Origin: Phoronis australis
Lineage: Eukaryota > Animalia > Phoronida
Length of the DNA stretch: 64,000 nt
Direction: 5' to 3'
Assembly: GCA_002633005.1 (NCBI GenBank)
Contig: NMRA01000074.1
Coordinates: 897,097 to 961,096 of the forward strand
Shown one piece after another: positions 1 through 64,000 of the stretch. Made by a program: the position numbers and the translations under genes. The notes beneath the pieces are model-generated. The model was not told the DNA's origin and ran no database searches. It saw nothing but the letters and a program-made list of their open reading frames with translations. Positions within the stretch are counted from its first letter, which is position 1; the number at the start of each line of letters is the position of its first letter.

Positions 1-2291
1 CTTGGGAGCAGTTGGATGGATTCGATAACTGCTGTGGTTTCTAATGGCAAGTTTTTCTTTGTTTCTTTGGAGTTCTCCGATGAAATTTTCTCAAATTCAG
101 CAAATAAATTTGAGAGACGACAATGCCTTCCCATGTTTGGATGGGTTAAAGGTATTCTGAGTCATTTAATTGCTATTTTATGATACTATTAAAAATGCGT
201 AGACGCATACCGTTTGCAATGCAGTTGTAAGCACGTTTCGACTCTATACGTACTTTGCTTTTGTTATGAAATGTGGCAAGTACGTTTCTGTTAAAGAGGC
301 AACAACTTGTTCCAGTTTTTCTCATAGACCTGACTTAATGCACGCCTCCTAGTGACCACTCTTATTATAGTTAGTCTGTTTATGACATATTTCGCTCTAT
401 CCAGCACCCTAGAAATTGATACTGGGAGGGGTATGACTGACCATTATTTTTTGACAGTTTTAACTAGTGTAACACCCTTGTGATCAGTCTTGACTGTGGA
501 TGATTACCACAGTACTTTGCCTTGCTTTTTTACCATCTTCGCAATTGTGCTTATTTAGGTCTGGAGACTATTGCAGGTTAACTGTCATGCAACCCTTATA
601 GACTATTTTAAGTTCACTAGCATTGCTCCCTGTAGTGTGAATGTTTGAAATGGTAGTTCCTTGTTATCTTCAATATATGCCACGCTCACAATGGGTACCT
701 GTCAAGGCTCTGCATTCCTGTTTTGTTTGTGGAAACCTCTGGCTGAAATTAGATGGGAAATTGACATTAAACCAACTATCCTACTGATCGTACTGTTGTT
801 TTTAATATGCATATTGTATGAGTACATGATAATTGCACAAACCTGTTGGTCAACTGTAACAATATTTCCAACATTTAGCATAACAAGCAAAACTCATTAA
901 TATATTTTGTGGGTTAAGTTTGGTAGCAATTAAGAAGAAATTGTCTTGGGTTTCAGTTAAATTGCAGCTACAGCAAAGACAATGTATATACACGATGGTA
1001 TCATTTGTGGACATACTACCAGTTACCAAGTCTTTATGTAATCTACATTGTATATGCTAACATGAAGCTAAATGTTGCCACATAGTGCTGTCATCTCATT
1101 CTACTCGGTGGGTTCCACGCAGACTGAAATGCACAACTGTATCCCATTAAATTGGCATAGAATGTAAAAAACTAATCCGCATTTAGTCAAAGTTGTTATC
1201 TGTGACTGAAACAGAAGTCAAACTGTTCATCAGGTATTTTGAGGGTTTGGTAAAGATTTTGAATTTCTGTCGATGTCGAAGCATTTTCCTTTAGTTTTGA
1301 ATTTCATCATAAAAACAATCTGTAAACTGCTTGTCACTTCATCTATTTTACTTCCACGAAGCAAAGCATGTCTCCTTATTTGGTATGACAAACAAAGATG
1401 TATCACATTTCCCTGATATGAAAAATGTGACCTTTGACTTCTATGCACTTGGGAAATATTTACTGGGTAATTCTTTGAGGGGCATGCGCGCAAGTATATT
1501 TATTAGGGGCAGATAATTTGAATGCTGTAGTGGGATGAAAGAGTTCCTATTATGGCAGCTGTGTTTCAAAGATGGTGAATCTGAAGAAATTTTCTAGAAA
1601 TTCTTGCAATATTGAAAGTGAATAACTCTCATGTTTATAGTTCTATGTATACCACTTTCAACTATGTACTGTCTACAATCCAGACATGATGCTTCCCGAT
1701 TTTTGGGTTTGTCATCATTTTCCTTGTACGTTGAATTCTGTGTATTCTTCAACAAATGAATATCACCTAAAAATAACTGTCATGCAAGCATCCCAAAGAA
1801 GTACATTTGCCACAATCTGTTTAAAGAGTATTTTTATGAATTTTCGCATTCCACGGCTTTTTTACTTAGGCCTTATATATTATTCATATAATTTCGCTAC
1901 TTCTTGCTTACTTGAATTATTGGCTGATCTGCATTTTTGGGCAGAGTCGACTACCTCTGTGTCTCCAATCACTATTTTAATGACTATAAATCACCAGTTG
2001 AACATAATTTTTGCTAGCTTTAGTAATCTATGAAGGATAAAGGGTTTTTATCCTTAAATAAATGCTGAGTTAAATGTTGTACTACCTGCTGAGATGGCAC
2101 AAATTGCTAACAGGCGGCACAGTGTTCTGGTGGGATAAAGTGGTGATAAAATTATCAATTGAAATTTATATTATATATTATTTTTGTTAAAATTGTAAAA
2201 GCCCAAGAATGAAGTTCGAAACTAGCGATGTAGTTATTTAAATTATAGTGATTTTACTTTATGGTGACAGTTTCTTATTAATTTTTTTCAG

Positions 2292-2568
2292 GTATGACCT
2301 CATGTCCATATTGACTTTGGTCAATAAAGACATTGCCAGCGGCAAAGCTAAGCTGAATTTAGAGCCTATTCCGTATGGACAGGTGCCTGCCCCTCTACAC
2401 ACTTTGAGAAAGAAAGTGATCTTCAGGGAACCTGTTGTCAGCTGTGTGCTACAGGAAACTGCAGAGCATGACAGCCGTGTGCGACAGACCGAGGTAGAAA
2501 ACGTCAGCCGTGTGCGACAGACCACTGTGGAAAACGTCAGTCATGTGCAACAAACAACAACGGAATGA
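2292..2568 (+). CDS. Probable 3'-terminal coding exon of an unidentified gene entering from the left; ends in ~3 imperfect 11-aa repeats (SRVRQTEVENV)
   Basis: Strong acceptor tttttttcag|G at 2291/2292 after an AT-rich intron-like tract. The frame YDLMSILTLVNKDIASGKAKLNLEPIPYGQVPAPLHTLRKKVIFREPV... stays open to TGA 2568 and is more GC-rich than its flanks. No family recognised. A phase-compatible 19-nt micro-exon at 1215-1233 is possible. Confidence 0.5.
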
Positions 2569-4716
2569 TAATTGCCGTACTTCTATGGACTGCAGTCTTG
2601 TTGTGTTGCTTGTACTGAGTGGTTATAAAACAAATTAACATCACTCAGTTTTAGTTTCAATTGATGGTTTGATGAATTTGACAGCATTTACATTTCAGTT
2701 GACTTTACATCTCTTTCAAGTTAGTGCTTTATTGTATCTTTAGTTACCAGCCAATAGTAAACGTTTTAGTAAATATTTTTGTAGCCTACACCCTTCGGGA
2801 GGTCTCCCTACAAAGGATGTTCAATAGGTGGTGCTAAAAAAGAAAGGCCACTCTTTCTGATGTTAAGAACAGAAGGCTGTGGGGACTTTCTTGTTATAAG
2901 TAAATATGGATCTGAGCAGTTAGGCTGCACCCATGGCCAATTTGCAGTGTCAGAATGTTAAAATCAAGGGGCTGGCTTGGGGACAATTTTGAGGTAGGCG
3001 TTGCATAGAATGTAGTTTGTTCGGATTTTATGAACATATTGAAAATGAGCAAAGACCACTTGCTCTGGTGTAGCTGCCATTGTGGCTATTGTGCATTTCA
3101 GGGTAGCAACTTAGAAACCGGGTGCAATTTCAGGAAACTGCCACAAATCCAGAATTGCAAACTTTGTTGATTGGCAGTATTTTTGGTCACATTTTTGATG
3201 TGTATGAAATTTGCTTTAAGAATCTAATGATGGCCTCAAAATAGAGAAAAATCAAGCCAAGTACTGGAACATGCTTACTTGATTTAGACAAGTGAAGTTG
3301 CATCCGTGTTTGACGGACATCAGCTTGTGGTGTCACCATCGATTTGGCCAATAGGTGGCGCTTTGATCAGACTACTGGGCATCAGGTCACTGGACACTAT
3401 TCCATTCAAATGTGACAAAAAGTGGATGTCTCAAAACTTTCACAGCCTGTAGTGTTAGCTTATTGGGTGCCTCCGCAAGGAATTTGGGGTTTTGTGGAGG
3501 AAACTGTCGATTTTGTAGTTTTACCCCTTGTTACTCGCCTACATTGCTGAACACTAGTCAAAGGGTCAAAAATACAAGAGATAAAGTTTCTGTGCTCATT
3601 TGTTGGGCTTGTGATGTGAAATGACTCAAAACCCTTTATTCTGTGCATACAACTTGGGTAGAGTGAAGAAAGAGTGACCAGTTCATTGATATGTGTCCTG
3701 ATAGGCAAACCCCCAGTGAGAACTGTTGTTTGCCCGGAGGGCCCCTAATACTTGCAACACATAGTGATTTTGGAGTTCGCTTAAGTTATGTTATCTGTTG
3801 AATTGAGAATATACGTCAGAAATGTGCGTGGCAGTTATCCCTCTTACCAGTTACTCCTTTACAGTTAGGGTCAAGGCGTGACAGTTCTTCGTGACGCAGT
3901 TGTGCTGGTGGAGAATTGACATTTGCAAAGGGGTTCAATGAAAATCTTCCATAGTTTTGTGCTCGTGGACGCTGCTTTGTTCGAAGTCTACCCCAAAATA
4001 GAAACCAGACTTTGCAACGACTGGTGAAGGGTCAACCTCTCTGCCGTCTTATAGCGGTAAAGTTTTGGTAGATCAGCGTTACGGTAGTCACTGAGGACCA
4101 ACTCATAGCGCTCAGACTGGCGACTGGTTTACTTACGAAAGAGTGCCTTTTCTGTCAAAGCAGTACGAAAAGATGAAGTGTGCCAAAACGCCCCGCTAGA
4201 TTCACTCAACGGCGTTTCCAGCTTGTAGCCAATCGTGCGGCATAAAACTACTAGTACTAAGACTATGGGTTAGCCATGGTTATGAATCAACAAAATGTGA
4301 TGTTTCTTCGGGGAACAAAACTTCAGGCCTTGAAAAAAGCGATAAGTGAGAGCTTTGTACGAACTGGGTGCGTTTTTATTGTCTTTATTTACTTACAGTC
4401 AACTGAGCTGCTACCCAGGGTGTTGCAAAGGGTAGTCATACTGTACGTTCTCGAGTCTTGGCGTAGCATGACTGAGTGCATAACCTGCGAAGTGCCAGGT
4501 CTCGAGCTAACTATTATATGCTGTGGAGATCACATGTGACATTTGAATTGTTTACGTACGTATAGATATCCGGAGCATGTGTAGTAGGTAATATTGCTGG
4601 AAAGAGTGCACTACTGTAGCTGTCTCTCACCGCTAGAAAAAAATCTAGCCAAAATCACGCTGTTCTCATTTAAAATATACGGCAATATCTCACGGAATCT
4701 TGCGAAGTCGTGGCTT

Positions 4717-7700
4717 TTTATGAGCCCACATACATGTATTTACAATGTATGCATGTATGTGGCTGCATTATGCTCGTCATCCTCGTCCGTCCGTCAGGCG
4801 TCTCTATCTCCAGGCGTTTGACGTATGTACATGAAATTTTGCACACTGTTTTCCTTTCATGGTTGACAGGTACCGGCAGCAGGAACAAACTTTCGGACGG
4901 ATCCGACTACCAGTATGCCCTCTACTGGCAATTTCAGGTTTTTTTACGTTTGCCTCTGTATGGCTTCAAAGGTCTCAACGAATTTTCATGAAATTTGGCA
5001 TACATGTAAGCATATATCGGTGACTAGATGATGCTATCCACCCGTTTTCGGATGAATTCGAAATAGTTTGCGCCTCCTAATGGCCATTTTTACTGTTTCC
5101 CAGTATTTTGGCGTCCGCCACCTCTTATATCAACCAGCCTGCTATAAAGATTATTGTGAAACTTGGAATTTGTATGTATGTTCTCACTACGATCAGAGGA
5201 CGGTTGACGATGATTTTCTAAGGACGTCGGCTTATGTGGCACCTCCTAATGGCAGTTTTGTTTTGTTTTGCGCCCATGGCTATCTTCTAACCTCTCCAGG
5301 CTCTTTTCTAAATTTGAGTAAGGATATTTATATGAAGTTCACAACAGACAACAGCAAATTTCGGATGGAGCGGACTCCCGGTGTGCCCCCTAGTGGCAAT
5401 TTTACTTTCTACGTTTACTCAATGTATTATGCGCCCACATATTTATGTGTGGACGCATTAGCGAAATCTCCGTCCGTCCGTCCGGCGTCCATCCGGCGTC
5501 CGCTGCTCCAAAACCCTTTGACATACGTTCATGAACTTTGGCACATATGTTCCATTCATGAATGGGACGGCATGAGCGAACTTTCGAACGTATCCGACTA
5601 CCGGTGTGCCCCCTAGTGGCAATTTAAATGTTCACGCTTACCTTTGTATCTTCACTGAAAAGTCCTGAACGGATTTTCATGAAATTTGGTATGTAGGCAC
5701 CTATTAGTGAGATGATGCTATCATCCCGTTTTCGGATGGGTTCGGCGTAGTTTTCGCCTCCAAGTGGCAGTTTTAGGTTTTTTGCGGCTATGGCTGTATC
5801 TCCTAAACCGTTCGCAGGATCTTTGGTAACAATATTTATATTATGTTAACAACAGACGATGACGAATTTTGGACGGATCCGACTACCGGTGTGCCCGCTA
5901 GAGGCAATTTTATTTTTCTTATTTTTTTACGTTTACCCTTGTATCTTCAAAAGTCCTCAACAGATTTTCATGAAATTTGATATTATGGCACCTATTAGTT
6001 AGATGACGCTATCCTCCCGTCTTCGGGTGGATTCGACGTAGTTTGCGCCACCGAGTGGCCATTTTTACTGTTTTCAAGTCTGTTTTTTGCGTCCACCCCT
6101 CTATCAACCAAACGGCTCGAAGGATGATTGTGAAAATTGACATGTTTGTGCTTACTATAAAGAGGACAATTGACAATGATTTTCCGGCGATTTCGACTAC
6201 TGTGGCGCCTCCTAGTGGCAATTTTGTTTTTATTGCGCCTAGATGGCTGTATCTTCTTAACTGTTCGCAGGATCTTTACTTAATTTAGCAAGTGTATTTA
6301 TGTAATGTTGACTGTGGATGATGACGATTTTCAGACAGATCTGACTACTGTTGCGTCCCCTAGTGGCAATTTTATTTTTTTACGTTTAACTCAGTATCTT
6401 CAAAGGTTCTCAACAAATTTTCATAAAATTTTAAATATAGACATCTATTGGTGTCATGATGCTATCTGCCTGTTTTTGAATGGAATCGAGGTATTTTGCA
6501 CCACCTAGTGGCCACTTTTGCTATTTTAAATTCTTGTTTTGGTGTCCATCCCTGTATCAACCAAATCATTTGAAAATTGGCATATATAATCTCAGTGTGA
6601 AGACGACCTTTGATGATGGTGACTGATTACTGTGGCGCCTCCTAGTGGTAGTTTTGTTTTGCGCCCATAGTTGTTTATCTTCAACCCATTGCAGGATCTT
6701 TACTAAATTTAGTATGTGTATTTATATGAAGATAACAACGACGACGACTTTCAGGCGAATCCATCGGACACTGTGCCCACTACTGGCAATTTCATTTTAT
6801 TCTGTTTTCCTTTGTTTCTCTGAAGTTCCTTGACCGATTTTTATGAAATGTGGCATGTTCCTGTTCTTGGATGGATTGTATGTTTTGCGCCATTTAGTTT
6901 CCATTTTTATGATACAAATAAATAACCCTAAAAGCACACCATTTGCAATGCATTCGTAGGCGCATTTCAACGCTCCGCGTTGCTCTTGTATAAAAGTTGG
7001 AATATAGGCTTCTATATTGGTAAGATGACGCTATCCTTCCGTTTTTGGATAGATTCGAGATATTTTACGCCACCTTGTTGCTATTTTTACTGTTCTTAAG
7101 TCTGTTTTTTTGACATCCGCCCCTCTATCAACCGAACCATTCTTAGGATGAGTTTGAATACTGGCGNNNNNNNNNNNNNNNNNNNNNNGGATGATTGTGA
7201 AAATTGACATGTTTGTGCTTACTATAAAGAGGACAATTGACAATGATTTTCCGGCGATTTCGACTACTGTGGCGCCTCCTAGTGGCAATTTTGTTTTTAT
7301 TGCGCCTAGATGGCTGTATCTTCTTAACTGTTCGCAGGATCTTTACTTAATTTAGTAAGTGTATTTATGTAATGTTGACTGTGGATGATGACGATTTTCA
7401 GACAGATCTGACTACTGTTGTGTCCCCTAGTGGCAATTTTATTTTTTTACGTTTAACTCAGTATCTTCAAAGGTTCTCAACAAATTTTCATAAAATTTTA
7501 AATATAGGCATCTATTGGTGTCATGATGCTATCTGCCTGTTTTTGAATGGAATCGAGGTATTTTGCACCACCTAGTGGCCACTTTTGCTATTTTAAATTC
7601 TTGTTTTGGTGTCCATCCCTGTATCAACCAAATCATTTGAAAATTGGCATATAAAATCTCAGTGTGAAGACGACCTTTGATGATGGTGACTGATTACTGT

Positions 7701-8650
7701 GGCGCCTCCTAGTGGTAGTTTTGTTTTGCGCCCATAGTTGTTTATCTTCAACCCATTGCAGGATCTTTACTAAATTTAGTATTTGTATTTATATGAAGAT
7801 AACAACGACGACGACTTTCAGGCGAATCCATCGGACACTGTGCCCACTACTGGCAATTTCATTTTATTCTGTTTTCCTTTGTTTCTCTGAAGTTCCTTGA
7901 CCGATTTTTATGAAATGTGGCATGTTCCTGTTCTTGGATGGATTGTATGTTTTGCGCCATTTAGTTTCCATTTTTTTGATACAAATAAATAACCCTAAAA
8001 GCACACCATTTGCAATGCATTCGTAGGCGCATTTCAACGCTCCGCGTTGCTCTTGTATAAAAGTTGGAATATAGGCTTCTATATTGGTAAGATGACGCTA
8101 TCCTTCCGTTTTTGGATAGATTCGAGATATTTTACGCCACCTTGTTGCTATTTTTACTGTTCTTAAGTCTGTTTTTTTGACATCCGCCCCTCTATCAACC
8201 GAACCATTCTTAGGATGAGTTTGAATACTGGCGTATATGTTATCAGGGTGAAGCGGACGGTTGACGATGACGACTTCGACTACTATGAAGCCTCCTATTG
8301 TCAGATTAGTTTTGTTTTCCGCCCATAGCTGTATCTAATTCCTAAGCCCACTGCAGGATCTTTGTTGAATTTAGTAAGTGTATTTTTACGAAGTTGAACA
8401 CAGATGACGACGACTTTCAGATGGATTCTACAAACTCTGTGCCCCAAGTTGCAATTTTATTTTTTTGTTTCTCTGAAATTTGTTAAATAGCTCTGTGTTA
8501 AAAAACTATGGCGTGTTCGATGTTTCAGATGGCGCCGGGATTCCACGTATTTTGCGCCGTATAGTGGTCATTTTTATGATACAAATAAGCATACCGTTTG
8601 TGGTGTATTAGTCCACGGTGGACTAAGTCAACGCTCCGCGTTGCTCTAGT
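4717..8650 (+). mobile_element. Nested non-autonomous Helentron/DINE-1 (HINE)-like elements with degenerate ~110-220-bp central repeats
   Basis: 5' ends TTATGAGCCCAC (4718) and TTATGCGCCCAC (5427) are each followed by a partial inverted repeat and a (CCGT)n microsatellite. The 3' subterminal IR GTAGGCGCAT (6956-6965) is followed by hairpin CAACGC-TCC-GCGTTG and CTCTTGT ending at 6989. The same end recurs at 8056 and, as CTCTAGT, at 8650. This layout matches DINE-1/HINE elements. Confidence 0.7.
6122..8233. repeat. 1045-bp near-identical direct duplication (6122-7166 vs 7189-8233) separated by a 22-N gap
   Basis: The offset is exactly 1067 throughout, with only about six substitutions. Copy 1 ends and copy 2 begins exactly at the N gap. 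Confidence 0.9.
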
Positions 8651-9679
8651 CAGTGAGGTTACTGAACTCTACCCAGGTGCCTTATAGGATCGAACAGGGG
8701 AACGTGCGTTAGAACACCATACGTGTATGACATCTAAAACGGGGCTGGGCTCATGCAATAACCCCTCCACTGAAGAGACGACTGTTTTCACTTACTGGAA
8801 CACTGAGTTGATGATAGTTGTCAGGTCAATGTTGTGCCGTGCATGCAGATGATGGCCACTAGTCCACACTGACGCAATGGTGCGATTAAGGGCCGGTTTG
8901 TAAAGGTCTGGATTTTAGTTTTGTCACTTTTACCAGGTCATGCTTGCACTGAGAGGATTCCAAAAGAAGATTGTGGTGGTAAATAACTATAGTCATGAAA
9001 TACAATGACGCTATCGTAAAGCCATCAAAGCTGTGTCCGACCTTTAGCAATTAATTGTGCTGGCCCGCCGGGCCAGTTACTTGAATATAAGATATCCACA
9101 TAGAGCCTACATGTGAAAGTTTGCAGGCTCTACCCCAAATCCATTGGCCTCCGGGGCAGGGTGAATTTTCGAATGCTGTATCGAAGACCAACAATTGGGT
9201 TTGCCTAAGTTGTCTGCTTTTCTAGGTTTTCCATAAGTATCAATCAAATTAACTTCCAAATGGTTAGCCCAAACATGTGACATATACATGTAATAACGTT
9301 TTTTTCTCTGAGAATTAAGTGTTTTTTTTTGTTTTTTTGTTTTTTTTTTTAATTACCGTTTAGACGCACTTGTCTAGGCTCATGCATTTCAGGTGCACCC
9401 CCTTTAAACACAGAACTAAATTAATCAGTAGGGGAACAATTTCTCGGAAATAAGGGGGGTGGGGGAGAATACTGGGACTTCTGCGTGGCTGCCGGGAGAC
9501 GTGTATGCTTTGAGTAGCTATTTCAACACTCGATATAAGTTTCTGGGTAAAGCAGGCAGAAGTAAGGGGTAAAAAACAAACAAGTGGTCGTGATGACACT
9601 AGTTTTACAGATCAACTTGTCACAATTTTGCACTATTAATTGTGGAGCTTCGTGTTTTTCACGTGGTCTTTCATGTTAA

Positions 9680-9855
9680 TCAAGGACATAGTGTGTCCAT
9701 ATTCTTAGTGTTACAATTGTCGCCATCACAGAACCACCATTTTACAGTCTCCTGTCGAAAGCTCTGTGCTTCGCAGTTCTTTCCGGTGTTCACGAGAAGC
9801 AAAGGGAATTCGGTCGTGCACCCACGATACAAATATCTTCCACCTTCTAAGTCAT
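9680..9855 (-). CDS. Secreted protein exon 5 (C-terminal half of LU domain)
   Basis: Acceptor gattttcag|AT; encodes ...YRGC...C...WWFCDGDNCN...LCP*. The RGC and CxxDxCN motifs are LU-domain hallmarks. Confidence 0.85.
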
Positions 9856-12800
9856 CTGAAAATCAATTGCAGTATGATTACAAAACTGCTAGCCTGTTTT
9901 GTGTTGAAACTTCGCCATGCAGTTATCTAGAACGACTTGCACTTGAATGCACTTGTTTGTTGCCTGTGGAACCAAACAGGACAGTATATAGACTGAACCT
10001 AAGCGGACACACTCCACCACTGAAATTGTCTGGCATACAAATACTGCGCCACGTGGCTGATGCTGTATGCTATATGGTTGGTTTCAACCGGTTACCTGAT
10101 GGGTTGGGCTAGCTCAACACGTAGAGATTTGGGCGTTTCTGGCGGGGGTAATCCACCACTTTGTCTGGCTGTGTTCATTCAGGATACCTAATTGCCAGTT
10201 CACCAGCTCTTAGCCAGAGGTTACCTACGCAAAATGAAGTTTCATTATTCCAAAAATTTCACACCGAGTTTCACACACCCGCTTACCTTCCCGCACGAAG
10301 CAAAAGCCGTTACAGGTGGAAGATGTAATGGTGGCGCCCAGTGTGACGTTGCAGCAATTGGGATCTCCTCCTTCACCGTCAAGCTGGCAGTTACAAGAAT
10401 AGCACTTGCCCGCGGTGACTGAAAAGCAAAAATCCAGTGGAGTCGATCACGCAAGAATCGGTGATGGATGAAGGTATGCTGTAGGAGGACATCGTCGAAA
10501 TTCAACAAGATTTCGGCGCTCAAAACCGCGACTAAACTTTTACTTCTTTCCAATTAGAACCCCTTTTCGTTCAGGCTAAATCATGACAAAAACTCGAGAT
10601 GTGTTGGTCTGGTGCAACACTTCACTGTGCATGTCCATTCATAATAAACATTTTGGTGGATTGATGCAATAAATATAGATTATACCACAATATTAGCGTC
10701 AAATGGCAAATACAACAGCGTAATAACCCATTTAATTATCTCACTAGTGAGACATCATTTCGGCGGGAAACCGAGGCGTGGCACGTCCTGCAAAGGGCAT
10801 TGTACCGACATTTATACGCTATGAAAAATAAGACGCATAATTTCCATAAAAACGATATTTTAATTCAGTGAAAATTTGATCTCGTGTTCTCTCATTTGTA
10901 AATAACCGATGCTGGTATCGTGTCGTCGGGATCCTTTGACTTGAGCATTATACTCAGTTACTAGTGGTAACCTACTTCAGCAGACGATATTTTCCCGGTC
11001 GAAGCTTAGCGTGATAAAATGTGTAGTAAACTATAATAGTTGCTAAACCTTAATTTATAAATTCACTTTGTTTCTATTTTGTTTAAATTTTCAACTGGTT
11101 TTGAGTAAAAGCATCGTTTAACAAAAACACCTCGGCTTTTCTTAAAAGGTCACGACCTCCGACCTCGGGCCTCTGACATACATGTAGAAAGTAGTTACAA
11201 AGCCGAGGCGAGTCGGGAAAGGTATATCGATTCATTGCAATGTTTCTCGTTCAGTATGTGGTATAAATAGATTATTACATGTCTTCAGTCGTTACCCCCC
11301 CCCCTNCTCGTGGATTTTGGAGAATTATCGGCATTGTAACTAGCCTACTTGCTATGTCAGAAGCCCGTGTCGGAGGTCGAGACTTTGAACAGCGCGTTTC
11401 AATGCCGAAATTATTTTTTCGTTGTACTGAACAGTAAAATAGATGCGAGAATTTCCCGTCACAATATACTAACCGAAAACTGAAATCTGAAATTGGTAAT
11501 TTATGAGAGTGTCGCCTCCTCTAGGATTGTACGCAAGGAAATGTCGGAGTTGCGAATCTGTTGTCTATAATCTATGAAATAACTAAATTGGTTACTGAAC
11601 GGTTGTATTGGCCATGATGTTCTGATAATGTGGTTTTACGTGTGTTAAATTCTGATATACGTTCGACAACTAAAACGCCATTTTTATTTGACAAAATTTT
11701 GGCGAATTCTGATTGTCATTAATTCTGACAATACGTTTATCCAAGTTTGGCAGAGTTCCGTTTTTGTATGTTTAGTTTATTTTGAAAACTTTAAGATGTC
11801 AGTACAATGAGACTATAAATTACATGAGTTGCATTCATTGATATTTGATTCAGCAGGTGTCAGTATTCAATCATTGTATGTTCTCCAATATTGCGAGAAC
11901 TTAATTACAGTAGAAATTTCTTCTAAAAATCCAAGAAATTAACCATTAAACTGCAGAAGTTTTCAAAATTCGATGTAGACATAATGTGACCCTGCTGTGA
12001 CGATTAGCCAAGTTACGTAATCAAATATTATATCAAACCCATCATATCATGCTAGAATTCAGTTACCAACAATTTTAGTATGATATTTTAAGTATTTCTT
12101 CTTCACTATGTGTAATTTCAATCAAGAAATAAACACAAAATTCAAATATAAAGTTTTTGTGTGACGTCATCTCCGACATTGTGTTGTTCTACACCAGCTG
12201 ATAGCACTAGTGGTCTCGAAAACTGCTCGTCTGAATATTATGAAAAGTCAGGTTGCATGTGGGGAGGATGCTGTAATAGCAATGGGACGGACAAAATATC
12301 TCAGTTTTGGCGTTTCTAAAAAAAAAACAAGATCGCTCAGAAAATCAGAAATGAAACGGGTTCGTACGTCGGGGGGAGGGGGNGGGCGCTGTGCTCCGTG
12401 AGCCCAGTTTAAAGAATTGTGCATTGATCTGTCGGAGAAACGGAGAATTGATGTAGGTTTCAGCAATGTGTAACTGCATTTGATGGAGAGAAAGTATATT
12501 GTGTTGCAACAATGCTGGGAACAGTTGCATGAACATCAGCGTCAAATTGAGACCGAGACGATGAATGTGATTGCAGTAAGTTTCCATCAGTCTATTATTG
12601 TTAAAAATTTTGTGGGAATCCATGCTATTCACATATACATCATACCACTCAAATATTCAGAGATCACAACCGCAGCTGGCACAGGGGCTTGAGTCGGACG
12701 CTGGACCGAAATCAGTGGTCGACGATTGACAATGGTACAGAATAAGCCGTTGCGGGAGGATTGAGTTCGTTCTGTCTCAAACACGCAAAGTCTGCTGATT

Positions 12801-15800
12801 TTGCGAGGTCTAACTTATTACCTGTTTCAACTATGGCCTTGGTGTAGTCTTCACTCCCATCTCCATACCTGTCTCTATAATACTCGTCAAGCTCGCGCTC
12901 CAAGTCTGTGACTTACAAAATCTCGAACCGCCATTGCATACATATTGTACTTTCGACTGATCAACATATTCCACTGAAAGCGTCACTTGGCGGGAAACCA
13001 AAAAGTCATAATTTCTCTTTAAAATTCAAATTTCCTCAATTATTTCCCAAAATATGTCTAGTCTTTGTGTTACAAATTAGTAAACGACATGGTCTGAAGC
13101 CTCAAAAAGTGCAAAAATCCATTGTAGGAACGCTTTAAACATAAGTATGCGAACAATAAGATTCATAAAAACAACTCGCAGATGTTATCCTATTAGTCCT
13201 TTAAAATCTCGATACACGCACGTACAAATGTACTTTGAATTCCACATTAGGTCCTAAGATGGCCTGTATCCAATATGCAAAAGATTGGGATTTTTCTAAT
13301 GACACTCATCAGAAGCAAGCGTTAAATTAATACATTTTATCACCTACATAATTATTTCTTGATAATTTAATTTACAATGGTGAGATCAACATCAAGGAAG
13401 CACTTAACAGTTGCTTACCATTCTTCTGTTTTTCAGCATCAGTGCACTCGGTGGGAAGCGGCGTCTGTCGTATACAGGTATGACCAGCTTCTCGGTCTCC
13501 CGTGCATGGGCCCAAGTCGGAGACTTTGATATTGTCCGGAACTCTCTTCGTTTGCGTACAATTGTAGGGATACAACGTCTTGTCGAGACAATAGTAATAT
13601 CGGCAGTCGTTATCAGTATCCCGGATGTGCTTCATGTTGGTGACATCATTGCAACCTGAAACAGTTCCGCAAATCTAGTTCTGGTAAGCAGAGAAGTTGC
13701 CGTACATGCGATTGTCAGGGGTGGATCAAGGATTTTGAGTTAGGGGGCCCAGGATAGAGTATTATCCAGGATTTTGCCCGTAAGATATTCGCAACCCCGA
13801 ACTACTAAGTGGAATCTGGAGAATTTTGCGGGGCATCAATGGCCCTCTTAGCCCCCCATCCGCCACTGAATGTATAGTGGCTATTAAGATTACTTGTGAT
13901 CCTAGGAGAATATTCAAATTTGGCTAAATTTCATATCTCAAAAATGGCTGCTTTGGTTAATATAATTTTTTGACACCATGCTTTGTTGCATCCTTCCCTG
14001 AAATGATTTTATTAATTTCTTTTTAAGAATCAAAAATAGAACGTTCATGACTTTATAAAAATTGAAGTAAAACAAAAATAAAACGAAACAAAATCTTAGA
14101 AATCAGAAACAGAATTTTTTGAAGTCTCATCTGATATCAAATAAAATGTGGATATGTTATTGAAACCGTTCCTTCGCTATCAACGTTCCCTTTGTTTTTT
14201 TGTTTAATTTCACTAAAACGTCATGATCACGTCACCAATTCCAAGGTAGATTGGTAAAAAGTCCACAGTCAAGTTCTACTGGCTTTCTAGTAAGTTTCAG
14301 AAAATATATCTTTGTTGTTTTGTAGATATTTCGCAAAATACATAAACTTGTCAGCAGGGTCCTACATGTACATAACCCTAAGGCTTGACGCACTTAAATG
14401 GGGAAACAGCACTTCTGTGAAATCTGTGAAACACGTTTTAAAAAAGTGGTCAATGATTTTCAGTAAATCTACTTGTTCTTTGTCTTCGCCAATTGCCTCA
14501 TCTAACTCGTCACGGAAAATAACTTTATTCGTCCAAATTTTAAAAATCAGCTATTTAGTGAACAAATGAAAATCAAACTAAAGCGCTTTAAGAGGCGGCA
14601 CTTATCGAACTCGAAAGAAAACCTTAGAAATGAAGTCACCGAAGAGAGTATCACTCAAGTCGACGACACTCATGATAAATAGATCTAGGCCTAGCTGATG
14701 ACACTGACGCTAAGAACAACGACAATGCACTCATGCCAACTTATTGACAATGACGTCACAGTACAACTAATGACAACAACACCACTCCCAGTGACAATGA
14801 CTCTGCTTTAATTCACAGAAGACTGATACCCGACTGCCGACGACGACAGCAACAGCAACTGAATGGCGGACGTGGCCATTGATCGTATTAATACCCGGCA
14901 GTTTGCGTACGACGTCCACAGCAACCCCTTTGCATAGACACCGGCGCAAAAGGCTAACCACTAGAACGTTACGTCACTGGCGAGCTGGGGAGACCATCCA
15001 CCCACCCACAGCCGCGACGTCATCTGTGTCATCGCACCCAAAGGATCATTCGATAACTAAAACGTCGATGCACAGGCAACGGAATGTATGGGCCGTTCTT
15101 TGGTAGGCCGGAATTCGTCAGAGAAATCACTGTCGACGAAATGCCGGCCACAGACACGGAGATGTTTTACGCCCTCACACTGGCTATTAACAGCGTACTT
15201 TTCATTCTTCACTACCACGAGCCACTTCCTAAGCATTTCGGGCTCTCGAGGAAGTCAAAAAATACGATATACCAGCTTTCTTCGCAGCTTCATAGTTCGG
15301 ACAAGCAAGAACGATGCGATGCAATATAAGGGCATTCACTCTGCAGATGAACCACTGACGTCGCTGCGCAGTTTCTCACCTTCCTCACAGGTTAACGCGA
15401 CACCTCTCGGTAAGATGAAGTCGACTGTATAAGAGGCGATGTGGATATAGATCGAGTAAGACGGTAAAAAGGCTAATTAAATCGAGTGGCGTTCTCCTTT
15501 AAGGCTAATTGTAATACATTTTTTTAAATATGCTGTTTAGACACATTGGCCTGCACATTCAGCAAAAATTGTTTCGGTTTCAAATAAACTCAATTTAGCA
15601 CAGTTCTTGCTTTTTAGTGAAAGAACGTCGGTTTGGAATCGGTGTTACCAACACGTATGGTTTTATGTGCAACCTGTCAATCAAATCAAATCAAATCTCC
15701 CGCCAATGCCCCCCCCTCACCACCACTGTGCAACTTACTGTTGTCTGCCAACCACACACTCTGCTTGTTAAACCTATTGTTTAAGGTATGGTCTCAAAAC

Positions 15801-17500
15801 TCCGAACACTTTTATTCATTATTATGTTAGACTGTGAAGGAAAATATGCAAGGGTGACGTTTGCGTGTAAACCAACAACAGGCAAGACAAGAATGCCCGC
15901 TTCAGTAGAAGTAAAACGTAGGTGGAACCCCAAAGCGACCAAAATGCCTGCAGCAGAAGTTTGCCCACCGAACGCGGTTTCGTTTGGATTAGGAACATCG
16001 CCGAGACTTCAGAAAAATAATAAAACTCTAACGAGTTAAACTCAAGTTCTTATCTTTGACAAAGAAATCGAGAAGAAAACGATGATCGTTTTCGACTGTT
16101 GACACAATTTTGCGCTTCTCAGCAATTGCTCCAGTGGTTGAGCACGGTTACAAACTTCGAACCCGTTATCTCGAGAAGAGTTCACTGAATTTCCTGACAA
16201 CTCAAAATCTTAAAGTAAGTACCGATATCAGATTTGTATTCCCTTCATTTTTCATGTTTTACTAAAAATCAACTGTCATGGTTTACTTAATCGTCATTTT
16301 TTATGTTTATTTAAAAATCAAGTGTAATGTTTTCCTTTTAAAAGTGCTTCCTAAACACTGAACGAATTCTTACATCTAAAATATTGGTTGCCAGTTATGA
16401 AAACGATTTTAGTTTGTTTTTATCAAAGTTTCAACACAAAAAGGTTGTTGTCAATTTCAGGAGTAGATTCGTGTCGACCCTAGCAGTGCTGTAGTGGTAA
16501 AATGAGAGATAAGTAGGCGCCTAAAGCCCGCCGTATCACCTTGAACACTGAACGTAACTTACGGTGGGTAGGCGCTACGTTTAAATGCCAAAAGGTGGTT
16601 GGCTGCACCTACGTGCGCCTACGACCCACTACAGCACTGGACCCTAGTTTCAGAAAATATACCGTTATGAGCTAACAGACGTTGCACACTTAGAAATTCA
16701 AGAAGACTGCAATTTAATTATGGTGCACGTGACAATATGTGACGCGCTTATCTTATTCACGTCAGGTTAGAACATAAACTCCTTCATAACAGTTTATGAA
16801 ACAAACGGCGATATCCCATTCCTTGGATTTGTTACATGTACCTATGCTTAAAAACGAACAAGAATACGGTTTTCAAAAATTCGCCGATACTTTGTGAGCT
16901 TTTTGGACTTAAGAGTGCGGCGCTTGCCAGATAATGTTTAATCAAACGATAAGTACAACTAATTTATGAAGAACAATGAACGTCGGTCGTTTTTACCTGA
17001 ACCACCAAACTAATTTGAAAAAATAAAATGTTTTAAATTTTTCAAAAATATTGATTTCATGTTGAAAGAGTCTTTCGCGAACATACTTTTTACTGAATTT
17101 GTTTGTGTTAAAATTCGTTTTATGGAGGTCTTGACTAAAATGAGAAGATGGGATCTTAGAAACAGCAATAAACTGGCTTTCTGTCAATGAACGAAATTGA
17201 CTTTAAATTGATTTTACAAAGCCAATCTCAACTTCTTCCTTGGTTCCTCGGCTTCGAATAAGCTGACACTTCGCCAATGCTACACATCATACTGAACGCA
17301 AGAGATGGTCCGCCATGACAAACCTCTGTGTCGCAAGCCCCGTAAGACACTAAAATCAAAACCTGTTTTTGTGAATGCCCAGCTCAGCGATTACACGGAA
17401 CATAGCTATACTTACACTTTATGGGCTTCATATCTGCTTGCGACATCCCGTATGACGCCGGAGCGAGAACTACACAAATTGTTATCAAAAGCGTGAACAT
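9680..17500 (-). CDS. Secreted 237-aa protein: signal peptide + CBM14/chitin-binding-like 8-Cys module + acidic Tyr-rich linker + Ly6/uPAR (three-finger) domain; 5 exons
   Basis: Exons are 17500-17416, 13655-13419, 12905-12822, 10418-10287 and 9855-9680. All four introns are GT-AG and phase 1, totalling 714 nt with no internal stop. Protein: MFTLLITICVVLAPASYGMSQADMKPIKCCNDVTNMKHIRDTDNDCRYYYCLDKTLYPYNCTQTKRVPDNIKVSDLGPCTGDREAGHTCIRQTPLPTECTDAEKQKNDLERELDEYYRDRYGDGSEDYTKAIVETVTAGKCYSCNCQLDGEGGDPNCCNVTLGATITSSTCNGFCFVREDDLEGGRYLYRGCTTEFPLLLVNTGKNCEAQSFRQETVKWWFCDGDNCNTKNMDTLCP*. Confidence 0.8.
10287..10418 (-). CDS. Secreted protein exon 4 (N-terminal half of LU domain)
   Basis: ttttgcttttcag| ... 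|gtaagc, 132 nt, phase 1-1; encodes KCYSCNC...NCC...TCNGFCFVRE. Confidence 0.85.
10670..11330 (-). mobile_element. Non-autonomous interspersed element, inverted homolog of 25999-26877, inside intron 3 of the secreted-protein gene
   Basis: Long reverse-complement identity with 26160-26877, e.g. ATACCACAATATTAGCGTCAAATGGCA vs TGCCATTTGACGCCAATATTGTGGTAT and TTTCCCGGTCGAAGCTTAGCGTGA vs TCACGCTAAGCTTCGACCGGGAAA. It retains only one arm of the terminal palindrome. Confidence 0.8.
11447..11578. repeat. Dispersed repeat, direct copy at about 19987-20108
   Basis: Shared GAATTTCCCGTCACAATAYACTAACCGRAAACTGAAA...GCCTCCTCTAGG...GAGTTGCGA..CTGTTGTCTAYAATCTATGA. Confidence 0.7.
12822..12905 (-). CDS. Secreted protein exon 3 (acidic/Tyr-rich linker)
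   Basis: cacag|AC ... ACAG|gtaata, 84 nt, phase 1-1; encodes DLERELDEYYRDRYGDGSEDYTKAIVET. Confidence 0.7.
13419..13655 (-). CDS. Secreted protein exon 2 (chitin-binding type-2-like cysteine module)
   Basis: tgtttcag|GT ... AATG|gtaagc, 237 nt, phase 1-1. The pattern C-x15-C-RYYY-C-x5-YPYN-C-x17-C resembles CBM14/peritrophin-A spacing and aromatic residues. Confidence 0.8.
13716..13868. mobile_element. Short MITE with CAG(G/T)GG(T/C)GGAT-type termini
   Basis: 5' CAGGGGTGGAT ... 3' ATCCGCCACTG with G/C-run subtermini; no clear TSD. Confidence 0.5.
16484..16639. mobile_element. hAT-family MITE with perfect 8-bp TSD
   Basis: TIRs CAGTGCTGTAGTGG / CCACTACAGCACTG are flanked on both sides by GACCCTAG. 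A second copy lies at 57048-57199. Confidence 0.85.
17416..17500 (-). CDS. Secreted protein exon 1 (signal peptide)
   Basis: aaATG start; hydrophobic MFTLLITICVVLAPASYG with an S-Y-G (-3,-1) cleavage site. The donor T|gtaagt is phase 1 and joins GT to give Cys. Confidence 0.8.
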
Positions 17501-17555
17501 TTCTGATGCTCTGGATTTCTCAGTGGTCGACACGAAGCAAATTCAAATTTAACAC

Positions 17556-17586
17556 GGACTGTTGAAAGTAACACGCCTCTTTTATA
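17556..17586 (-). promoter_or_regulatory. TATA box and Inr-like element of the secreted-protein gene
   Basis: Minus-strand TATAAAAAG begins at 17586, with CAGT about 26 nt downstream (17561-17558) and about 60 nt upstream of the ATG. Confidence 0.55.
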
Positions 17587-18498
17587 AACGTTTCACAACG
17601 GCGCCATGGAAACACTTGACGTTTTATTGGAATGCGCTCTCCCATCTACAACATTTGTTTCAAAAGTTATGATTGTTTTAAAATTCGCATTATGCAAACG
17701 TGCTCACAAAATCACAAGCTGACAGTTGTTTTGTATTCATTTAATATAACTGTTTCCCAATTGTTCGCGACAAGTGATTAGAAGCTATTTCTAATTAAAA
17801 CTATATTCAGCGACAACAACAATTAGCCTGAAACCAGTGTCACTAACCGTTCAAGGAATAAATTATAATTGTTTGTCTTAATGGCCGGCGTAGCAGCCAA
17901 GGAGTGCGGGGGTGGAATGATGCGTCTATGTCGGCCCTCTTCAAAGTAAAATGCCCCAAGATGGCCACTGATTTTAATCCCCATAGTCGCCAACAATGTC
18001 GTGTTTAGCTCGTGCCCTCCCGGTGAATATTTCTGGCTATGCCAGAGTGGTGTTTAAACTTTGGAAATTGTCGTACATGTAAGTCGTAATAATTGTTCCT
18101 GGATGAAAGTAACACGCGAAATAATTGTTCCTGGAGGAAACTATCACGCGAAACATTAAAGAAACAATTTAACCTTGCAAACTGTCGTTCGAATTCGTTG
18201 GTTTACCGAAACTCAGTGCGAGATCTCAGGATATTTAGTATCACGAGGGGGAGGCCGACCTTTACTCAGATATTAGCAAAAGTCCCAAAAAACTATCTGT
18301 GTTTTTTGCCCCTCCTCTTTATATTCCTTTTGCTGGAGCGCAGATGAGCTGCTTTGGGATGAGCTCAGCTCAAAGCTTTGTGGTGGTTACCTGCAGACAG
18401 CGAGTAAAATGCTCATTGACCTGCTGCTTACGTTCGCAGTAAACAGCGCAAATGTAAAACATGAGCAAACGAAAGGGATGTGTGTCTTGTGGTCAGGC

Positions 18499-18768
18499 GA
18501 TGTAATAAATATTATGTTCATTCACTACTGAGTGTAAGATGTAATAAATATTATGTTCATTCACTACTGAGTGTAAGATGTAATAAATATTATGTTCATT
18601 CACTACTGAGTGTAAGATGTAATAAATATTATGTTCATTCACTACTGAGTGTAAGATGTAATAAATATTATGTTCATTCACTGAGTGTAAGATGTAATAA
18701 ATATTATGTTCATTCACTACTGAGTGTAAGATGTGATAAATATTATGTTCATTCACTACTGAGTGTAA
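18499..18768. repeat. Minisatellite, 7 copies of a 39-bp unit (one copy 36 bp)
   Basis: Unit GATGTAATAAATATTATGTTCATTCACTACTGAGTGTAA, head-to-tail with no spacers. Confidence 0.95.
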
Positions 18769-21700
18769 TTCGATAAACACTTAGCTTGCCTGCATGCTGT
18801 TGGGGTCCACGTTGACCAAGTTAATGAACTCCAGTTAGTGAGATAGTTACTCACCCATCGCGAGGTAAAATCCTAAGCTAAAACTTCAATTTTTCTCAAG
18901 TCCTTTTCAAGAAAGGATATCCTAAGTTTGACCTAAAATTTTTACTTAAGTTTTGTCTCAATTTCGACTAACTTAACGGATGTGGAAGTTTCAAATTTTG
19001 AATGTTGAGTCATATCTTAGAATTAAGCAAAAAATGAATTTAAGCCAGTTTCTTAGAACAGGTCCCTGAAATGCCAACTTCGCTATCACTCCGCTGAGTT
19101 TGCGCCGAGCTTGAATGGCATTTGTCTGCATTTGTGTTCGTTTGTTTGCTCCGGTGTTAGTTCTTGCTGCTACGTGATTTATTGTTAATGAAAGTGTTTT
19201 GCAATTTCGCCCATTTTCAACTGACTTGCATCAAGTTCATATCCCTAGAGAGTCCGTTTTTACTTCTTGATGGCGTATGATTTTTCCAGATGCAAAAGAT
19301 AAGTTATTTAGTTCATAAACAATCATCATTTTTGCATACCTGACAGATTTAAAAAATACCATATAATTCTGAAAACCAAGAGTGTTACCAAATTGTGAAT
19401 AATATCAGGGTGTAATAAACTAGAATGGTTACACAAATGACTAGTTAAAAAGCAGGGAAATAATTTATACGATTGAAACGAGTTTTACCCAATAAAGACA
19501 AAGATTTTAGAGCACGGATCTCCCACAGTTGCTGTGAAGAATTTAGTCAGGCGTTCATCCATCCATCCATCATAATATATTATTTGAAACTTCGGTGCAA
19601 TTTGATACAAAAACATTTTTCAGGCAAAACGTGATTAACTACTGTAAATACTCCAACTACCTAACTGAAATTAGCATATAAAGGTGTTTGGTAAACAAAA
19701 ATGGGCAAACATCTATAATTGTGTAGCTTTGAAACGTACAGTGGATAGGCCATAACATGGGAAGCAGTGGAAGAAATATATTAGTGACCCTTATACATGT
19801 ACATGTAGTGTATGCTACCGCAAACAAGAAAAACTTGAACACCTTTTTATGTATTTTAAGTTACTAAAGAAAGTGGACTCTGGTAAATAACGATATTCAC
19901 GAAGAGTCAATGGTATTTAGAACACTTCCTGCGTAGCTGTCATTCGAAACAACTGGAGTGAAATTTGATACTTCCAGACAAAAAGCGAATTTCCCGTCAC
20001 AATACACTAACCGGAAACTGAAACAAATAATTTATTAAAGTGGCGCCTCCTCTAGGTTAGTACACAAGAAAATGTCTGAGTTGCGAGACTGTTGTCTACA
20101 ATCTATGATGTAAATCAGTTGTTTGATAATTGGACGGAACGCGTGTTTATAAAGGATTTTTCATGTGGCGAGTAACTGTTGTATGTTGTGAGTACAAGAC
20201 AGTTTAAACCTGGTAAGCGTTTGATAACCCCATCATTAAAGATGCATGTACATGTATGAGATCGAGTCGGAGCTCCGTCGTAATCTCGAGTTTGCCGCTC
20301 GAATCTCAGGATCATCCAATATAAACCTGGACTGGAATTCCATTTACGTAAATAATATAAAGATCATACGCGCACCCAGCCTTTAGATTGTTGGGCTCGA
20401 ATTTCTGACCAAGTGCACCTCTTGCGTCTGCGCCTTTTTAGTGGACTGTTGTCTTACTTCCTGGGACTTTTTGTTTCTCTGATGCGGACCTTTTTGCCTA
20501 ATTCACAAAATGGGGGGATCCTTTGAGCCTCCCGAGCCCCCCGAGCCCCCCCTGGGTGAGCGCATGCAATCACGTTTATCTTGAGTTCGTATTACTGAAG
20601 CCGGTAGAATTATTGAACGTGTTGAAAAAGAACTTGGTGTTTAACCTCGAGTTCGGAGGTTGAACACCTGGCCCACACAAAACACCACCTCCGTGATTAC
20701 CTATACATATCATTTTAGTTTTAAAACGTTTGTCAATTTTATGGCGACAAGAAAGCATACTTTTTGTTACTTTGACTTTTACATGTCGGGATCGGCGTGC
20801 TGCAGCCGTCTCCACCTTTATGAATACCGATCATTCATTTATAGCCGGCTGCAATACTTTAAAGTTATCAAAAGACCACGAGGGTGGACTCTGGCTCCAA
20901 CAGGCTAGTTTTAGCCCTTAATTGTCCATAACAGCGAGGACAAATGAGCAGCGCTTATGGAGACGCGCAATGAAACAAAATGTTCTGCAAAGTTAATTTA
21001 CCACTTACAATTTATATGGTGATATATAAGTGTTGGTCAAAGGCCCGTAATCTTCAGATTTAAATGCAACCAAGCCAAGTTTCTCAGGCTCTCTCCCACC
21101 AAGCTGTTCATTAATTTACGTTTAAAATAATTCTAACTTCAAGACGTCAATCCATTTGAATTGCCCATCCAGCTTTCCCTTATTAATCCAAAAGTAGTCT
21201 TACTTAACTATGCGATACTGTACAACATACGTTTGACGGGCATCTAGCCGAGTGTGTAGTTCATCGTTTGCGTCGCGTATAAATATGAACAAGTGATCGC
21301 TTTATATTTAGGTGCTGAACGGAGCAAGGGTTTATGTGTACCATTTCTGTTCAGGATATCGTTTGTTCAAAGTGTAGCATATTTTGCATGTTTCCTGGTG
21401 TTGGTGGAAGCATATGAGGCTCTATGAGTACAGATGTAGTTTCCAAACGAGGTAAAACCACTTTGCGACAGCCGTAGTCAGTGTGTAGCTTAATGCGAAA
21501 CCAAAATTAAGTAGTTTCTGTGTGAAAATTCCTAAATAAAGGTCCATTTTTCCAAAATACACTGCAATACGTTTTGTCAGAAAACGTGTGGCAGAGAAAC
21601 GTCCTTCCGTTGGGACCCATCTTGACGGTGCTGACTAGAGAAGATAACGCGTATATTTTTCATTTATGTATTATAATACTCCTTTATCAGTATATTTAGC

Positions 21701-24700
21701 ACGGGAAGCCTATAAATTTTTCGACTGCGGCCACAGACTTATTACTGCGGCCGCAGACTTACGAAGAAACATAATACATTTTACCTCCCAACTTGACTTG
21801 TTCAACCTTAAAAGGATACCAAACCGGATTCGGCCAATTAACATATAACAAAACGTCTTTCCCATCCGGTTCTCTGGAACAAAATTTTGCTTTGTAACCC
21901 TCGACAACACTCAAAAGTTTGGAACACAATTTGAAAACTCCTGCCCGAAGTCTGCTAAACAGGCAAGCGTGACCTTAATTCACTTTAGGTGACTTACATG
22001 ACAACTCTAGGGAAAGACCACGCACCAAGAACAATAACATCCAATCTGTGACACAGTGACTATGAGTTTTAGTCGAGTCACGCTTCTATCATTCAAGTGG
22101 TACGACAACGATGTATTACTAGCGGGTGACAGGACGACTATTGGGTGTACTCTATCACCTTAACAGGGTTTAGTGTCCCTTTAAAATCAAGTGACCTTAA
22201 TGCAATCGATAAACTGGAACATGAACAATCAACAAAACGCATGCACAAATTAGCACGCATTTATCCCATTATCTCAACCTGGCGCGCCAATTTGTTATAC
22301 GGTAAACGACATTACCCTGAAACAATCTTATCACAAATACTCAGAAATTATGTTCATCCTCAGAGTGATCGCCAAGGACCTCAATCCGGATTTTCAAAGT
22401 ACACCCGGCCACGTGTCTTACCTCTTGCACGTGTTCTATAACGCCGTTAAAGGTAAAAGTGCGAAGTAGGCCTAGGTCTATCAAACACTCATAATAGCGC
22501 ACAGGACAACAACTTAAAAGAGCGCCCACAAAAGTAAATCTCTTGGGTAATGAGATTTCTTTCTCCTAGAACCACGCGGTAGGGCGTTTTCGCTAATATT
22601 GTTTTTTCTCACGCACTCGAGAATTCCTTTTTTACGAGCTTTACTTGATTCATACCCAACGCAAATTTGCTAACGCACTTCTTTTACCGTGTACCGCATA
22701 ATTGCGCTACTGTACATTATTGTGTTCAGTGTTACATGTACGTTGTGTCTTCAGTCAAAGTCTTTCATTGGCTATTTCACGTCCTTGAGATGTGTTAAGA
22801 AGGAAAACTGGCGACCTCTTCCCGTGGCAGTTGCATGTAAAGCATTTTAAGCGGTTACAAACCAACTCGAGACAACGGATACTACGGCCACTGTGTAGCG
22901 CTAGTGTTGACACTAACTTCATGTATGTGCGAATAATGCGCCTGTATAAGTGTTCTAACACACCAAGATGTCACTTACCGAATGTACGTTAATTTGGTCG
23001 ATTTACCAAATATTTTACCTGGCAAGTAACAGCCTCAGAAGACCTGGACCGACACCTTCACCCTCCGCGAAGAAGCCTTGGGACTGACAGCCACGCCAAA
23101 AGGAGGCAGCGCGAACGGCTCATGAGGAACATACCAGGTAGCATTCAACAACGCTAGGTGCCTCCCATGGACCTCACTAAAAACCAAGATTCGTAATATT
23201 ATGTGAGATACTGCCGTGTATTTTCAAAGAGAGCACGTGATTTTGGTTACATTTTCTTGTCGCGAGACAGCTGTTAAACTCTACAAAGATGTCATTTGAT
23301 TGTTTAAGGGCGACTGTATCCGTACCCAATAGCAGGTGGACCCAACCTTGCCGATGGTATAAAACTGACCTAAATCAATCGTCGCTAGCTCTCCTTATGA
23401 ACAGACGAGCGAAACTGACACTGCCACTATATATGTGACGCCAGTGCACGGTGGCAGTTGACACGTCCAGCGTTCAGACTCGGTGCAGAGTTCAACAGGT
23501 ACATCAACTTAGGATTCCTGCAATGCCTTAGATTTGACACAAAGCTCATTCTGTATTAGTTCTTCATAGTCTTTGGTCAATTTATAGTTACTCTTAAGTA
23601 ACCAACGTGATATTTGTGTCGTAGTTTTAATCTTTGTCACGTGATCTGGACTGTAGATTGTGATACAAGAAATGAACCGTATTTATCTGAACTCTTTTCC
23701 ACTTAACTTTCTGAATCTCTGGCGTCAAACTGGAGGTTATTTCAGGACACCACAGGAACTGGCATTTTGTATTTCCTCCAGACCAAGTCGTGACCTAAGG
23801 TTGAGTCAACTTGTCGATCGGACTGAAGAGAAAATTAACTGTCAGTAACTGTAACTGTAACTGTTGTTCCCTATCTCAGATATCGAGTGGCGGATTTAGA
23901 GGAGAGGAAAAGGCCGGACAAATGCACGCTTAAAAGTAAACCATATTCCATTTGGCAGTTAGGGGGTGCAAATTTCTGATGGGCAAAAACCTGGCTAATA
24001 CTCTGCCCCGCCCTCCCCCCTAACTCGAAATCCTCCTCCCCTGATATCACTTCAAACCTGAGAAGGAAACTCGACAAGACCAGTTTTATTTAACTGCAGG
24101 TGGCCTAAACAAAACTTGATTTTGACAAAAAGTGCGGGATTAAAGCCACTTTAATTTGGCGTGTTGTGTTCAAATGTTGCATAATGACTAAATGAACCAG
24201 TGTTGCAATGGTCTTGATGTGTGGTTGTTCAACACAAGGAATACATCGGATTTCTGGGATATTAGTTTATTGTTACATGTACTTTCGAAGTTTTCCACGA
24301 ATCTATGTTTCGTATTAATACACAAAAGAACGTGATCGAGTTATCATAGGGTACATACATGTACATGTGTGCTGACAAAGAATTTTACAGCATTACATTT
24401 CTTGGTAATGAAGTATGCAGTGAGGTCACGACATATCAGTTTACAAAGACTCATGATTTGTTTCATGAAGTGGTTTACGACGTGAGATTGAAATTCGGTT
24501 TTACGCTCCACACTATTTCTGAAAGTATGTAACTTTCACTGGAGAAAAAATGCAAAGGTCTCTGATAATATAAGTTTAAAAGCTACTTACCGAGAAATTA
24601 TGTAATAATTTTTTCCAGACTGTGATACGCTCAAAATACTACTTGGATATTTTTTCAGCAAGTGTGAAGTAGAAGCGTAGGATCAAATTTCTGTCTAAGT

Positions 24701-25998
24701 CTTAAATCCCTGTCACGAAACACGTCCTTGATGAACCTACGACGTTTATGTTCATGTGATGTAAATATAGAAAATCCCTGAGTAACATAGCGACATAAAT
24801 ACTACAGACAATATACATGTATTGAGGACAATGGTATTTGGGACCCTTCCTCCGCCAGCACCTTCACTACGTCGGTTAATCGTGTCACTAACCATGCCGA
24901 AACAGTTGGTTGATTGGTAAACCGGAAGGCGTGATAACCAATCAAATGTTTTAATGGAGGGTGGACCCTTCTGGCCCAGAAATGTGAGTCGGTGCAGGCA
25001 TAGTCAACTAAGGTCCTTTTAAATTGCATGACCACTTGCATGATTCGGCAGTATATCTACCCATGCCTCTGAACATAGGCATACAACCAATGCCAGTTGA
25101 CTGATGAATCATAACCGGCCCTGCTTTTTCTTACTACCTTTTGATACCAGGCTTTAGAAACCAACCTTTATTGCACATCGCAGAAACTCTTTCCTCGCAC
25201 AAAACTGTTATTGCAAATCGTGAGGTCCTTTCACAATGACTGGATTTGTCTGCAAGCACGTGCAAGTGACCGGAAAACAGCACAAGAACTTTTATGTCGA
25301 TATCTTGCACTCAAATGTTCTGTTGTAAGAAGGTCCCAATGTTTGGAGTTGAGATTACGTGGTATTTTTGTTAGAATGTAAGGAGTTTTTTCAATGAGTG
25401 GTACGAGTGATAAGATGGTTTCCAACCTCTGAATAAGCCAGATGGATGATGAATGCAACTATACAAGTATTGAATAATATATGTAACACAACACATGACA
25501 ATAACATCCGAAGTCTATTTTTATGAGTATCCAACCTACAGGCTAACTATACATGTACATGTATACGAAAATCTATATAAAATAAACCTGAGAAACCGTG
25601 AACACCGGATTGAGATTACACGGAACCAGAGCCTTGGTTCATGCAATTCCATCTGCAACCCTCCCCCTTCCGAATGAAACAATTTTCAGTACCCCCTCTG
25701 ATTTCCCCAATGCGACCACCGTTGCTACAACGTCCTCTTCGCTTTCGTCACAATGCGCGGTCGCCACAATGTTTTTCCAAATACTACACTGAAGAAACCC
25801 TGTGGTCACAAGGCGGGGGTCCAGATTTTTGGGGTGTTTAGGTGTAGCTTACTTGCTTCGTTGGGAGTAGAAGGGGAGGACAAACCAGAACGCCAAACCC
25901 AGTGTGGCATGCTGTCTCACAGATTAAAAGCATAGTTACCTGTACAATCCCTCAGCAAGTACGTCGAGACAAATCAAGAATTTATGTTACTTTTAGGA

Positions 25999-26877
25999 TA
26001 AATATAGATTATTACATGGCGAAGTCGTTATCCCCCGTTATCTAGAGCCCGAGTGGATTTTGGAGAATTATCGCCCGAGGGGCGTTAGCCCCGAGGGTGA
26101 TAATTTTCCAAAACCCACGAGGGCTCTAGATAAGGGGGATAACGGCTGAGAACATGTAATAATCTATTTATACCACACACTAAACGAGAAACATTGCAAT
26201 GAATCGATTTTTACCTTATCTGACTCTCCACGGCTTTGTAACTACTTTCTATGTCAGAGGCCCGGGGTCGGAGGTCGTGACCTTTTAAGAAAAGCCGGGC
26301 TATTTTTGTCAAATAATGCTTTTACTCAAAACCAATTGAAAACTTAAATATAATAGAAATAAACTGAATTTATAAATTAACGTTTACCAACTATTATAGC
26401 TTAAAACACGATTTTTTCACGCTAAGCTTCGACCGGGAAATTATCGTCTGCTAAAGTAGGTTACCACTGGTAACTGAATATAATTTTCAAGCCAAAGATC
26501 CTGACGACACGATACCCGCATTCAAACTGGAGATCGGTGATTTACAAGTAAGAGGACATGAGAGAAATATTTCATTGAATTAAGATATCATTTTTATGGA
26601 AATTATGTGTCTTATTTTCCGTAGCGTATACGTACAGTACAATGCGGTTTGTTGAACGTGCGATTATTGCGCGTGCTCATTTAAGTATTCTATTTTCACA
26701 CTTGATGACGTCAGTCGCTGCGTGGTGTAGTGGTTAAAGTCGGAGACCAGCAATACTAGGGTCCCGGGTTCGACCCCGTCCTCGGTTTCCCGCCAAATCG
26801 TTATCTCACTAGTGAGATAACTTTATGGGTTATTACACGGTTGTATCTGCCATTTGACGCCAATATTGTGGTATAAA
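25999..26877 (+). mobile_element. Non-autonomous element with a ~170-bp terminal palindrome (possibly Crypton-type) and an internal tRNA-like insert
   Basis: 25999-26170 folds into a long imperfect hairpin (TAGATTATTACATG...TTATCTAGAGCCC...GGGCTCTAGATAA...CATGTAATAATCTA). TTTATACCAC near 26167 is inverted relative to GTGGTATAAA at the far end. Homologous to 10670-11330. The superfamily call is tentative. Confidence 0.7.
26714..26785 (+). other. tRNA-like Pol III cassette (SINE head or pseudo-tRNA)
   Basis: A box TGGTGTAGTGG (26723-26733) and B box GGTTCGACCCC (26767-26777) lie at tRNA spacing. The T-stem pairs but the acceptor stem does not. TGACGTCA is immediately upstream. Confidence 0.6.
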
Positions 26878-27518
26878 ACTCAATAAGTTGTCGAAGTACG
26901 TTCCAAGAAAGTGATTTTAAATTTGATTTAAGTTTTTGACTACAGTTTTGGGTCAAGTTTGATGTAACTTACCGAATGTTGAAGTTGAGAAATTGAGACA
27001 AATATTCATAAAAATGAACTACAGTTAGTTTAAAGGAATGCGCCCCAGGTCTGCACCCCAACTCATTTGAGCCCTGCGCTCACCGACTAAAACAACTACA
27101 ACATCCTGGGTTCAGCTATTACAACTTGTAATGGTATCAAATGAGCTTTCCGTCACTTCAGTTCGCTACTTTATCTGACAGCTTGCTGACACCAAATGCA
27201 AAATAGGCCTACTATAATCCCACACAAGACGCGTGCCACTCTTTTGGTAACAAAATTTCTTTAAACTTTACTCAAAAGGAAAAGAGACGGATTACAGCGA
27301 TTGTTGCCGTAGCCACCAAATGGACCCGTCAACCTAAGGCAGATATGTGCTTCTGCTATCGACCAGCAGGTTTATATAATCAGAAGTCCTTGCTGATGAG
27401 CTGTTGCGTTGGCTTGAAGAGATTTGCCTGTCATGTACTATATGAGACTTCTCAAATCGTAATTTAAAGATTACAACCTTTGGCATAAAGCTTTAAGCTG
27501 TACTGCATACAGCCAGTT

Positions 27519-29780
27519 TCAGTTTTTGACCTTCCTAGTGCAATCATCACTGTTGCAAGTTGTCTCAAAATAAACTCTTCCATTTTCGTATACATAAGGC
27601 GACCCCTGCCAAGTACACTTACTGAAGAAAAAAACAAGTCTCGAGTCTATTAAGGTGGCGACATACAAACGATGCAATTTGTTCACCAGAGTCTTGAATT
27701 CGGACACTTGGTTGACAGTATTTGACATGAGAGCAATCAGGAAATTGAGAAGAAGGATCGCAACCACGAAGACATACGTCATGTGTAGAAATACGACAAC
27801 AATGCCCTCTGGGGTGGATATTGGAACCTGGTCATCAAACGTTACCATATTTAGCATTGTTATAAACGTTGTGTACAAGGACTCCGGGAAGGAAATAAAC
27901 CCCGAATGCATGCACTGGCTCCCGAGTATAGCGTAAAACGTCATTGCGAAGGAGAAAAGGACGATGAGTTGAATAAACATAAAATTGACCATCCCAGTTA
28001 TCATCTCCTGGAAAGTGATGACGAAGTGACCGATAATGGTATTCAGACGAAGAAAATAGAAACAAGACCACAGATTGGTGATGATTGCAAAGGCGATACA
28101 AATAAATAAAACGCTGCGGCAATGATTGTCGTTGTGGATATCATAGAAGATCATCAAGACGACGGCTGATGCGCACGTGACGTGAACAAGGTCACACATT
28201 ATGTAAAAGCCACACCTGGCAACATTTGTAGATTTCATTTTGTCCGCCATTATTGGAGTCAAAGTTGTCTTTTTATCATAGATCTGAATGAGGTCTATAC
28301 TATGCCCGATAACAGTAGAGAAAAGCCGAAAGAATATCAGAGGCATGAGGACACAGAGTATTTTATGTATATCCAAACCCGTGAAACTGTTTTCAGTACA
28401 GCTAGAGTTGAAGTCGCCAACAGTCATATTGGACATGTTGTTTGAACTCATGAAGTCGTCAAAACGAAATTTACGCCTCATCGAATGTAAAGACAGAGAG
28501 AGCAAATCTTGAAAGAAAGCAAAGAACAGGGCAACATATGCAAACCTGTAGAGCATCCAGAAACGTATCGACCATCTCATAGACTTGTTGTAGGAATCAA
28601 CCCAATTCATCAACGGTGAGTACAAAAAGTCCTGGCTTCTTGAAATTTGAGAGAGTCTCTCATAAGACAAGAATTGGAGCAGAAAAAACGGATTGAACCT
28701 TGATCGCTTTCCGTGACTGGAAACGTAGTCTGTGACGTCATAATAGGCAATGGCCCGATGTCCTGCATAGGTCTTGGTATGCCTGTAAACGCCTTCCGTA
28801 TTCATGGTTTCATTGGCCATGTCTAATGCGCCAATTTTAAACGCCAGTTCTAATGGCCGGAAACCCCTCGCGTCTTCTGCCATAAGTAGTTTGTGCAGTA
28901 TTGATCTACCCTGAATGGAGCTGCTCTGAATGAAGTCCTTAGCTAACCGAAATTTCTTCACAGCTATTTCACTTGACGACGAGGAAACACTCAAAGTGAC
29001 AAGTCTGTGAATGAAATTCCAATCACAAAAGGAAATGCTCAGGACTGAAGCGCCCATTTTAATCAGATAATCGGCAAGTTTGATATTGCCGTTACACAAT
29101 GCCGTGTCGACAGGATTTGTACAGGCGAGTTGTTGCTGCCCATGATTCCGATTTTTCTGGTTTGCGGCGTAATAACTGATGAGCTCCTTAGAAAACGTTG
29201 AGCTGTAAATGGCGCGCATTGTTCTTTCATTTTGGAAAACAAATTTTCCGCGAACCATCCGCTGCCGCTGGAAAGGATCGACTCCCGCTAAAATGGCAGC
29301 AATTTTTTCAATGTTTCCCCCGTTCAACTCCTGAAGCCAAAACCCATACTCGTCCAAGTACATAACGAGGGATTCTTTGTTTTGAAGTAAAATCGCTGGA
29401 GGTTCATGCATTTCATCTAGATATTCCTTGGCCACTTTCTCGAGATCGGTGAGATGCAGATTTCCATGACTCTTCAGTGTTTCTGAAGGAGCTGGTGAAA
29501 CTCTATTTTCTCTCACAAAGAACAAAGAGCCATCAGGTGATGCCTTTGAGTCTGAAAGAATGAGTGTAGGGCAACATGAGATGCACTGCGAGACTCTCAG
29601 TGGCGGGGTACATTGAAGACTCTGCTCTGTCAGACTAATATACATGTACTTTAAATGACTTTTGAATAAGGTTGGGATTACGATGATCCGTAACCCCTGG
29701 TTGGTAACGGGAGACCCGTCTCTCCAATATCCGAAGACGGGTTGCCCGTTATTGACCTTAAACATAATGGTGCTGCCCAA
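27519..29780 (-). CDS. TRPV-like (TRPVL-type) transient receptor potential channel: ankyrin repeats + 6TM; one large exon, true 5' boundary probably the acceptor at 29626 or 29621
   Basis: 753-codon ORF. It has ankyrin-like NPVDTALCNGNIKLADYLIKMGA and GFRPLELAFKIG, the TRPV beta-linker GHRAIAYYDVTDY, six hydrophobic segments, S4-S5 FLRLNTIIGHFVITFQEM, pore helix SLYTTFITMLNM, and S6 ILLLNFLIALMSNT (TRPV LLxLNxLIAMMxxT). The first ~50 codons look intronic. Confidence 0.9.
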   Translation of the reverse strand: MGSTIMFKVNNGQPVFGYWRDGSPVTNQGLRIIVIPTLFKSHLKYMYISLTEQSLQCTPPLRVSQCISCCPTLILSDSKASPDGSLFFVRENRVSPAPSETLKSHGNLHLTDLEKVAKEYLDEMHEPPAILLQNKESLVMYLDEYGFWLQELNGGNIEKIAAILAGVDPFQRQRMVRGKFVFQNERTMRAIYSSTFSKELISYYAANQKNRNHGQQQLACTNPVDTALCNGNIKLADYLIKMGASVLSISFCDWNFIHRLVTLSVSSSSSEIAVKKFRLAKDFIQSSSIQGRSILHKLLMAEDARGFRPLELAFKIGALDMANETMNTEGVYRHTKTYAGHRAIAYYDVTDYVSSHGKRSRFNPFFLLQFLSYERLSQISRSQDFLYSPLMNWVDSYNKSMRWSIRFWMLYRFAYVALFFAFFQDLLSLSLHSMRRKFRFDDFMSSNNMSNMTVGDFNSSCTENSFTGLDIHKILCVLMPLIFFRLFSTVIGHSIDLIQIYDKKTTLTPIMADKMKSTNVARCGFYIMCDLVHVTCASAVVLMIFYDIHNDNHCRSVLFICIAFAIITNLWSCFYFLRLNTIIGHFVITFQEMITGMVNFMFIQLIVLFSFAMTFYAILGSQCMHSGFISFPESLYTTFITMLNMVTFDDQVPISTPEGIVVVFLHMTYVFVVAILLLNFLIALMSNTVNQVSEFKTLVNKLHRLYVATLIDSRLVFFFSKCTWQGSPYVYENGRVYFETTCNSDDCTRKVKN

Positions 29781-30018
29781 GGGTATGACCTACATGTACA
29801 TCAGTCACCAGATCTCTCAGTGATGAGGATTTCAGTATATTACACCTACACCCCGAGAAGTGGAAACGCTGGATACGAGAAGCTACATGTATTAAGATCC
29901 AAGACCATAGACCTAGTCTTAACAGAGATCCGGGACTTGAAGTGTATTTAGATCTGATACGGGATTATCCCCGACATCAGCGAGTCCCCGGCACTGTTTT
30001 TATCGTTTTACTCTACTA

Positions 30019-30033
30019 CACCAGAGGGCGCAC
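30019..30033 (+). promoter_or_regulatory. Isolated strong CTCF-like motif
   Basis: CACCAGAGGGCGCAC matches the CCASYAGRKGGCRS core. This is a motif match only. Confidence 0.4.
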
Positions 30034-30302
30034 CTTGTGGTGAATCAAGTCCGTGAGATATGGACGAAACGGCTGCACACTTTCTACAAAAGGTACTGTT
30101 TCTCTGGTTCCGAAAGGCATCTTTGTTCAATATTTTTATCATCTAAGTGGAACGCAACAATATACATAGTATCAAAATAAAATGAAATAAGTACTTAGCA
30201 GTTAAGGTAAACTTTCGTCTGTAGGGAATTACGATGCATCAATGCAAACATTGGTGTAAATTTCGTTGTTCATATATAAATACTTTTTAAAAGACTTTAT
30301 TA

Positions 30303-31293
30303 CAGTGGCGGATCTAGGATATCACAAGGGGGGGGCCAACATTTTGTCCGGCTGTAAACATTTGCGCAAACTGAACTACGATTGTAGATGCGCATAGCAC
30401 CGAATGGGGGGAGGTAAAAGGAAAATTTTCTGTTTTTACCTCTAAAAATCAAGTATTTTCCTTGATTCCTAAAGTGTTATCCAAGAAAAAAAGGCAAAAA
30501 AAAAAAAAAAACCACGGAAAACCTGTCAAACAGGAAAAACTGCAAGTACCAAAGACTCGAACTCACGCCCTTGCGCATAGAGCGCGCGTGCGTTACCACT
30601 ACACCACCACGATTTAACTACTATTGTCATACTAAGAGACCTACTTGTTTATGGTCCACAGCGTTTGCGCGCGAAACCTACTTCTTTTTGTAATGCTTAT
30701 TACACGTTTTGTGCCATCGATTCTTAACAAATTTGTCGTATTTAAAATAGTCTTCAAATGCCCAAAAGACCAAATCCGTTTTTCGTGTTGGCAATAATGA
30801 CGGGATTGCTTTGGAAATCGTCTTAACATAAGGTTTGACAAAGAGTGTATTGCGAGTTTCTGAGTGATTCACTAAGGCTTCGATTAAAATTCCCATCTTA
30901 CCAGCAGCTTCTGTTTTTTCATTGTCACTCAGGTTCCATTTTCTTTAAAAAATGAAGTAAATTTTCTTCATTGCACAGTGGAGCAGACGATGGAAACTGA
31001 GTCGTAGTGCGCAGCGCCACTGCCGGTCGCCTGGGATATCGCGGGAGAGCCTATACTTAGCCATAGTTCCGTTACGAATGCGCCGTGTTCCGAATTTGAC
31101 ACTTGAAATTAGATTTGAGCCCCCCCCCCAACACTAAAACTGCACACATTTAAATCTTTTTTCATCCGTATAATTTTAATTACCGGGGTTAATTGATTAA
31201 CTCAACAGGCCTACGCTCTTACTGTTTTATTTTTTTTGCGGCAGCCAAGGGGGGGGGCCCGGGCCCCCTGGGCCCCCCCTAAATCCGCCTATG
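30303..31293. mobile_element. MITE with CAGTGGCGGATCTAGG / CCTAAATCCGCCTATG termini, containing a minus-strand tRNA-like segment (30549-30613)
   Basis: Imperfect 16-bp TIRs with G/C-run subtermini. The internal minus strand reads TGGTGTAGTGGTAAC...GAGTTCGAGTC (A and B boxes). Confidence 0.6.
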
Positions 31294-34200
31294 AGCNTAA
31301 ACCTGTACCATGGCTAATCATAGTGACAACATTGTGACAAACTGCTAATTTTATGAAAAAAAATGTTGGCCTAACTTATTATCATTTTTGGAGTTAGGTC
31401 AACCCAAGAGATTCTTCTTCTTTTTCACCGTTCCCGGCCATACAGCTTAGATAGTCAGTGTGGTCATCTGAGCGAAGTCTGCAGTTCACGTCAATGATGC
31501 CGTCGGGCCCCACAGTTTTACCTCGAGTTCCACCCGACTGGGCCAACCCCAAGAGATAACATTACGACTTCAATTTCAAAATTGGTGAGATGTCACTTTC
31601 CCAGATTAAGACCATTTGCGTGATTGATAAATGCAGGCACTCTTAAGAAAGAAATATCCAAATTTGACTGGCTAATTTTGGAAAATTAAAAAAAAAATTG
31701 TTATCAGCACCGTTGTTTTCCTATGCATTTATCTATTTTTAAATCAGTTTATTAAAAATATTGGTACACCACCTGACTAATATAAGATTGGAACAGTCAA
31801 CGGTCAAAATCTGCGCATTTTCAGTTTTCAGAAAATATGACTTGGTGAAACGAATTATATGTTTTTGTAGATATTCAATTAAATGCACAGAATTGCCAAT
31901 AAGGTTACAAACAATCTTTCAAAGAAAGCAGGGCTGGTAAGCATGTGAAACCGGACTTGTTCCATTTGCATCTAATTCAACATTGATTCTTTTACACCTT
32001 TACCAATTCTCAAGTGGCATTCAAGACGCCGGCATCAAAGAATCTGGAATACCCCTGAAAACTACACTTTCGCTTCCCCTTTATTACGGTATAGTTGCAA
32101 TCGGCTGGCCTGTGTAACATGTAAAATTAGTGGGTGATTGGTTTTGTAGATTTTTGAATTGTCGTAATGAAGCTCAAGCGAATGTGTACTTACCCATTTT
32201 AAAACAAAGGTTACTAAATCCAACTGGATCACGGTGCTAAAAGGATCAATCAAGATTTAGGTAATAAGGTCCGTACAACCGAACTGACGACCTCAGAGTC
32301 AAGGCAGATGAAGACAATTACGTTGCTTTCCCTCACGCATTTAACTGCAGCTTGATTATTCTTAAATCAACACATTGATGGCATTGCAAATAAAAAATGT
32401 AGTTGTATAACCAAAATCTCGCAATGCACACCGATCACGTGAAGTGATTTCTGGGCGGGGGTGCATCCCAAGTTGCAAGGTAGACACGTGCAGTAAATTA
32501 TGGAAATGTACATTCGTGAGAAAATACGCCGAAAAGTGAACTGATGAATTAGCCAAATGATGGATGGTTCTGATATGTTAATGAATCTATTAATTACAGC
32601 CAATCCGGCTACGGGAAAATGCATACGTTACGATCGTCCTCCATCTTCATTCTCACCAATGAGCCAGACTGAGATTGTTCAAAAAGAAATCCCTCGCTTA
32701 CAAAAGTAGAACAGTGAAATTTCGATGACGCAACAATTTCTTTCAATTACTAGCTTCTCATCTGAAGTACACGTAAGACAACTATTAATTATGTGTAACA
32801 CGTATGGGTGATACTATGAAAATGTGACGTCGCCAAAATCACAGAACTCGTGCTTCTGTAATCCCAACGCTGTACATCTACCACCAGGGTCCGCCACTGA
32901 ATAAATGCCTCAAATCCTGTAAAGAGAGTTTTTCATCTTTGCCATTAGTTGCCCTGCAAAGTCGGTTACCGGCGCACCTAACGCACCACGGAACTTAAAC
33001 TTCAATGCAAAACAGATAACAACAACGTCACCGAGTTGTTGCAATTGATGCGGCACCTGGATAAAGTTCGTTTGATATCAACCGGCTTAATTGTATACTT
33101 TGAATGGACTTGAAAAGTTGGAATCATTGGCGTACCGCACTCTGTAATGATAAACTTCTCCACCAGGGCCTTTGTTTTTGTGTGGCTCCTTCCAGCAACC
33201 TTTTCATTGGAATTGCACCTGGGACACATCGAACGAAATATGTCGTTGCAGTACGCTTGCATGGACATTCCGCCGTATTTACTATGCGCTGGTGAGTCGA
33301 TGACTTTACAGTGGCACACTTGGCAAGCGTGACCTAACGGTGTTTATGAGAACTATCCTTTGCCACAAAAGCGTATCCATACACTGTTTGAGTTTGAGTT
33401 TGATTTGCTTCATGTACGATGCACGTTAGACAAAAACAAATCAGAAAACGACCACCTCAGTTGATACGAACCCCCCAGAGTTGAGAACCAAGTTTAAACA
33501 AAAGAAATGGACAGGAAAGTAACCCCTTACACAATCAAGAGCACTTTCGACCTAATCCGAGGATATTCTTAATAATTTGCAAAGTGGCACTTAATTAACG
33601 ATGTCACGCATATCCGGAAATCGATCAGTTGAAAACAACCACGAGTCAGAGAACATTTTGCAAAGGCTTTGTCGATGATGAATGAATTGTAATGACTTCA
33701 TAATGGGGTTAACGATGGATTGCTGTTATGGCCAGTCAAAGATTTGAACAGATTCCAATCGATACGCATAGTTGAGACTAACATTGTTAATGTATAACTA
33801 AATATTAAAATCGTTATTTGACAGAATTGCGCCAAATACTTCACGCATTTTATTTAAACGATAAGTGACAATTTCACAAAATTCCAGGATGACGCAGCAC
33901 ATTTTTCTCAACACTCCGTGTTCGGGTGCATGAAGCAGTCCCGAATAGGCACTACGTCCCCTAAATCTTTTGCGTATTTGTTTCGTACTTCACTCACAGA
34001 TGTAACGTTTTTCAATAATTGTATCTTCATAATGAGCTCCTCATTGACCAATGGCATTTCAGGCCCTTAATTCCCATAATTCAGTCAAATTATTTAGCGA
34101 TTTTTTCCTTAAATTAGGGTCGTTGCATGAAAAGACTCCCTACTTATTTTCAACAATATTCAGAATTCAACAAAGAGTTAACTCATGATATGTATCAAAG

Positions 34201-34849
34201 CCAGTAATGAGGTTCAAACAGCATAAGAAAGGAAAAACAATGTTGCCAAAAGCCCACAAACTTGCAGTAGATTTAGGGAATATAGTTGAGTCCCTATTTG
34301 GGAGTGTTTCATGAAAGCCGGTACTGGGGTCTGTTTCATGAAAATTAACTGCATGTATCAAACAGGCAAATGCTCTTACGGGAACATGACTTGTTAAGAA
34401 TTTGAAATTGGTGTCGTGTCATTACCTCTTGGGTTGACCCTTAACCCCAAAAAATGAGAGCTAGTTGCGCCTAGAGTCGTTTTATAAAAACAAAAAGTCA
34501 AGCAAATCGTCACAACTTTGAGGCCACTCTTGCTCAGAAACCTGGCCAGGCGTAATGAAAGCCTTCAAAACATACAAAGAAAAATTACAAATACACCCCT
34601 GCATTGGTACATCGCAATTCATAAGAGATCAAAAGCTATAAATCACTTAAATGTATTTATATTACTTGTTTTGTTTTTGTTGACCATTTACACGGATGGG
34701 AGCACTTGCACATGGTGCTCAAGTTAAAACTCTCGTCAAATCCTGGGTAACATCCCAAGGAACAAAATACCTGTGCTACTGATGAGATACTGAGAATTCG
34801 GTGTTGATTGATAATCAATCAATACTAAGACAAAGCAACGACTATAGTA

Positions 34850-35183
34850 GGCCAAGTGTGACATAAGTCCGATTTACTACAGTGATGTTTCACGTTTTCA
34901 GTAATACTTTTAACCAATCAGAACCATGAATAATGTCTGTAAATAGATATTGATTACTGTAACCATAATTTGTTCCAGTAATAAATGTTCATCACCATAA
35001 TAAATCAACCAATAGAATGTCAGGAATAATTGCTGCAATAATTGTTTATTACTGTAAATATCATTCCACTTATAAATATTTATCACAATAATTACTCCTG
35101 GCTTCTGATTGGCTAAAGAATCATTACTGGAATAAATCGCGAATTATCTATGTAATAAATAGGACTTGTGTCGCACTTGGCCC
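34850..35183. mobile_element. Fold-back MITE (PIF/Harbinger-like GGGCC termini)
   Basis: GGCCAAGTGTGACATAAGTCCGATTTACTACA is inverted relative to TGTAATAAATAGGACTTGTGTCGCACTTGGCC. Internal AACCAATCAGAA / TTCTGATTGGCT are also inverted. Confidence 0.7.
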
Positions 35184-36259
35184 ACGATAAACCACACCTG
35201 CACAACGAGCCACACCTATAGGGGTTTACGAAGTGTAATTACTATTCGGACCTTACTACGAAAAGCCAAGGGCAGGCTAGGAATTCAATGACTCCGGGAC
35301 GCTTGGAAATTTCTACGTAAAAGGGAACATGGCTCGATTCATGCACAACCTCAAAACATTGTCCTTAAATACATGTACCTCGCCTTAAAGGTTAAACTAC
35401 TTCAAATACTCGTAAATAGTGTGTCACATCTGCGATGTAACGTTTTCTTCGTTCCTGTAATCAAATTAGAAGCCTTCTTGAACTGTTTTGTACATTGTAC
35501 CTTTGCCGAAATCAGAAAACTATGGGCGATTGCCGACTCTTTCTGTGACCTTGACCCGAGTTCTATCAGTTTAAGAAAAAATTCTGCTGAATGACGGCCA
35601 TTTACGTTGCTGGTTCTTTATAATAAATAATTCATTTGAAAATATACGCTACTACAATAATACATACAGTAATAGGCACAAGGTAAAAGAAATTAAATTG
35701 CCAAAGTATACTTATGTGACGGGACGTTCGTAGCTTTACGCTTATTGTTATTCTTATTTAGTTGCAAATGTTCAGTTATTCTTATGCTAATGTCTTTGTT
35801 GCGTCTCAGTGCGCCTTTGTTACGTGGGCATGTGGGCGCGACTGTATGTGTCGGGCACTTCGCTAGCGACAGGCTTAGGAGAAGGGTGTTTCCTTCCTTT
35901 GCCTTCATGAAAATTGATCGTTATCATGTGCAATTGAAGTGAAACGTATGCCTGATGAGATGAAATACACATTTTTGATGTTCAGCGGAGACTTGCTCTG
36001 TTACACTTATAACACAAAAAGGTAAAAAACGTATTTCCGTGGTGGTCCATATAAAAATTAAAAAATAAAGAAAGTAAATATTACGAATAAATAATAAATT
36101 ATGATACAGGAGAAATGAAATATATGAAAGAATCTAGCTGACTGAAAAACACTGTAGGCTGAAGTGACATGATAGATGACAAGTATTAAATAAATATTAA
36201 ATTAAATTAAGTTACATTAATTAAAATAAATTAAGTAAATTACTTCGATAAATAACATC

Positions 36260-37400
36260 AGAGTTATCACTTTTCTACATTAGGCTAAATAGATATTGTT
36301 TGGTTTGTCGTTTAAAAATATTTAAATCTGCCATTTCTCTCAGATGGACAGATTGTGAATTTCACAGTACAACTTGTATGCCTGAATTAAAAAGTTTTAT
36401 ATCCATGGGTTTTAACTCTTGGCTGAATGAAGCCATTATCGCTCCTTCTAGTAATCTGAGAATGACGTTGTTTAAATGCTGAAAATGGATCGAGGGATAA
36501 TTTGGGGTGTTGTCATGAGCAAATTTATGAGCAAGGTGGAGCTTTATTTGGTTGACTCGATTTTCAATATTTAGCCACCAAAAAGACTGAAAATGATTAA
36601 AAGCAGCGTGGGTATGAGGGTGTAAATTTTGTACATATCTAATTAATTTGCTTTGAAACACCTGGAGCTTTTTACCAAGACATCTATTTAAACTGGAAAA
36701 CCAGCTCGAACAAGCATAATCAAAGTAATGACTAATGAATTTCACAGGGTTTTACGTGACCTACGATCTAAGCATAATTTTTAGTCTACTAATTGTGCAT
36801 TTTTTAATAAATACGCTTGGGTTGTCTAGTCAAAAAGAGCTTGCTATCAATTTTGAGACCGATACAACTGGAAGAAGACCAAGAAGTGATAACACTGCCG
36901 TTACAAGTTACATTTCTAAAAATAATTGATTGAGTTTTACCAACATGTAGTGATGGTTTGTTGTTAAGAAACCAATTACAAAGGTTATTGACGTCATGAG
37001 TGAGAGTCTGCTTAATAACCGAGACGTTCTTATGGGAAGAAATAAAGCAGAATCCGATGAACTGTACGTACATGTATAGAATAAGTTTACAATCAACTGC
37101 AGATTCCATGCAATTGGCATACAGGAAAAAGAATAAAGGGCAAAGAATAGAATCTTTCAGTTCAGACGGCCAGCCTAGTATGTCAACAAGCTGTGGTTTA
37201 CATGTTAAATAATAACCAGATTTCTACAAATACACCGGGATTTGTCAACATCGTCACAAGATGTGGTTACATTCCAGTCAACTTCGTTTAATTTGTTGAC
37301 AAAGTTGATAAGGAATTGACACCACCTTAGCGTAAAATCGTTGTTGTTTTATTTGGTTGTGTTTAATTCTTAGTTTTGCTCTTTCTATACAAGGTTGAGC
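36260..37400 (-). mobile_element. Degenerate 5'-truncated LINE (L2/CR1-group) reverse transcriptase remnant
   Basis: Frameshifted pieces: DCKLILY...DSALF (YADD region), DVNNLCNWFLNNKPSLHVGKTQSIIF, and HYFDYACSSWFSSLN...KKLQVFQSKLIRYV. Confidence 0.8.
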
Positions 37401-40400
37401 GTCTAGTTTCCAAATTTGTCTTCATTCCACACAATGAGCAGTATTTAAAAGGATGTTAAACCCCGTTTTGATGATTTCAGTCAATGCTCGTTCTGTCACC
37501 CACTAATGCATCATAGGCGTCAGTCTTCCAAGTTAGACATGGGTAGAGTTCACTAAAAAAGCAAGAATACGTGAGATATTACCGTGTTGTTTTTAGTATC
37601 TGTTCATAGGACAAAACGGGGTGTGGTATCCTTTTGATTAATTGTAAGTTGAAATTGCGAATATTTTGCGAAGTTATGTCAAATTTCTGAGCTAGGAACC
37701 GCTTTGGTAATGAATTAGGGGTATCTGCAAGTTCATCTTTGACATACCGTGTAACTAATGCTTCTTAACTGAGCAGCAAACTTGCAAACCGTTAGAAAAT
37801 CATCTAGAAACGTCAATATTTCAACAAACAAAACCAAATACTCCATCTCAAAACAGTCCGCTCCTCACCTAAATTGTATTGAAGCACAACTCTGCTTTTG
37901 CTCTCCACCGCAACGACGGCGATCTCCTCGGCAGTCACTTCAATTTACTCTAAAGCAAAAAGTTTCATAAATCGTGAGAAATTTGTCAATCCATACCTCT
38001 GTGGTTTTTAACTACCAGTTTCGCGTTTAAATAATCGAAAACGCATACTATCGAAAGGGAGGTGAAGTGAACAGTGGTATGGGGAATTGTTCTTGTGTCG
38101 CAGTGTTTTCTATCTCAGTCTCTTGATCACACAATTTCGAACTTATCAAGGTCGACACAGCTAATTGTTCAGCTCCCTGGTGACGTGTTTTGTCCACTGC
38201 TCCGGCCCTGTCACATTAGCAGCTGATACGCCATTGTATCTGGCTGCCAACTTCTCCCTTAAACTCTTCAATACTTAAGTTATCTTTTAGAAATATCAAG
38301 TTTTCTTTCTGAAGCTATTTCGCCAGCGGCTGGCAAATGTATTCTGATGAGACACAGGACGTCGTTCATCGCTGGAAGTCGGCCCCATGGCAAGGTCGCC
38401 AGAGAGCCCAATGGAAAATTGGAAATCTAAGTTTGCGCAAATTTCAGGATTTTTTTTTGTGACGTATAATACTACCACTAGCAATGACGGCGATTTTCTT
38501 ACGCTTGCAGTTGCCAGTCTTCCCGCGGGGTCATCTTGGCCTTCGGCTCCGACTGTACAAGCTTATGTGCTACGTAGTTTTTCAGTGTAGATATTTATTT
38601 TCAATATCTTTGTCAATAGTCAGAATATTTTTACTGAATAGCAAATTCACTTAATTCTTGTTCGTTGTTATGTTTTACTATTTCCTCATTAAGTTGATGA
38701 CTCTTTACTAATCACCCTTACCACGTTCCTGAATAGATCACTTATTTTTAAATCTATAGCGCAAATCTAGTAAAATGACGTTGAGGATAACAGGGGTGGA
38801 TTTTCTTGTTGTATGGCAGTTTCATTGATGTTTTAAACTTTAATCTTATGTACTGTAGGACTTAACTAAACTTCGAAAGTCATATCTCTGAAGTGAATAA
38901 CCAAATTCATGTGAAAATTTTGCATTTGCCTTATGTTCTGTTGTCCGAAACGCGACGGACAATCAAAAGCTGTTGGAAATTTATAAAAAAACACAACACG
39001 GTTGCATTAAATGAAAACTTTGACACGAAATGAAATGTGGCCATGTTATTGGTACCGTTGTTTTGCTTTGAACGAATTTTGTTTGCTGTTGAATTTTAAT
39101 TAAAAAATATGGTCACGTGACCAACGTCTACGGACTTTGGCTACGCTCAGAAAGTGTATACGTTTACCGAGTTGATTTGGAGATATTTGGATAACTGCAG
39201 AGTTATTTCGATAAGGTCCTACATTTAAAACAGTAAACAATTCTGTTGGTTGCCCTGAGTGACCTTTTTGAAATATCAAAACCCCGTGTCAAGCTCTCTC
39301 GAGTTGTACATGTATTACTAGTGGTCACACACTTCTGCTTTTTCACCAAATTCTCCCAGAACAAACAAAATTTGTGGTTTATCAGTGTTTTCACATATCA
39401 CTGAGAAGTTTTGAGTGTGACTTTATTAATTAAATACAGTAACTACTATAGTTCTACTCAGTACACATGTCTAGTCTCGTTACGGCGCAACAAATTTAGT
39501 ATTCAGTTTTTGACCTCTTGAGTTTTCATGTATTTGTAATTTCATCGGATGATACTGAATGCATAACATTAATGTTATTTTATTTGCGTTAGTAGAGTTC
39601 ACCCGTATCTGCCACGGACAACTCAACGCTATTTCCACAGCCCAACACTAATTTAGGGGAAATAACCGCAGCCCCCACAACATTGCTTATCAAAAACGCA
39701 GCTGAACTCTATTAATTTTGATAATACGCTAAATACATAGTGGACCTGTCACGGACCAAAATTGTTCGGTAAAAGCATGACAATTGATGACAACTCTACC
39801 GTGCCAGTTTTGATGTGGTTATCAAAATAAGACTAGGTACCCATCGCTATCACGGTTGTTTCTAGCAACCATCTTGCATTTTATAAATGCTGACTCGGCA
39901 ATTTCTACGTGATACTTTTATTTTGTTAGGTAGAACAACCAGAAATGTTAAGTTCAAATCGTCGTCTCAGTGCAACTGCCCGTCTTCGGATTTCCTCGCA
40001 TGTAGATGTTTCACTATACAACGCACCACTCCCGACTTAACTTTATGTTTTTAAAACATTTTGTTTGCCCACGTATTAAATTGTTGGATATTTCAAAGGT
40101 GCAAAGTCACTTCCCAATCTTTGGACGGTTCCCACACGAACGCTGGGTTCTCAATGCTAATTCCAAGCTCTAACTTTCTTAATAAAAAATAATTCAATAA
40201 GCTGTTCGATATAATTCGTAACTTATTAAAAACATGGTCTGTTCCACGAAAATCTACTTAAAACTTAAGTCAGAAATTTCGTCTTTCACTTTACACACAG
40301 TGTGCCTAAACATGTATCTGAAAAATAATTAAGTCTTTCGCAAGCAAAAATGCCAAATCTCTGAGAACTCGGACATACCTGCTAGTTAACGATATTATTT

Positions 40401-41439
40401 CCATAAACTATTTCCAGACTGTGATGCGCTTGAAATATACTAGACAAAAAATTATTTAGCTGTTGTTAAGTGGGAGCGTATCGCCAAATTACTGCCTCAA
40501 GCTTTAAGGATATCTCAAATCATATTCACAAAAATTGGTCGCTTTTCCAATATTTTACAGGTGTCTAGTAAAATACCTTTTCTTCATCCTCGTAGAACTT
40601 CAAATACGAAATATATGCCGTGAAGTGAGAAAAAAGATTTAGCAGAATCATATTCAACTGTGTGTTTACTGCATGTGCTTAACCGAGGCCAAAGGTTACA
40701 GAGGTGTCACTCACATCGAATCTACCCCCAGTTCTGAACGTACCCTCAGTTCTTTCATTCACCGGGTCGCCATGATATCAAGTGGCAACGAGGTGCGCAT
40801 AGCATAGAAAGATGCCGCGGAAAACGGAGACAAACGTAGCCGGCTTTGATCCTGAGGGAGTTGTACATCTGCATGCATACGACCATTGAGAACGAATGTG
40901 CCGAATCTTAGACGCCGCACCACCTCTTCGACTTTGAATTCACGAACACAACAAGTTGTGAAAAGATAAATTGCCACACAAATTTTATTAATTTGATCGG
41001 TAATGTGAAATTTTGCTACATGTATTTCGATCTCGTGCTCATGGCGCCCTTTCACCACCAACTCGATTTTATTGTCCATTTCGTACTTGTTTTCTCGATA
41101 TAAGTCTCTCCTAAAAAGCGCGCTGAACTTTGCTTAATCAACGCCTAGTTTTAATTCATCAACGTGCAGGTCGCTTTCACTTAACGGAACCCAGAGAATG
41201 AACATGAGACACTGAGCTCCATACACGTGAAAAAAGGGAATTTTTCGTTCTTTACAACTGCCTAACACTCATTTAGAAAGTCATTTCAAGATTTCAGAGC
41301 ATGGTCGTTACTGGGCTACAAGTAAAACTACCAGTTGATGCACTGAAGAGTTCTTAAACAACTAACTTTTTGTGCGTTGTAATGTGCTTGATCAAGGCGG
41401 AATTTTGCGAGTACTTTTAATCAGTTTATATTGCCCAAT

Positions 41440-41720
41440 CACGCCGTGCTCTCAAATTAATTGATTTTAATCAATTATTTTTGTTTAATCTATGCGTACT
41501 TTTAGCTCTTACGCTTAGTACGCATAGATTAAACAAAAATACGCATAAGAAGTACTCGTACAGACTAAGCAAAAGTACACATAGATTAATTAAACCTACA
41601 GGTAAATTAATCAAAAGTACTCGTAGACTAAGCAAAAGTGCACGTACATTAAGCAAAAGTACACGTAGGTTAATTAAACCTACACGTAAATTAATCAAAA
41701 GTAATCTTAGAATAAGCACA
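41440..41720. repeat. Degenerate ~21-bp tandem repeat, probably a transposon interior
   Basis: Recurrent AAAAGTACACGTAGAYTAAGC-like units explain the 7-aa periodic ORFs on both strands. Confidence 0.7.
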
Positions 41721-43597
41721 TTTCAACACGCTACACGACAACGCTTTTTGAACATCATCTAAGCTAAACAAAGTGCAGTTGTGTTCACAACTTGTAAATA
41801 TGAAAACAAAAAATCTGCAGATAGGTGACCTTTGCACTAATGACGCACATGTACCTTGGGAGCTAAGACAACCCGCATCGTGCACCACGTCATAATACTT
41901 ACTGGATACGGTTGAGTGATTTACGGCGGATGATTTTCGATACAAAACTCGTTCTTAAAAACATTTTGCATTTTTCAACGCACTTCATATGCACATAGTC
42001 GCTATATTTGCGTTTCTAACTAATTTGACCAAACAATCACAGAGATAAGGAATTAGCGTGCAAATTGTATTTTAAAAACCCTTCGGCGCTTCATACATGT
42101 CAAAGTGCAGAACTTTGTACGCGTTTAAGAACCCTTTTGCGCATTGTACTCCCCGGCGCCAGGCGTGTATCACAGTGAACTGTTGGCCTACTTAATTGTT
42201 GGCCTCGCCTTTGACCTCGAGGCAAATTCAAAAAATTAAAACGTTGCGACAGTTAAGTTAATTACGCCCTGCAAATTTATTTGACTTTGCGAGCGAACAT
42301 TGAAATAGCTAACATGGTTAAGGTATGTATAGGTTATATTGACCAAACATAAGTTTTTACCCGAATAATTAAACGATAACCGACAGATTTTGAGACTTGC
42401 GACGTTTTTCGCTTTTCGTCAGCTTCGGCAAATCTACTGAATTTGAACTAAGGAACAGCAGTTTTCGAGAACGGCTCACTGAATCTAAACTAAAATTTTG
42501 TAATTTTAATATTTACTCATCAATACCAACAACGCGTTTAGGATTTTCCTTTTAAACTCCTAACTTTGTCCTACCATAAGATAGGGTTTCCAATGATTAA
42601 AATCGACCTACAGGGTCTATTTTGCTATGAACGTACATTGTACCTTTCTTGAAAACGAAATTTTGATTTAAAGAAGGGCACGTAACTGTAATAAGGGCAC
42701 TTAAATGCAAAACATTTTTTTGTAATTTCTGATCGTTTTTCTCCCAGGAAATGTAAAATTTTACCAGTCGACATGGCCTGTTTTTGGTATATGTGTTAGA
42801 ATGAAGGTCACTAAATAAGGTTTGAGATAAGCTTGAGGTCACTTTCATGAAACAGAACTCAGAGAATGAAGAAGAGACAATGGCCTCCATCGATGTGGCA
42901 CAAAGTACTTTTCATGTTCTTGGGGTCTTTTTCATGAAAGTGACATGCAGTTGCTGAACTCTACCCAGCTGTCCCCTGTCAACTGCTTCGTGTCAATAAC
43001 TGTGCTTCGTGTAAATACGGCTCTAATGGGTCCTTGCTTTGACACCCCTTATTTACTGTGGGTAATTGATATAGGCACATCTCAATGATCCGGGGGGGGG
43101 TTATGCAATTCAACCTCGTCCTTTTGGACCTCAGAAATAAATTTTGGGTATAAGCCCAGGTATTGACATATGCACAGAACAGTTTTCAGTGGGTTTTTGC
43201 CTTGCAGAACACACACCATGCAATGGTCTTGTCACCGAATATAGTACTTACGGTAAAGAACGGGACCATCTAACGTCACAAGCCATACAAATGGGCACAG
43301 AAACTGTATTCTCTCTTGCCTTTGACCCTTTCATTCTTACTGAAAAGCAAGGTTGGCTAAGAATGAAAAGAAAGAAAAAAACTGGCCCCTTTCACACTAA
43401 AACCACTACAGTGTACGTCCCTGCCCAGCGCTACCTCACATCCCACCGAGTCCCGATTTTCCAGTCGCTACTCAGCAATGTACAGATGTCAACAGTGGGT
43501 CGCCGCCATCTTCATGCTATGAACATTCCCACTAAATAAAATTGGTTCTAACCCCGGTGTTTAAGGTACACGGCGGGGTATGGAAAATTGAACTAGA

Positions 43598-43947
43598 CCG
43601 TATTTATCCACCTTGGCTGAGACGCGCTCGGCTCATGCTCAAAGGGATGCCGCCAAGCTGCTCTATTCATCGAGTCACGAGCGAGGATAATTGACTTCGC
43701 TCATGCGGATATGATCAGCTGATTACAGTCTAGCCTAACAACTGTACTTTTTNNNNNNNNNNNNNNNNNNNNNNNNNNNNNNNNNNNNNNNNNNNNNNNN
43801 NNNNNNNNNNNNNNNNNNNNNNTATCATTTTATGGCCTGGTCATCCATTCAGCCAAAAGTAGTTCCAGAGGTGGCTTATCAGCCAATTATTCACGCATGC
43901 TGACTCACAATAGAAGCCTGATAAGAGTGAAGGTGGATAAATGCGGT
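43598..43947. repeat. Inverted-repeat-bounded element spanning an assembly gap (N 43753-43821)
   Basis: CCGTATTTATCCACCTT at 43598 is inverted relative to AAGGTGGATAAATGCGG at about 43930-43946. Confidence 0.45.
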
Positions 43948-45600
43948 GTTCCTACAGTTTCTTGTTTTAGTGGATCTGTTCACGACATGTTGAAAATGAG
44001 TGTATCCACAGCCTAACAATTAAGCGGTTTTGCACATCAAACAAACCAGAATTCTCTGAGCTGCATGTAACGCCTACCTCAAAACTGCCCCCAAAACGTA
44101 GCCTCCCCTTAGAATTTAATTTCTGGACAATGCAAATCTCCGCGGCTACATCCTAACTGTTCAGAGCATGGCATCCGAGTGAATCCCGATCACCATTTGG
44201 CAGACCGTCGATGCCATAGAGATGACGTAGTGCATTTATGTTTATAATTTGATTCCGCGTATGATAAAGTTTGTGTATACCGGTTTTCATGTAAGATGCA
44301 TCACTAAAGAACCCGATAAGTGTATCTACTAATTGATAACTACCGAATTCGTCAAACCGCCTCAAGTAGCTCAGTGCATACTTTAGGTTGACACCCAAGG
44401 TCACATTTGAAGTCCAAGATGCCTCTACTTTTACCCAGTCTTTAAAATTAACTACTGTAGCAAAGTTATCTTCCCTGAATGGGGCACAAACGTAAATGTG
44501 CGGGTTAGCATGTGATATATCGAAGTACCAAGTGCCAAAGTATAGCGCTATATGTGTACCCCAGGAACCAGCATTCTAAATTGCTGCTTTACGTAATACA
44601 TCGATGAAGTTCGAGGCAAAGAAGGTGAACCCATGAACGTGTTGCGTAATATCATCTACACCTATTCTAAGCAAGAAATGAACACATTGTATGCCTAAAT
44701 CTTATAAGTAAAGAGTGAAGGGGTCCTATTGAAAATACACCTTGTTGCCTTTGAATGGCTAAGGTCATGTACTCAGTGGTCTTTGTTCTAACAAGGAATA
44801 TCAGCGTGTGCAATTTTGATAGAACACCTTGATAATGGATTTTATAGGAGCATAATGATTTTTTAAGAGTTCGTGCATGCCCTTAGGAGTGCACAGCATT
44901 TTGATGCAATGAATGCGTGATTCCGGAAGTCGCTGATAGATCACGTGCTAAGTATAGTTCAAAACTTTATTTTAAAGCAGCATAACAATTTTTAGAACTC
45001 GAACATTGCGTTATTAATACAAGTGCAATGCAATCATCGACTCATGTTCCTTGAAGCGTGAATTTGGACTCCTCTCAAAGGACTCGCTCAGATTGAGTAC
45101 AATATTAGGGATTTTCTTATAAACTAACGCGTTTCTTGGACAAACGCGTGTATTGTTCTCGTCCACCTTCTGAACCCCATGAGTGCCTTGTAATTGTCTT
45201 ACTAACCCCACATTCTCACTCCTCATGTTTATTGTGTATCCATATGGACATAAAGTATATGTATGTCAGCAAGATAGCGCTAATCCACAGCTTCTGCCGG
45301 AATAAAGACGTAAACGGAATAACCGGGGTCGTAGTAAAACCCGAATACGTGCCATTACGACTAAAATCCGAACGCGCTTACAACTGACAGGCTCGGAATT
45401 TCATATCGAGCACAATGCGGGAGTTCACAAAAGATCAGTTAGCGTTTCATTGTGATCAGCCTGAACGTACATGTATGTGTTTATCTGATCCTTAGCTCCT
45501 GAGGGTTCAGCGGTCTACGTAGGCGTGGGTAATCAAAAGGGCGTTCATTTGGACCAAAGCCCACTATAGCAATCGGTTTTCCTATGCAAGACTCCTCGCA

Positions 45601-45792
45601 ATGGCGATGTCAACAATCTTAAGTACGTTTTTCTTATTGTTCTTTTTTTCTTGCTGCCAATGCAGACGTCAAGTAGAAATTCCGGGAGATTTTGTCCTTG
45701 AACAACCGCCTCTTACTGTGACTGCATTCAATGTGCAAGTCCTAGGACTGAGAAAGTTGGCCAAGGAGAATGTCATGGAGGTTGTCAAGAAG
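45601..45792 (+). CDS. DNASE1: DNase I exon 1
   Basis: Signal peptide MAMSTILSTFFLLFFFSCCQC, then ...LTVTAFNVQVLGLRKLAK...VVKK|gtaagt. Confidence 0.92.
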
Positions 45793-48700
45793 GTAAGTCT
45801 AAATGAAACAACACGTTTCTACGGCAATTAGCATGTTTTGCCAGGAATAACAACCAATCGCTACAATTTAAGAATAACAAGCCTTAGACCTGGATGTAAA
45901 AAAACTCAGAAATAGAACAAAACGAGAAAAGAACATATATGTTTTCCAAATTGATCATCTGATTGTGTTTCAGTAGTCATACATCTTTCACTTTCGTCAG
46001 GTACACAAAATGCTTGAGTCGTTGATTGGGACCATTTCATTGGGCACAGAACCCCTGCTTGAGTGTAGAATATCGTAAGGTGTGAATTTTCGAAACAAAG
46101 ATCTGAACCCATGTTTGGATGGCGTACGAGGGCAGTTTTTGGACATCGGCGTAGGAAGCATTTGATGGTTGGGGGGAGGAAAGTCTGTTAAATTTTCAAT
46201 TTTATTCTAAAACAAAGTTCATGAGTTTAAAGTTTTAATGATTAATTGGTAATTAATTGATACCATCACCTAGAATATTGGGATGGGGCAGAAGGGTATC
46301 CGCCCCCAACCTTTTTGGCTGAGGAGCGCCCGTCCCACCGTTTTTGCTCCTACCTCTGCAGCAGATCTATCTTTTGTTTATTACTTCCCTGACCTTCCCT
46401 GTACAAAATCCTACAAGTTCTCTAGCTGCCCACCCTCCAATCACCTACTTTCACCTGCTAAACTCTGACTACTGAATCACGCTCTTGCTTATGATGCATT
46501 TCTAATAATTTATATTACCTTTGCTGCCCAAATGTTTTCTTCATTTACTCTATATTATGCCTTTATGTATTTGTTCAATACACTGCTCATAGTTTATATT
46601 CTCTATATTTTTAAACAAGTAGTAGCGTATGTTGAACAATTATGGGTAAAGTGTTGGAATGTTTTTATTTATGTCTTCATTTCAAAAAGCGGTACAATTA
46701 ATGACCGCAATATGCAAGTACGCCGAATGGTAATTTTGATGAGGTATGTAGTCAAGTGGCAGATTTTTGCAATGAATAGCAGCATAGACCTCCAGCAATG
46801 GAATGCCAACAATGATTTCGCGGCCTCTGAGGTTGCGCCGCGCATGGATGAGAGTTGTTTGCTTTCGTTTGTTCCGGTGTGTGTAGCTATGGAATTAACT
46901 GTCGTTAAAACTTTGCAACTACGCTGATTTTCAACTAGATTGCATAAGAGCCATATCAAAAGCTCTATGTCGGGACTTCCGGTTAAAGATGGAGCATTTG
47001 GGCTCGTAAAATTTTCTCTCCGATCTTTGACCAGCGTCATGGCTGACAATTTACTATAAGCAACTGCGGTTTTATAACAACCTGACATGTTTCGGTGTCA
47101 TTTATTCAAACACCATAGAGAGTATGGTGGCCACCTAGCTAGGCCCAGCATCAAGTGATGAAACACAGACACAGTCAGTTACAGGGAGTGTCAATAAACT
47201 AGACCATAATGACATTCTGTGGTGTGCCAGTTGCCTATTGAGCCGATTGGGCTTGCACCAACTGATGGGTAGAGCTTCACGAATTTTAAGCTCTTTTGTT
47301 GTATCTTTTTGGTCTATTGTAAAAAAGTCATTGAGAAGAGCATTGCTGATGACAATGATTGGAGCTCTGTAGATGAATATTTATATGTGAACCTCTGTCA
47401 GAATTTGGAATTGCAAGTAAATATGGGCTTGGGGGAAGTGCTCAGAAGTACCACAAACGTTAACAACGCTGGTAGTGGCGTAACCGGGGGCAGCGAGTCC
47501 AGTTCCGAGGACGAAGTTGAACGCAAACCGAAATGGTTCAAATCCCTGACCGGAGAAGACATGTCGACCATGCGTACGGTAAAGTCGCGTGATTTTCGGA
47601 CACTGAAAATTAATTCCAATAGAAAAAAATCATTCTTGGACGAATCTCGCGAAATATCATTTTGTGGTGTCCGAATTTGGCGGACCTCCAAATTTGGGTT
47701 TCGGCTAGTGTCCGAATTTCGTGGGTGTACATTATTTCGATGAGCGGTCGCAGTATCAACAATGCTGGCTCGGTCATTTGATAGCTGTATAATTGCAGGT
47801 AAATGAGACTCAANGTTTGGAGTTCGAGGAGCTGTTTTAAGGGCAGTCGCATGTTTGTATATGAGGATTTTCCGAGAAATAGCTTGCGCTATAAAAACGC
47901 TTCTACCATTTTTGAAAGCTGCCTTAGGTCATATGTACATGTACCAACTATGATTTGGTTCGAGAAAAGCTGTTGATTGATGGAGTAATATACACAGTTG
48001 ACAACATATTAAGTATTATTCCCCAGTTCCTAGGCCTACTGGGCACACAGGCTGAATGATACAGATCAGGGGCAAGTTGACATCAAGTAAAGTGGTAAAG
48101 TAGGTCATTGACAGCATGATACTCAGCTAATATTTTTGTAGATAATTATAATAAATGTTGTTCTGTCTCGTACATGTTATACTTTGTGCCTATGACCATT
48201 GTATATATTTCAATAAATCACTGGATACTCATCTAAACCGCTGGCTATTATTTTGAAAGTTTTCAGACTACAGTTACCCTGCAGGCTCACCGAGTTAGTA
48301 GATTTGTTGACTAATGGTTACGCCTTTTACGCCGAAAGGCCCATAGATATGTTTTTCCATAGAAAGGTGAAACAGCATCTAAACTATTTTTGTTTAACTG
48401 ATGTCACTGTGAGTTTTTAATTTGATTAATTGATTTTCGTGTGTAACTGTGATTTCTTTTTACACTGTCGCTACATGTTGCGTTTCTAACTAATTTGGCC
48501 AAGCAGTCGCAGATATAAGGGATTAGTCTACACGTTACACATTTAAGATATAAATGTGGCCTTAGAGTCCACAAAACTTTTAAATCTCACTTCAACAAAA
48601 ATGCAAAGTCTCTAAAAATATACAGTTTCTGAGATAATTTCAATTTTTTCTAGACTGTGACGCTCTCATAATTTCTTGACTAAACAATTTCAGCAACCAT

Positions 48701-51700
48701 GAAGTGGTTGGGTAAGACCAAGGTCATGTTTTAACTCCTAAGTCCCATTCATGAAACATACCCATTGTGACATCTTGGGAAGTCTTGTGAAAACTTGCGT
48801 TTTCGCGAGCTTTTCGTATGTACAAACACAAAATTTTAATCATCCCTTGTTTGCTATGTGCAGAGCTAGAGACTTTCTTGTGCAAGTTTACGCTACAACA
48901 TAGCGCTTTAAGGTGTTAGGGTTGTTCAATACATACACACTTTTTTTCATATTCCTACAGGTAATATTGCAAAGCGACATCACTCTCATCCAGGAAATAA
49001 GGGATTCAACTGAAGTCACTGCAGAAGCGATTCATTTGTTAGTTAACAGGTAAGATCATCGATAACACAAGGTACACGGTTGGTCAGGCTATTCAGGGGT
49101 GAAGACTTTCTACTAAATCATCCAGTTTCCGGGGTTTGAAGAATTTGCTCTCTGGGCAATTTACATTTTATTTTCAGTTATTTTTGAGAAGGCTGTTATC
49201 GGTGTAGGACACTGTTCTCTTGCATGGATCGTACTGACTGTTTCGATGTATACTTCTATAGTCACACATGCACACAATGAATTGGTATCAAAAAGACATT
49301 CCTGTTTTACAAAGTATGGTGTTAATGGGTTATGATTTCTTTCTATCTCAGCACATCTGATCCCTTCGGTTACGTGGCCAGCCAACGTCTAGGCAGAACT
49401 CACAGCAAGGAAAAATATGCGTTTTATTACAGGTAAACTACAGTGTATAGAATGTGTAAAATTCAACACGGTAAAACGATCTTGCGGCTCAACCGTCTCG
49501 CGATATATTGCGGAGTTACGTATGGCGTTTCGAAATCCGGCAACTATGACAGCTTTCATGTTTTTAGGTAAATGCACACGTAACTGTGGTGCGTATGTAC
49601 ATGTGCACGTGCGTTATAGTCAATAAATAACAACACTGTAATGCATACTTTGAAAGATTCTTTTTAATGTATCATGTATATTCTTTAGAGAATATACACT
49701 TCATAGTTAAAATGCTAGAACAGTCTATTGCCTTTTCCCTTCTTTTCAGACTATAAATGTTTATAAAATGAAAACAATTTGCTATTTTAAATAAAAGTTG
49801 ACTTTCCATGCATCTTTATTTTCAGGCTCAACAAGGTTGAGTTGTTAGACACCTATCAGTACCCAGATCCGCATGATTTCTACGAAAGGCCGCCCTTCCT
49901 CGCTCGTTTCAAGGCCCTCAACATCAATTCACTGAAGGATTTTGGTGTACTAGCCATCCACACATCACCGTCCGATGCCGTTGAGGAAACAAGTCACCTG
50001 GTGGACGTTTATGACGACATACAGCGACACTACCATTCCCTTGAGGTGTGTATTCAAGTTGAAACAGGCGTTTGTCGTCATATGATTTATGTTCGTTGCA
50101 GACTAAATGCAGAACACCGCGCCTTCCAAAAACTTGGTTGATTTCGCAACTTGTTTCTTTCTTCGTTAAAAAGATGTATTGATATACCTATCGAGGCTTC
50201 ATGCAGCTTACTCGGCTAGCCAAGTTGTCGTGGTTTTTGTGTTTTGTTTTGAAAATCGGCACAAATGCAGGTACGCCAGGTTAAGCAAAGTTTGAAGTAC
50301 CATGATTTGAGAAACGATGGGTAAAACATCCTGTTCCGGGGGGTTGAAAATGTGAATCATTTAAAAACAGTACAGTTATCAAACAAAGCATAGACCAGAC
50401 CCAAGATTGTATTTTGCAGTGTTTCAGTTACGTTTTTGGAAGTAACGCTAATCTTTATCCTGGGAGAATGTAAGCGCAGTCTACAGTAGCCTTTGTACAA
50501 GCACTCTTCATTCCCCGAAAGTGCACATTCGTACGGTCACCTTGTGTCAATTCTCGAAGTGAACCATTTTGACGTGATGGTACTGTAACTGAGATACATG
50601 TATCTCTACAGCGAAATTTTCTCTCAACCCATAGAATGTTCTGATTGCCGGAGACCTGAACGCCGACTGTAACTACATAGACGGCAATGATTGGTCGAAG
50701 GTGAAACTGAGGAACGATCCGAGGTTTCTTTGGCTTACTTCTGACACGCTCGACACTACTGTAAAGACTACGGATTGCACTTACGACAGGTTTGCACTGC
50801 AATGGTCCCGCATCTACTTTGACGTAATGTTGTTTGGGCTTAACTCCAATCTTATTTTATATTACATTAAAAATGTAACTTGGACTATCTTGACCTTACG
50901 GAAGGCAGCTCTGCCGTTATACGGTGGCTGTGAACGGACCTCACATATTTCGAAGTGAATTTTCTAGAAATCTTTATAGCCTAAATGAATTGATGTCCAG
51001 GTAGAGAACGAAGTGATAATCCCTTGACAGTCACTGTATGTAACGCTGACTGTTAACGGTTTACGATCAAAATCATGACACGCTAAAATAGAGCGATCTG
51101 CTTCCCATAATTCCTCACACTATCCGTAAAAGAGCCGACAGGTCTTAATGGTAGCCGGGAAGACTACCTAATTTTTATTACAACTACATGTCGGTATAAT
51201 ATGTTATTTAGTACATCACTGTGAAATTTTGATAGGTTTGTAGCGGCTGGAAAGGCTCTTCAGAAAGCTTATATTCCTGACTCGAGTGGCGTAATAAGAT
51301 TTGACTTGCTACTGAATTTAACCGAAACCGAGGTACGTACTATACAAAGGACCGATTTGAAGTCTGAATGCAATGAATATACCTAGGTGGCGTGCTACTT
51401 TATAGTCGTTTGTTCTTTTATGAATCAAACACTAAGCTGTGTATACATGTATATAGCTATGTATGGGGACAAATCGAACACGATTCTGTTCGACAACAGC
51501 CAGTCTGTCAAAGGTTCATTTTGTTTCCAGCACCTAAACGTGTCAGTTAACATTTATATTTCTCCCATGTTATCAATATTGAATTCTCCGCAACACTCCC
51601 AATCAACTAACTATAATGTTTTGGGAAAAGAAGTGCCTTGTTAAACTCCGTTAGTGGATTTTTTAAAATTACTTTTTTTATTTTTAGGCACTGCAAGTGA

Positions 51701-54700
51701 GTGACCATTATCCAATAACACTGCAATTTGCTGGAACAGGTGAGACATGACTGTCTTTAAAGCTGTTTCCTTTCTGTTTCACCTCATCTTAATTTCGCCA
51801 AATTTCGAGAACTATTAGGCCGTAAATTGGACCATCAACAGTGAAGGAGAAATAAATTGCGAAATTTTGATGAATTTTCAAGGCCTCTGAAGCCTAATTT
51901 GCAGGCCAGTACTTTACGTGTGTATACAATTAACGTCACCAATAACCACATCCTGGCGTTAAATCGCCATTCACATAAGTATCTTCACAAACAACGTCAT
52001 CGCGTTCTTATCCTGTGAATTGATATTGTTTACAAAATGTCCCCTGGAAGTTGTTTGGCTGCCATATTTCTTCGGGTGTTAAAACTATGCCGCTGTAACG
52101 ACCAAACTGCACGACCACGTATCCCCAAGACATACTTTAACAAGTTATGTAGGAACCTAGAAAAATGATCATAATAGGCAAACGTCGGAATATCGCATCT
52201 CACTAATGGCTGATTTAACTGAGTTAAAACTTTCAGATACTATACTTTGCCTTTCTTCCAAAACGGGGTTGGGGATTATCTTTAGAATGTTCCTATTTTT
52301 GCACGAGGCGTAATAAAATGGGACTGTTATGATTTTAATGAAAAAGGTCTAAAGTTGCATGAAACGAAAACGAAATATTTTAGAAGACAGTAACAACATT
52401 TCTGATATCTCAACTTGACTATTTACACCAAACATTTTTGCTCACGTTATTGATACCGTTGTTTTGTTATTAAAGTATATTTCTTTCTTCACTAAATTTT
52501 TCAAAATGACATGGTCATGTTACCCAATTAATGACAAATCTGTTTAAGTAAAACTACCAAAATCAAATTGGCAAAACGTTCCGTTGCCTGTGCATGTTCA
52601 CGGCGCCTCTCTAGTATTTCTTGATCAGTGTATTCCGGTTCGAACCGGTAGCCTGTGAAGCCTATAATAACGATCCGACCCGTGTAGTCTTCGTCGGAAG
52701 AGCTCTTGACTAAGTCGGGATTGGCGCCGGGCGAGTTGCGCGTAGACGTTTATTATTCTGCGTTCTGTTTCAAAATGAATTATTCTCATAACCAATATTT
52801 ATATGAAACCGAATCAAAGTCTGTCTCATTGGCTACAATTTGTATTGCCTTGGAGTGCTCGTACATTGTAAGTGCAAATGTTTTAAGAAGCCAGCAATAA
52901 ATAAACCACTGCGTTACCGGCTTTTGATGCCGGCAGCAAAAGTAATTGACCGGGCACCGAGGCCGTGTGAGCGCATGCTAATTCTGTGTTCGCTGACAGA
53001 AAGCTGTTGTGAAACAATCACTCTATTTTATATGCTATGGTCGCATGTTAGGGGAATTTTAGAAATAGAAATACATTATTCAAATCATTGTTACTGTACA
53101 ACCTTTGCCCTGACGGTTGTGTGGAAGGGGAACCCAACTTTGCGGGCCCCGACAAGTAAGCAGATTTTCAGTTTCGTGGCTAATTCACATAAATAATTAC
53201 GTGCACATTATTTCTTTGGCTCAATATTATAGTCTTTTCGTGACTGGAGGTTTAGTTTCCAACTCAAGCTGGTTTATGTTCGTGCCAGTTCCGGCGGTCG
53301 CGACGGGCCTAATCGGGTTCCGAGCCACTGGCCGGGATAACAAGCGTTTTGTGTGTTTAGAACTCAAAAATCACAAGACAAGTATTAACTACACAGATCT
53401 AGGTTCTCCTGCCTGTATTTCACGGAAGAATACTTCGAATTTATCTCCTAATAGACCCCAAATCCTGCTACGTACTTTGGTAAATTGGCCTGCCGAACTT
53501 TGTAGGCTACGATGTTTCCAAATGCCAGTAAATCCGTGGCAGCGAAATAAAACAACACGTTTTTACAAGAACTCGGTGTATTTTTAAGGGTTTTACATTG
53601 AATTTTGAGGATTAATTGGTGTTAAACGATGACTTCAAGCGATAAGCTGACACCAGTAATCCGTGTTGTGACCTGAACAGACTGCGTGTGAAACCAATTA
53701 CGTCATTGGATAATTTCAACACCTCCGTCTGCCGACAGGTGTCAGGTAACGCAACCGAACCTGCCGTTATTGTGTAGAGCTACTCGATCTAAACTGATAT
53801 AAAATAGGTTGTTTTTGCCTGGCATTCTCCTTTAAACTGTTTTACGGTTTTCTTGCCTCTCATCGTATTACCGGATGTTGCATTTAATGCGCTTGATTGT
53901 CGTCAGTTTTTTTGTCTGGTCAACCAGCTGAGACATCTGATAGGTTGTCGAAGCAGAATCCCGGCTTAGTAATCAATTAGATGGCTACAGCGGAACCGGC
54001 GAACAAGTCAAGTGCAGCCATTGGTTATCTGATGGTGCACAGTATTGGGACGGGTGGTGCGAAAAAATAAGCATTAATATTAAAATGACCTTACGTGTTA
54101 AACAATATAACTACAAAACGAAAGTGTTGGCTAAAACATGCGTTCTGCTGTTGCATTCACTGAGCTAATCCTAATATTTAATGCTTTCAAATTTGAAATT
54201 TTCAAGCTAAACATGTTCTAGTTTGTTTTGACAAGGCGAATTTAAACCTTTGTACTTAATATCTTCTGCAGTAGCTTAAACGACGTACCTGTGTGTGAAA
54301 ACAGTCATACAATCAATCACTCTTTACTTTTATACTATGTCATATACAAAATGTTTCAAGTTTAAAGTTATCTTATCAATAAACAAAACAACTGATTGTA
54401 TTCATAAATGCTTAAAGTTGCTTATGATTTTGAGAGTAAGACAAACCACCTTTTCTACGACCGCGGATTATTATCTAATAGCAAATCAAACAATTGAAAT
54501 TCCTTCTGAGCTAAAACGTTATTGTGAGTAGACTGGTCCGGTACAAAGATGGACTGTTACGGAATGTTTGATACTTTCATGTGTAGACCCTGACCTGACA
54601 CCGGTGTGTTTCTGTTGCTTTTAAAAGTGTCGGTAGTTCAGGAAGAGTCTTGTCAATCGATGTGTGGCGTAGGAATTTAATCAGTCACGTATGTATTGCG

Positions 54701-56624
54701 CACCATTTAAGCACAGTAGACAACCACGGTCATTCTTAATCACATCACTATCCACGTGGAGTGTGAAGTTATTGGTCGAAATGTGCGCGGGCCCGGTTTA
54801 AAACTATAGTGTGAAACCTAGAAACCATAGCCAAACAGAATAAAGAGGGACCGAATTTAAAACATTATAAGTAGGTGAAATATAAAGGATTATCGTGAGC
54901 GCACTCGGGGGGGGGGGTCTCGGGGGGCTCTTTCGAGCCTCCTATGGCGAGGTGGACAAAATGGTCTGCCTCAGGAAACAGAAGCTCCGAAAAAAGTAGA
55001 AAACGAGACAAAAGTCCACTGAAAAGGCAGGAACTACTACAGTTCGACGAATACACATTTCATAGCTCTATACGTGCCCCTTGAATCTTAGTAAGTTCTC
55101 AAAATTTCGAGCCCCCAGTTTTAGGCTGATGTGCCCATGGTTTTGATTAAACGTGTGGGTTTATTACCCCTTTAGAAGATAACAGAATATCAAAAGTCCA
55201 TAAACTCTGCGTGAAAGAAACGTCTGCAGAAATTACGCCAAACTCCTCAAAAGATCCGATTTTTGGATTAAAAACATGTTAGCGTGGCTGCATCGTTAAA
55301 AAGATATTATCGGCGTCAAAAGACTCGGAGGTTTACTGAGATCAACCCCAACGCGCAATTCACAACCCCAGTAGTGGCATTGTTGCGGGCGTATGAATGG
55401 CCCTTGGGAGTAAAGTGTCGCCATAAACTTACGCGGCAACTATAATTACGTTACGCCGCAAATAATTACTTTACGCCGTTAAACTATGCTAAACATAATT
55501 ACTACACGCCGTTGAATTACGTCACAAATAGTTACGTTACGCATTTAAATTACTTAGCAAATAATTACTAAACTCCGCAACCATTTACTTTACGCCACAA
55601 ATATTTAATTCACGCATCTAAATAATTACTTCACACTTCTAACAAGAATTATCTTGTGCACGTACATGTAGTTTAACGGCGTAAAGAAATTCTTTGCGGT
55701 GTAAAGTAATTACTTAACGCCGCCAATAATTATTTTACGCGGTAAATAATTTCGTTATGTCGCAAATAATTACTTTACGCCGAAAAAAATTAATTTACGA
55801 TACCTATAAGAATTAATTTGGGCCCGTAATTTTACGGTGACACTTTCACCCCAACGGCCCACCATATGGGCGGAGCTAAACCACAATCGATAAATGAAAA
55901 AGCACTTTAAGCGTATTTGGTGAAGCCACCAGCGTTGATTCCAGCGAATGGCTGCCAGACATCGGAAATTCATGAGTAATAAGAAACAGCATGCTTTGGT
56001 ATTTATAGCTCTGGTTAAAGCAAATAATTTCAAGAACTCTATTACTTCTAATAATGGGTGGGATGTTACGAGCGATGGCAGGTTATTCGAACACACCATA
56101 CGACCACGCAGAATAATAAGTTTCAATATTGACTTCTTGATGTGGAACAGAGTGTAAAGGTTGTTCTGTTGTTAATTGCAGCCAATGTTGCTCTTCAAAG
56201 AAGTTTAAGCACCTCCACAGAATACACTGTTGAGAGCAAACTTCCAGTAGATGACGTCAATAGGATCAGAGCCATCTATCGTGCAGCCCGTGGAACGCCA
56301 CCCACAACCCCAGGCACAGGATTCGAGGTAGAAGTATTACAGAGGACTTCGGGAGGGATACTTTACGTCACTGCCACTAAGCGCAACCTTAGCTACGGAC
56401 ATATCATGCCGTCCTTAAATGAATTTTGTGAACAGTTTACTGGTGTTCTTAAGAAACCACTAATAGATGGCGTCCTTGCTTATATTATATCTGACGTGAT
56501 GAAGCCTTCGTATGTCTACGGGCTTGATATTGAAGATACTCGTCTTTTCAATCTCGAAGTCCATTGCAGGGTGAAAGATCCGTTGACTTGTAAAATAATT
56601 GTTGTCCTTCAGACTAGCGATTAG
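45601..56624 (+). CDS. DNASE1: Deoxyribonuclease I family protein (secreted), 8 exons, 442 aa including a C-terminal extension
   Basis: Exons are 45601-45792, 48961-49049, 49352-49432, 49826-50045, 50635-50789, 51236-51332, 51688-51739 and 56182-56624, all GT-AG and phase-consistent (0,2,2,0,2,0,1). Motifs: signal peptide, AFNVQVLG, LIQEIRD, RLGRTHSKEKY, AIHTSP (H134), AGDLNADC (D168/N170/C173), DTTVKTTDCTYDR (C209/D212), VSDHYP (H252). The symbol denotes the family, not proven orthology. Confidence 0.9.
48961..49049 (+). CDS. DNASE1: DNase I exon 2
   Basis: cctacag|VILQSDITLIQEIRDSTEVTAEAIHLLVN-AG|gtaaga. Confidence 0.92.
49352..49432 (+). CDS. DNASE1: DNase I exon 3
   Basis: tctatctcag|C-TSDPFGYVASQRLGRTHSKEKYAFYY-AG|gtaaac. 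Confidence 0.92.
49826..50045 (+). CDS. DNASE1: DNase I exon 4
   Basis: ttttcag|G-LNKVELLDTYQYPDPHDFYERPPFLARF...AIHTSPSDAVEETSHLVDVYDDIQRHYHSLE|gtgtgt. Confidence 0.93.
50635..50789 (+). CDS. DNASE1: DNase I exon 5
   Basis: ccatag|NVLIAGDLNADCNYIDGNDWSKVKLRNDPRFLWLTSDTLDTTVKTTDCTYD-AG|gtttgc. Confidence 0.93.
51236..51332 (+). CDS. DNASE1: DNase I exon 6
   Basis: tttgatag|G-FVAAGKALQKAYIPDSSGVIRFDLLLNLTETE|gtacgt. Confidence 0.88.
51688..51739 (+). CDS. DNASE1: DNase I exon 7 (catalytic His; reads through to TGA 51750 if unspliced)
   Basis: tttttag|ALQVSDHYPITLQFAGT-G|gtgaga. Confidence 0.9.
55392..55866. mobile_element. MITE with long TIRs and internal ~21-22-bp repeats in both orientations, in DNase I intron 7
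   Basis: TATG..TGGCCCTTGGGAGTAAAGTGTCGCCATAAA is inverted relative to TTTACGGTGACACTTTCACCCCAACGGCCCACCATA; internal AATAATTACTTTACGCCG units. Confidence 0.7.
56182..56624 (+). CDS. DNase I exon 8: ~147-aa C-terminal domain of unknown family
   Basis: Acceptor ttgttctgttgttaattgcag|CC is phase 1, matching the exon 7 donor. The frame is open 443 nt to TAG, and AATAAA at ~56913 follows an AT-rich 3' UTR. Confidence 0.7.
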
Positions 56625-57047
56625 AAGGTTACTCGACTCAGATTACAGAACGTTTGATTAGTTTGAGATATTGACTGTCTTCTGAGCGCTCGGTACGTAC
56701 CACCGGTGTTCTTTGAGTGTATTAGTAAGCACCTGAGGCATGGGGCATAACTGTTCCAATTACTCCAATTACTGGCTCGATGATGAAGTCTAAATACAAG
56801 CCTATCTTTGAATTGTAACTATTATACGAAATTGAAGTTTTAAGGCATTTTCATTAATCTATATATATACCTGGCTTGACATATAAATTGGAATTAAATG
56901 AAATCATGATGAAATAAAAAGCAGTTACCGCTACTTAAAAATATGTTGTGTTGCTGAACCAAACTCTTGTAGCATCTTAAGTTAACCGTGTTGACAAGCA
57001 TCTGTGCTGCAATTCACAGGTGTTCGTTTCTAGCGCAGGTATGCAAC

Positions 57048-57199
57048 CAGAGCTGTAGTGGTAAAATTAGAGGAAAGTAGTCGCCCAAACCCCACCGTTT
57101 CACCTTGAGCACTGAACGTAACTTACGATGCGTACATGTAGGCGCTTCGTTCAAATGCCAAAAGGTGGTTGGCTGCGCCTACGCCACGCTACAGCACTG
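57048..57199. mobile_element. hAT-family MITE, second copy of 16484-16639
   Basis: CAGAGCTGTAGTGG ... GCTACAGCACTG; flanks TATGCAAC / TCTGCAAC (7/8 TSD). Confidence 0.8.
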
Positions 57200-57835
57200 T
57201 CTGCAACCAATGCCGAAGTCTACTTAATAGCAGAAGAAACACGTACTGCTCTGTTGCGCTATTTTGGCGAAGACTAAGCCTCAGTTCACAGCATTTTCGA
57301 AAATCAATTATTTGGTGAAGGTTGGTTCACGAAGAGTTCTTTTGCTTACGGGAACTTGTCACACGTTGTTTATCTCTGTACGCATGACCTCATAATCTAT
57401 CCCCCCGAACCATCGAATCACCTGAATAAATCATTCATCATACATGTACATGTACATCTTGAACAGTGTGCAACGTCACGAGTATATATGCGAGCGTAAG
57501 AATTCCTGATTCTGTTTCAAAGGATAGTAATTTGTGGGCACGAAATTATTATTTGATGATTGTCAATGACAAATTGTTCATTTGGTTGATTTGATTTTCG
57601 GTCAGACAAGCATGTGGGTCGCCTGAATGAGGTCTGCTTTTCATAAGCCAACTTTGTAGGGGTGTGTAAAACTTTGCGATACTATAGACCATGTCGGATT
57701 GGTTCGGATTATTGAGTGGATCTTGTTGATAATTCGAGACCACTATGCCATTTTGTGACGCCGTTGACGTTACCACGATCAAGTTATTCCCATTGGTTTC
57801 CCAAAGACAGTGCTATCATCATGACATTGTCACTA

Positions 57836-57889
57836 TAATAAATAAATATAATAATAATAATAATAATAATAGTAATAATAATAATAATA

Positions 57890-57930
<41 letters not shown>
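57836..57930. repeat. (AAT)n microsatellite
   Basis: Visible AAT run with occasional AGT interruptions. Confidence 0.95.
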
Positions 57931-57933
<3 letters not shown>

Positions 57934-58034
57934 GTGAATTTCACGCTTCACACCAGAAGCCAATGTACACGCTAGACTTGAACACGGCTGAGAAGACGCA
58001 GCCGATCGACTTTGTCGGAAAAGTGAATGATCAC

Positions 58035-58165
58035 CGGTCTTCCGGCATGAAATATTTTTGTCCAGGCGTGATAAAAGTTTGGTCCTGGTGTAATAAAGTT
58101 TCGGTCTTGACCTGTTAAATTTCGACCCTGACGTGATAAATTATAGGTCCTGGCGTGATAAATTG
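58035..58165. repeat. Degenerate ~21-22-bp tandem repeat
   Basis: Units resembling GATAAAGTTTCGGTCCTGGCGT, about 6 copies. Confidence 0.6.
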
Positions 58166-60539
58166 AGTTTTGAAATGCTATTTTGTCTCCCAGAGATTTT
58201 AATTTTTGAATAGAAGATACATGTCCTGAACTAGGAAATTTTCCGCCTGGGCTTTCCACATTTTACTCTCTTAAACAAAGTTGGTCTCATAGTATACATT
58301 AGTTACCGTGATAAGACACTATTTCTGTTATTCATTTAGGTTAGTCATAGGTAATGCATACATGTATATGCATATTGCCGTTTTCAAATTCGCTATTTTA
58401 GGGTTGGCCAACCCTAATAAACTCTAAAAAGTTGTAATGAGTCGATGGTTTCGATATTCTTTTGGTAACGGAAATAGAATCTTGTAACGGTAAGGAATAT
58501 TATGAGACTGATGTTATGAGACTAAAGGTCTAATTCGACTTTCATTTAGCCAGCGAATTGGGGCGAAGTGCATCATTGAAATAATTGGAATTGATACCTG
58601 TCATTCTCGTGATATTATTTAAAATGGCGCTTTGTGGATTTTACGTCATTTCAAAAACTAAAACTCCGAGCGACGTGTACTAGTTCGGCATAACACTTTC
58701 TCGGTGATCAAATTAGAGCCTTTAATCTTATTACATACCCTACCGAGATCAGATTTTATTTACGTAACTAAAAAGAACATTTGAAAAACAGCGTGTAAAG
58801 GAAATGCTTGACTGCACGAGTAGGTTTGTAGTAGGCGCTGTAGCAGATGATAAAGGGGGTTGGTATGCGCTGACTCGATGAGTCACTGAGGTCGAGCTCG
58901 TAGTGGAACCACACATTATGACATAAACTACTGAAGCTTCGGGATTCACACGTCGGCGTAAGGTCTGCAATAGAGGAAATTTATAAATCTTCTCTACCTC
59001 TCGCCCACCTGATAAAACTCCCGCCTTGAACTGTTTATGGCAAATAGTTGAGCTGCACATGTTCACCGCAGCACCTGACAACGCCACTAAGGCGTTTTTA
59101 TGAGTTTAGCGGGGACCCGAACAACCCTTCAAAAAGCGAGACAGTCGCGCCAAAAGCGGGGAGTTGGCAAGCAAGTTTGCTTACTTGAACCCTATTTTGT
59201 TTCTTCGATGAAAAGTCTAATTTTTTCAAATGAATTCGAGATTGGCTTTACCAAGAAGTGAAGGGCTATTTCGTGTGTACTCAAGAAGTAATTACCAGAT
59301 TTATTTAGTACGTGCTTGGTAACGCAAGGATAGTTAATGATGGAAGTAGAGCAACACTTTTGGCAAAGGGAACCCGTGATCTATTGATGAGGCACTCATT
59401 TGTTCTTAATAGGTAATCTGTAGCAGACCCTCAAAGGGTACAATTTGCTTTATTTTGAGTGTGGATCATGCATTTTTCGGCATTCATTTTTGAACAGAAT
59501 AGAACTATCAATATAGTTCGGAAAATTGCTGCAAAACAGCAAAACCCGTGACTTTTGGGATTTCAGCAAGAATGGCCGATTCGTTTGTTCAGTTCCAAAC
59601 ATTCTGTGGATTTTTAGGTCGGGTCCGATTATCTTGTAAGTTAAATACCGTGAATAATCGCAATTTACCACACTAACTTCTAGCTCTGTACAAGTGAAAC
59701 GTTGGACTGCAATTGGTAAGGCAATCGGTCGCTGTGTAGGAATCCACCTCTATTCTCATTTCGAATGTGCACCATCGTCACCGACGATAATTGACACTTT
59801 TGAGAATGTCGAAATTATGGCAATGACACAGATAATTAGACTTACTACCTGTTTCGGTTTACCTCCACTCCCATCGTCGCCAATAACGCGCCAGGTTAGT
59901 TATGTTGTCGTTATTCTAACTAATAATTTGGCTAGATCTTGAATATTAGATATTTTTAATGTGGTAAAACCTTTTCACTGACATGTTTATGGTTAGCACA
60001 GTGCTACAAACTTCCAACTGATGTCTGATAAATTCTTGAAAAAGTTTGCACCTAATTCATTAATATCAACCATAATTCTATTTATATCAAACATAAATAA
60101 CATTAATATCCACAATTATTCTATATATATCTGGCATAAGTCAGTCAGTGGGAATCGTCGGTACATGATTGACCCGGCCAGCAATGTTTCCAGCCAATTC
60201 AGTACCCTGTTAAAGTTTTCAATGTTGTTTGCGTGGAACCATTCAAATTCGACTGTTAGAAACGCCCCACTTAATGCAAAGGTTTCCCATGAGTCGTTGA
60301 CTCCCTGTTACACTGAGTTTTGATTCGCTGATTGCTAGCCAATCCTGTTCTGGTATATTTGTATTTTTTAACCCATTCTGTGGAATAAAGTTTGACAATG
60401 GAGCTTGCTTTACCGCCGAAACATGTCGCTACTTTATAGCTAGGTATCATGTAGGAGCAGCCAGTGAAACATGGGCAAATAAACCAAACTAGTTTAGTGT
60501 ACAGGGCTATGTACGTATGTTTTAATGTGCAATGTTTAT

Positions 60540-63240
60540 AAAGAAAAAAAGTATGGAAGAAACTCCAGTTTGGTAAGTGTATTTATCAAAAATGAATTAG
60601 GTAAATAATTTTGACGTTTAAAAGTGGACCATATTCACAGTGTATTCTAAAGGGGACACAACGACGTTATTAATTGATTGATTTATGTAGCCCCAGAACT
60701 GTCGCCAGTGTATGAAAACGCCGCAGAGAAACAATGGGCTAACCCTGTTTGGCCGGAAGTTGTTGAATTGTCCCAGAAGTTTTGTGATTATCATTTTGCT
60801 GTCATTGGTGGCCTAAATGATACAGTAGGAAACTTGCAAGACTATATTTTGGATGATAGCGAGGATTTCTTACCGTGTCAGAACTGGTCGGATAATGACA
60901 CATTTTGTTCTCCCAGACAAGCACCACTGTAGACTGTTTGTGTCAACAAGTCTATTCCAACATATTTCCGATTTTAGTGCAGACATATTTGTAATCATTT
61001 TCTTAATTTTTGTAATGCTGCAGGTAATTGTGTTTACGAAAGTCGTTGCAGAGTTAACCAATCAACATCACAATCGCACACTCGGCTAAAGTGGGACAGT
61101 GGCGAGTACCAGAATTCCATGAAGTGATCTCCAATTGCCTACCAGAAAGTCTAGATCGAATAGTTGGACAGATTGCTCGTGGCGACTAAAAAAGTGCAAC
61201 AGATGGTGTCACAAATCTGTAGAAACACACAACAATGACAAACAGAAACGCGTTTATGCTAAACGGCAGATCAAACAACCCCTTGGGGTGACAAAGAATT
61301 ACAAACTGCAAAAAAAAACTAAAAAATCACTCTTTGAATGTTTTTCGAATAATACACTTCCATCGGAAAATTGGCAGACAATATACAAAGAAATACGAAA
61401 CAATTTCGCACGTTTTACAAAAAAAAGAAGAAGAGTATCAAGTTGCTAGAAACTATTTGGATAGCAGAAATAATCGAAACCAATTTTGGGCTTTGGTAAA
61501 CTCAAATTTTAATAGTACTCTAAAGGAATTCTTGATTATCCAGAACGATGGTACATGAACGTTTCAATTCGTTGTTCAATGAACCGAAGGAACTAAGCGA
61601 CACTACGTCAAATGAGGCCGTAAGACAACAAGAAAGCCGTGGCAATTATTGTGATGCTTGTGACGTAAATTTACCTGACCTGAATATTGCTTCTAATGTG
61701 AGGAAATTGACCGAGGTACTGTATACTGGATATTCCAAACGGAAAACCCGCTGGCATTGATCATGATTGTGCTTGAAATGTTGAAGAGTACAAGGGCAGC
61801 TATTATTCCTGTATTGGAACTGCTCTTCGATGCAATTCTCTCTACACATTACTACCCACAGGGCTGAACTGACGCAATAATTGTTCCCATATTTAAACAG
61901 GGTAACACTGAAAATGAAAACAATTATAGAGTTATTTCATTATGGTCAGCAGTAGGAAAGCTATTCACCAAACTTCGAATAACCGGCTTAATTAAAACCT
62001 GGTTAGAGGCAAATGACGGACTTCATGAACCACAGGCGGGATTCCGCAAAGCTATTGCACACAAGACCACTGTTTACGCTTCAGACTATGTGCCAAAACT
62101 AAAGTACATGTATATACCGGGGGTCGTTTTTGTTATGCTTTTGTCGACTTTTCGAAGGCGTCTGACAGAGTTCCTCACATGCTACTATGATGCAGATTAT
62201 GAAAATTGTGGTGACCATAGCAATCTACGTACAGCAAATATCGTTCGTGGACTCGAGAAAGGTTAATCGAACTCCTAGGTAATGCCCAAAACATTAGATT
62301 TATATCAATGAACATGCGCTTCTCAGAGCGTACAGTATGAGAAGTGGTATTATGGAAATCAATTAGTGCAGGTTATCTCCCAATGAATATCTTGGAATAA
62401 TTTTACACCAAGATTAGTTTGGCCAAATGCGTCTAAAACCGTTCAAGGTAGTAAGAAACCGGTACACGGAATTGCAATTGAGCCTATCACTTGAGCTGTT
62501 TGTAATAAGTGGTGTGCCAATGGCTACGATGAGGAAATCTACGGATTTAAAGAAGGTGAATGGGTTGAAAGTGTATAATGTAAAATTACTCTTGGAGTTG
62601 AATGCTATCAGCCAAACGCAGTTGTATCCGACGAAAGTGGAATTTGTCCTCTTTATGTCGCATGTTTAAAATAGAGCTTTTGAAAATGCCACCCACTAGA
62701 TGCATTAAACAGCTTACAAAATGTTAATTGATTTAGATTCGAATGGAAGAAATACTTGGGTATCTTCTGTTAGACAATTGCTGTCAAAATATGTTTTTAT
62801 GAAATTTGTTTTGAATCGAGGTGTTACGTGCTGAGCCTCCGTTTTTAGTATCTTCGTGCAAAAAATTAATGACTGCTATGGCAGCTCAGATGGCGAGGAA
62901 AAACTGAGCGTAATGCAAAATTTAAATACCACCGTACTGTTTTGAACCGAGAATGTGGAATGTTACCATAGATTATGTTTGATTTGCAATGGCGGTCTTG
63001 TAGAGGATGAATACCACTTCTTGTTGATTTGCAAGGAGTATGAACGAAGTTAAGAGGAAGAACCTAACTCAATAATCCTGCAGACTCCTTCTGGCTAATC
63101 CAGACATGTCCGTTGTGTATTCTGCACTTAACAGAAGAGAACAACTCTTAAATACGTTGACTGTGTATGCTGTAAATGTGCTTGCTTAATTTATGTTTAT
63201 TGTACTTTGGGCCAGAGGCTTTTATAATACAAATATTAAA
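60540..63240 (+). mobile_element. Decayed non-LTR retrotransposon ORF2 (AP endonuclease + RT; RTEX/L2-like)
   Basis: Endonuclease remnant IYVAPELSPVY...VIGGLNDTVGNLQDYILDD. RT remnants AIIVPIFKQG...NNYRVISL.SAVGKLFTK, W.EANDGLHEPQAGFRK and AFVDFSKA.DRVPH. Many frameshifts and stops; A-rich 3' end near 63230. Confidence 0.8.
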
Positions 63241-64000
63241 CGTATGTAGATAGAACATCAGAGGAAGTTCTTTATGACTCGTTATACTTTGTTCTCGTCA
63301 TACGATTCTCCAAATATGCCGTCAATCCGAGTCAGTAGTGGAACAGACGTACAGTGTATGTAAACTCAACACCATTAGTTTAATAACAATGCTAGTAGGC
63401 CCTACATGCTGAGGACGGCGTCCAAGCTTCAAGATGAGCTTTGAAAGGTACTGATTTATTTTAAGTAAGGTAACTGAAACTTTTTTGTTGTTGCTCGAAT
63501 TACATGTACATTTATGAGCATTGACAAAATACACCCCTATTGTGCCTACATCCGCTATGTAAGGGTATTAAAATGCATAAACATTATACAGTGCAATGTA
63601 CTACCCTAGAGGAGGGTTACAACTACATTGCAAGCACCTGTCATGCTGGCTACCATCAGGATTTCAAAATGAAAATAACTTGATTGCAATAATATTCAGC
63701 ATTTGATTAAAAATTTAACTGCAACGAAATGTTAATATGGATTGTGCTTTTAAAGGGCTCATACCAAATATCATGACCATTGATGAATGCAAATCTGTTG
63801 GGCAATGAACGATATTCAACGTTATACATTTTCACAACGTTTCAATAAAAAATTGAATTCAAGTGTAATGTATACTTGAAAATAAATCGGTTTCATAATA
63901 TTCGTTAGTTATCGTGGTAGGTTTCAGTGGCGGATTACCCCCTCTCCCACCCTAAAATTCTCCCATATTCCATCGGGCACTTCGAGGGTTAAAATGTCTG

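What the first reader, a model, noticed from the sequence alone, without database searches (positions are those of the whole stretch)
9680..17500. Hidden gene fusing a chitin-binding-like module to a soluble three-finger (Ly6/uPAR) domain
Seen: five short exons, mostly missed by the ORF track, join through four phase-1 GT-AG introns into an unbroken 237-aa frame. It has a signal peptide, a TATA box, 8 Cys in the N-domain and 12 Cys in the C-domain. Known: CBM14/peritrophin-A domains bind chitin, LU/three-finger domains (Quiver/Sleepless, Lynx1, SLURP, snake toxins) modulate nAChRs and K+ channels, and phase-1 symmetric exons typify exon shuffling. Inference: I do not know this architecture. 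It could tether a channel modulator or toxin to chitin (prey or pathogen cuticle, or the animal's own matrix), or be a matrix protein. The CBM14 call is by eye.
Basis: partly seen in the sequence, partly recalled or inferred. Interest (0 to 1): 0.82.

Follow-up and report, generated by a model that had tools for sequence, protein, structure and literature searches.

The report
Secreted three-finger protein, chitin-module-like head
RNA reads show that this invertebrate gene is real and strongly expressed in one sample, but it has four exons rather than five, and it encodes a likely secreted protein that joins a weakly chitin-binding-like module to a likely three-finger domain, so it would most plausibly tie a partner protein to an extracellular sugar-polymer matrix, although the usual chitin-gripping tryptophan is missing.

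Summary
The gene is real, but the model needs correcting. Stranded RNA-seq shows three junctions (643, 427 and 545 reads in run X1). Exon 2 splices straight to the three-finger exons, so both domains lie on one mRNA of a 209-aa protein, not 237 aa. Expression is about 350, 15 and 0 reads/kb/million in three runs. The C-domain is Ly6/uPAR (LU)-like: two phase-1 exons, an intron at the likely loop-2 tip, a C-x4-C-N end and no GPI tail, but consensus cysteine 8 is missing. The CBM14 call stays a lead: Pfam E 0.14-4.6, below cut-off and N-half only, with no aromatic residue in the hairpin that binds chitin in solved CBM14s. No homologue was found, and the fold models were too poor to use. A 2026 survey lists LU fusions (Kunitz, C1q, FReD, Ig, MAM) but none with chitin modules in its main text. 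This scan noted an LU + chitin-binding protein before, in Owenia (unchecked). Best reading: a secreted matrix adaptor (0.45); toxin or channel modulator is unsupported. New variant of a known kind.

The parts
17581..17586 (-). TATA-like box (TATAAA)
   Evidence: Sequence; RNA 5' pile-ups lie 39 and 52 nt downstream, at 17542 (46 molecules) and 17529 (51) in X1
17416..17542 (-). Exon 1: 5' UTR, ATG at 17500, predicted signal peptide (about residues 1-18) and 10 further residues; phase-1 donor
   Evidence: junction to 13655 in 643 X1 and 25 X2 reads. Signal peptide judged by hydropathy and by eye; no SignalP available
13419..13655 (-). Exon 2 (237 nt, symmetric phase 1-1): 8-Cys module, residues 29-99, CBM14-like in its N-half only
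   Evidence: Depth about 650 in X1; Pfam CBM_14 E 4.6 and 0.14, below cut-off; Atlas nearest clusters CBM14 at 0.86, lead only
12822..12905 (-).
   Evidence: No joint listed; covered only by divergent two-strand reads; skipped by 427 + 24 reads
10287..10418 (-). Exon 3 (132 nt, phase 1-1): N-half of the LU-like domain, C113-C147
   Evidence: Junctions 13419>10418 and 10287>9855; cysteine map; alone it gives no Pfam or PDB hit
9619..9855 (-). Exon 4: C-half of the LU-like domain (C164-C208, C-x4-C-N motif), stop at 9682-9680, short 3' UTR; no GPI signal
   Evidence: Pfam QVR E 0.002-0.004, below cut-off; Atlas best named hit is the TGF-beta receptor II ectodomain at 0.80, lead only; 20 molecules begin at 9619 and sense depth is 0 at 9300-9583

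Best explanation
This is a spliced, strongly and sample-specifically expressed four-exon gene whose 209-aa product is likely a secreted adaptor that would dock on an extracellular polysaccharide matrix (chitin or another glycan) through its likely CBM14-derived N-module and would hold a partner protein there through its likely three-finger (LU) domain. Shown: the transcript, its exon structure, the cysteine layout, the lack of a membrane or GPI tail, and the roughly 20-fold or greater difference between runs. Inferred: secretion; the two folds; that the gene arose when a symmetric phase-1 exon was inserted into the first intron of an ordinary three-exon LU gene (as with the extra exon of GPIHBP1); that binding, if any, uses the five clustered tyrosines (Y48, Y49, Y50, Y57, Y59) rather than the canonical C-terminal Trp; and that the matrix anchor takes the place of the GPI anchor most LU proteins use.
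For: One mRNA carries both modules. About 350, 15 and 0.1 reads/kb/million in X1, X2, X3, a level and patchiness that fit a gland or matrix-secreting tissue (inference). Hydrophobic N-terminus, no C-tail, three N-glycan sites, pI about 5. Two weak lines point to CBM14: it is the only Pfam family listed at E<=10 for exon 2, and 10 of the 10 best named Atlas hits share a family or clan with the best one, CBM14 (0.86). The exon layout equals the LU archetype plus one extra exon (PMC6600238). Precedents: insect Retroactive is a three-finger protein needed for chitin organisation (PMC3561106 passages); ChtBD2 proteins are the most abundant structural entries shown from a tubeworm tube proteome (PMC8476170 passages); a CBM14 can switch to another glycan (PMC8104879 passages).
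Against: CBM14 is below cut-off (7.9 and 12.8 bits against 22.1) and matches only profile 1-33 of 53. The Atlas score 0.86, 157 shared features and recognition 2251 are all under the tool's own thresholds, and a third of shuffled proteins also get ten of ten. The peritrophin-A spacing fails. No aromatic residue lies in residues 62-107, although CHIT1 ChBD lacking Trp465/Asn466 loses chitin binding. TcRtv itself is reported to act indirectly and mostly inside cells. No homologue was found to test conservation. The tissue of X1 and the species are not known to me.
Confidence: 0.45

Rival explanations
1. The N-module is not a carbohydrate binder (a degenerate CBM14 or an unrelated 8-Cys fold), and the protein is a secreted two-headed protein-protein ligand, for example a growth-factor or protease binder.
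For: All sequence tests for CBM14 membership failed or were weak. Der p 23 is a CBM14-fold protein reported without chitin binding (seen only as a reference title in PMC12609036). LU loops generally bind proteins.
Against: Both weak signals name CBM14 and no other family; five tyrosines cluster in the predicted beta-hairpin.
Confidence: 0.25
2. It is a soluble immune recognition protein: the N-module binds microbial or parasite glycan and the LU domain signals to host cells, like the molluscan LU + C1q and LU + fibrinogen fusions.
For: LU fused to recognition domains is reported in molluscs (PMC13719153 Results); tachycitin is an antimicrobial CBM14 (passage).
Against: No paralogue in the 64-kb window. 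No divergent reads on exon 2 at 80% likeness and only one fixed difference among the rows shown, unlike expanded immune families. Near-absence from one of three RNA runs.
Confidence: 0.18
3. It is a chitin-tethered ion-channel modulator or toxin acting on nAChRs or K+ channels.
For: Small, disulfide-rich, likely secreted, high in one sample; nearest Pfam family is Quiver; the 2026 survey speculates that secreted invertebrate three-finger proteins may act as toxins.
Against: QVR/SSS is GPI-anchored and acts through loop 2 (PMC4735452 passages); this protein has no GPI tail and its likely loop-2 tip is acidic (4 D/E; LU pI 4.5), whereas alpha-neurotoxin loop-2 tips are basic (recalled, not from a call). 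[quoted passage not shown] No sign of duplication or hypervariability.
Confidence: 0.12

Closest known systems
Multi-domain invertebrate LU fusions: LU + Kunitz (cnidarians), LU + C1q, LU + FReD, LU + Ig, LU + MAM (molluscs, arthropods); PMC13719153, 2026
   Same: LU domain joined to an unrelated extracellular module; lineage-restricted occurrence; the Kunitz fusion is described as secreted
   Different: The partner here is a CBM14-like 8-Cys module; 'chitin', 'peritrophin' and 'CBM' occur 0 times in that paper's main text; its supplement could not be read
Retroactive (Rtv) of Drosophila and Tribolium (PMC3561106)
   Same: Three-finger protein tied to chitin matrix building
   Different: Rtv is a single LU domain with a hydrophobic C-tail that works mostly inside cells by trafficking Knickkopf; this protein has no tail and carries a separate N-module
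GPIHBP1 (and SP-10)
   Same: LU gene with one extra exon placed between the signal exon and the two LU exons (PMC6600238)
   Different: Their extra exon is a disordered segment and GPIHBP1 is GPI-anchored; here the extra exon is a disulfide-rich module and the protein has no anchor
CBM14 / peritrophin-A (PF01607; CHIT1 ChBD, tachycitin, Avr4, Der p 23)
   Same: N-half pattern of Cys, a Tyr-rich strand, Cys, nine residues, Cys matches profile 1-33 of 53 weakly
   Different: C2-C3 spacing is 4, not 5-6; the C-half does not match; no Trp and no aromatic residue after Y59; 8 Cys
Quiver/Sleepless family (PF17064)
   Same: Best Pfam match of the last exon, profile 45-86 of 86
   Different: Below cut-off (fragment only); no GPI anchor; 12 Cys with consensus Cys 8 missing

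Membership tests
Ly6/uPAR (LU, three-finger) domain | Mature domain encoded by two exons flanked by phase-1 introns | tested here: met
   Exons 10418-10287 and 9855-9680, phase 1, junctions in RNA; feature from PMC6600238
Ly6/uPAR (LU, three-finger) domain | Internal intron at the tip of loop 2 | tested here: met
   Intron falls in codon 152, between C147 and C164; numbering these as consensus Cys 5 and 6 is by eye
Ly6/uPAR (LU, three-finger) domain | 60-90 residues, Asn right after the last consensus Cys | tested here: met
   C113-N200 = 88 aa; N200 follows C199
Ly6/uPAR (LU, three-finger) domain | Ten consensus cysteines (1-5, 2-3, 4-6, 7-8, 9-10) | tested here: not met
   Nine can be assigned by eye; the position before C194 is Phe, so Cys 8 is absent, and three extra Cys occur (C118, one of C129/C130, C208). 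The review lists rare 7-8 losses and extra bonds, so I file it as LU-like, not canonical LU
Ly6/uPAR (LU, three-finger) domain | Three-finger fold | tested here: inconclusive
   Only the 57-aa last-exon piece could be folded: pLDDT 47, best Z 2.2
Quiver/Sleepless, Lynx1-type GPI-anchored LU modulators | C-terminal GPI signal | tested here: not met
   Stop 9 residues after N200, no hydrophobic tail; no downstream exon in RNA
Quiver/Sleepless, Lynx1-type GPI-anchored LU modulators | Modulation of nAChR or Shaker channels through loop 2 | not testable with these tools
   Feature from PMC4735452
CBM14 / peritrophin-A | Pfam PF01607 gathering score 22.1 bits | tested here: not met
   7.9 bits (78 aa); 12.8 bits (48-aa N-part); no hit for two other sub-ranges
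CBM14 / peritrophin-A | Six-Cys spacing consensus (two versions, both recalled, not from a call) | tested here: not met
   Neither pattern matches; only a relaxed one does
CBM14 / peritrophin-A | Exposed conserved Trp in the C-terminal hairpin (CHIT1 Trp465, tachycitin Trp55, CfAvr4 Trp100) | tested here: not met
   0 F/W/Y in residues 62-107; feature
CBM14 / peritrophin-A | Distorted beta-sandwich fold | tested here: inconclusive
   Single-sequence model pLDDT 42; Foldseek no E<=0.001; VIA best Z 2.5
CBM14 / peritrophin-A | Binds chitin | not testable with these tools
   Needs a binding assay

The most novel reading that the evidence does not exclude
A three-finger protein has traded its lipid (GPI) anchor for a chitin anchor: the N-module binds chitin through a non-canonical tyrosine hairpin and displays the LU domain on a chitinous tube, cuticle or gut lining. 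With the unchecked Owenia note (opposite domain order), this would mean lophotrochozoans coupled LU domains to chitin modules at least twice, defining an unrecognised class of matrix-displayed three-finger ligands.
Probability: 0.25. Interest if true: 0.65.

Novelty: new variant of a known kind. Interest (0 to 1): 0.4.

Why it matters
LU domains were described as only 'proto-modules' that rarely join other domains (PMC6600238), and a 2026 survey began listing invertebrate exceptions. This gene adds an RNA-verified, small, single-copy-looking case with a clean one-exon insertion, and it is easy to express and test. If the head binds chitin without the canonical Trp, it would show a new binding surface on the CBM14 scaffold and a way to display three-finger ligands on chitin matrices. 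If it does not, it is one more lineage-specific secreted protein of modest interest.

Tried and rejected
Five-exon 237-aa model: rejected. Two separate genes, or read-through to 12712: rejected; a script search for a hidden signal-peptide exon in the last 2.4 kb before the LU exons gave only 2 poor-donor candidates. Homologue searches gave nothing real: exon 2 among longer proteins, 0 of 3 candidates; last exon among longer proteins, 0 of 1; HMMER over 1.84 billion representatives with exon 2, 3 hits, all long repeat proteins without the cysteine frame, judged spurious. Proteins of similar length to the exon pieces were not searched in the word-index tool, and 57-78-aa queries have low power, so these blanks do not show that the gene stands alone. 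PDB sequence searches with the three pieces gave only chance hits or none. AlphaFold2 on single exons gave pLDDT 42 and 47, and three fold searches on them were uninformative; CBM14 and LU entries were not listed, which excludes nothing. The spliced protein was not folded and the whole LU domain was not scanned against Pfam, because those tools take unbroken window stretches; I did not run a complex prediction. No own genome is held, so copy number beyond the window is untested. No RNA holder was listed by the word index; the three raw-read runs came by species label. The source of the skipped segment was not identified: no Pfam hit, 2 weak metagenome loci of 487 pattern matches, and the better one shows no convincing related ORF. 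The two-finger toxin (Argos-like) fold was considered after and set aside on intron phases (0/2/0 or 0/1/0 there, 1/1/1 here); an SVWC identity was considered from memory and set aside because no SVWC Pfam hit was listed. Phylum was not settled: the neighbouring channel gene's relatives are 25-31% identical and only one is named, an annelid.
Full report
Observation. Joined in a script they give an open 237-aa frame with 8 cysteines in the N-module and 12 in the C-domain. A TATAAA lies at 17586-17581; the N-terminus is hydrophobic and the C-terminus is not.

RNA evidence. Four runs were offered by species label, three of them raw paired RNA-seq from one study, and about 18-19% of each raw run was read. 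Laid on 9300-17800 they show three spliced junctions, all with the first mate on the + strand, which in most stranded libraries means a minus-strand RNA: 17416>13655 (643, 25, 0 reads in X1, X2, X3), 13419>10418 (427, 24, 0) and 10287>9855 (545, 18, 0) (3 weaker joints were not shown). The contig set X4 shows none of them. 5' ends pile up at 17542 and 17529, and 3' ends near 9619. So the third exon is a repeat relic, included in under about 0.7% of transcripts, and chance supplies such pseudo-exons (3 candidates in this 3-kb intron). The real gene has four exons and encodes 209 aa. Its level is roughly 350, 15 and 0.1 reads/kb/million in X1, X2 and X3; the tissues are not given. The one coding difference shown is at 13530 (648 of 648 reads in X1; I71V).

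The C-domain. PMC6600238 (passages and section 2 read) defines LU domains by two phase-1-flanked exons, an intron at the loop-2 tip, 60-90 residues, an Asn after the last Cys and ten consensus Cys. The first four are met: 88 aa from C113 to N200, with the intron in codon 152 between C147 and C164. The ten-Cys pattern is not: Cys 8 is absent and three extra Cys are present, which could pair off as C179-C208 and C118-C129/C130 (inference by elimination). The last exon matches Pfam QVR at E 0.002-0.004, below cut-off, as a fragment; the Atlas's best named hit is a TGF-beta receptor II ectodomain at 0.80, which the review counts as an LU domain. There is no GPI signal and no downstream exon. I call it LU-like with good but not structural support.

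The N-module. It is one symmetric exon. CBM_14 is the only Pfam family listed, at E 4.6 for the whole exon and 0.14 for its first 48 residues, always on profile positions 1-33 of 53; two other sub-ranges give nothing. The Atlas's three nearest clusters are CBM14 at 0.86, under the tool's thresholds. Two recalled peritrophin-A spacing patterns fail. Solved CBM14s use an exposed C-terminal Trp (PMC4844120 and PMC6128652 passages), but residues 62-107 here contain no F, W or Y; the aromatic residues are Y48, Y49, Y50, Y57 and Y59. A CBM14 that binds pectin and not chitin is known (PMC8104879 passages), and a reference title reports no chitin binding for Der p 23 (seen in PMC12609036). Single-sequence models were poor (pLDDT 42 and 47) and the fold searches uninformative. 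The module is therefore 'CBM14-like, membership not met'.

Relatives and context. No true homologue was found, with low-power queries. No paralogue is visible in the window or among reads on exon 2; the genome is not held. The animal is likely a lophotrochozoan: the only named relative of a neighbouring channel gene is an annelid protein at 30% identity, and earlier unchecked notes on this genome say lophotrochozoan, mollusc or horseshoe worm. I could not decide among these.

Mechanism. The exon layout is the three-exon LU archetype plus one inserted phase-1 exon, as in GPIHBP1, so exon insertion is the simplest origin (inference). I favour a secreted adaptor that docks on a polysaccharide matrix by its tyrosine-rich hairpin and binds a protein partner by its LU loops (0.45). 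Precedents are Retroactive (PMC3561106 passages) and the ChtBD2-rich tube proteome of a tubeworm (PMC8476170 passages). Rivals are a purely protein-binding ligand (0.25), a soluble immune recognition protein (0.18) and a channel modulator or toxin (0.12). The last rests on fold family only: QVR/SSS is GPI-anchored and works through loop 2 (PMC4735452 passages), and a 2025 preprint says three-finger toxins are apparently not known outside snakes (passages).

Novelty. PMC13719153 (abstract and whole Results read) surveys 387 invertebrate genomes and lists LU fused to Kunitz, C1q, FReD, Ig, MAM, thioredoxin, permease and 7TM domains; 'chitin', 'peritrophin' and 'CBM' occur 0 times in its main text. 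Phoronids are not in its table, and its supplement, which could hold such a protein, was not readable. Full-text searches for the combination gave 4 papers, 0, 0, 8 and 130 with 15 listed; by title and abstract start none describes the fusion, and I read only those cited above. This scan has noted a secreted LU + chitin-binding + His/Tyr protein in Owenia, in the opposite order (e1-7276731; unchecked), and several molluscan LU fusions.

Verdict. A real, RNA-verified gene with a corrected structure and a domain pairing I did not find in print. It belongs to a known kind (LU domain fused to another extracellular module), one of its two domain calls is weak, and function is untested. New variant of a known kind; interest 0.40.

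Noticed in passing
window 12712-12912 (-): The skipped segment lies in a 66-aa stop-free frame, and divergent transcribed copies exist elsewhere in the genome; it looks like a coding relic of an unidentified mobile element. No Pfam hit; metagenome search gave 2 weak loci.
   Followed up: partly
window 15060-15254 (-): THAP-domain fragment (Pfam E 8.9e-6) in intron 1, under a pile of divergent two-strand reads; likely a DNA-transposon relic.
   Followed up: partly
window 27519-29789 (-): Intronless 756-aa frame for a divergent TRPV-like channel (PKD_channel E 6e-7; ankyrin-like part seen by eye); nearest relatives are only 25-31% identical.
   Followed up: partly
window 49791-50138 (+): Exon of a DNase I-like gene (PDB 1dnk E 2.8e-15).
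   Followed up: partly
window 10680-11329 and 26099-26876; 16484-16613 and 57048-57183; 11449-11593 and 19987-20124; 13715-13819 and 23941-24044: Dispersed repeats, 76-88% identical, with second copies inside the window.
   Followed up: no
window 13530: All RNA reads carry C on the + strand where the window has T (648 of 648 in X1, 18 of 18 in X2), giving I71V; an allele or an assembly difference, no DNA run to tell.
   Followed up: no
window 5056-5616 (+), 44153-44575 (-), 47273-47743 (+), 56133-56624 (+): Long stop-free frames with no Pfam hit at E<=0.1; possibly exons of unrecognised genes.
   Followed up: no

What the first reader, a model, noticed from the sequence alone, without database searches (positions are those of the whole stretch)
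51688..56940. DNase I with an optional ~147-aa C-terminal domain of unknown family
Seen: right after the catalytic SDHYP strand, a phase-1 donor (G|gtgaga) matches a phase-1 acceptor 4.4 kb downstream. That opens a 443-nt frame (ANVALQRSLSTSTEYTVESKLPVDDVNRIRAIYRAARG...FNLEVHCRVKDPLTCKIIVVLQTSD*) followed by AATAAA. Without splicing, the protein ends at ...FAGTGET* (51750), a normal 298-aa DNase I. Known: vertebrate DNase I paralogs carry only short tails (basic in DNASE1L3, GPI in DNASE1L1). Inference: this is a folded alpha/beta accessory domain with a C-x7-C hairpin, possibly for targeting or oligomerisation, switchable by intron retention.
Basis: partly seen in the sequence, partly recalled or inferred. 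Interest (0 to 1): 0.72.

Follow-up and report, generated by a model that had tools for sequence, protein, structure and literature searches.

The report
DNase I with conserved unnamed tail
This animal's DNA-cutting enzyme DNase I has a spliced-on 147-residue tail that recurs behind DNase I in snails and other animals and matches no family or solved structure searched; RNA reads showed no tail-less form, and the tail likely helps the enzyme hold DNA, which is untested.

Summary
The splice is real; the switch was not seen. RNA reads join 51739 to 56182 (4, 4 and 1 reads in three runs), while depth just past the donor is 0 in all three. In the two better-covered runs exon 8 is as deep as the catalytic exons. 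The expressed product is therefore a 442-aa DNase I with its catalytic motifs intact plus a 147-aa tail. The tail is conserved: 9 of 12 phmmer hits span it (25-34% identity), 4 of them fused behind DNase I with no alignment gap (abalone, Gigantopelta, two unnamed). An unnamed animal contig has the same 52-nt exon and phase-1 intron. AlphaFold predicts a compact alpha/beta fold (pLDDT 83). Pfam, NCBIfam, PDB sequence and Foldseek searches found no match; the best VIA Z was 5.2. Likely role (inferred, about 45%): an extra DNA- or chromatin-holding surface, like the DNase1L3 tail but folded. 'Vertebrate paralogs have only short tails' is incomplete, since DNase1L5 carries a somatomedin B domain. 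This scan already reported the same domain on other DNA (e1-7143032, e1-9948497). Verdict: new variant of a known enzyme, moderate interest.

The parts
45601..45792 (+). Exon 1 (coding part): ATG, hydrophobic N-terminus (likely signal peptide), first strand with the N7-equivalent Asn
   Evidence: model; hydropathy peak 2.59; sense-strand RNA depth in X1/X2; the 1->2 joint is not among the listed joints
48961..49049 (+). Exon 2, E39-equivalent
   Evidence: joint 49049->49352 in 7/5/2 reads
49352..49432 (+). Exon 3, E78-equivalent
49826..50045 (+). Exon 4, H134-equivalent
   Evidence: RNA depth
50635..50789 (+). Exon 5: D168, N170, C173, C209, D212 equivalents
   Evidence: aligns to DNase1L3 (7kiu, E 5.5e-13) and DNase I (1dnk, E 1.5e-12); joint 50789->51236 in 4/5/3 reads
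51236..51332 (+). Exon 6
   Evidence: joint 51332->51688 in 4/3/1 reads
51688..51739 (+). Exon 7 (52 nt), SDHYP motif (D251/H252 equivalents), phase-1 donor
   Evidence: same 52-nt exon and phase in L001/L003
51740..56181 (+). Intron 7 (4,442 nt, GT-AG); in-frame stop at 51748-51750 if unspliced; holds dispersed repeats
   Evidence: spliced out in 9 reads; no read-through
56182..56624 (+). Exon 8 coding part: the 147-aa unnamed alpha/beta tail domain (P0001) and TAG
56625..56918 (+). 3' UTR ending near the AATAAA at 56913-56918
   Evidence: sense-strand depth 3.1/2.96 in bin 56612-57015 in X1/X2; cleavage site not mapped

Best explanation
The gene makes a 442-aa DNase I whose last exon is spliced on and adds a conserved 147-aa tail, predicted to fold as a compact alpha/beta domain, which likely gives the (likely secreted) enzyme an extra surface for holding DNA or chromatin. 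Shown: splicing, intact catalytic motifs, conservation of the tail and of its gap-free attachment, no short form in these reads. Predicted: a five-strand sheet with three main helices and a terminal beta-hairpin. Inferred: the tail sits close against the core, since no linker gap is tolerated in six sequences, and the conserved R-x-x-Y-R helix plus basic strand positions bind the DNA backbone. That would raise affinity for long or protein-bound extracellular DNA (gut contents, mucus, dead cells, extracellular traps), working like the DNase1L3 tail but as a folded domain.
For: Junction reads 4/4/1 and no read-through. Exon 8 depth 4.8 and 5.9 in X1/X2, against about 3.4-7.4 on exons 2-7 (my arithmetic from the bins). 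All 12 motif positions I checked are present in the window protein, and the 10 non-Cys ones also in the three full-length homologues checked (the numbering is bovine DNase I, partly recalled, and anchored for exon 5 and for P0012). Tail homologues: 9 of 12 hits; 4 of the 9 carry PF03372 in front; a fifth (P0009) lies behind a DNase SDHYP exon in L001/L003. Model pLDDT 82.8, pTM 0.79. R30 10/10, Y33 10/10, R34 9/10, R130 6/10. The tail is net basic in 8 of 11 sequences, while the core is acidic in the window (-10) and in 4 of 5 homologues. Precedent: the DNase1L3 CTD binds dsDNA with KD 4.9 uM (PMC9381713 section 13).
Against: No direct evidence of function. The window's own tail has net charge 0 (pI 7.0) and two homologues are -1; only the four gastropod sequences reach +10 or more. 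The conserved Arg/Tyr residues could equally contact the core or a protein partner. I could not inspect the model surface. The fold searches gave no nucleic-acid-binding match above noise (best Z 5.2). In run X3 exon 8 is almost uncovered (0.04) while exon 6 reaches 2.5-3.6, though on very few reads.
Confidence: 0.45

Rival explanations
1. The tail is a structural or maturation module: it packs on the core and is needed for folding, secretion or stability (for example against proteases or salt in gut or seawater), not for substrate binding.
For: Attachment without gaps in six sequences. Mostly hydrophobic-core conservation plus a P-x-V-Y-G-L segment. Precedent: the SMB domain of DNase1L5 was reported as required for recombinant production of active enzyme (PMC9208542, passage). 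Charge is variable.
Against: Solved vertebrate DNase I chains of 260 aa fold without it. Invariant Arg residues are more typical of a binding site (inference).
Confidence: 0.22
2. The tail targets or oligomerises the enzyme: it binds a protein, glycan or surface (mucus, matrix, cell membrane) or forms a homodimer.
For: The tail is predicted to fold on its own. It has conserved Arg/Tyr positions whose overall charge context varies. Vertebrate paralogs diversify by C-terminal localising parts such as the GPI anchor of DNase1L1.
Against: No partner identified, and no match to a lectin or adhesion family in Pfam. The strands alternate hydrophobic and polar residues, which suggests a polar open face rather than a dimer face (inference).
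Confidence: 0.23
3. The tail is optional: intron-7 retention or intronic polyadenylation makes a regulated 298-aa tail-less DNase I in some tissues or stages.
For: Read-through gives an intact core with a stop three codons after the donor here, and two codons after it in L001/L003. There is an AATAAA at 51851. Exon 8 is thinly covered in X3. Only three samples, about a fifth of each read.
Against: 0 depth from 51740 to 52179 in all three runs. Such early stops occur at 12% of donor-like sites, and AATAAA occurs 1.1 times per kb in this window. Exon 8 depth equals core depth in X1/X2.
Confidence: 0.12
4. The exon-8 frame is an independent gene, a transposon remnant or a chance frame.
For: Five of the nine homologues are domain-only records, and the context of three (P0008, P0011, P0013) could not be read.
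Against: Direct junction reads. Fused proteins exist in RefSeq (XP_067685659.1, XP_046543027.1, XP_041372276.1). P0006 is labelled partial, and P0009 proved to be an exon behind a DNase exon.
Confidence: 0.01

Closest known systems
Vertebrate DNase I / DNase1 family (EEP superfamily, PF03372; PDB 1dnk, 4awn, 9fju)
   Same: Catalytic and metal-binding motifs, the C173-C209-equivalent Cys pair, a hydrophobic N-terminus.
   Different: The solved chains end at the last core strand (260-282 aa); this protein continues for 147 aa.
DNase1L3 (PDB 7kiu) with its basic C-terminal domain
   Same: A C-terminal addition to the same core; proposed analogous job of raising DNA affinity.
   Different: The DNase1L3 CTD is a short, intrinsically disordered basic peptide (PMC9381713 section 13). 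This tail is 147 aa, predicted folded, and neutral in this species. No homology was shown.
DNase1L5 with a C-terminal somatomedin B domain (PMC9208542)
   Same: A DNase1 with a named, Cys-containing C-terminal domain.
   Different: SMB is a cysteine-rich Pfam domain (PF01033). This tail has 2-5 Cys and does not match it in Pfam.
RefSeq 'deoxyribonuclease-1-like' of Haliotis asinina (XP_067685659.1) and H. rubra (XP_046543027.1); 'deoxyribonuclease gamma-like' of Gigantopelta aegis (XP_041372276.1); Lottia gigantea partial ESP03293.1
   Same: Same core-plus-tail layout (core 47-52%, tail 35% identical); Lottia record is tail only.
   Different: Automatic names ignore the tail. The H. asinina protein lacks a hydrophobic N-terminus, has Gly at the C173 position and has a strongly basic tail; the window protein keeps the hydrophobic N-terminus and the Cys and has a neutral tail.
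Weak fold neighbours: small domain of fold-type IV aminotransferases (3sno, 8pnw) and a large-subunit ribosomal protein (9g6k_LY, 3j6b_O, 5h1s_U, 5v7q_S; that these chains are uL22 is recalled, not from a call)
   Same: About 90 residues superpose at 3.3-3.4 A, Z 4.1-5.2.
   Different: Z is below the level the tool calls typical for unrelated models (7-8); identity 4-12%; a common alpha/beta arrangement only.

Membership tests
DNase I (DNase1) family | EEP fold core similar to solved DNase I | tested here: met
   Exon 5 hits only the five DNase I/1L3 PDB sequences, E 5.5e-13 to 1.3e-10. Homologue P0012 hits the same five at E <= 1.4e-56; the window core is 45% identical to P0012.
DNase I (DNase1) family | Catalytic and metal residues (N7, E39, E78, H134, D168, N170, D212, D251, H252 equivalents) | tested here: met
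   All present in the spliced model; numbering partly recalled, anchored.
DNase I (DNase1) family | C173-C209 cysteine pair common to the family (PMC9208542) | tested here: met
   C206 and C242 of the model.
DNase I (DNase1) family | N-terminal signal peptide | tested here: inconclusive
   Hydrophobic stretch, peak 2.59 on a 9-residue Kyte-Doolittle window; no signal-peptide predictor was run.
DNase I (DNase1) family | Divalent-cation-dependent DNA cleavage at neutral pH | not testable with these tools
   Needs an assay.
DNase1L3-type (basic disordered CTD) | Short, basic, disordered C-terminal peptide | tested here: not met
   147 aa, net charge 0, predicted folded with pLDDT 83.
DNase1L5-type (SMB domain) | C-terminal somatomedin B domain PF01033 | tested here: not met
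   No Pfam match for P0001 at E <= 1; 3 Cys only.
DNase1L1-type (GPI anchor) | Hydrophobic C-terminal GPI signal | tested here: inconclusive
   No GPI predictor was run. The C-terminus is a predicted beta-strand of the domain ending in polar residues, with Lys/Arg common there in homologues, which argues against it.
Any solved fold for the tail (e.g. uL22-like, fold-type IV aminotransferase small domain) | Significant structural superposition | tested here: inconclusive
   Foldseek PDB 0 hits at E <= 0.001; BFVD 0; VIA best Z 5.2, none >= 8 among 48,161 chains.

The most novel reading that the evidence does not exclude
The tail is an undescribed domain family, possibly with a fold not yet solved, that has been attached to one DNase I lineage since early invertebrate evolution through a conserved phase-1 exon. 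It is a structured DNA/chromatin-binding module that gives invertebrates a DNase1L3-like ability to clear packaged or extracellular-trap DNA by independent means, and it could be grafted onto therapeutic DNase I as a folded affinity domain.
Probability: 0.3. Interest if true: 0.62.

Novelty: new variant of a known kind. Interest (0 to 1): 0.42.

Why it matters
DNase1 paralogs get their specialised jobs from C-terminal additions (basic peptide, GPI anchor, SMB domain; PMC9208542). This is a further and much larger addition, conserved at 21-49% pairwise identity across distant animals. It is unnamed in Pfam and NCBIfam, has no solved relative, and was not found in the papers I searched. It gives a concrete, testable handle on how invertebrates digest extracellular DNA, and a structure target. 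It is not a surprise at the level of a new system: the enzyme is ordinary, fused gene models already sit in RefSeq, the proposed splice switch was not seen, and this scan has met the domain twice before on other DNA.

Tried and rejected
No whole genome is held for this window, so paralogs could not be counted. Word-indexed searches found nothing for the tail among longer proteins (0 of 316 candidates) or for exon 4 (0 of 10), and only P0014 with the profile (1 of 7,995); these are weak negatives. Three of the 12 phmmer hits (P0003, P0004, P0010: long repeat-rich proteins matching 45-51 residues) were dropped before counting; the family profile scores them at E 0.043, not listed, and 1.9. Pfam gave no consistent family: 8 families, each in 1 of 10 members, best E 0.018. 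NCBIfam gave none for the tail. PDB sequence search gave one hit at E 1.2 and none with the profile. ESM Atlas: no usable hit for the abalone tail; the full-length P0012 returns ordinary DNase clusters. The single-sequence model (pLDDT 45) was not used. Fold searches gave no significant match; this does not show that the fold is new. Metagenome scan with P0001: 0 of 166 stretches confirmed. The prokaryote-genome scan with P0008 gave one 23-residue match (L004) that the profile does not recognise, rejected as chance. No run was listed as an indexed RNA holder; the runs came by species label, and their exonic reads fit closely. The tail tree is unresolved: 1 of 7 inner branches supported. The core-tail complex prediction was never run because the queue was full, so there is no result on packing or oligomerisation. 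dN/dS was not estimated because no close relative was available. Literature: six full-text searches listed no paper describing this domain; the library lacks most subscription papers, and the FASTA and alignment supplements of PMC9208542 could not be read and may contain tailed invertebrate sequences.
Full report
Observation. I rebuilt the gene from the window: eight coding exons at 45601-45792, 48961-49049, 49352-49432, 49826-50045, 50635-50789, 51236-51332, 51688-51739 and 56182-56624, all with GT-AG introns. The spliced frame is 442 aa; left unspliced at intron 7 it stops at 51748-51750 after 298 aa. No whole genome is held; the organism is an animal, probably an invertebrate (inference from the homologues), and I did not identify it.

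RNA. Three stranded RNA-seq runs with the same species label were laid on the gene, 18-19% of each run, plus one contig set that does not cover the exons. Joints at the predicted sites: 49049->49352 in 7/5/2 reads, 50789->51236 in 4/5/3, 51332->51688 in 4/3/1, and 51739->56182 in 4/4/1. The 1->2, 3->4 and 4->5 joints are not among the listed rows (23 rows were not shown). At 40-nt resolution and 82% likeness, depth is 4.85/5.0/1.0 on the last 40 nt of exon 7 and 0/0/0 from 51740 to 52179. Exon 8 has depth 4.8 and 5.9 in X1 and X2, sense strand only, against about 3.4-7.4 on exons 2-7 by my arithmetic from the bins. So the tailed form is the one expressed, and the retained form is below about 28% (0 against 9 reads, 95% bound). 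One caveat: X3 has almost no exon 8 coverage (0.04) while exon 6 reaches 2.5-3.6; counts are tiny and it shows no read-through either. The neat stop after the donor is ordinary: 18 of 145 donor-like sites stop as early, and 2 of the 6 other introns stop at codon 1.

The core is an intact DNase I. Exon 5 matches only the five DNase I/DNase1L3 sequences in the PDB. All 12 motif positions checked, including the His pair, the acidic metal ligands and the C173-C209-equivalent pair, are present (numbering partly recalled). The N-terminus is hydrophobic, so secretion is likely; no predictor was run.

The tail is a conserved domain. phmmer over 1.84 billion representatives gave 12 hits. Three are long repeat proteins matching 45-51 residues and are rejected by the family profile. 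Nine span the domain, at 25-34% identity in alignment. Four of the nine carry a PF03372 core directly in front: Haliotis asinina, Gigantopelta aegis and two unnamed records; H. rubra came as a cluster member, and a Lottia gigantea record is a partial tail. The junction aligns without a gap from SDHYP into the tail in the window and five fused homologues. For one domain-only hit (P0009), contigs L001 and L003 show a 52-nt SDHYP exon, a phase-1 donor, a 608-618-nt intron and then the tail exon, the same structure as here. The context of P0008, P0011 and P0013 was not readable. No hit has the tail on a different kind of protein, but this rests on one single-sequence search and weak word-indexed ones.

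Structure. With a 10-sequence alignment AlphaFold2 gives pLDDT 82.8 and pTM 0.79: strand 12-18, helix 26-37, strands 49-54 and 60-70, helices 72-85 and 92-102, an extended P-x-V-Y-G-L segment, and a terminal hairpin 122-130/137-144. Cys129 and Cys137 are both present in 8 of 10 rows and each is singly replaced by Val once, so a disulfide is plausible but not required (inference). Invariant positions are R30, Y33, V63, L79, F82, G114 and P134. No Pfam, NCBIfam or PDB-sequence match. Foldseek found nothing at E <= 0.001 in PDB or BFVD. VIA's best Z is 5.2, to an aminotransferase small domain and to ribosomal chains (uL22 by recall), below the typical background. The fold is unassigned, not shown to be new.

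Mechanism. Function is inferred. I favour an added DNA/chromatin-holding surface (0.45): the only strongly conserved polar residues are Arg30, Arg34 and Tyr33 on one helix, the tail is net basic in 8 of 11 sequences beside a mostly acidic core, and the DNase1L3 tail does this job as a disordered peptide (PMC9381713: abstract and section 13 read). Against it, this species' tail is neutral, two others are -1, and only gastropods are strongly basic. Rivals are a targeting or oligomerising role (0.23) and a folding or stability role (0.22); regulated tail-less isoforms in untested tissues (0.12) are a separate question. The complex prediction could not be run because the queue was full. The DNA-holding idea also appears in an earlier AI note of this scan that I saw before committing to it; that note is not independent evidence.

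Known context. Mori et al. 2022 (PMC9208542; I read parts 1-2 of 7, 12 search passages, and term searches in 2 supplements; its FASTA and alignment files could not be read) describe C-terminal additions in vertebrates, including a somatomedin B domain on DNase1L5. The passages I saw treat invertebrate DNases as an outgroup and mention no such tail. Six full-text searches (listings only, apart from the two papers named) showed no description of it. The scan itself has reported the same domain twice on other genomes.

Verdict. A real, expressed, conserved and unnamed domain on an ordinary enzyme; the splice switch is unsupported. New variant of a known kind, interest 0.42.

Noticed in passing
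window 29789-27522 (- strand): A 756-codon uninterrupted frame with a PKD_channel (PF08016) match at residues 548-694, E 6e-7: an apparently intronless TRP/polycystin-like cation channel gene in an intron-rich genome.
   Followed up: partly
P0005 (Haliotis asinina; H. rubra P0015 is 95-98% identical): The abalone tailed DNase I lacks a hydrophobic N-terminus (peak 1.68 against 2.5-3.1), starts with a basic stretch and has Gly at the C173 position; Gigantopelta lacks both Cys of that pair. Gastropod versions may act inside cells, unlike the window's.
   Followed up: partly
window 52572-54187, 54996-55399, 57016-57400, 46916-48127: Intronic and flanking repeats attract many divergent RNA reads from both strands; these come from copies elsewhere and are not this gene's transcript.
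   Followed up: no
window 45793-48960: Intron 1 is 3.2 kb; the next intron position in vertebrate DNase I genes was not compared.
   Followed up: no
L001 30-81 and L003 636-687: In this unnamed animal, read-through of the same intron also stops two codons after the donor; chance accounts for it, but it leaves an intact short enzyme possible there too.
   Followed up: yes
window 61100-62700 (+) and 36365-37223 (-): Broken frames that read like decayed LINE reverse-transcriptase fragments (recalled resemblance; no Pfam match at E <= 0.01 for the two pieces scanned).
   Followed up: partly
window 44575-44156 (- strand): A 140-codon frame that reads like protein but has no Pfam match; possibly an exon of a neighbouring gene.
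   Followed up: partly
run X3, window 56208-57015: Exon 8 and the 3' UTR are nearly uncovered in this one run although exons 5-6 have 3 junction reads; unexplained, low counts.
   Followed up: no
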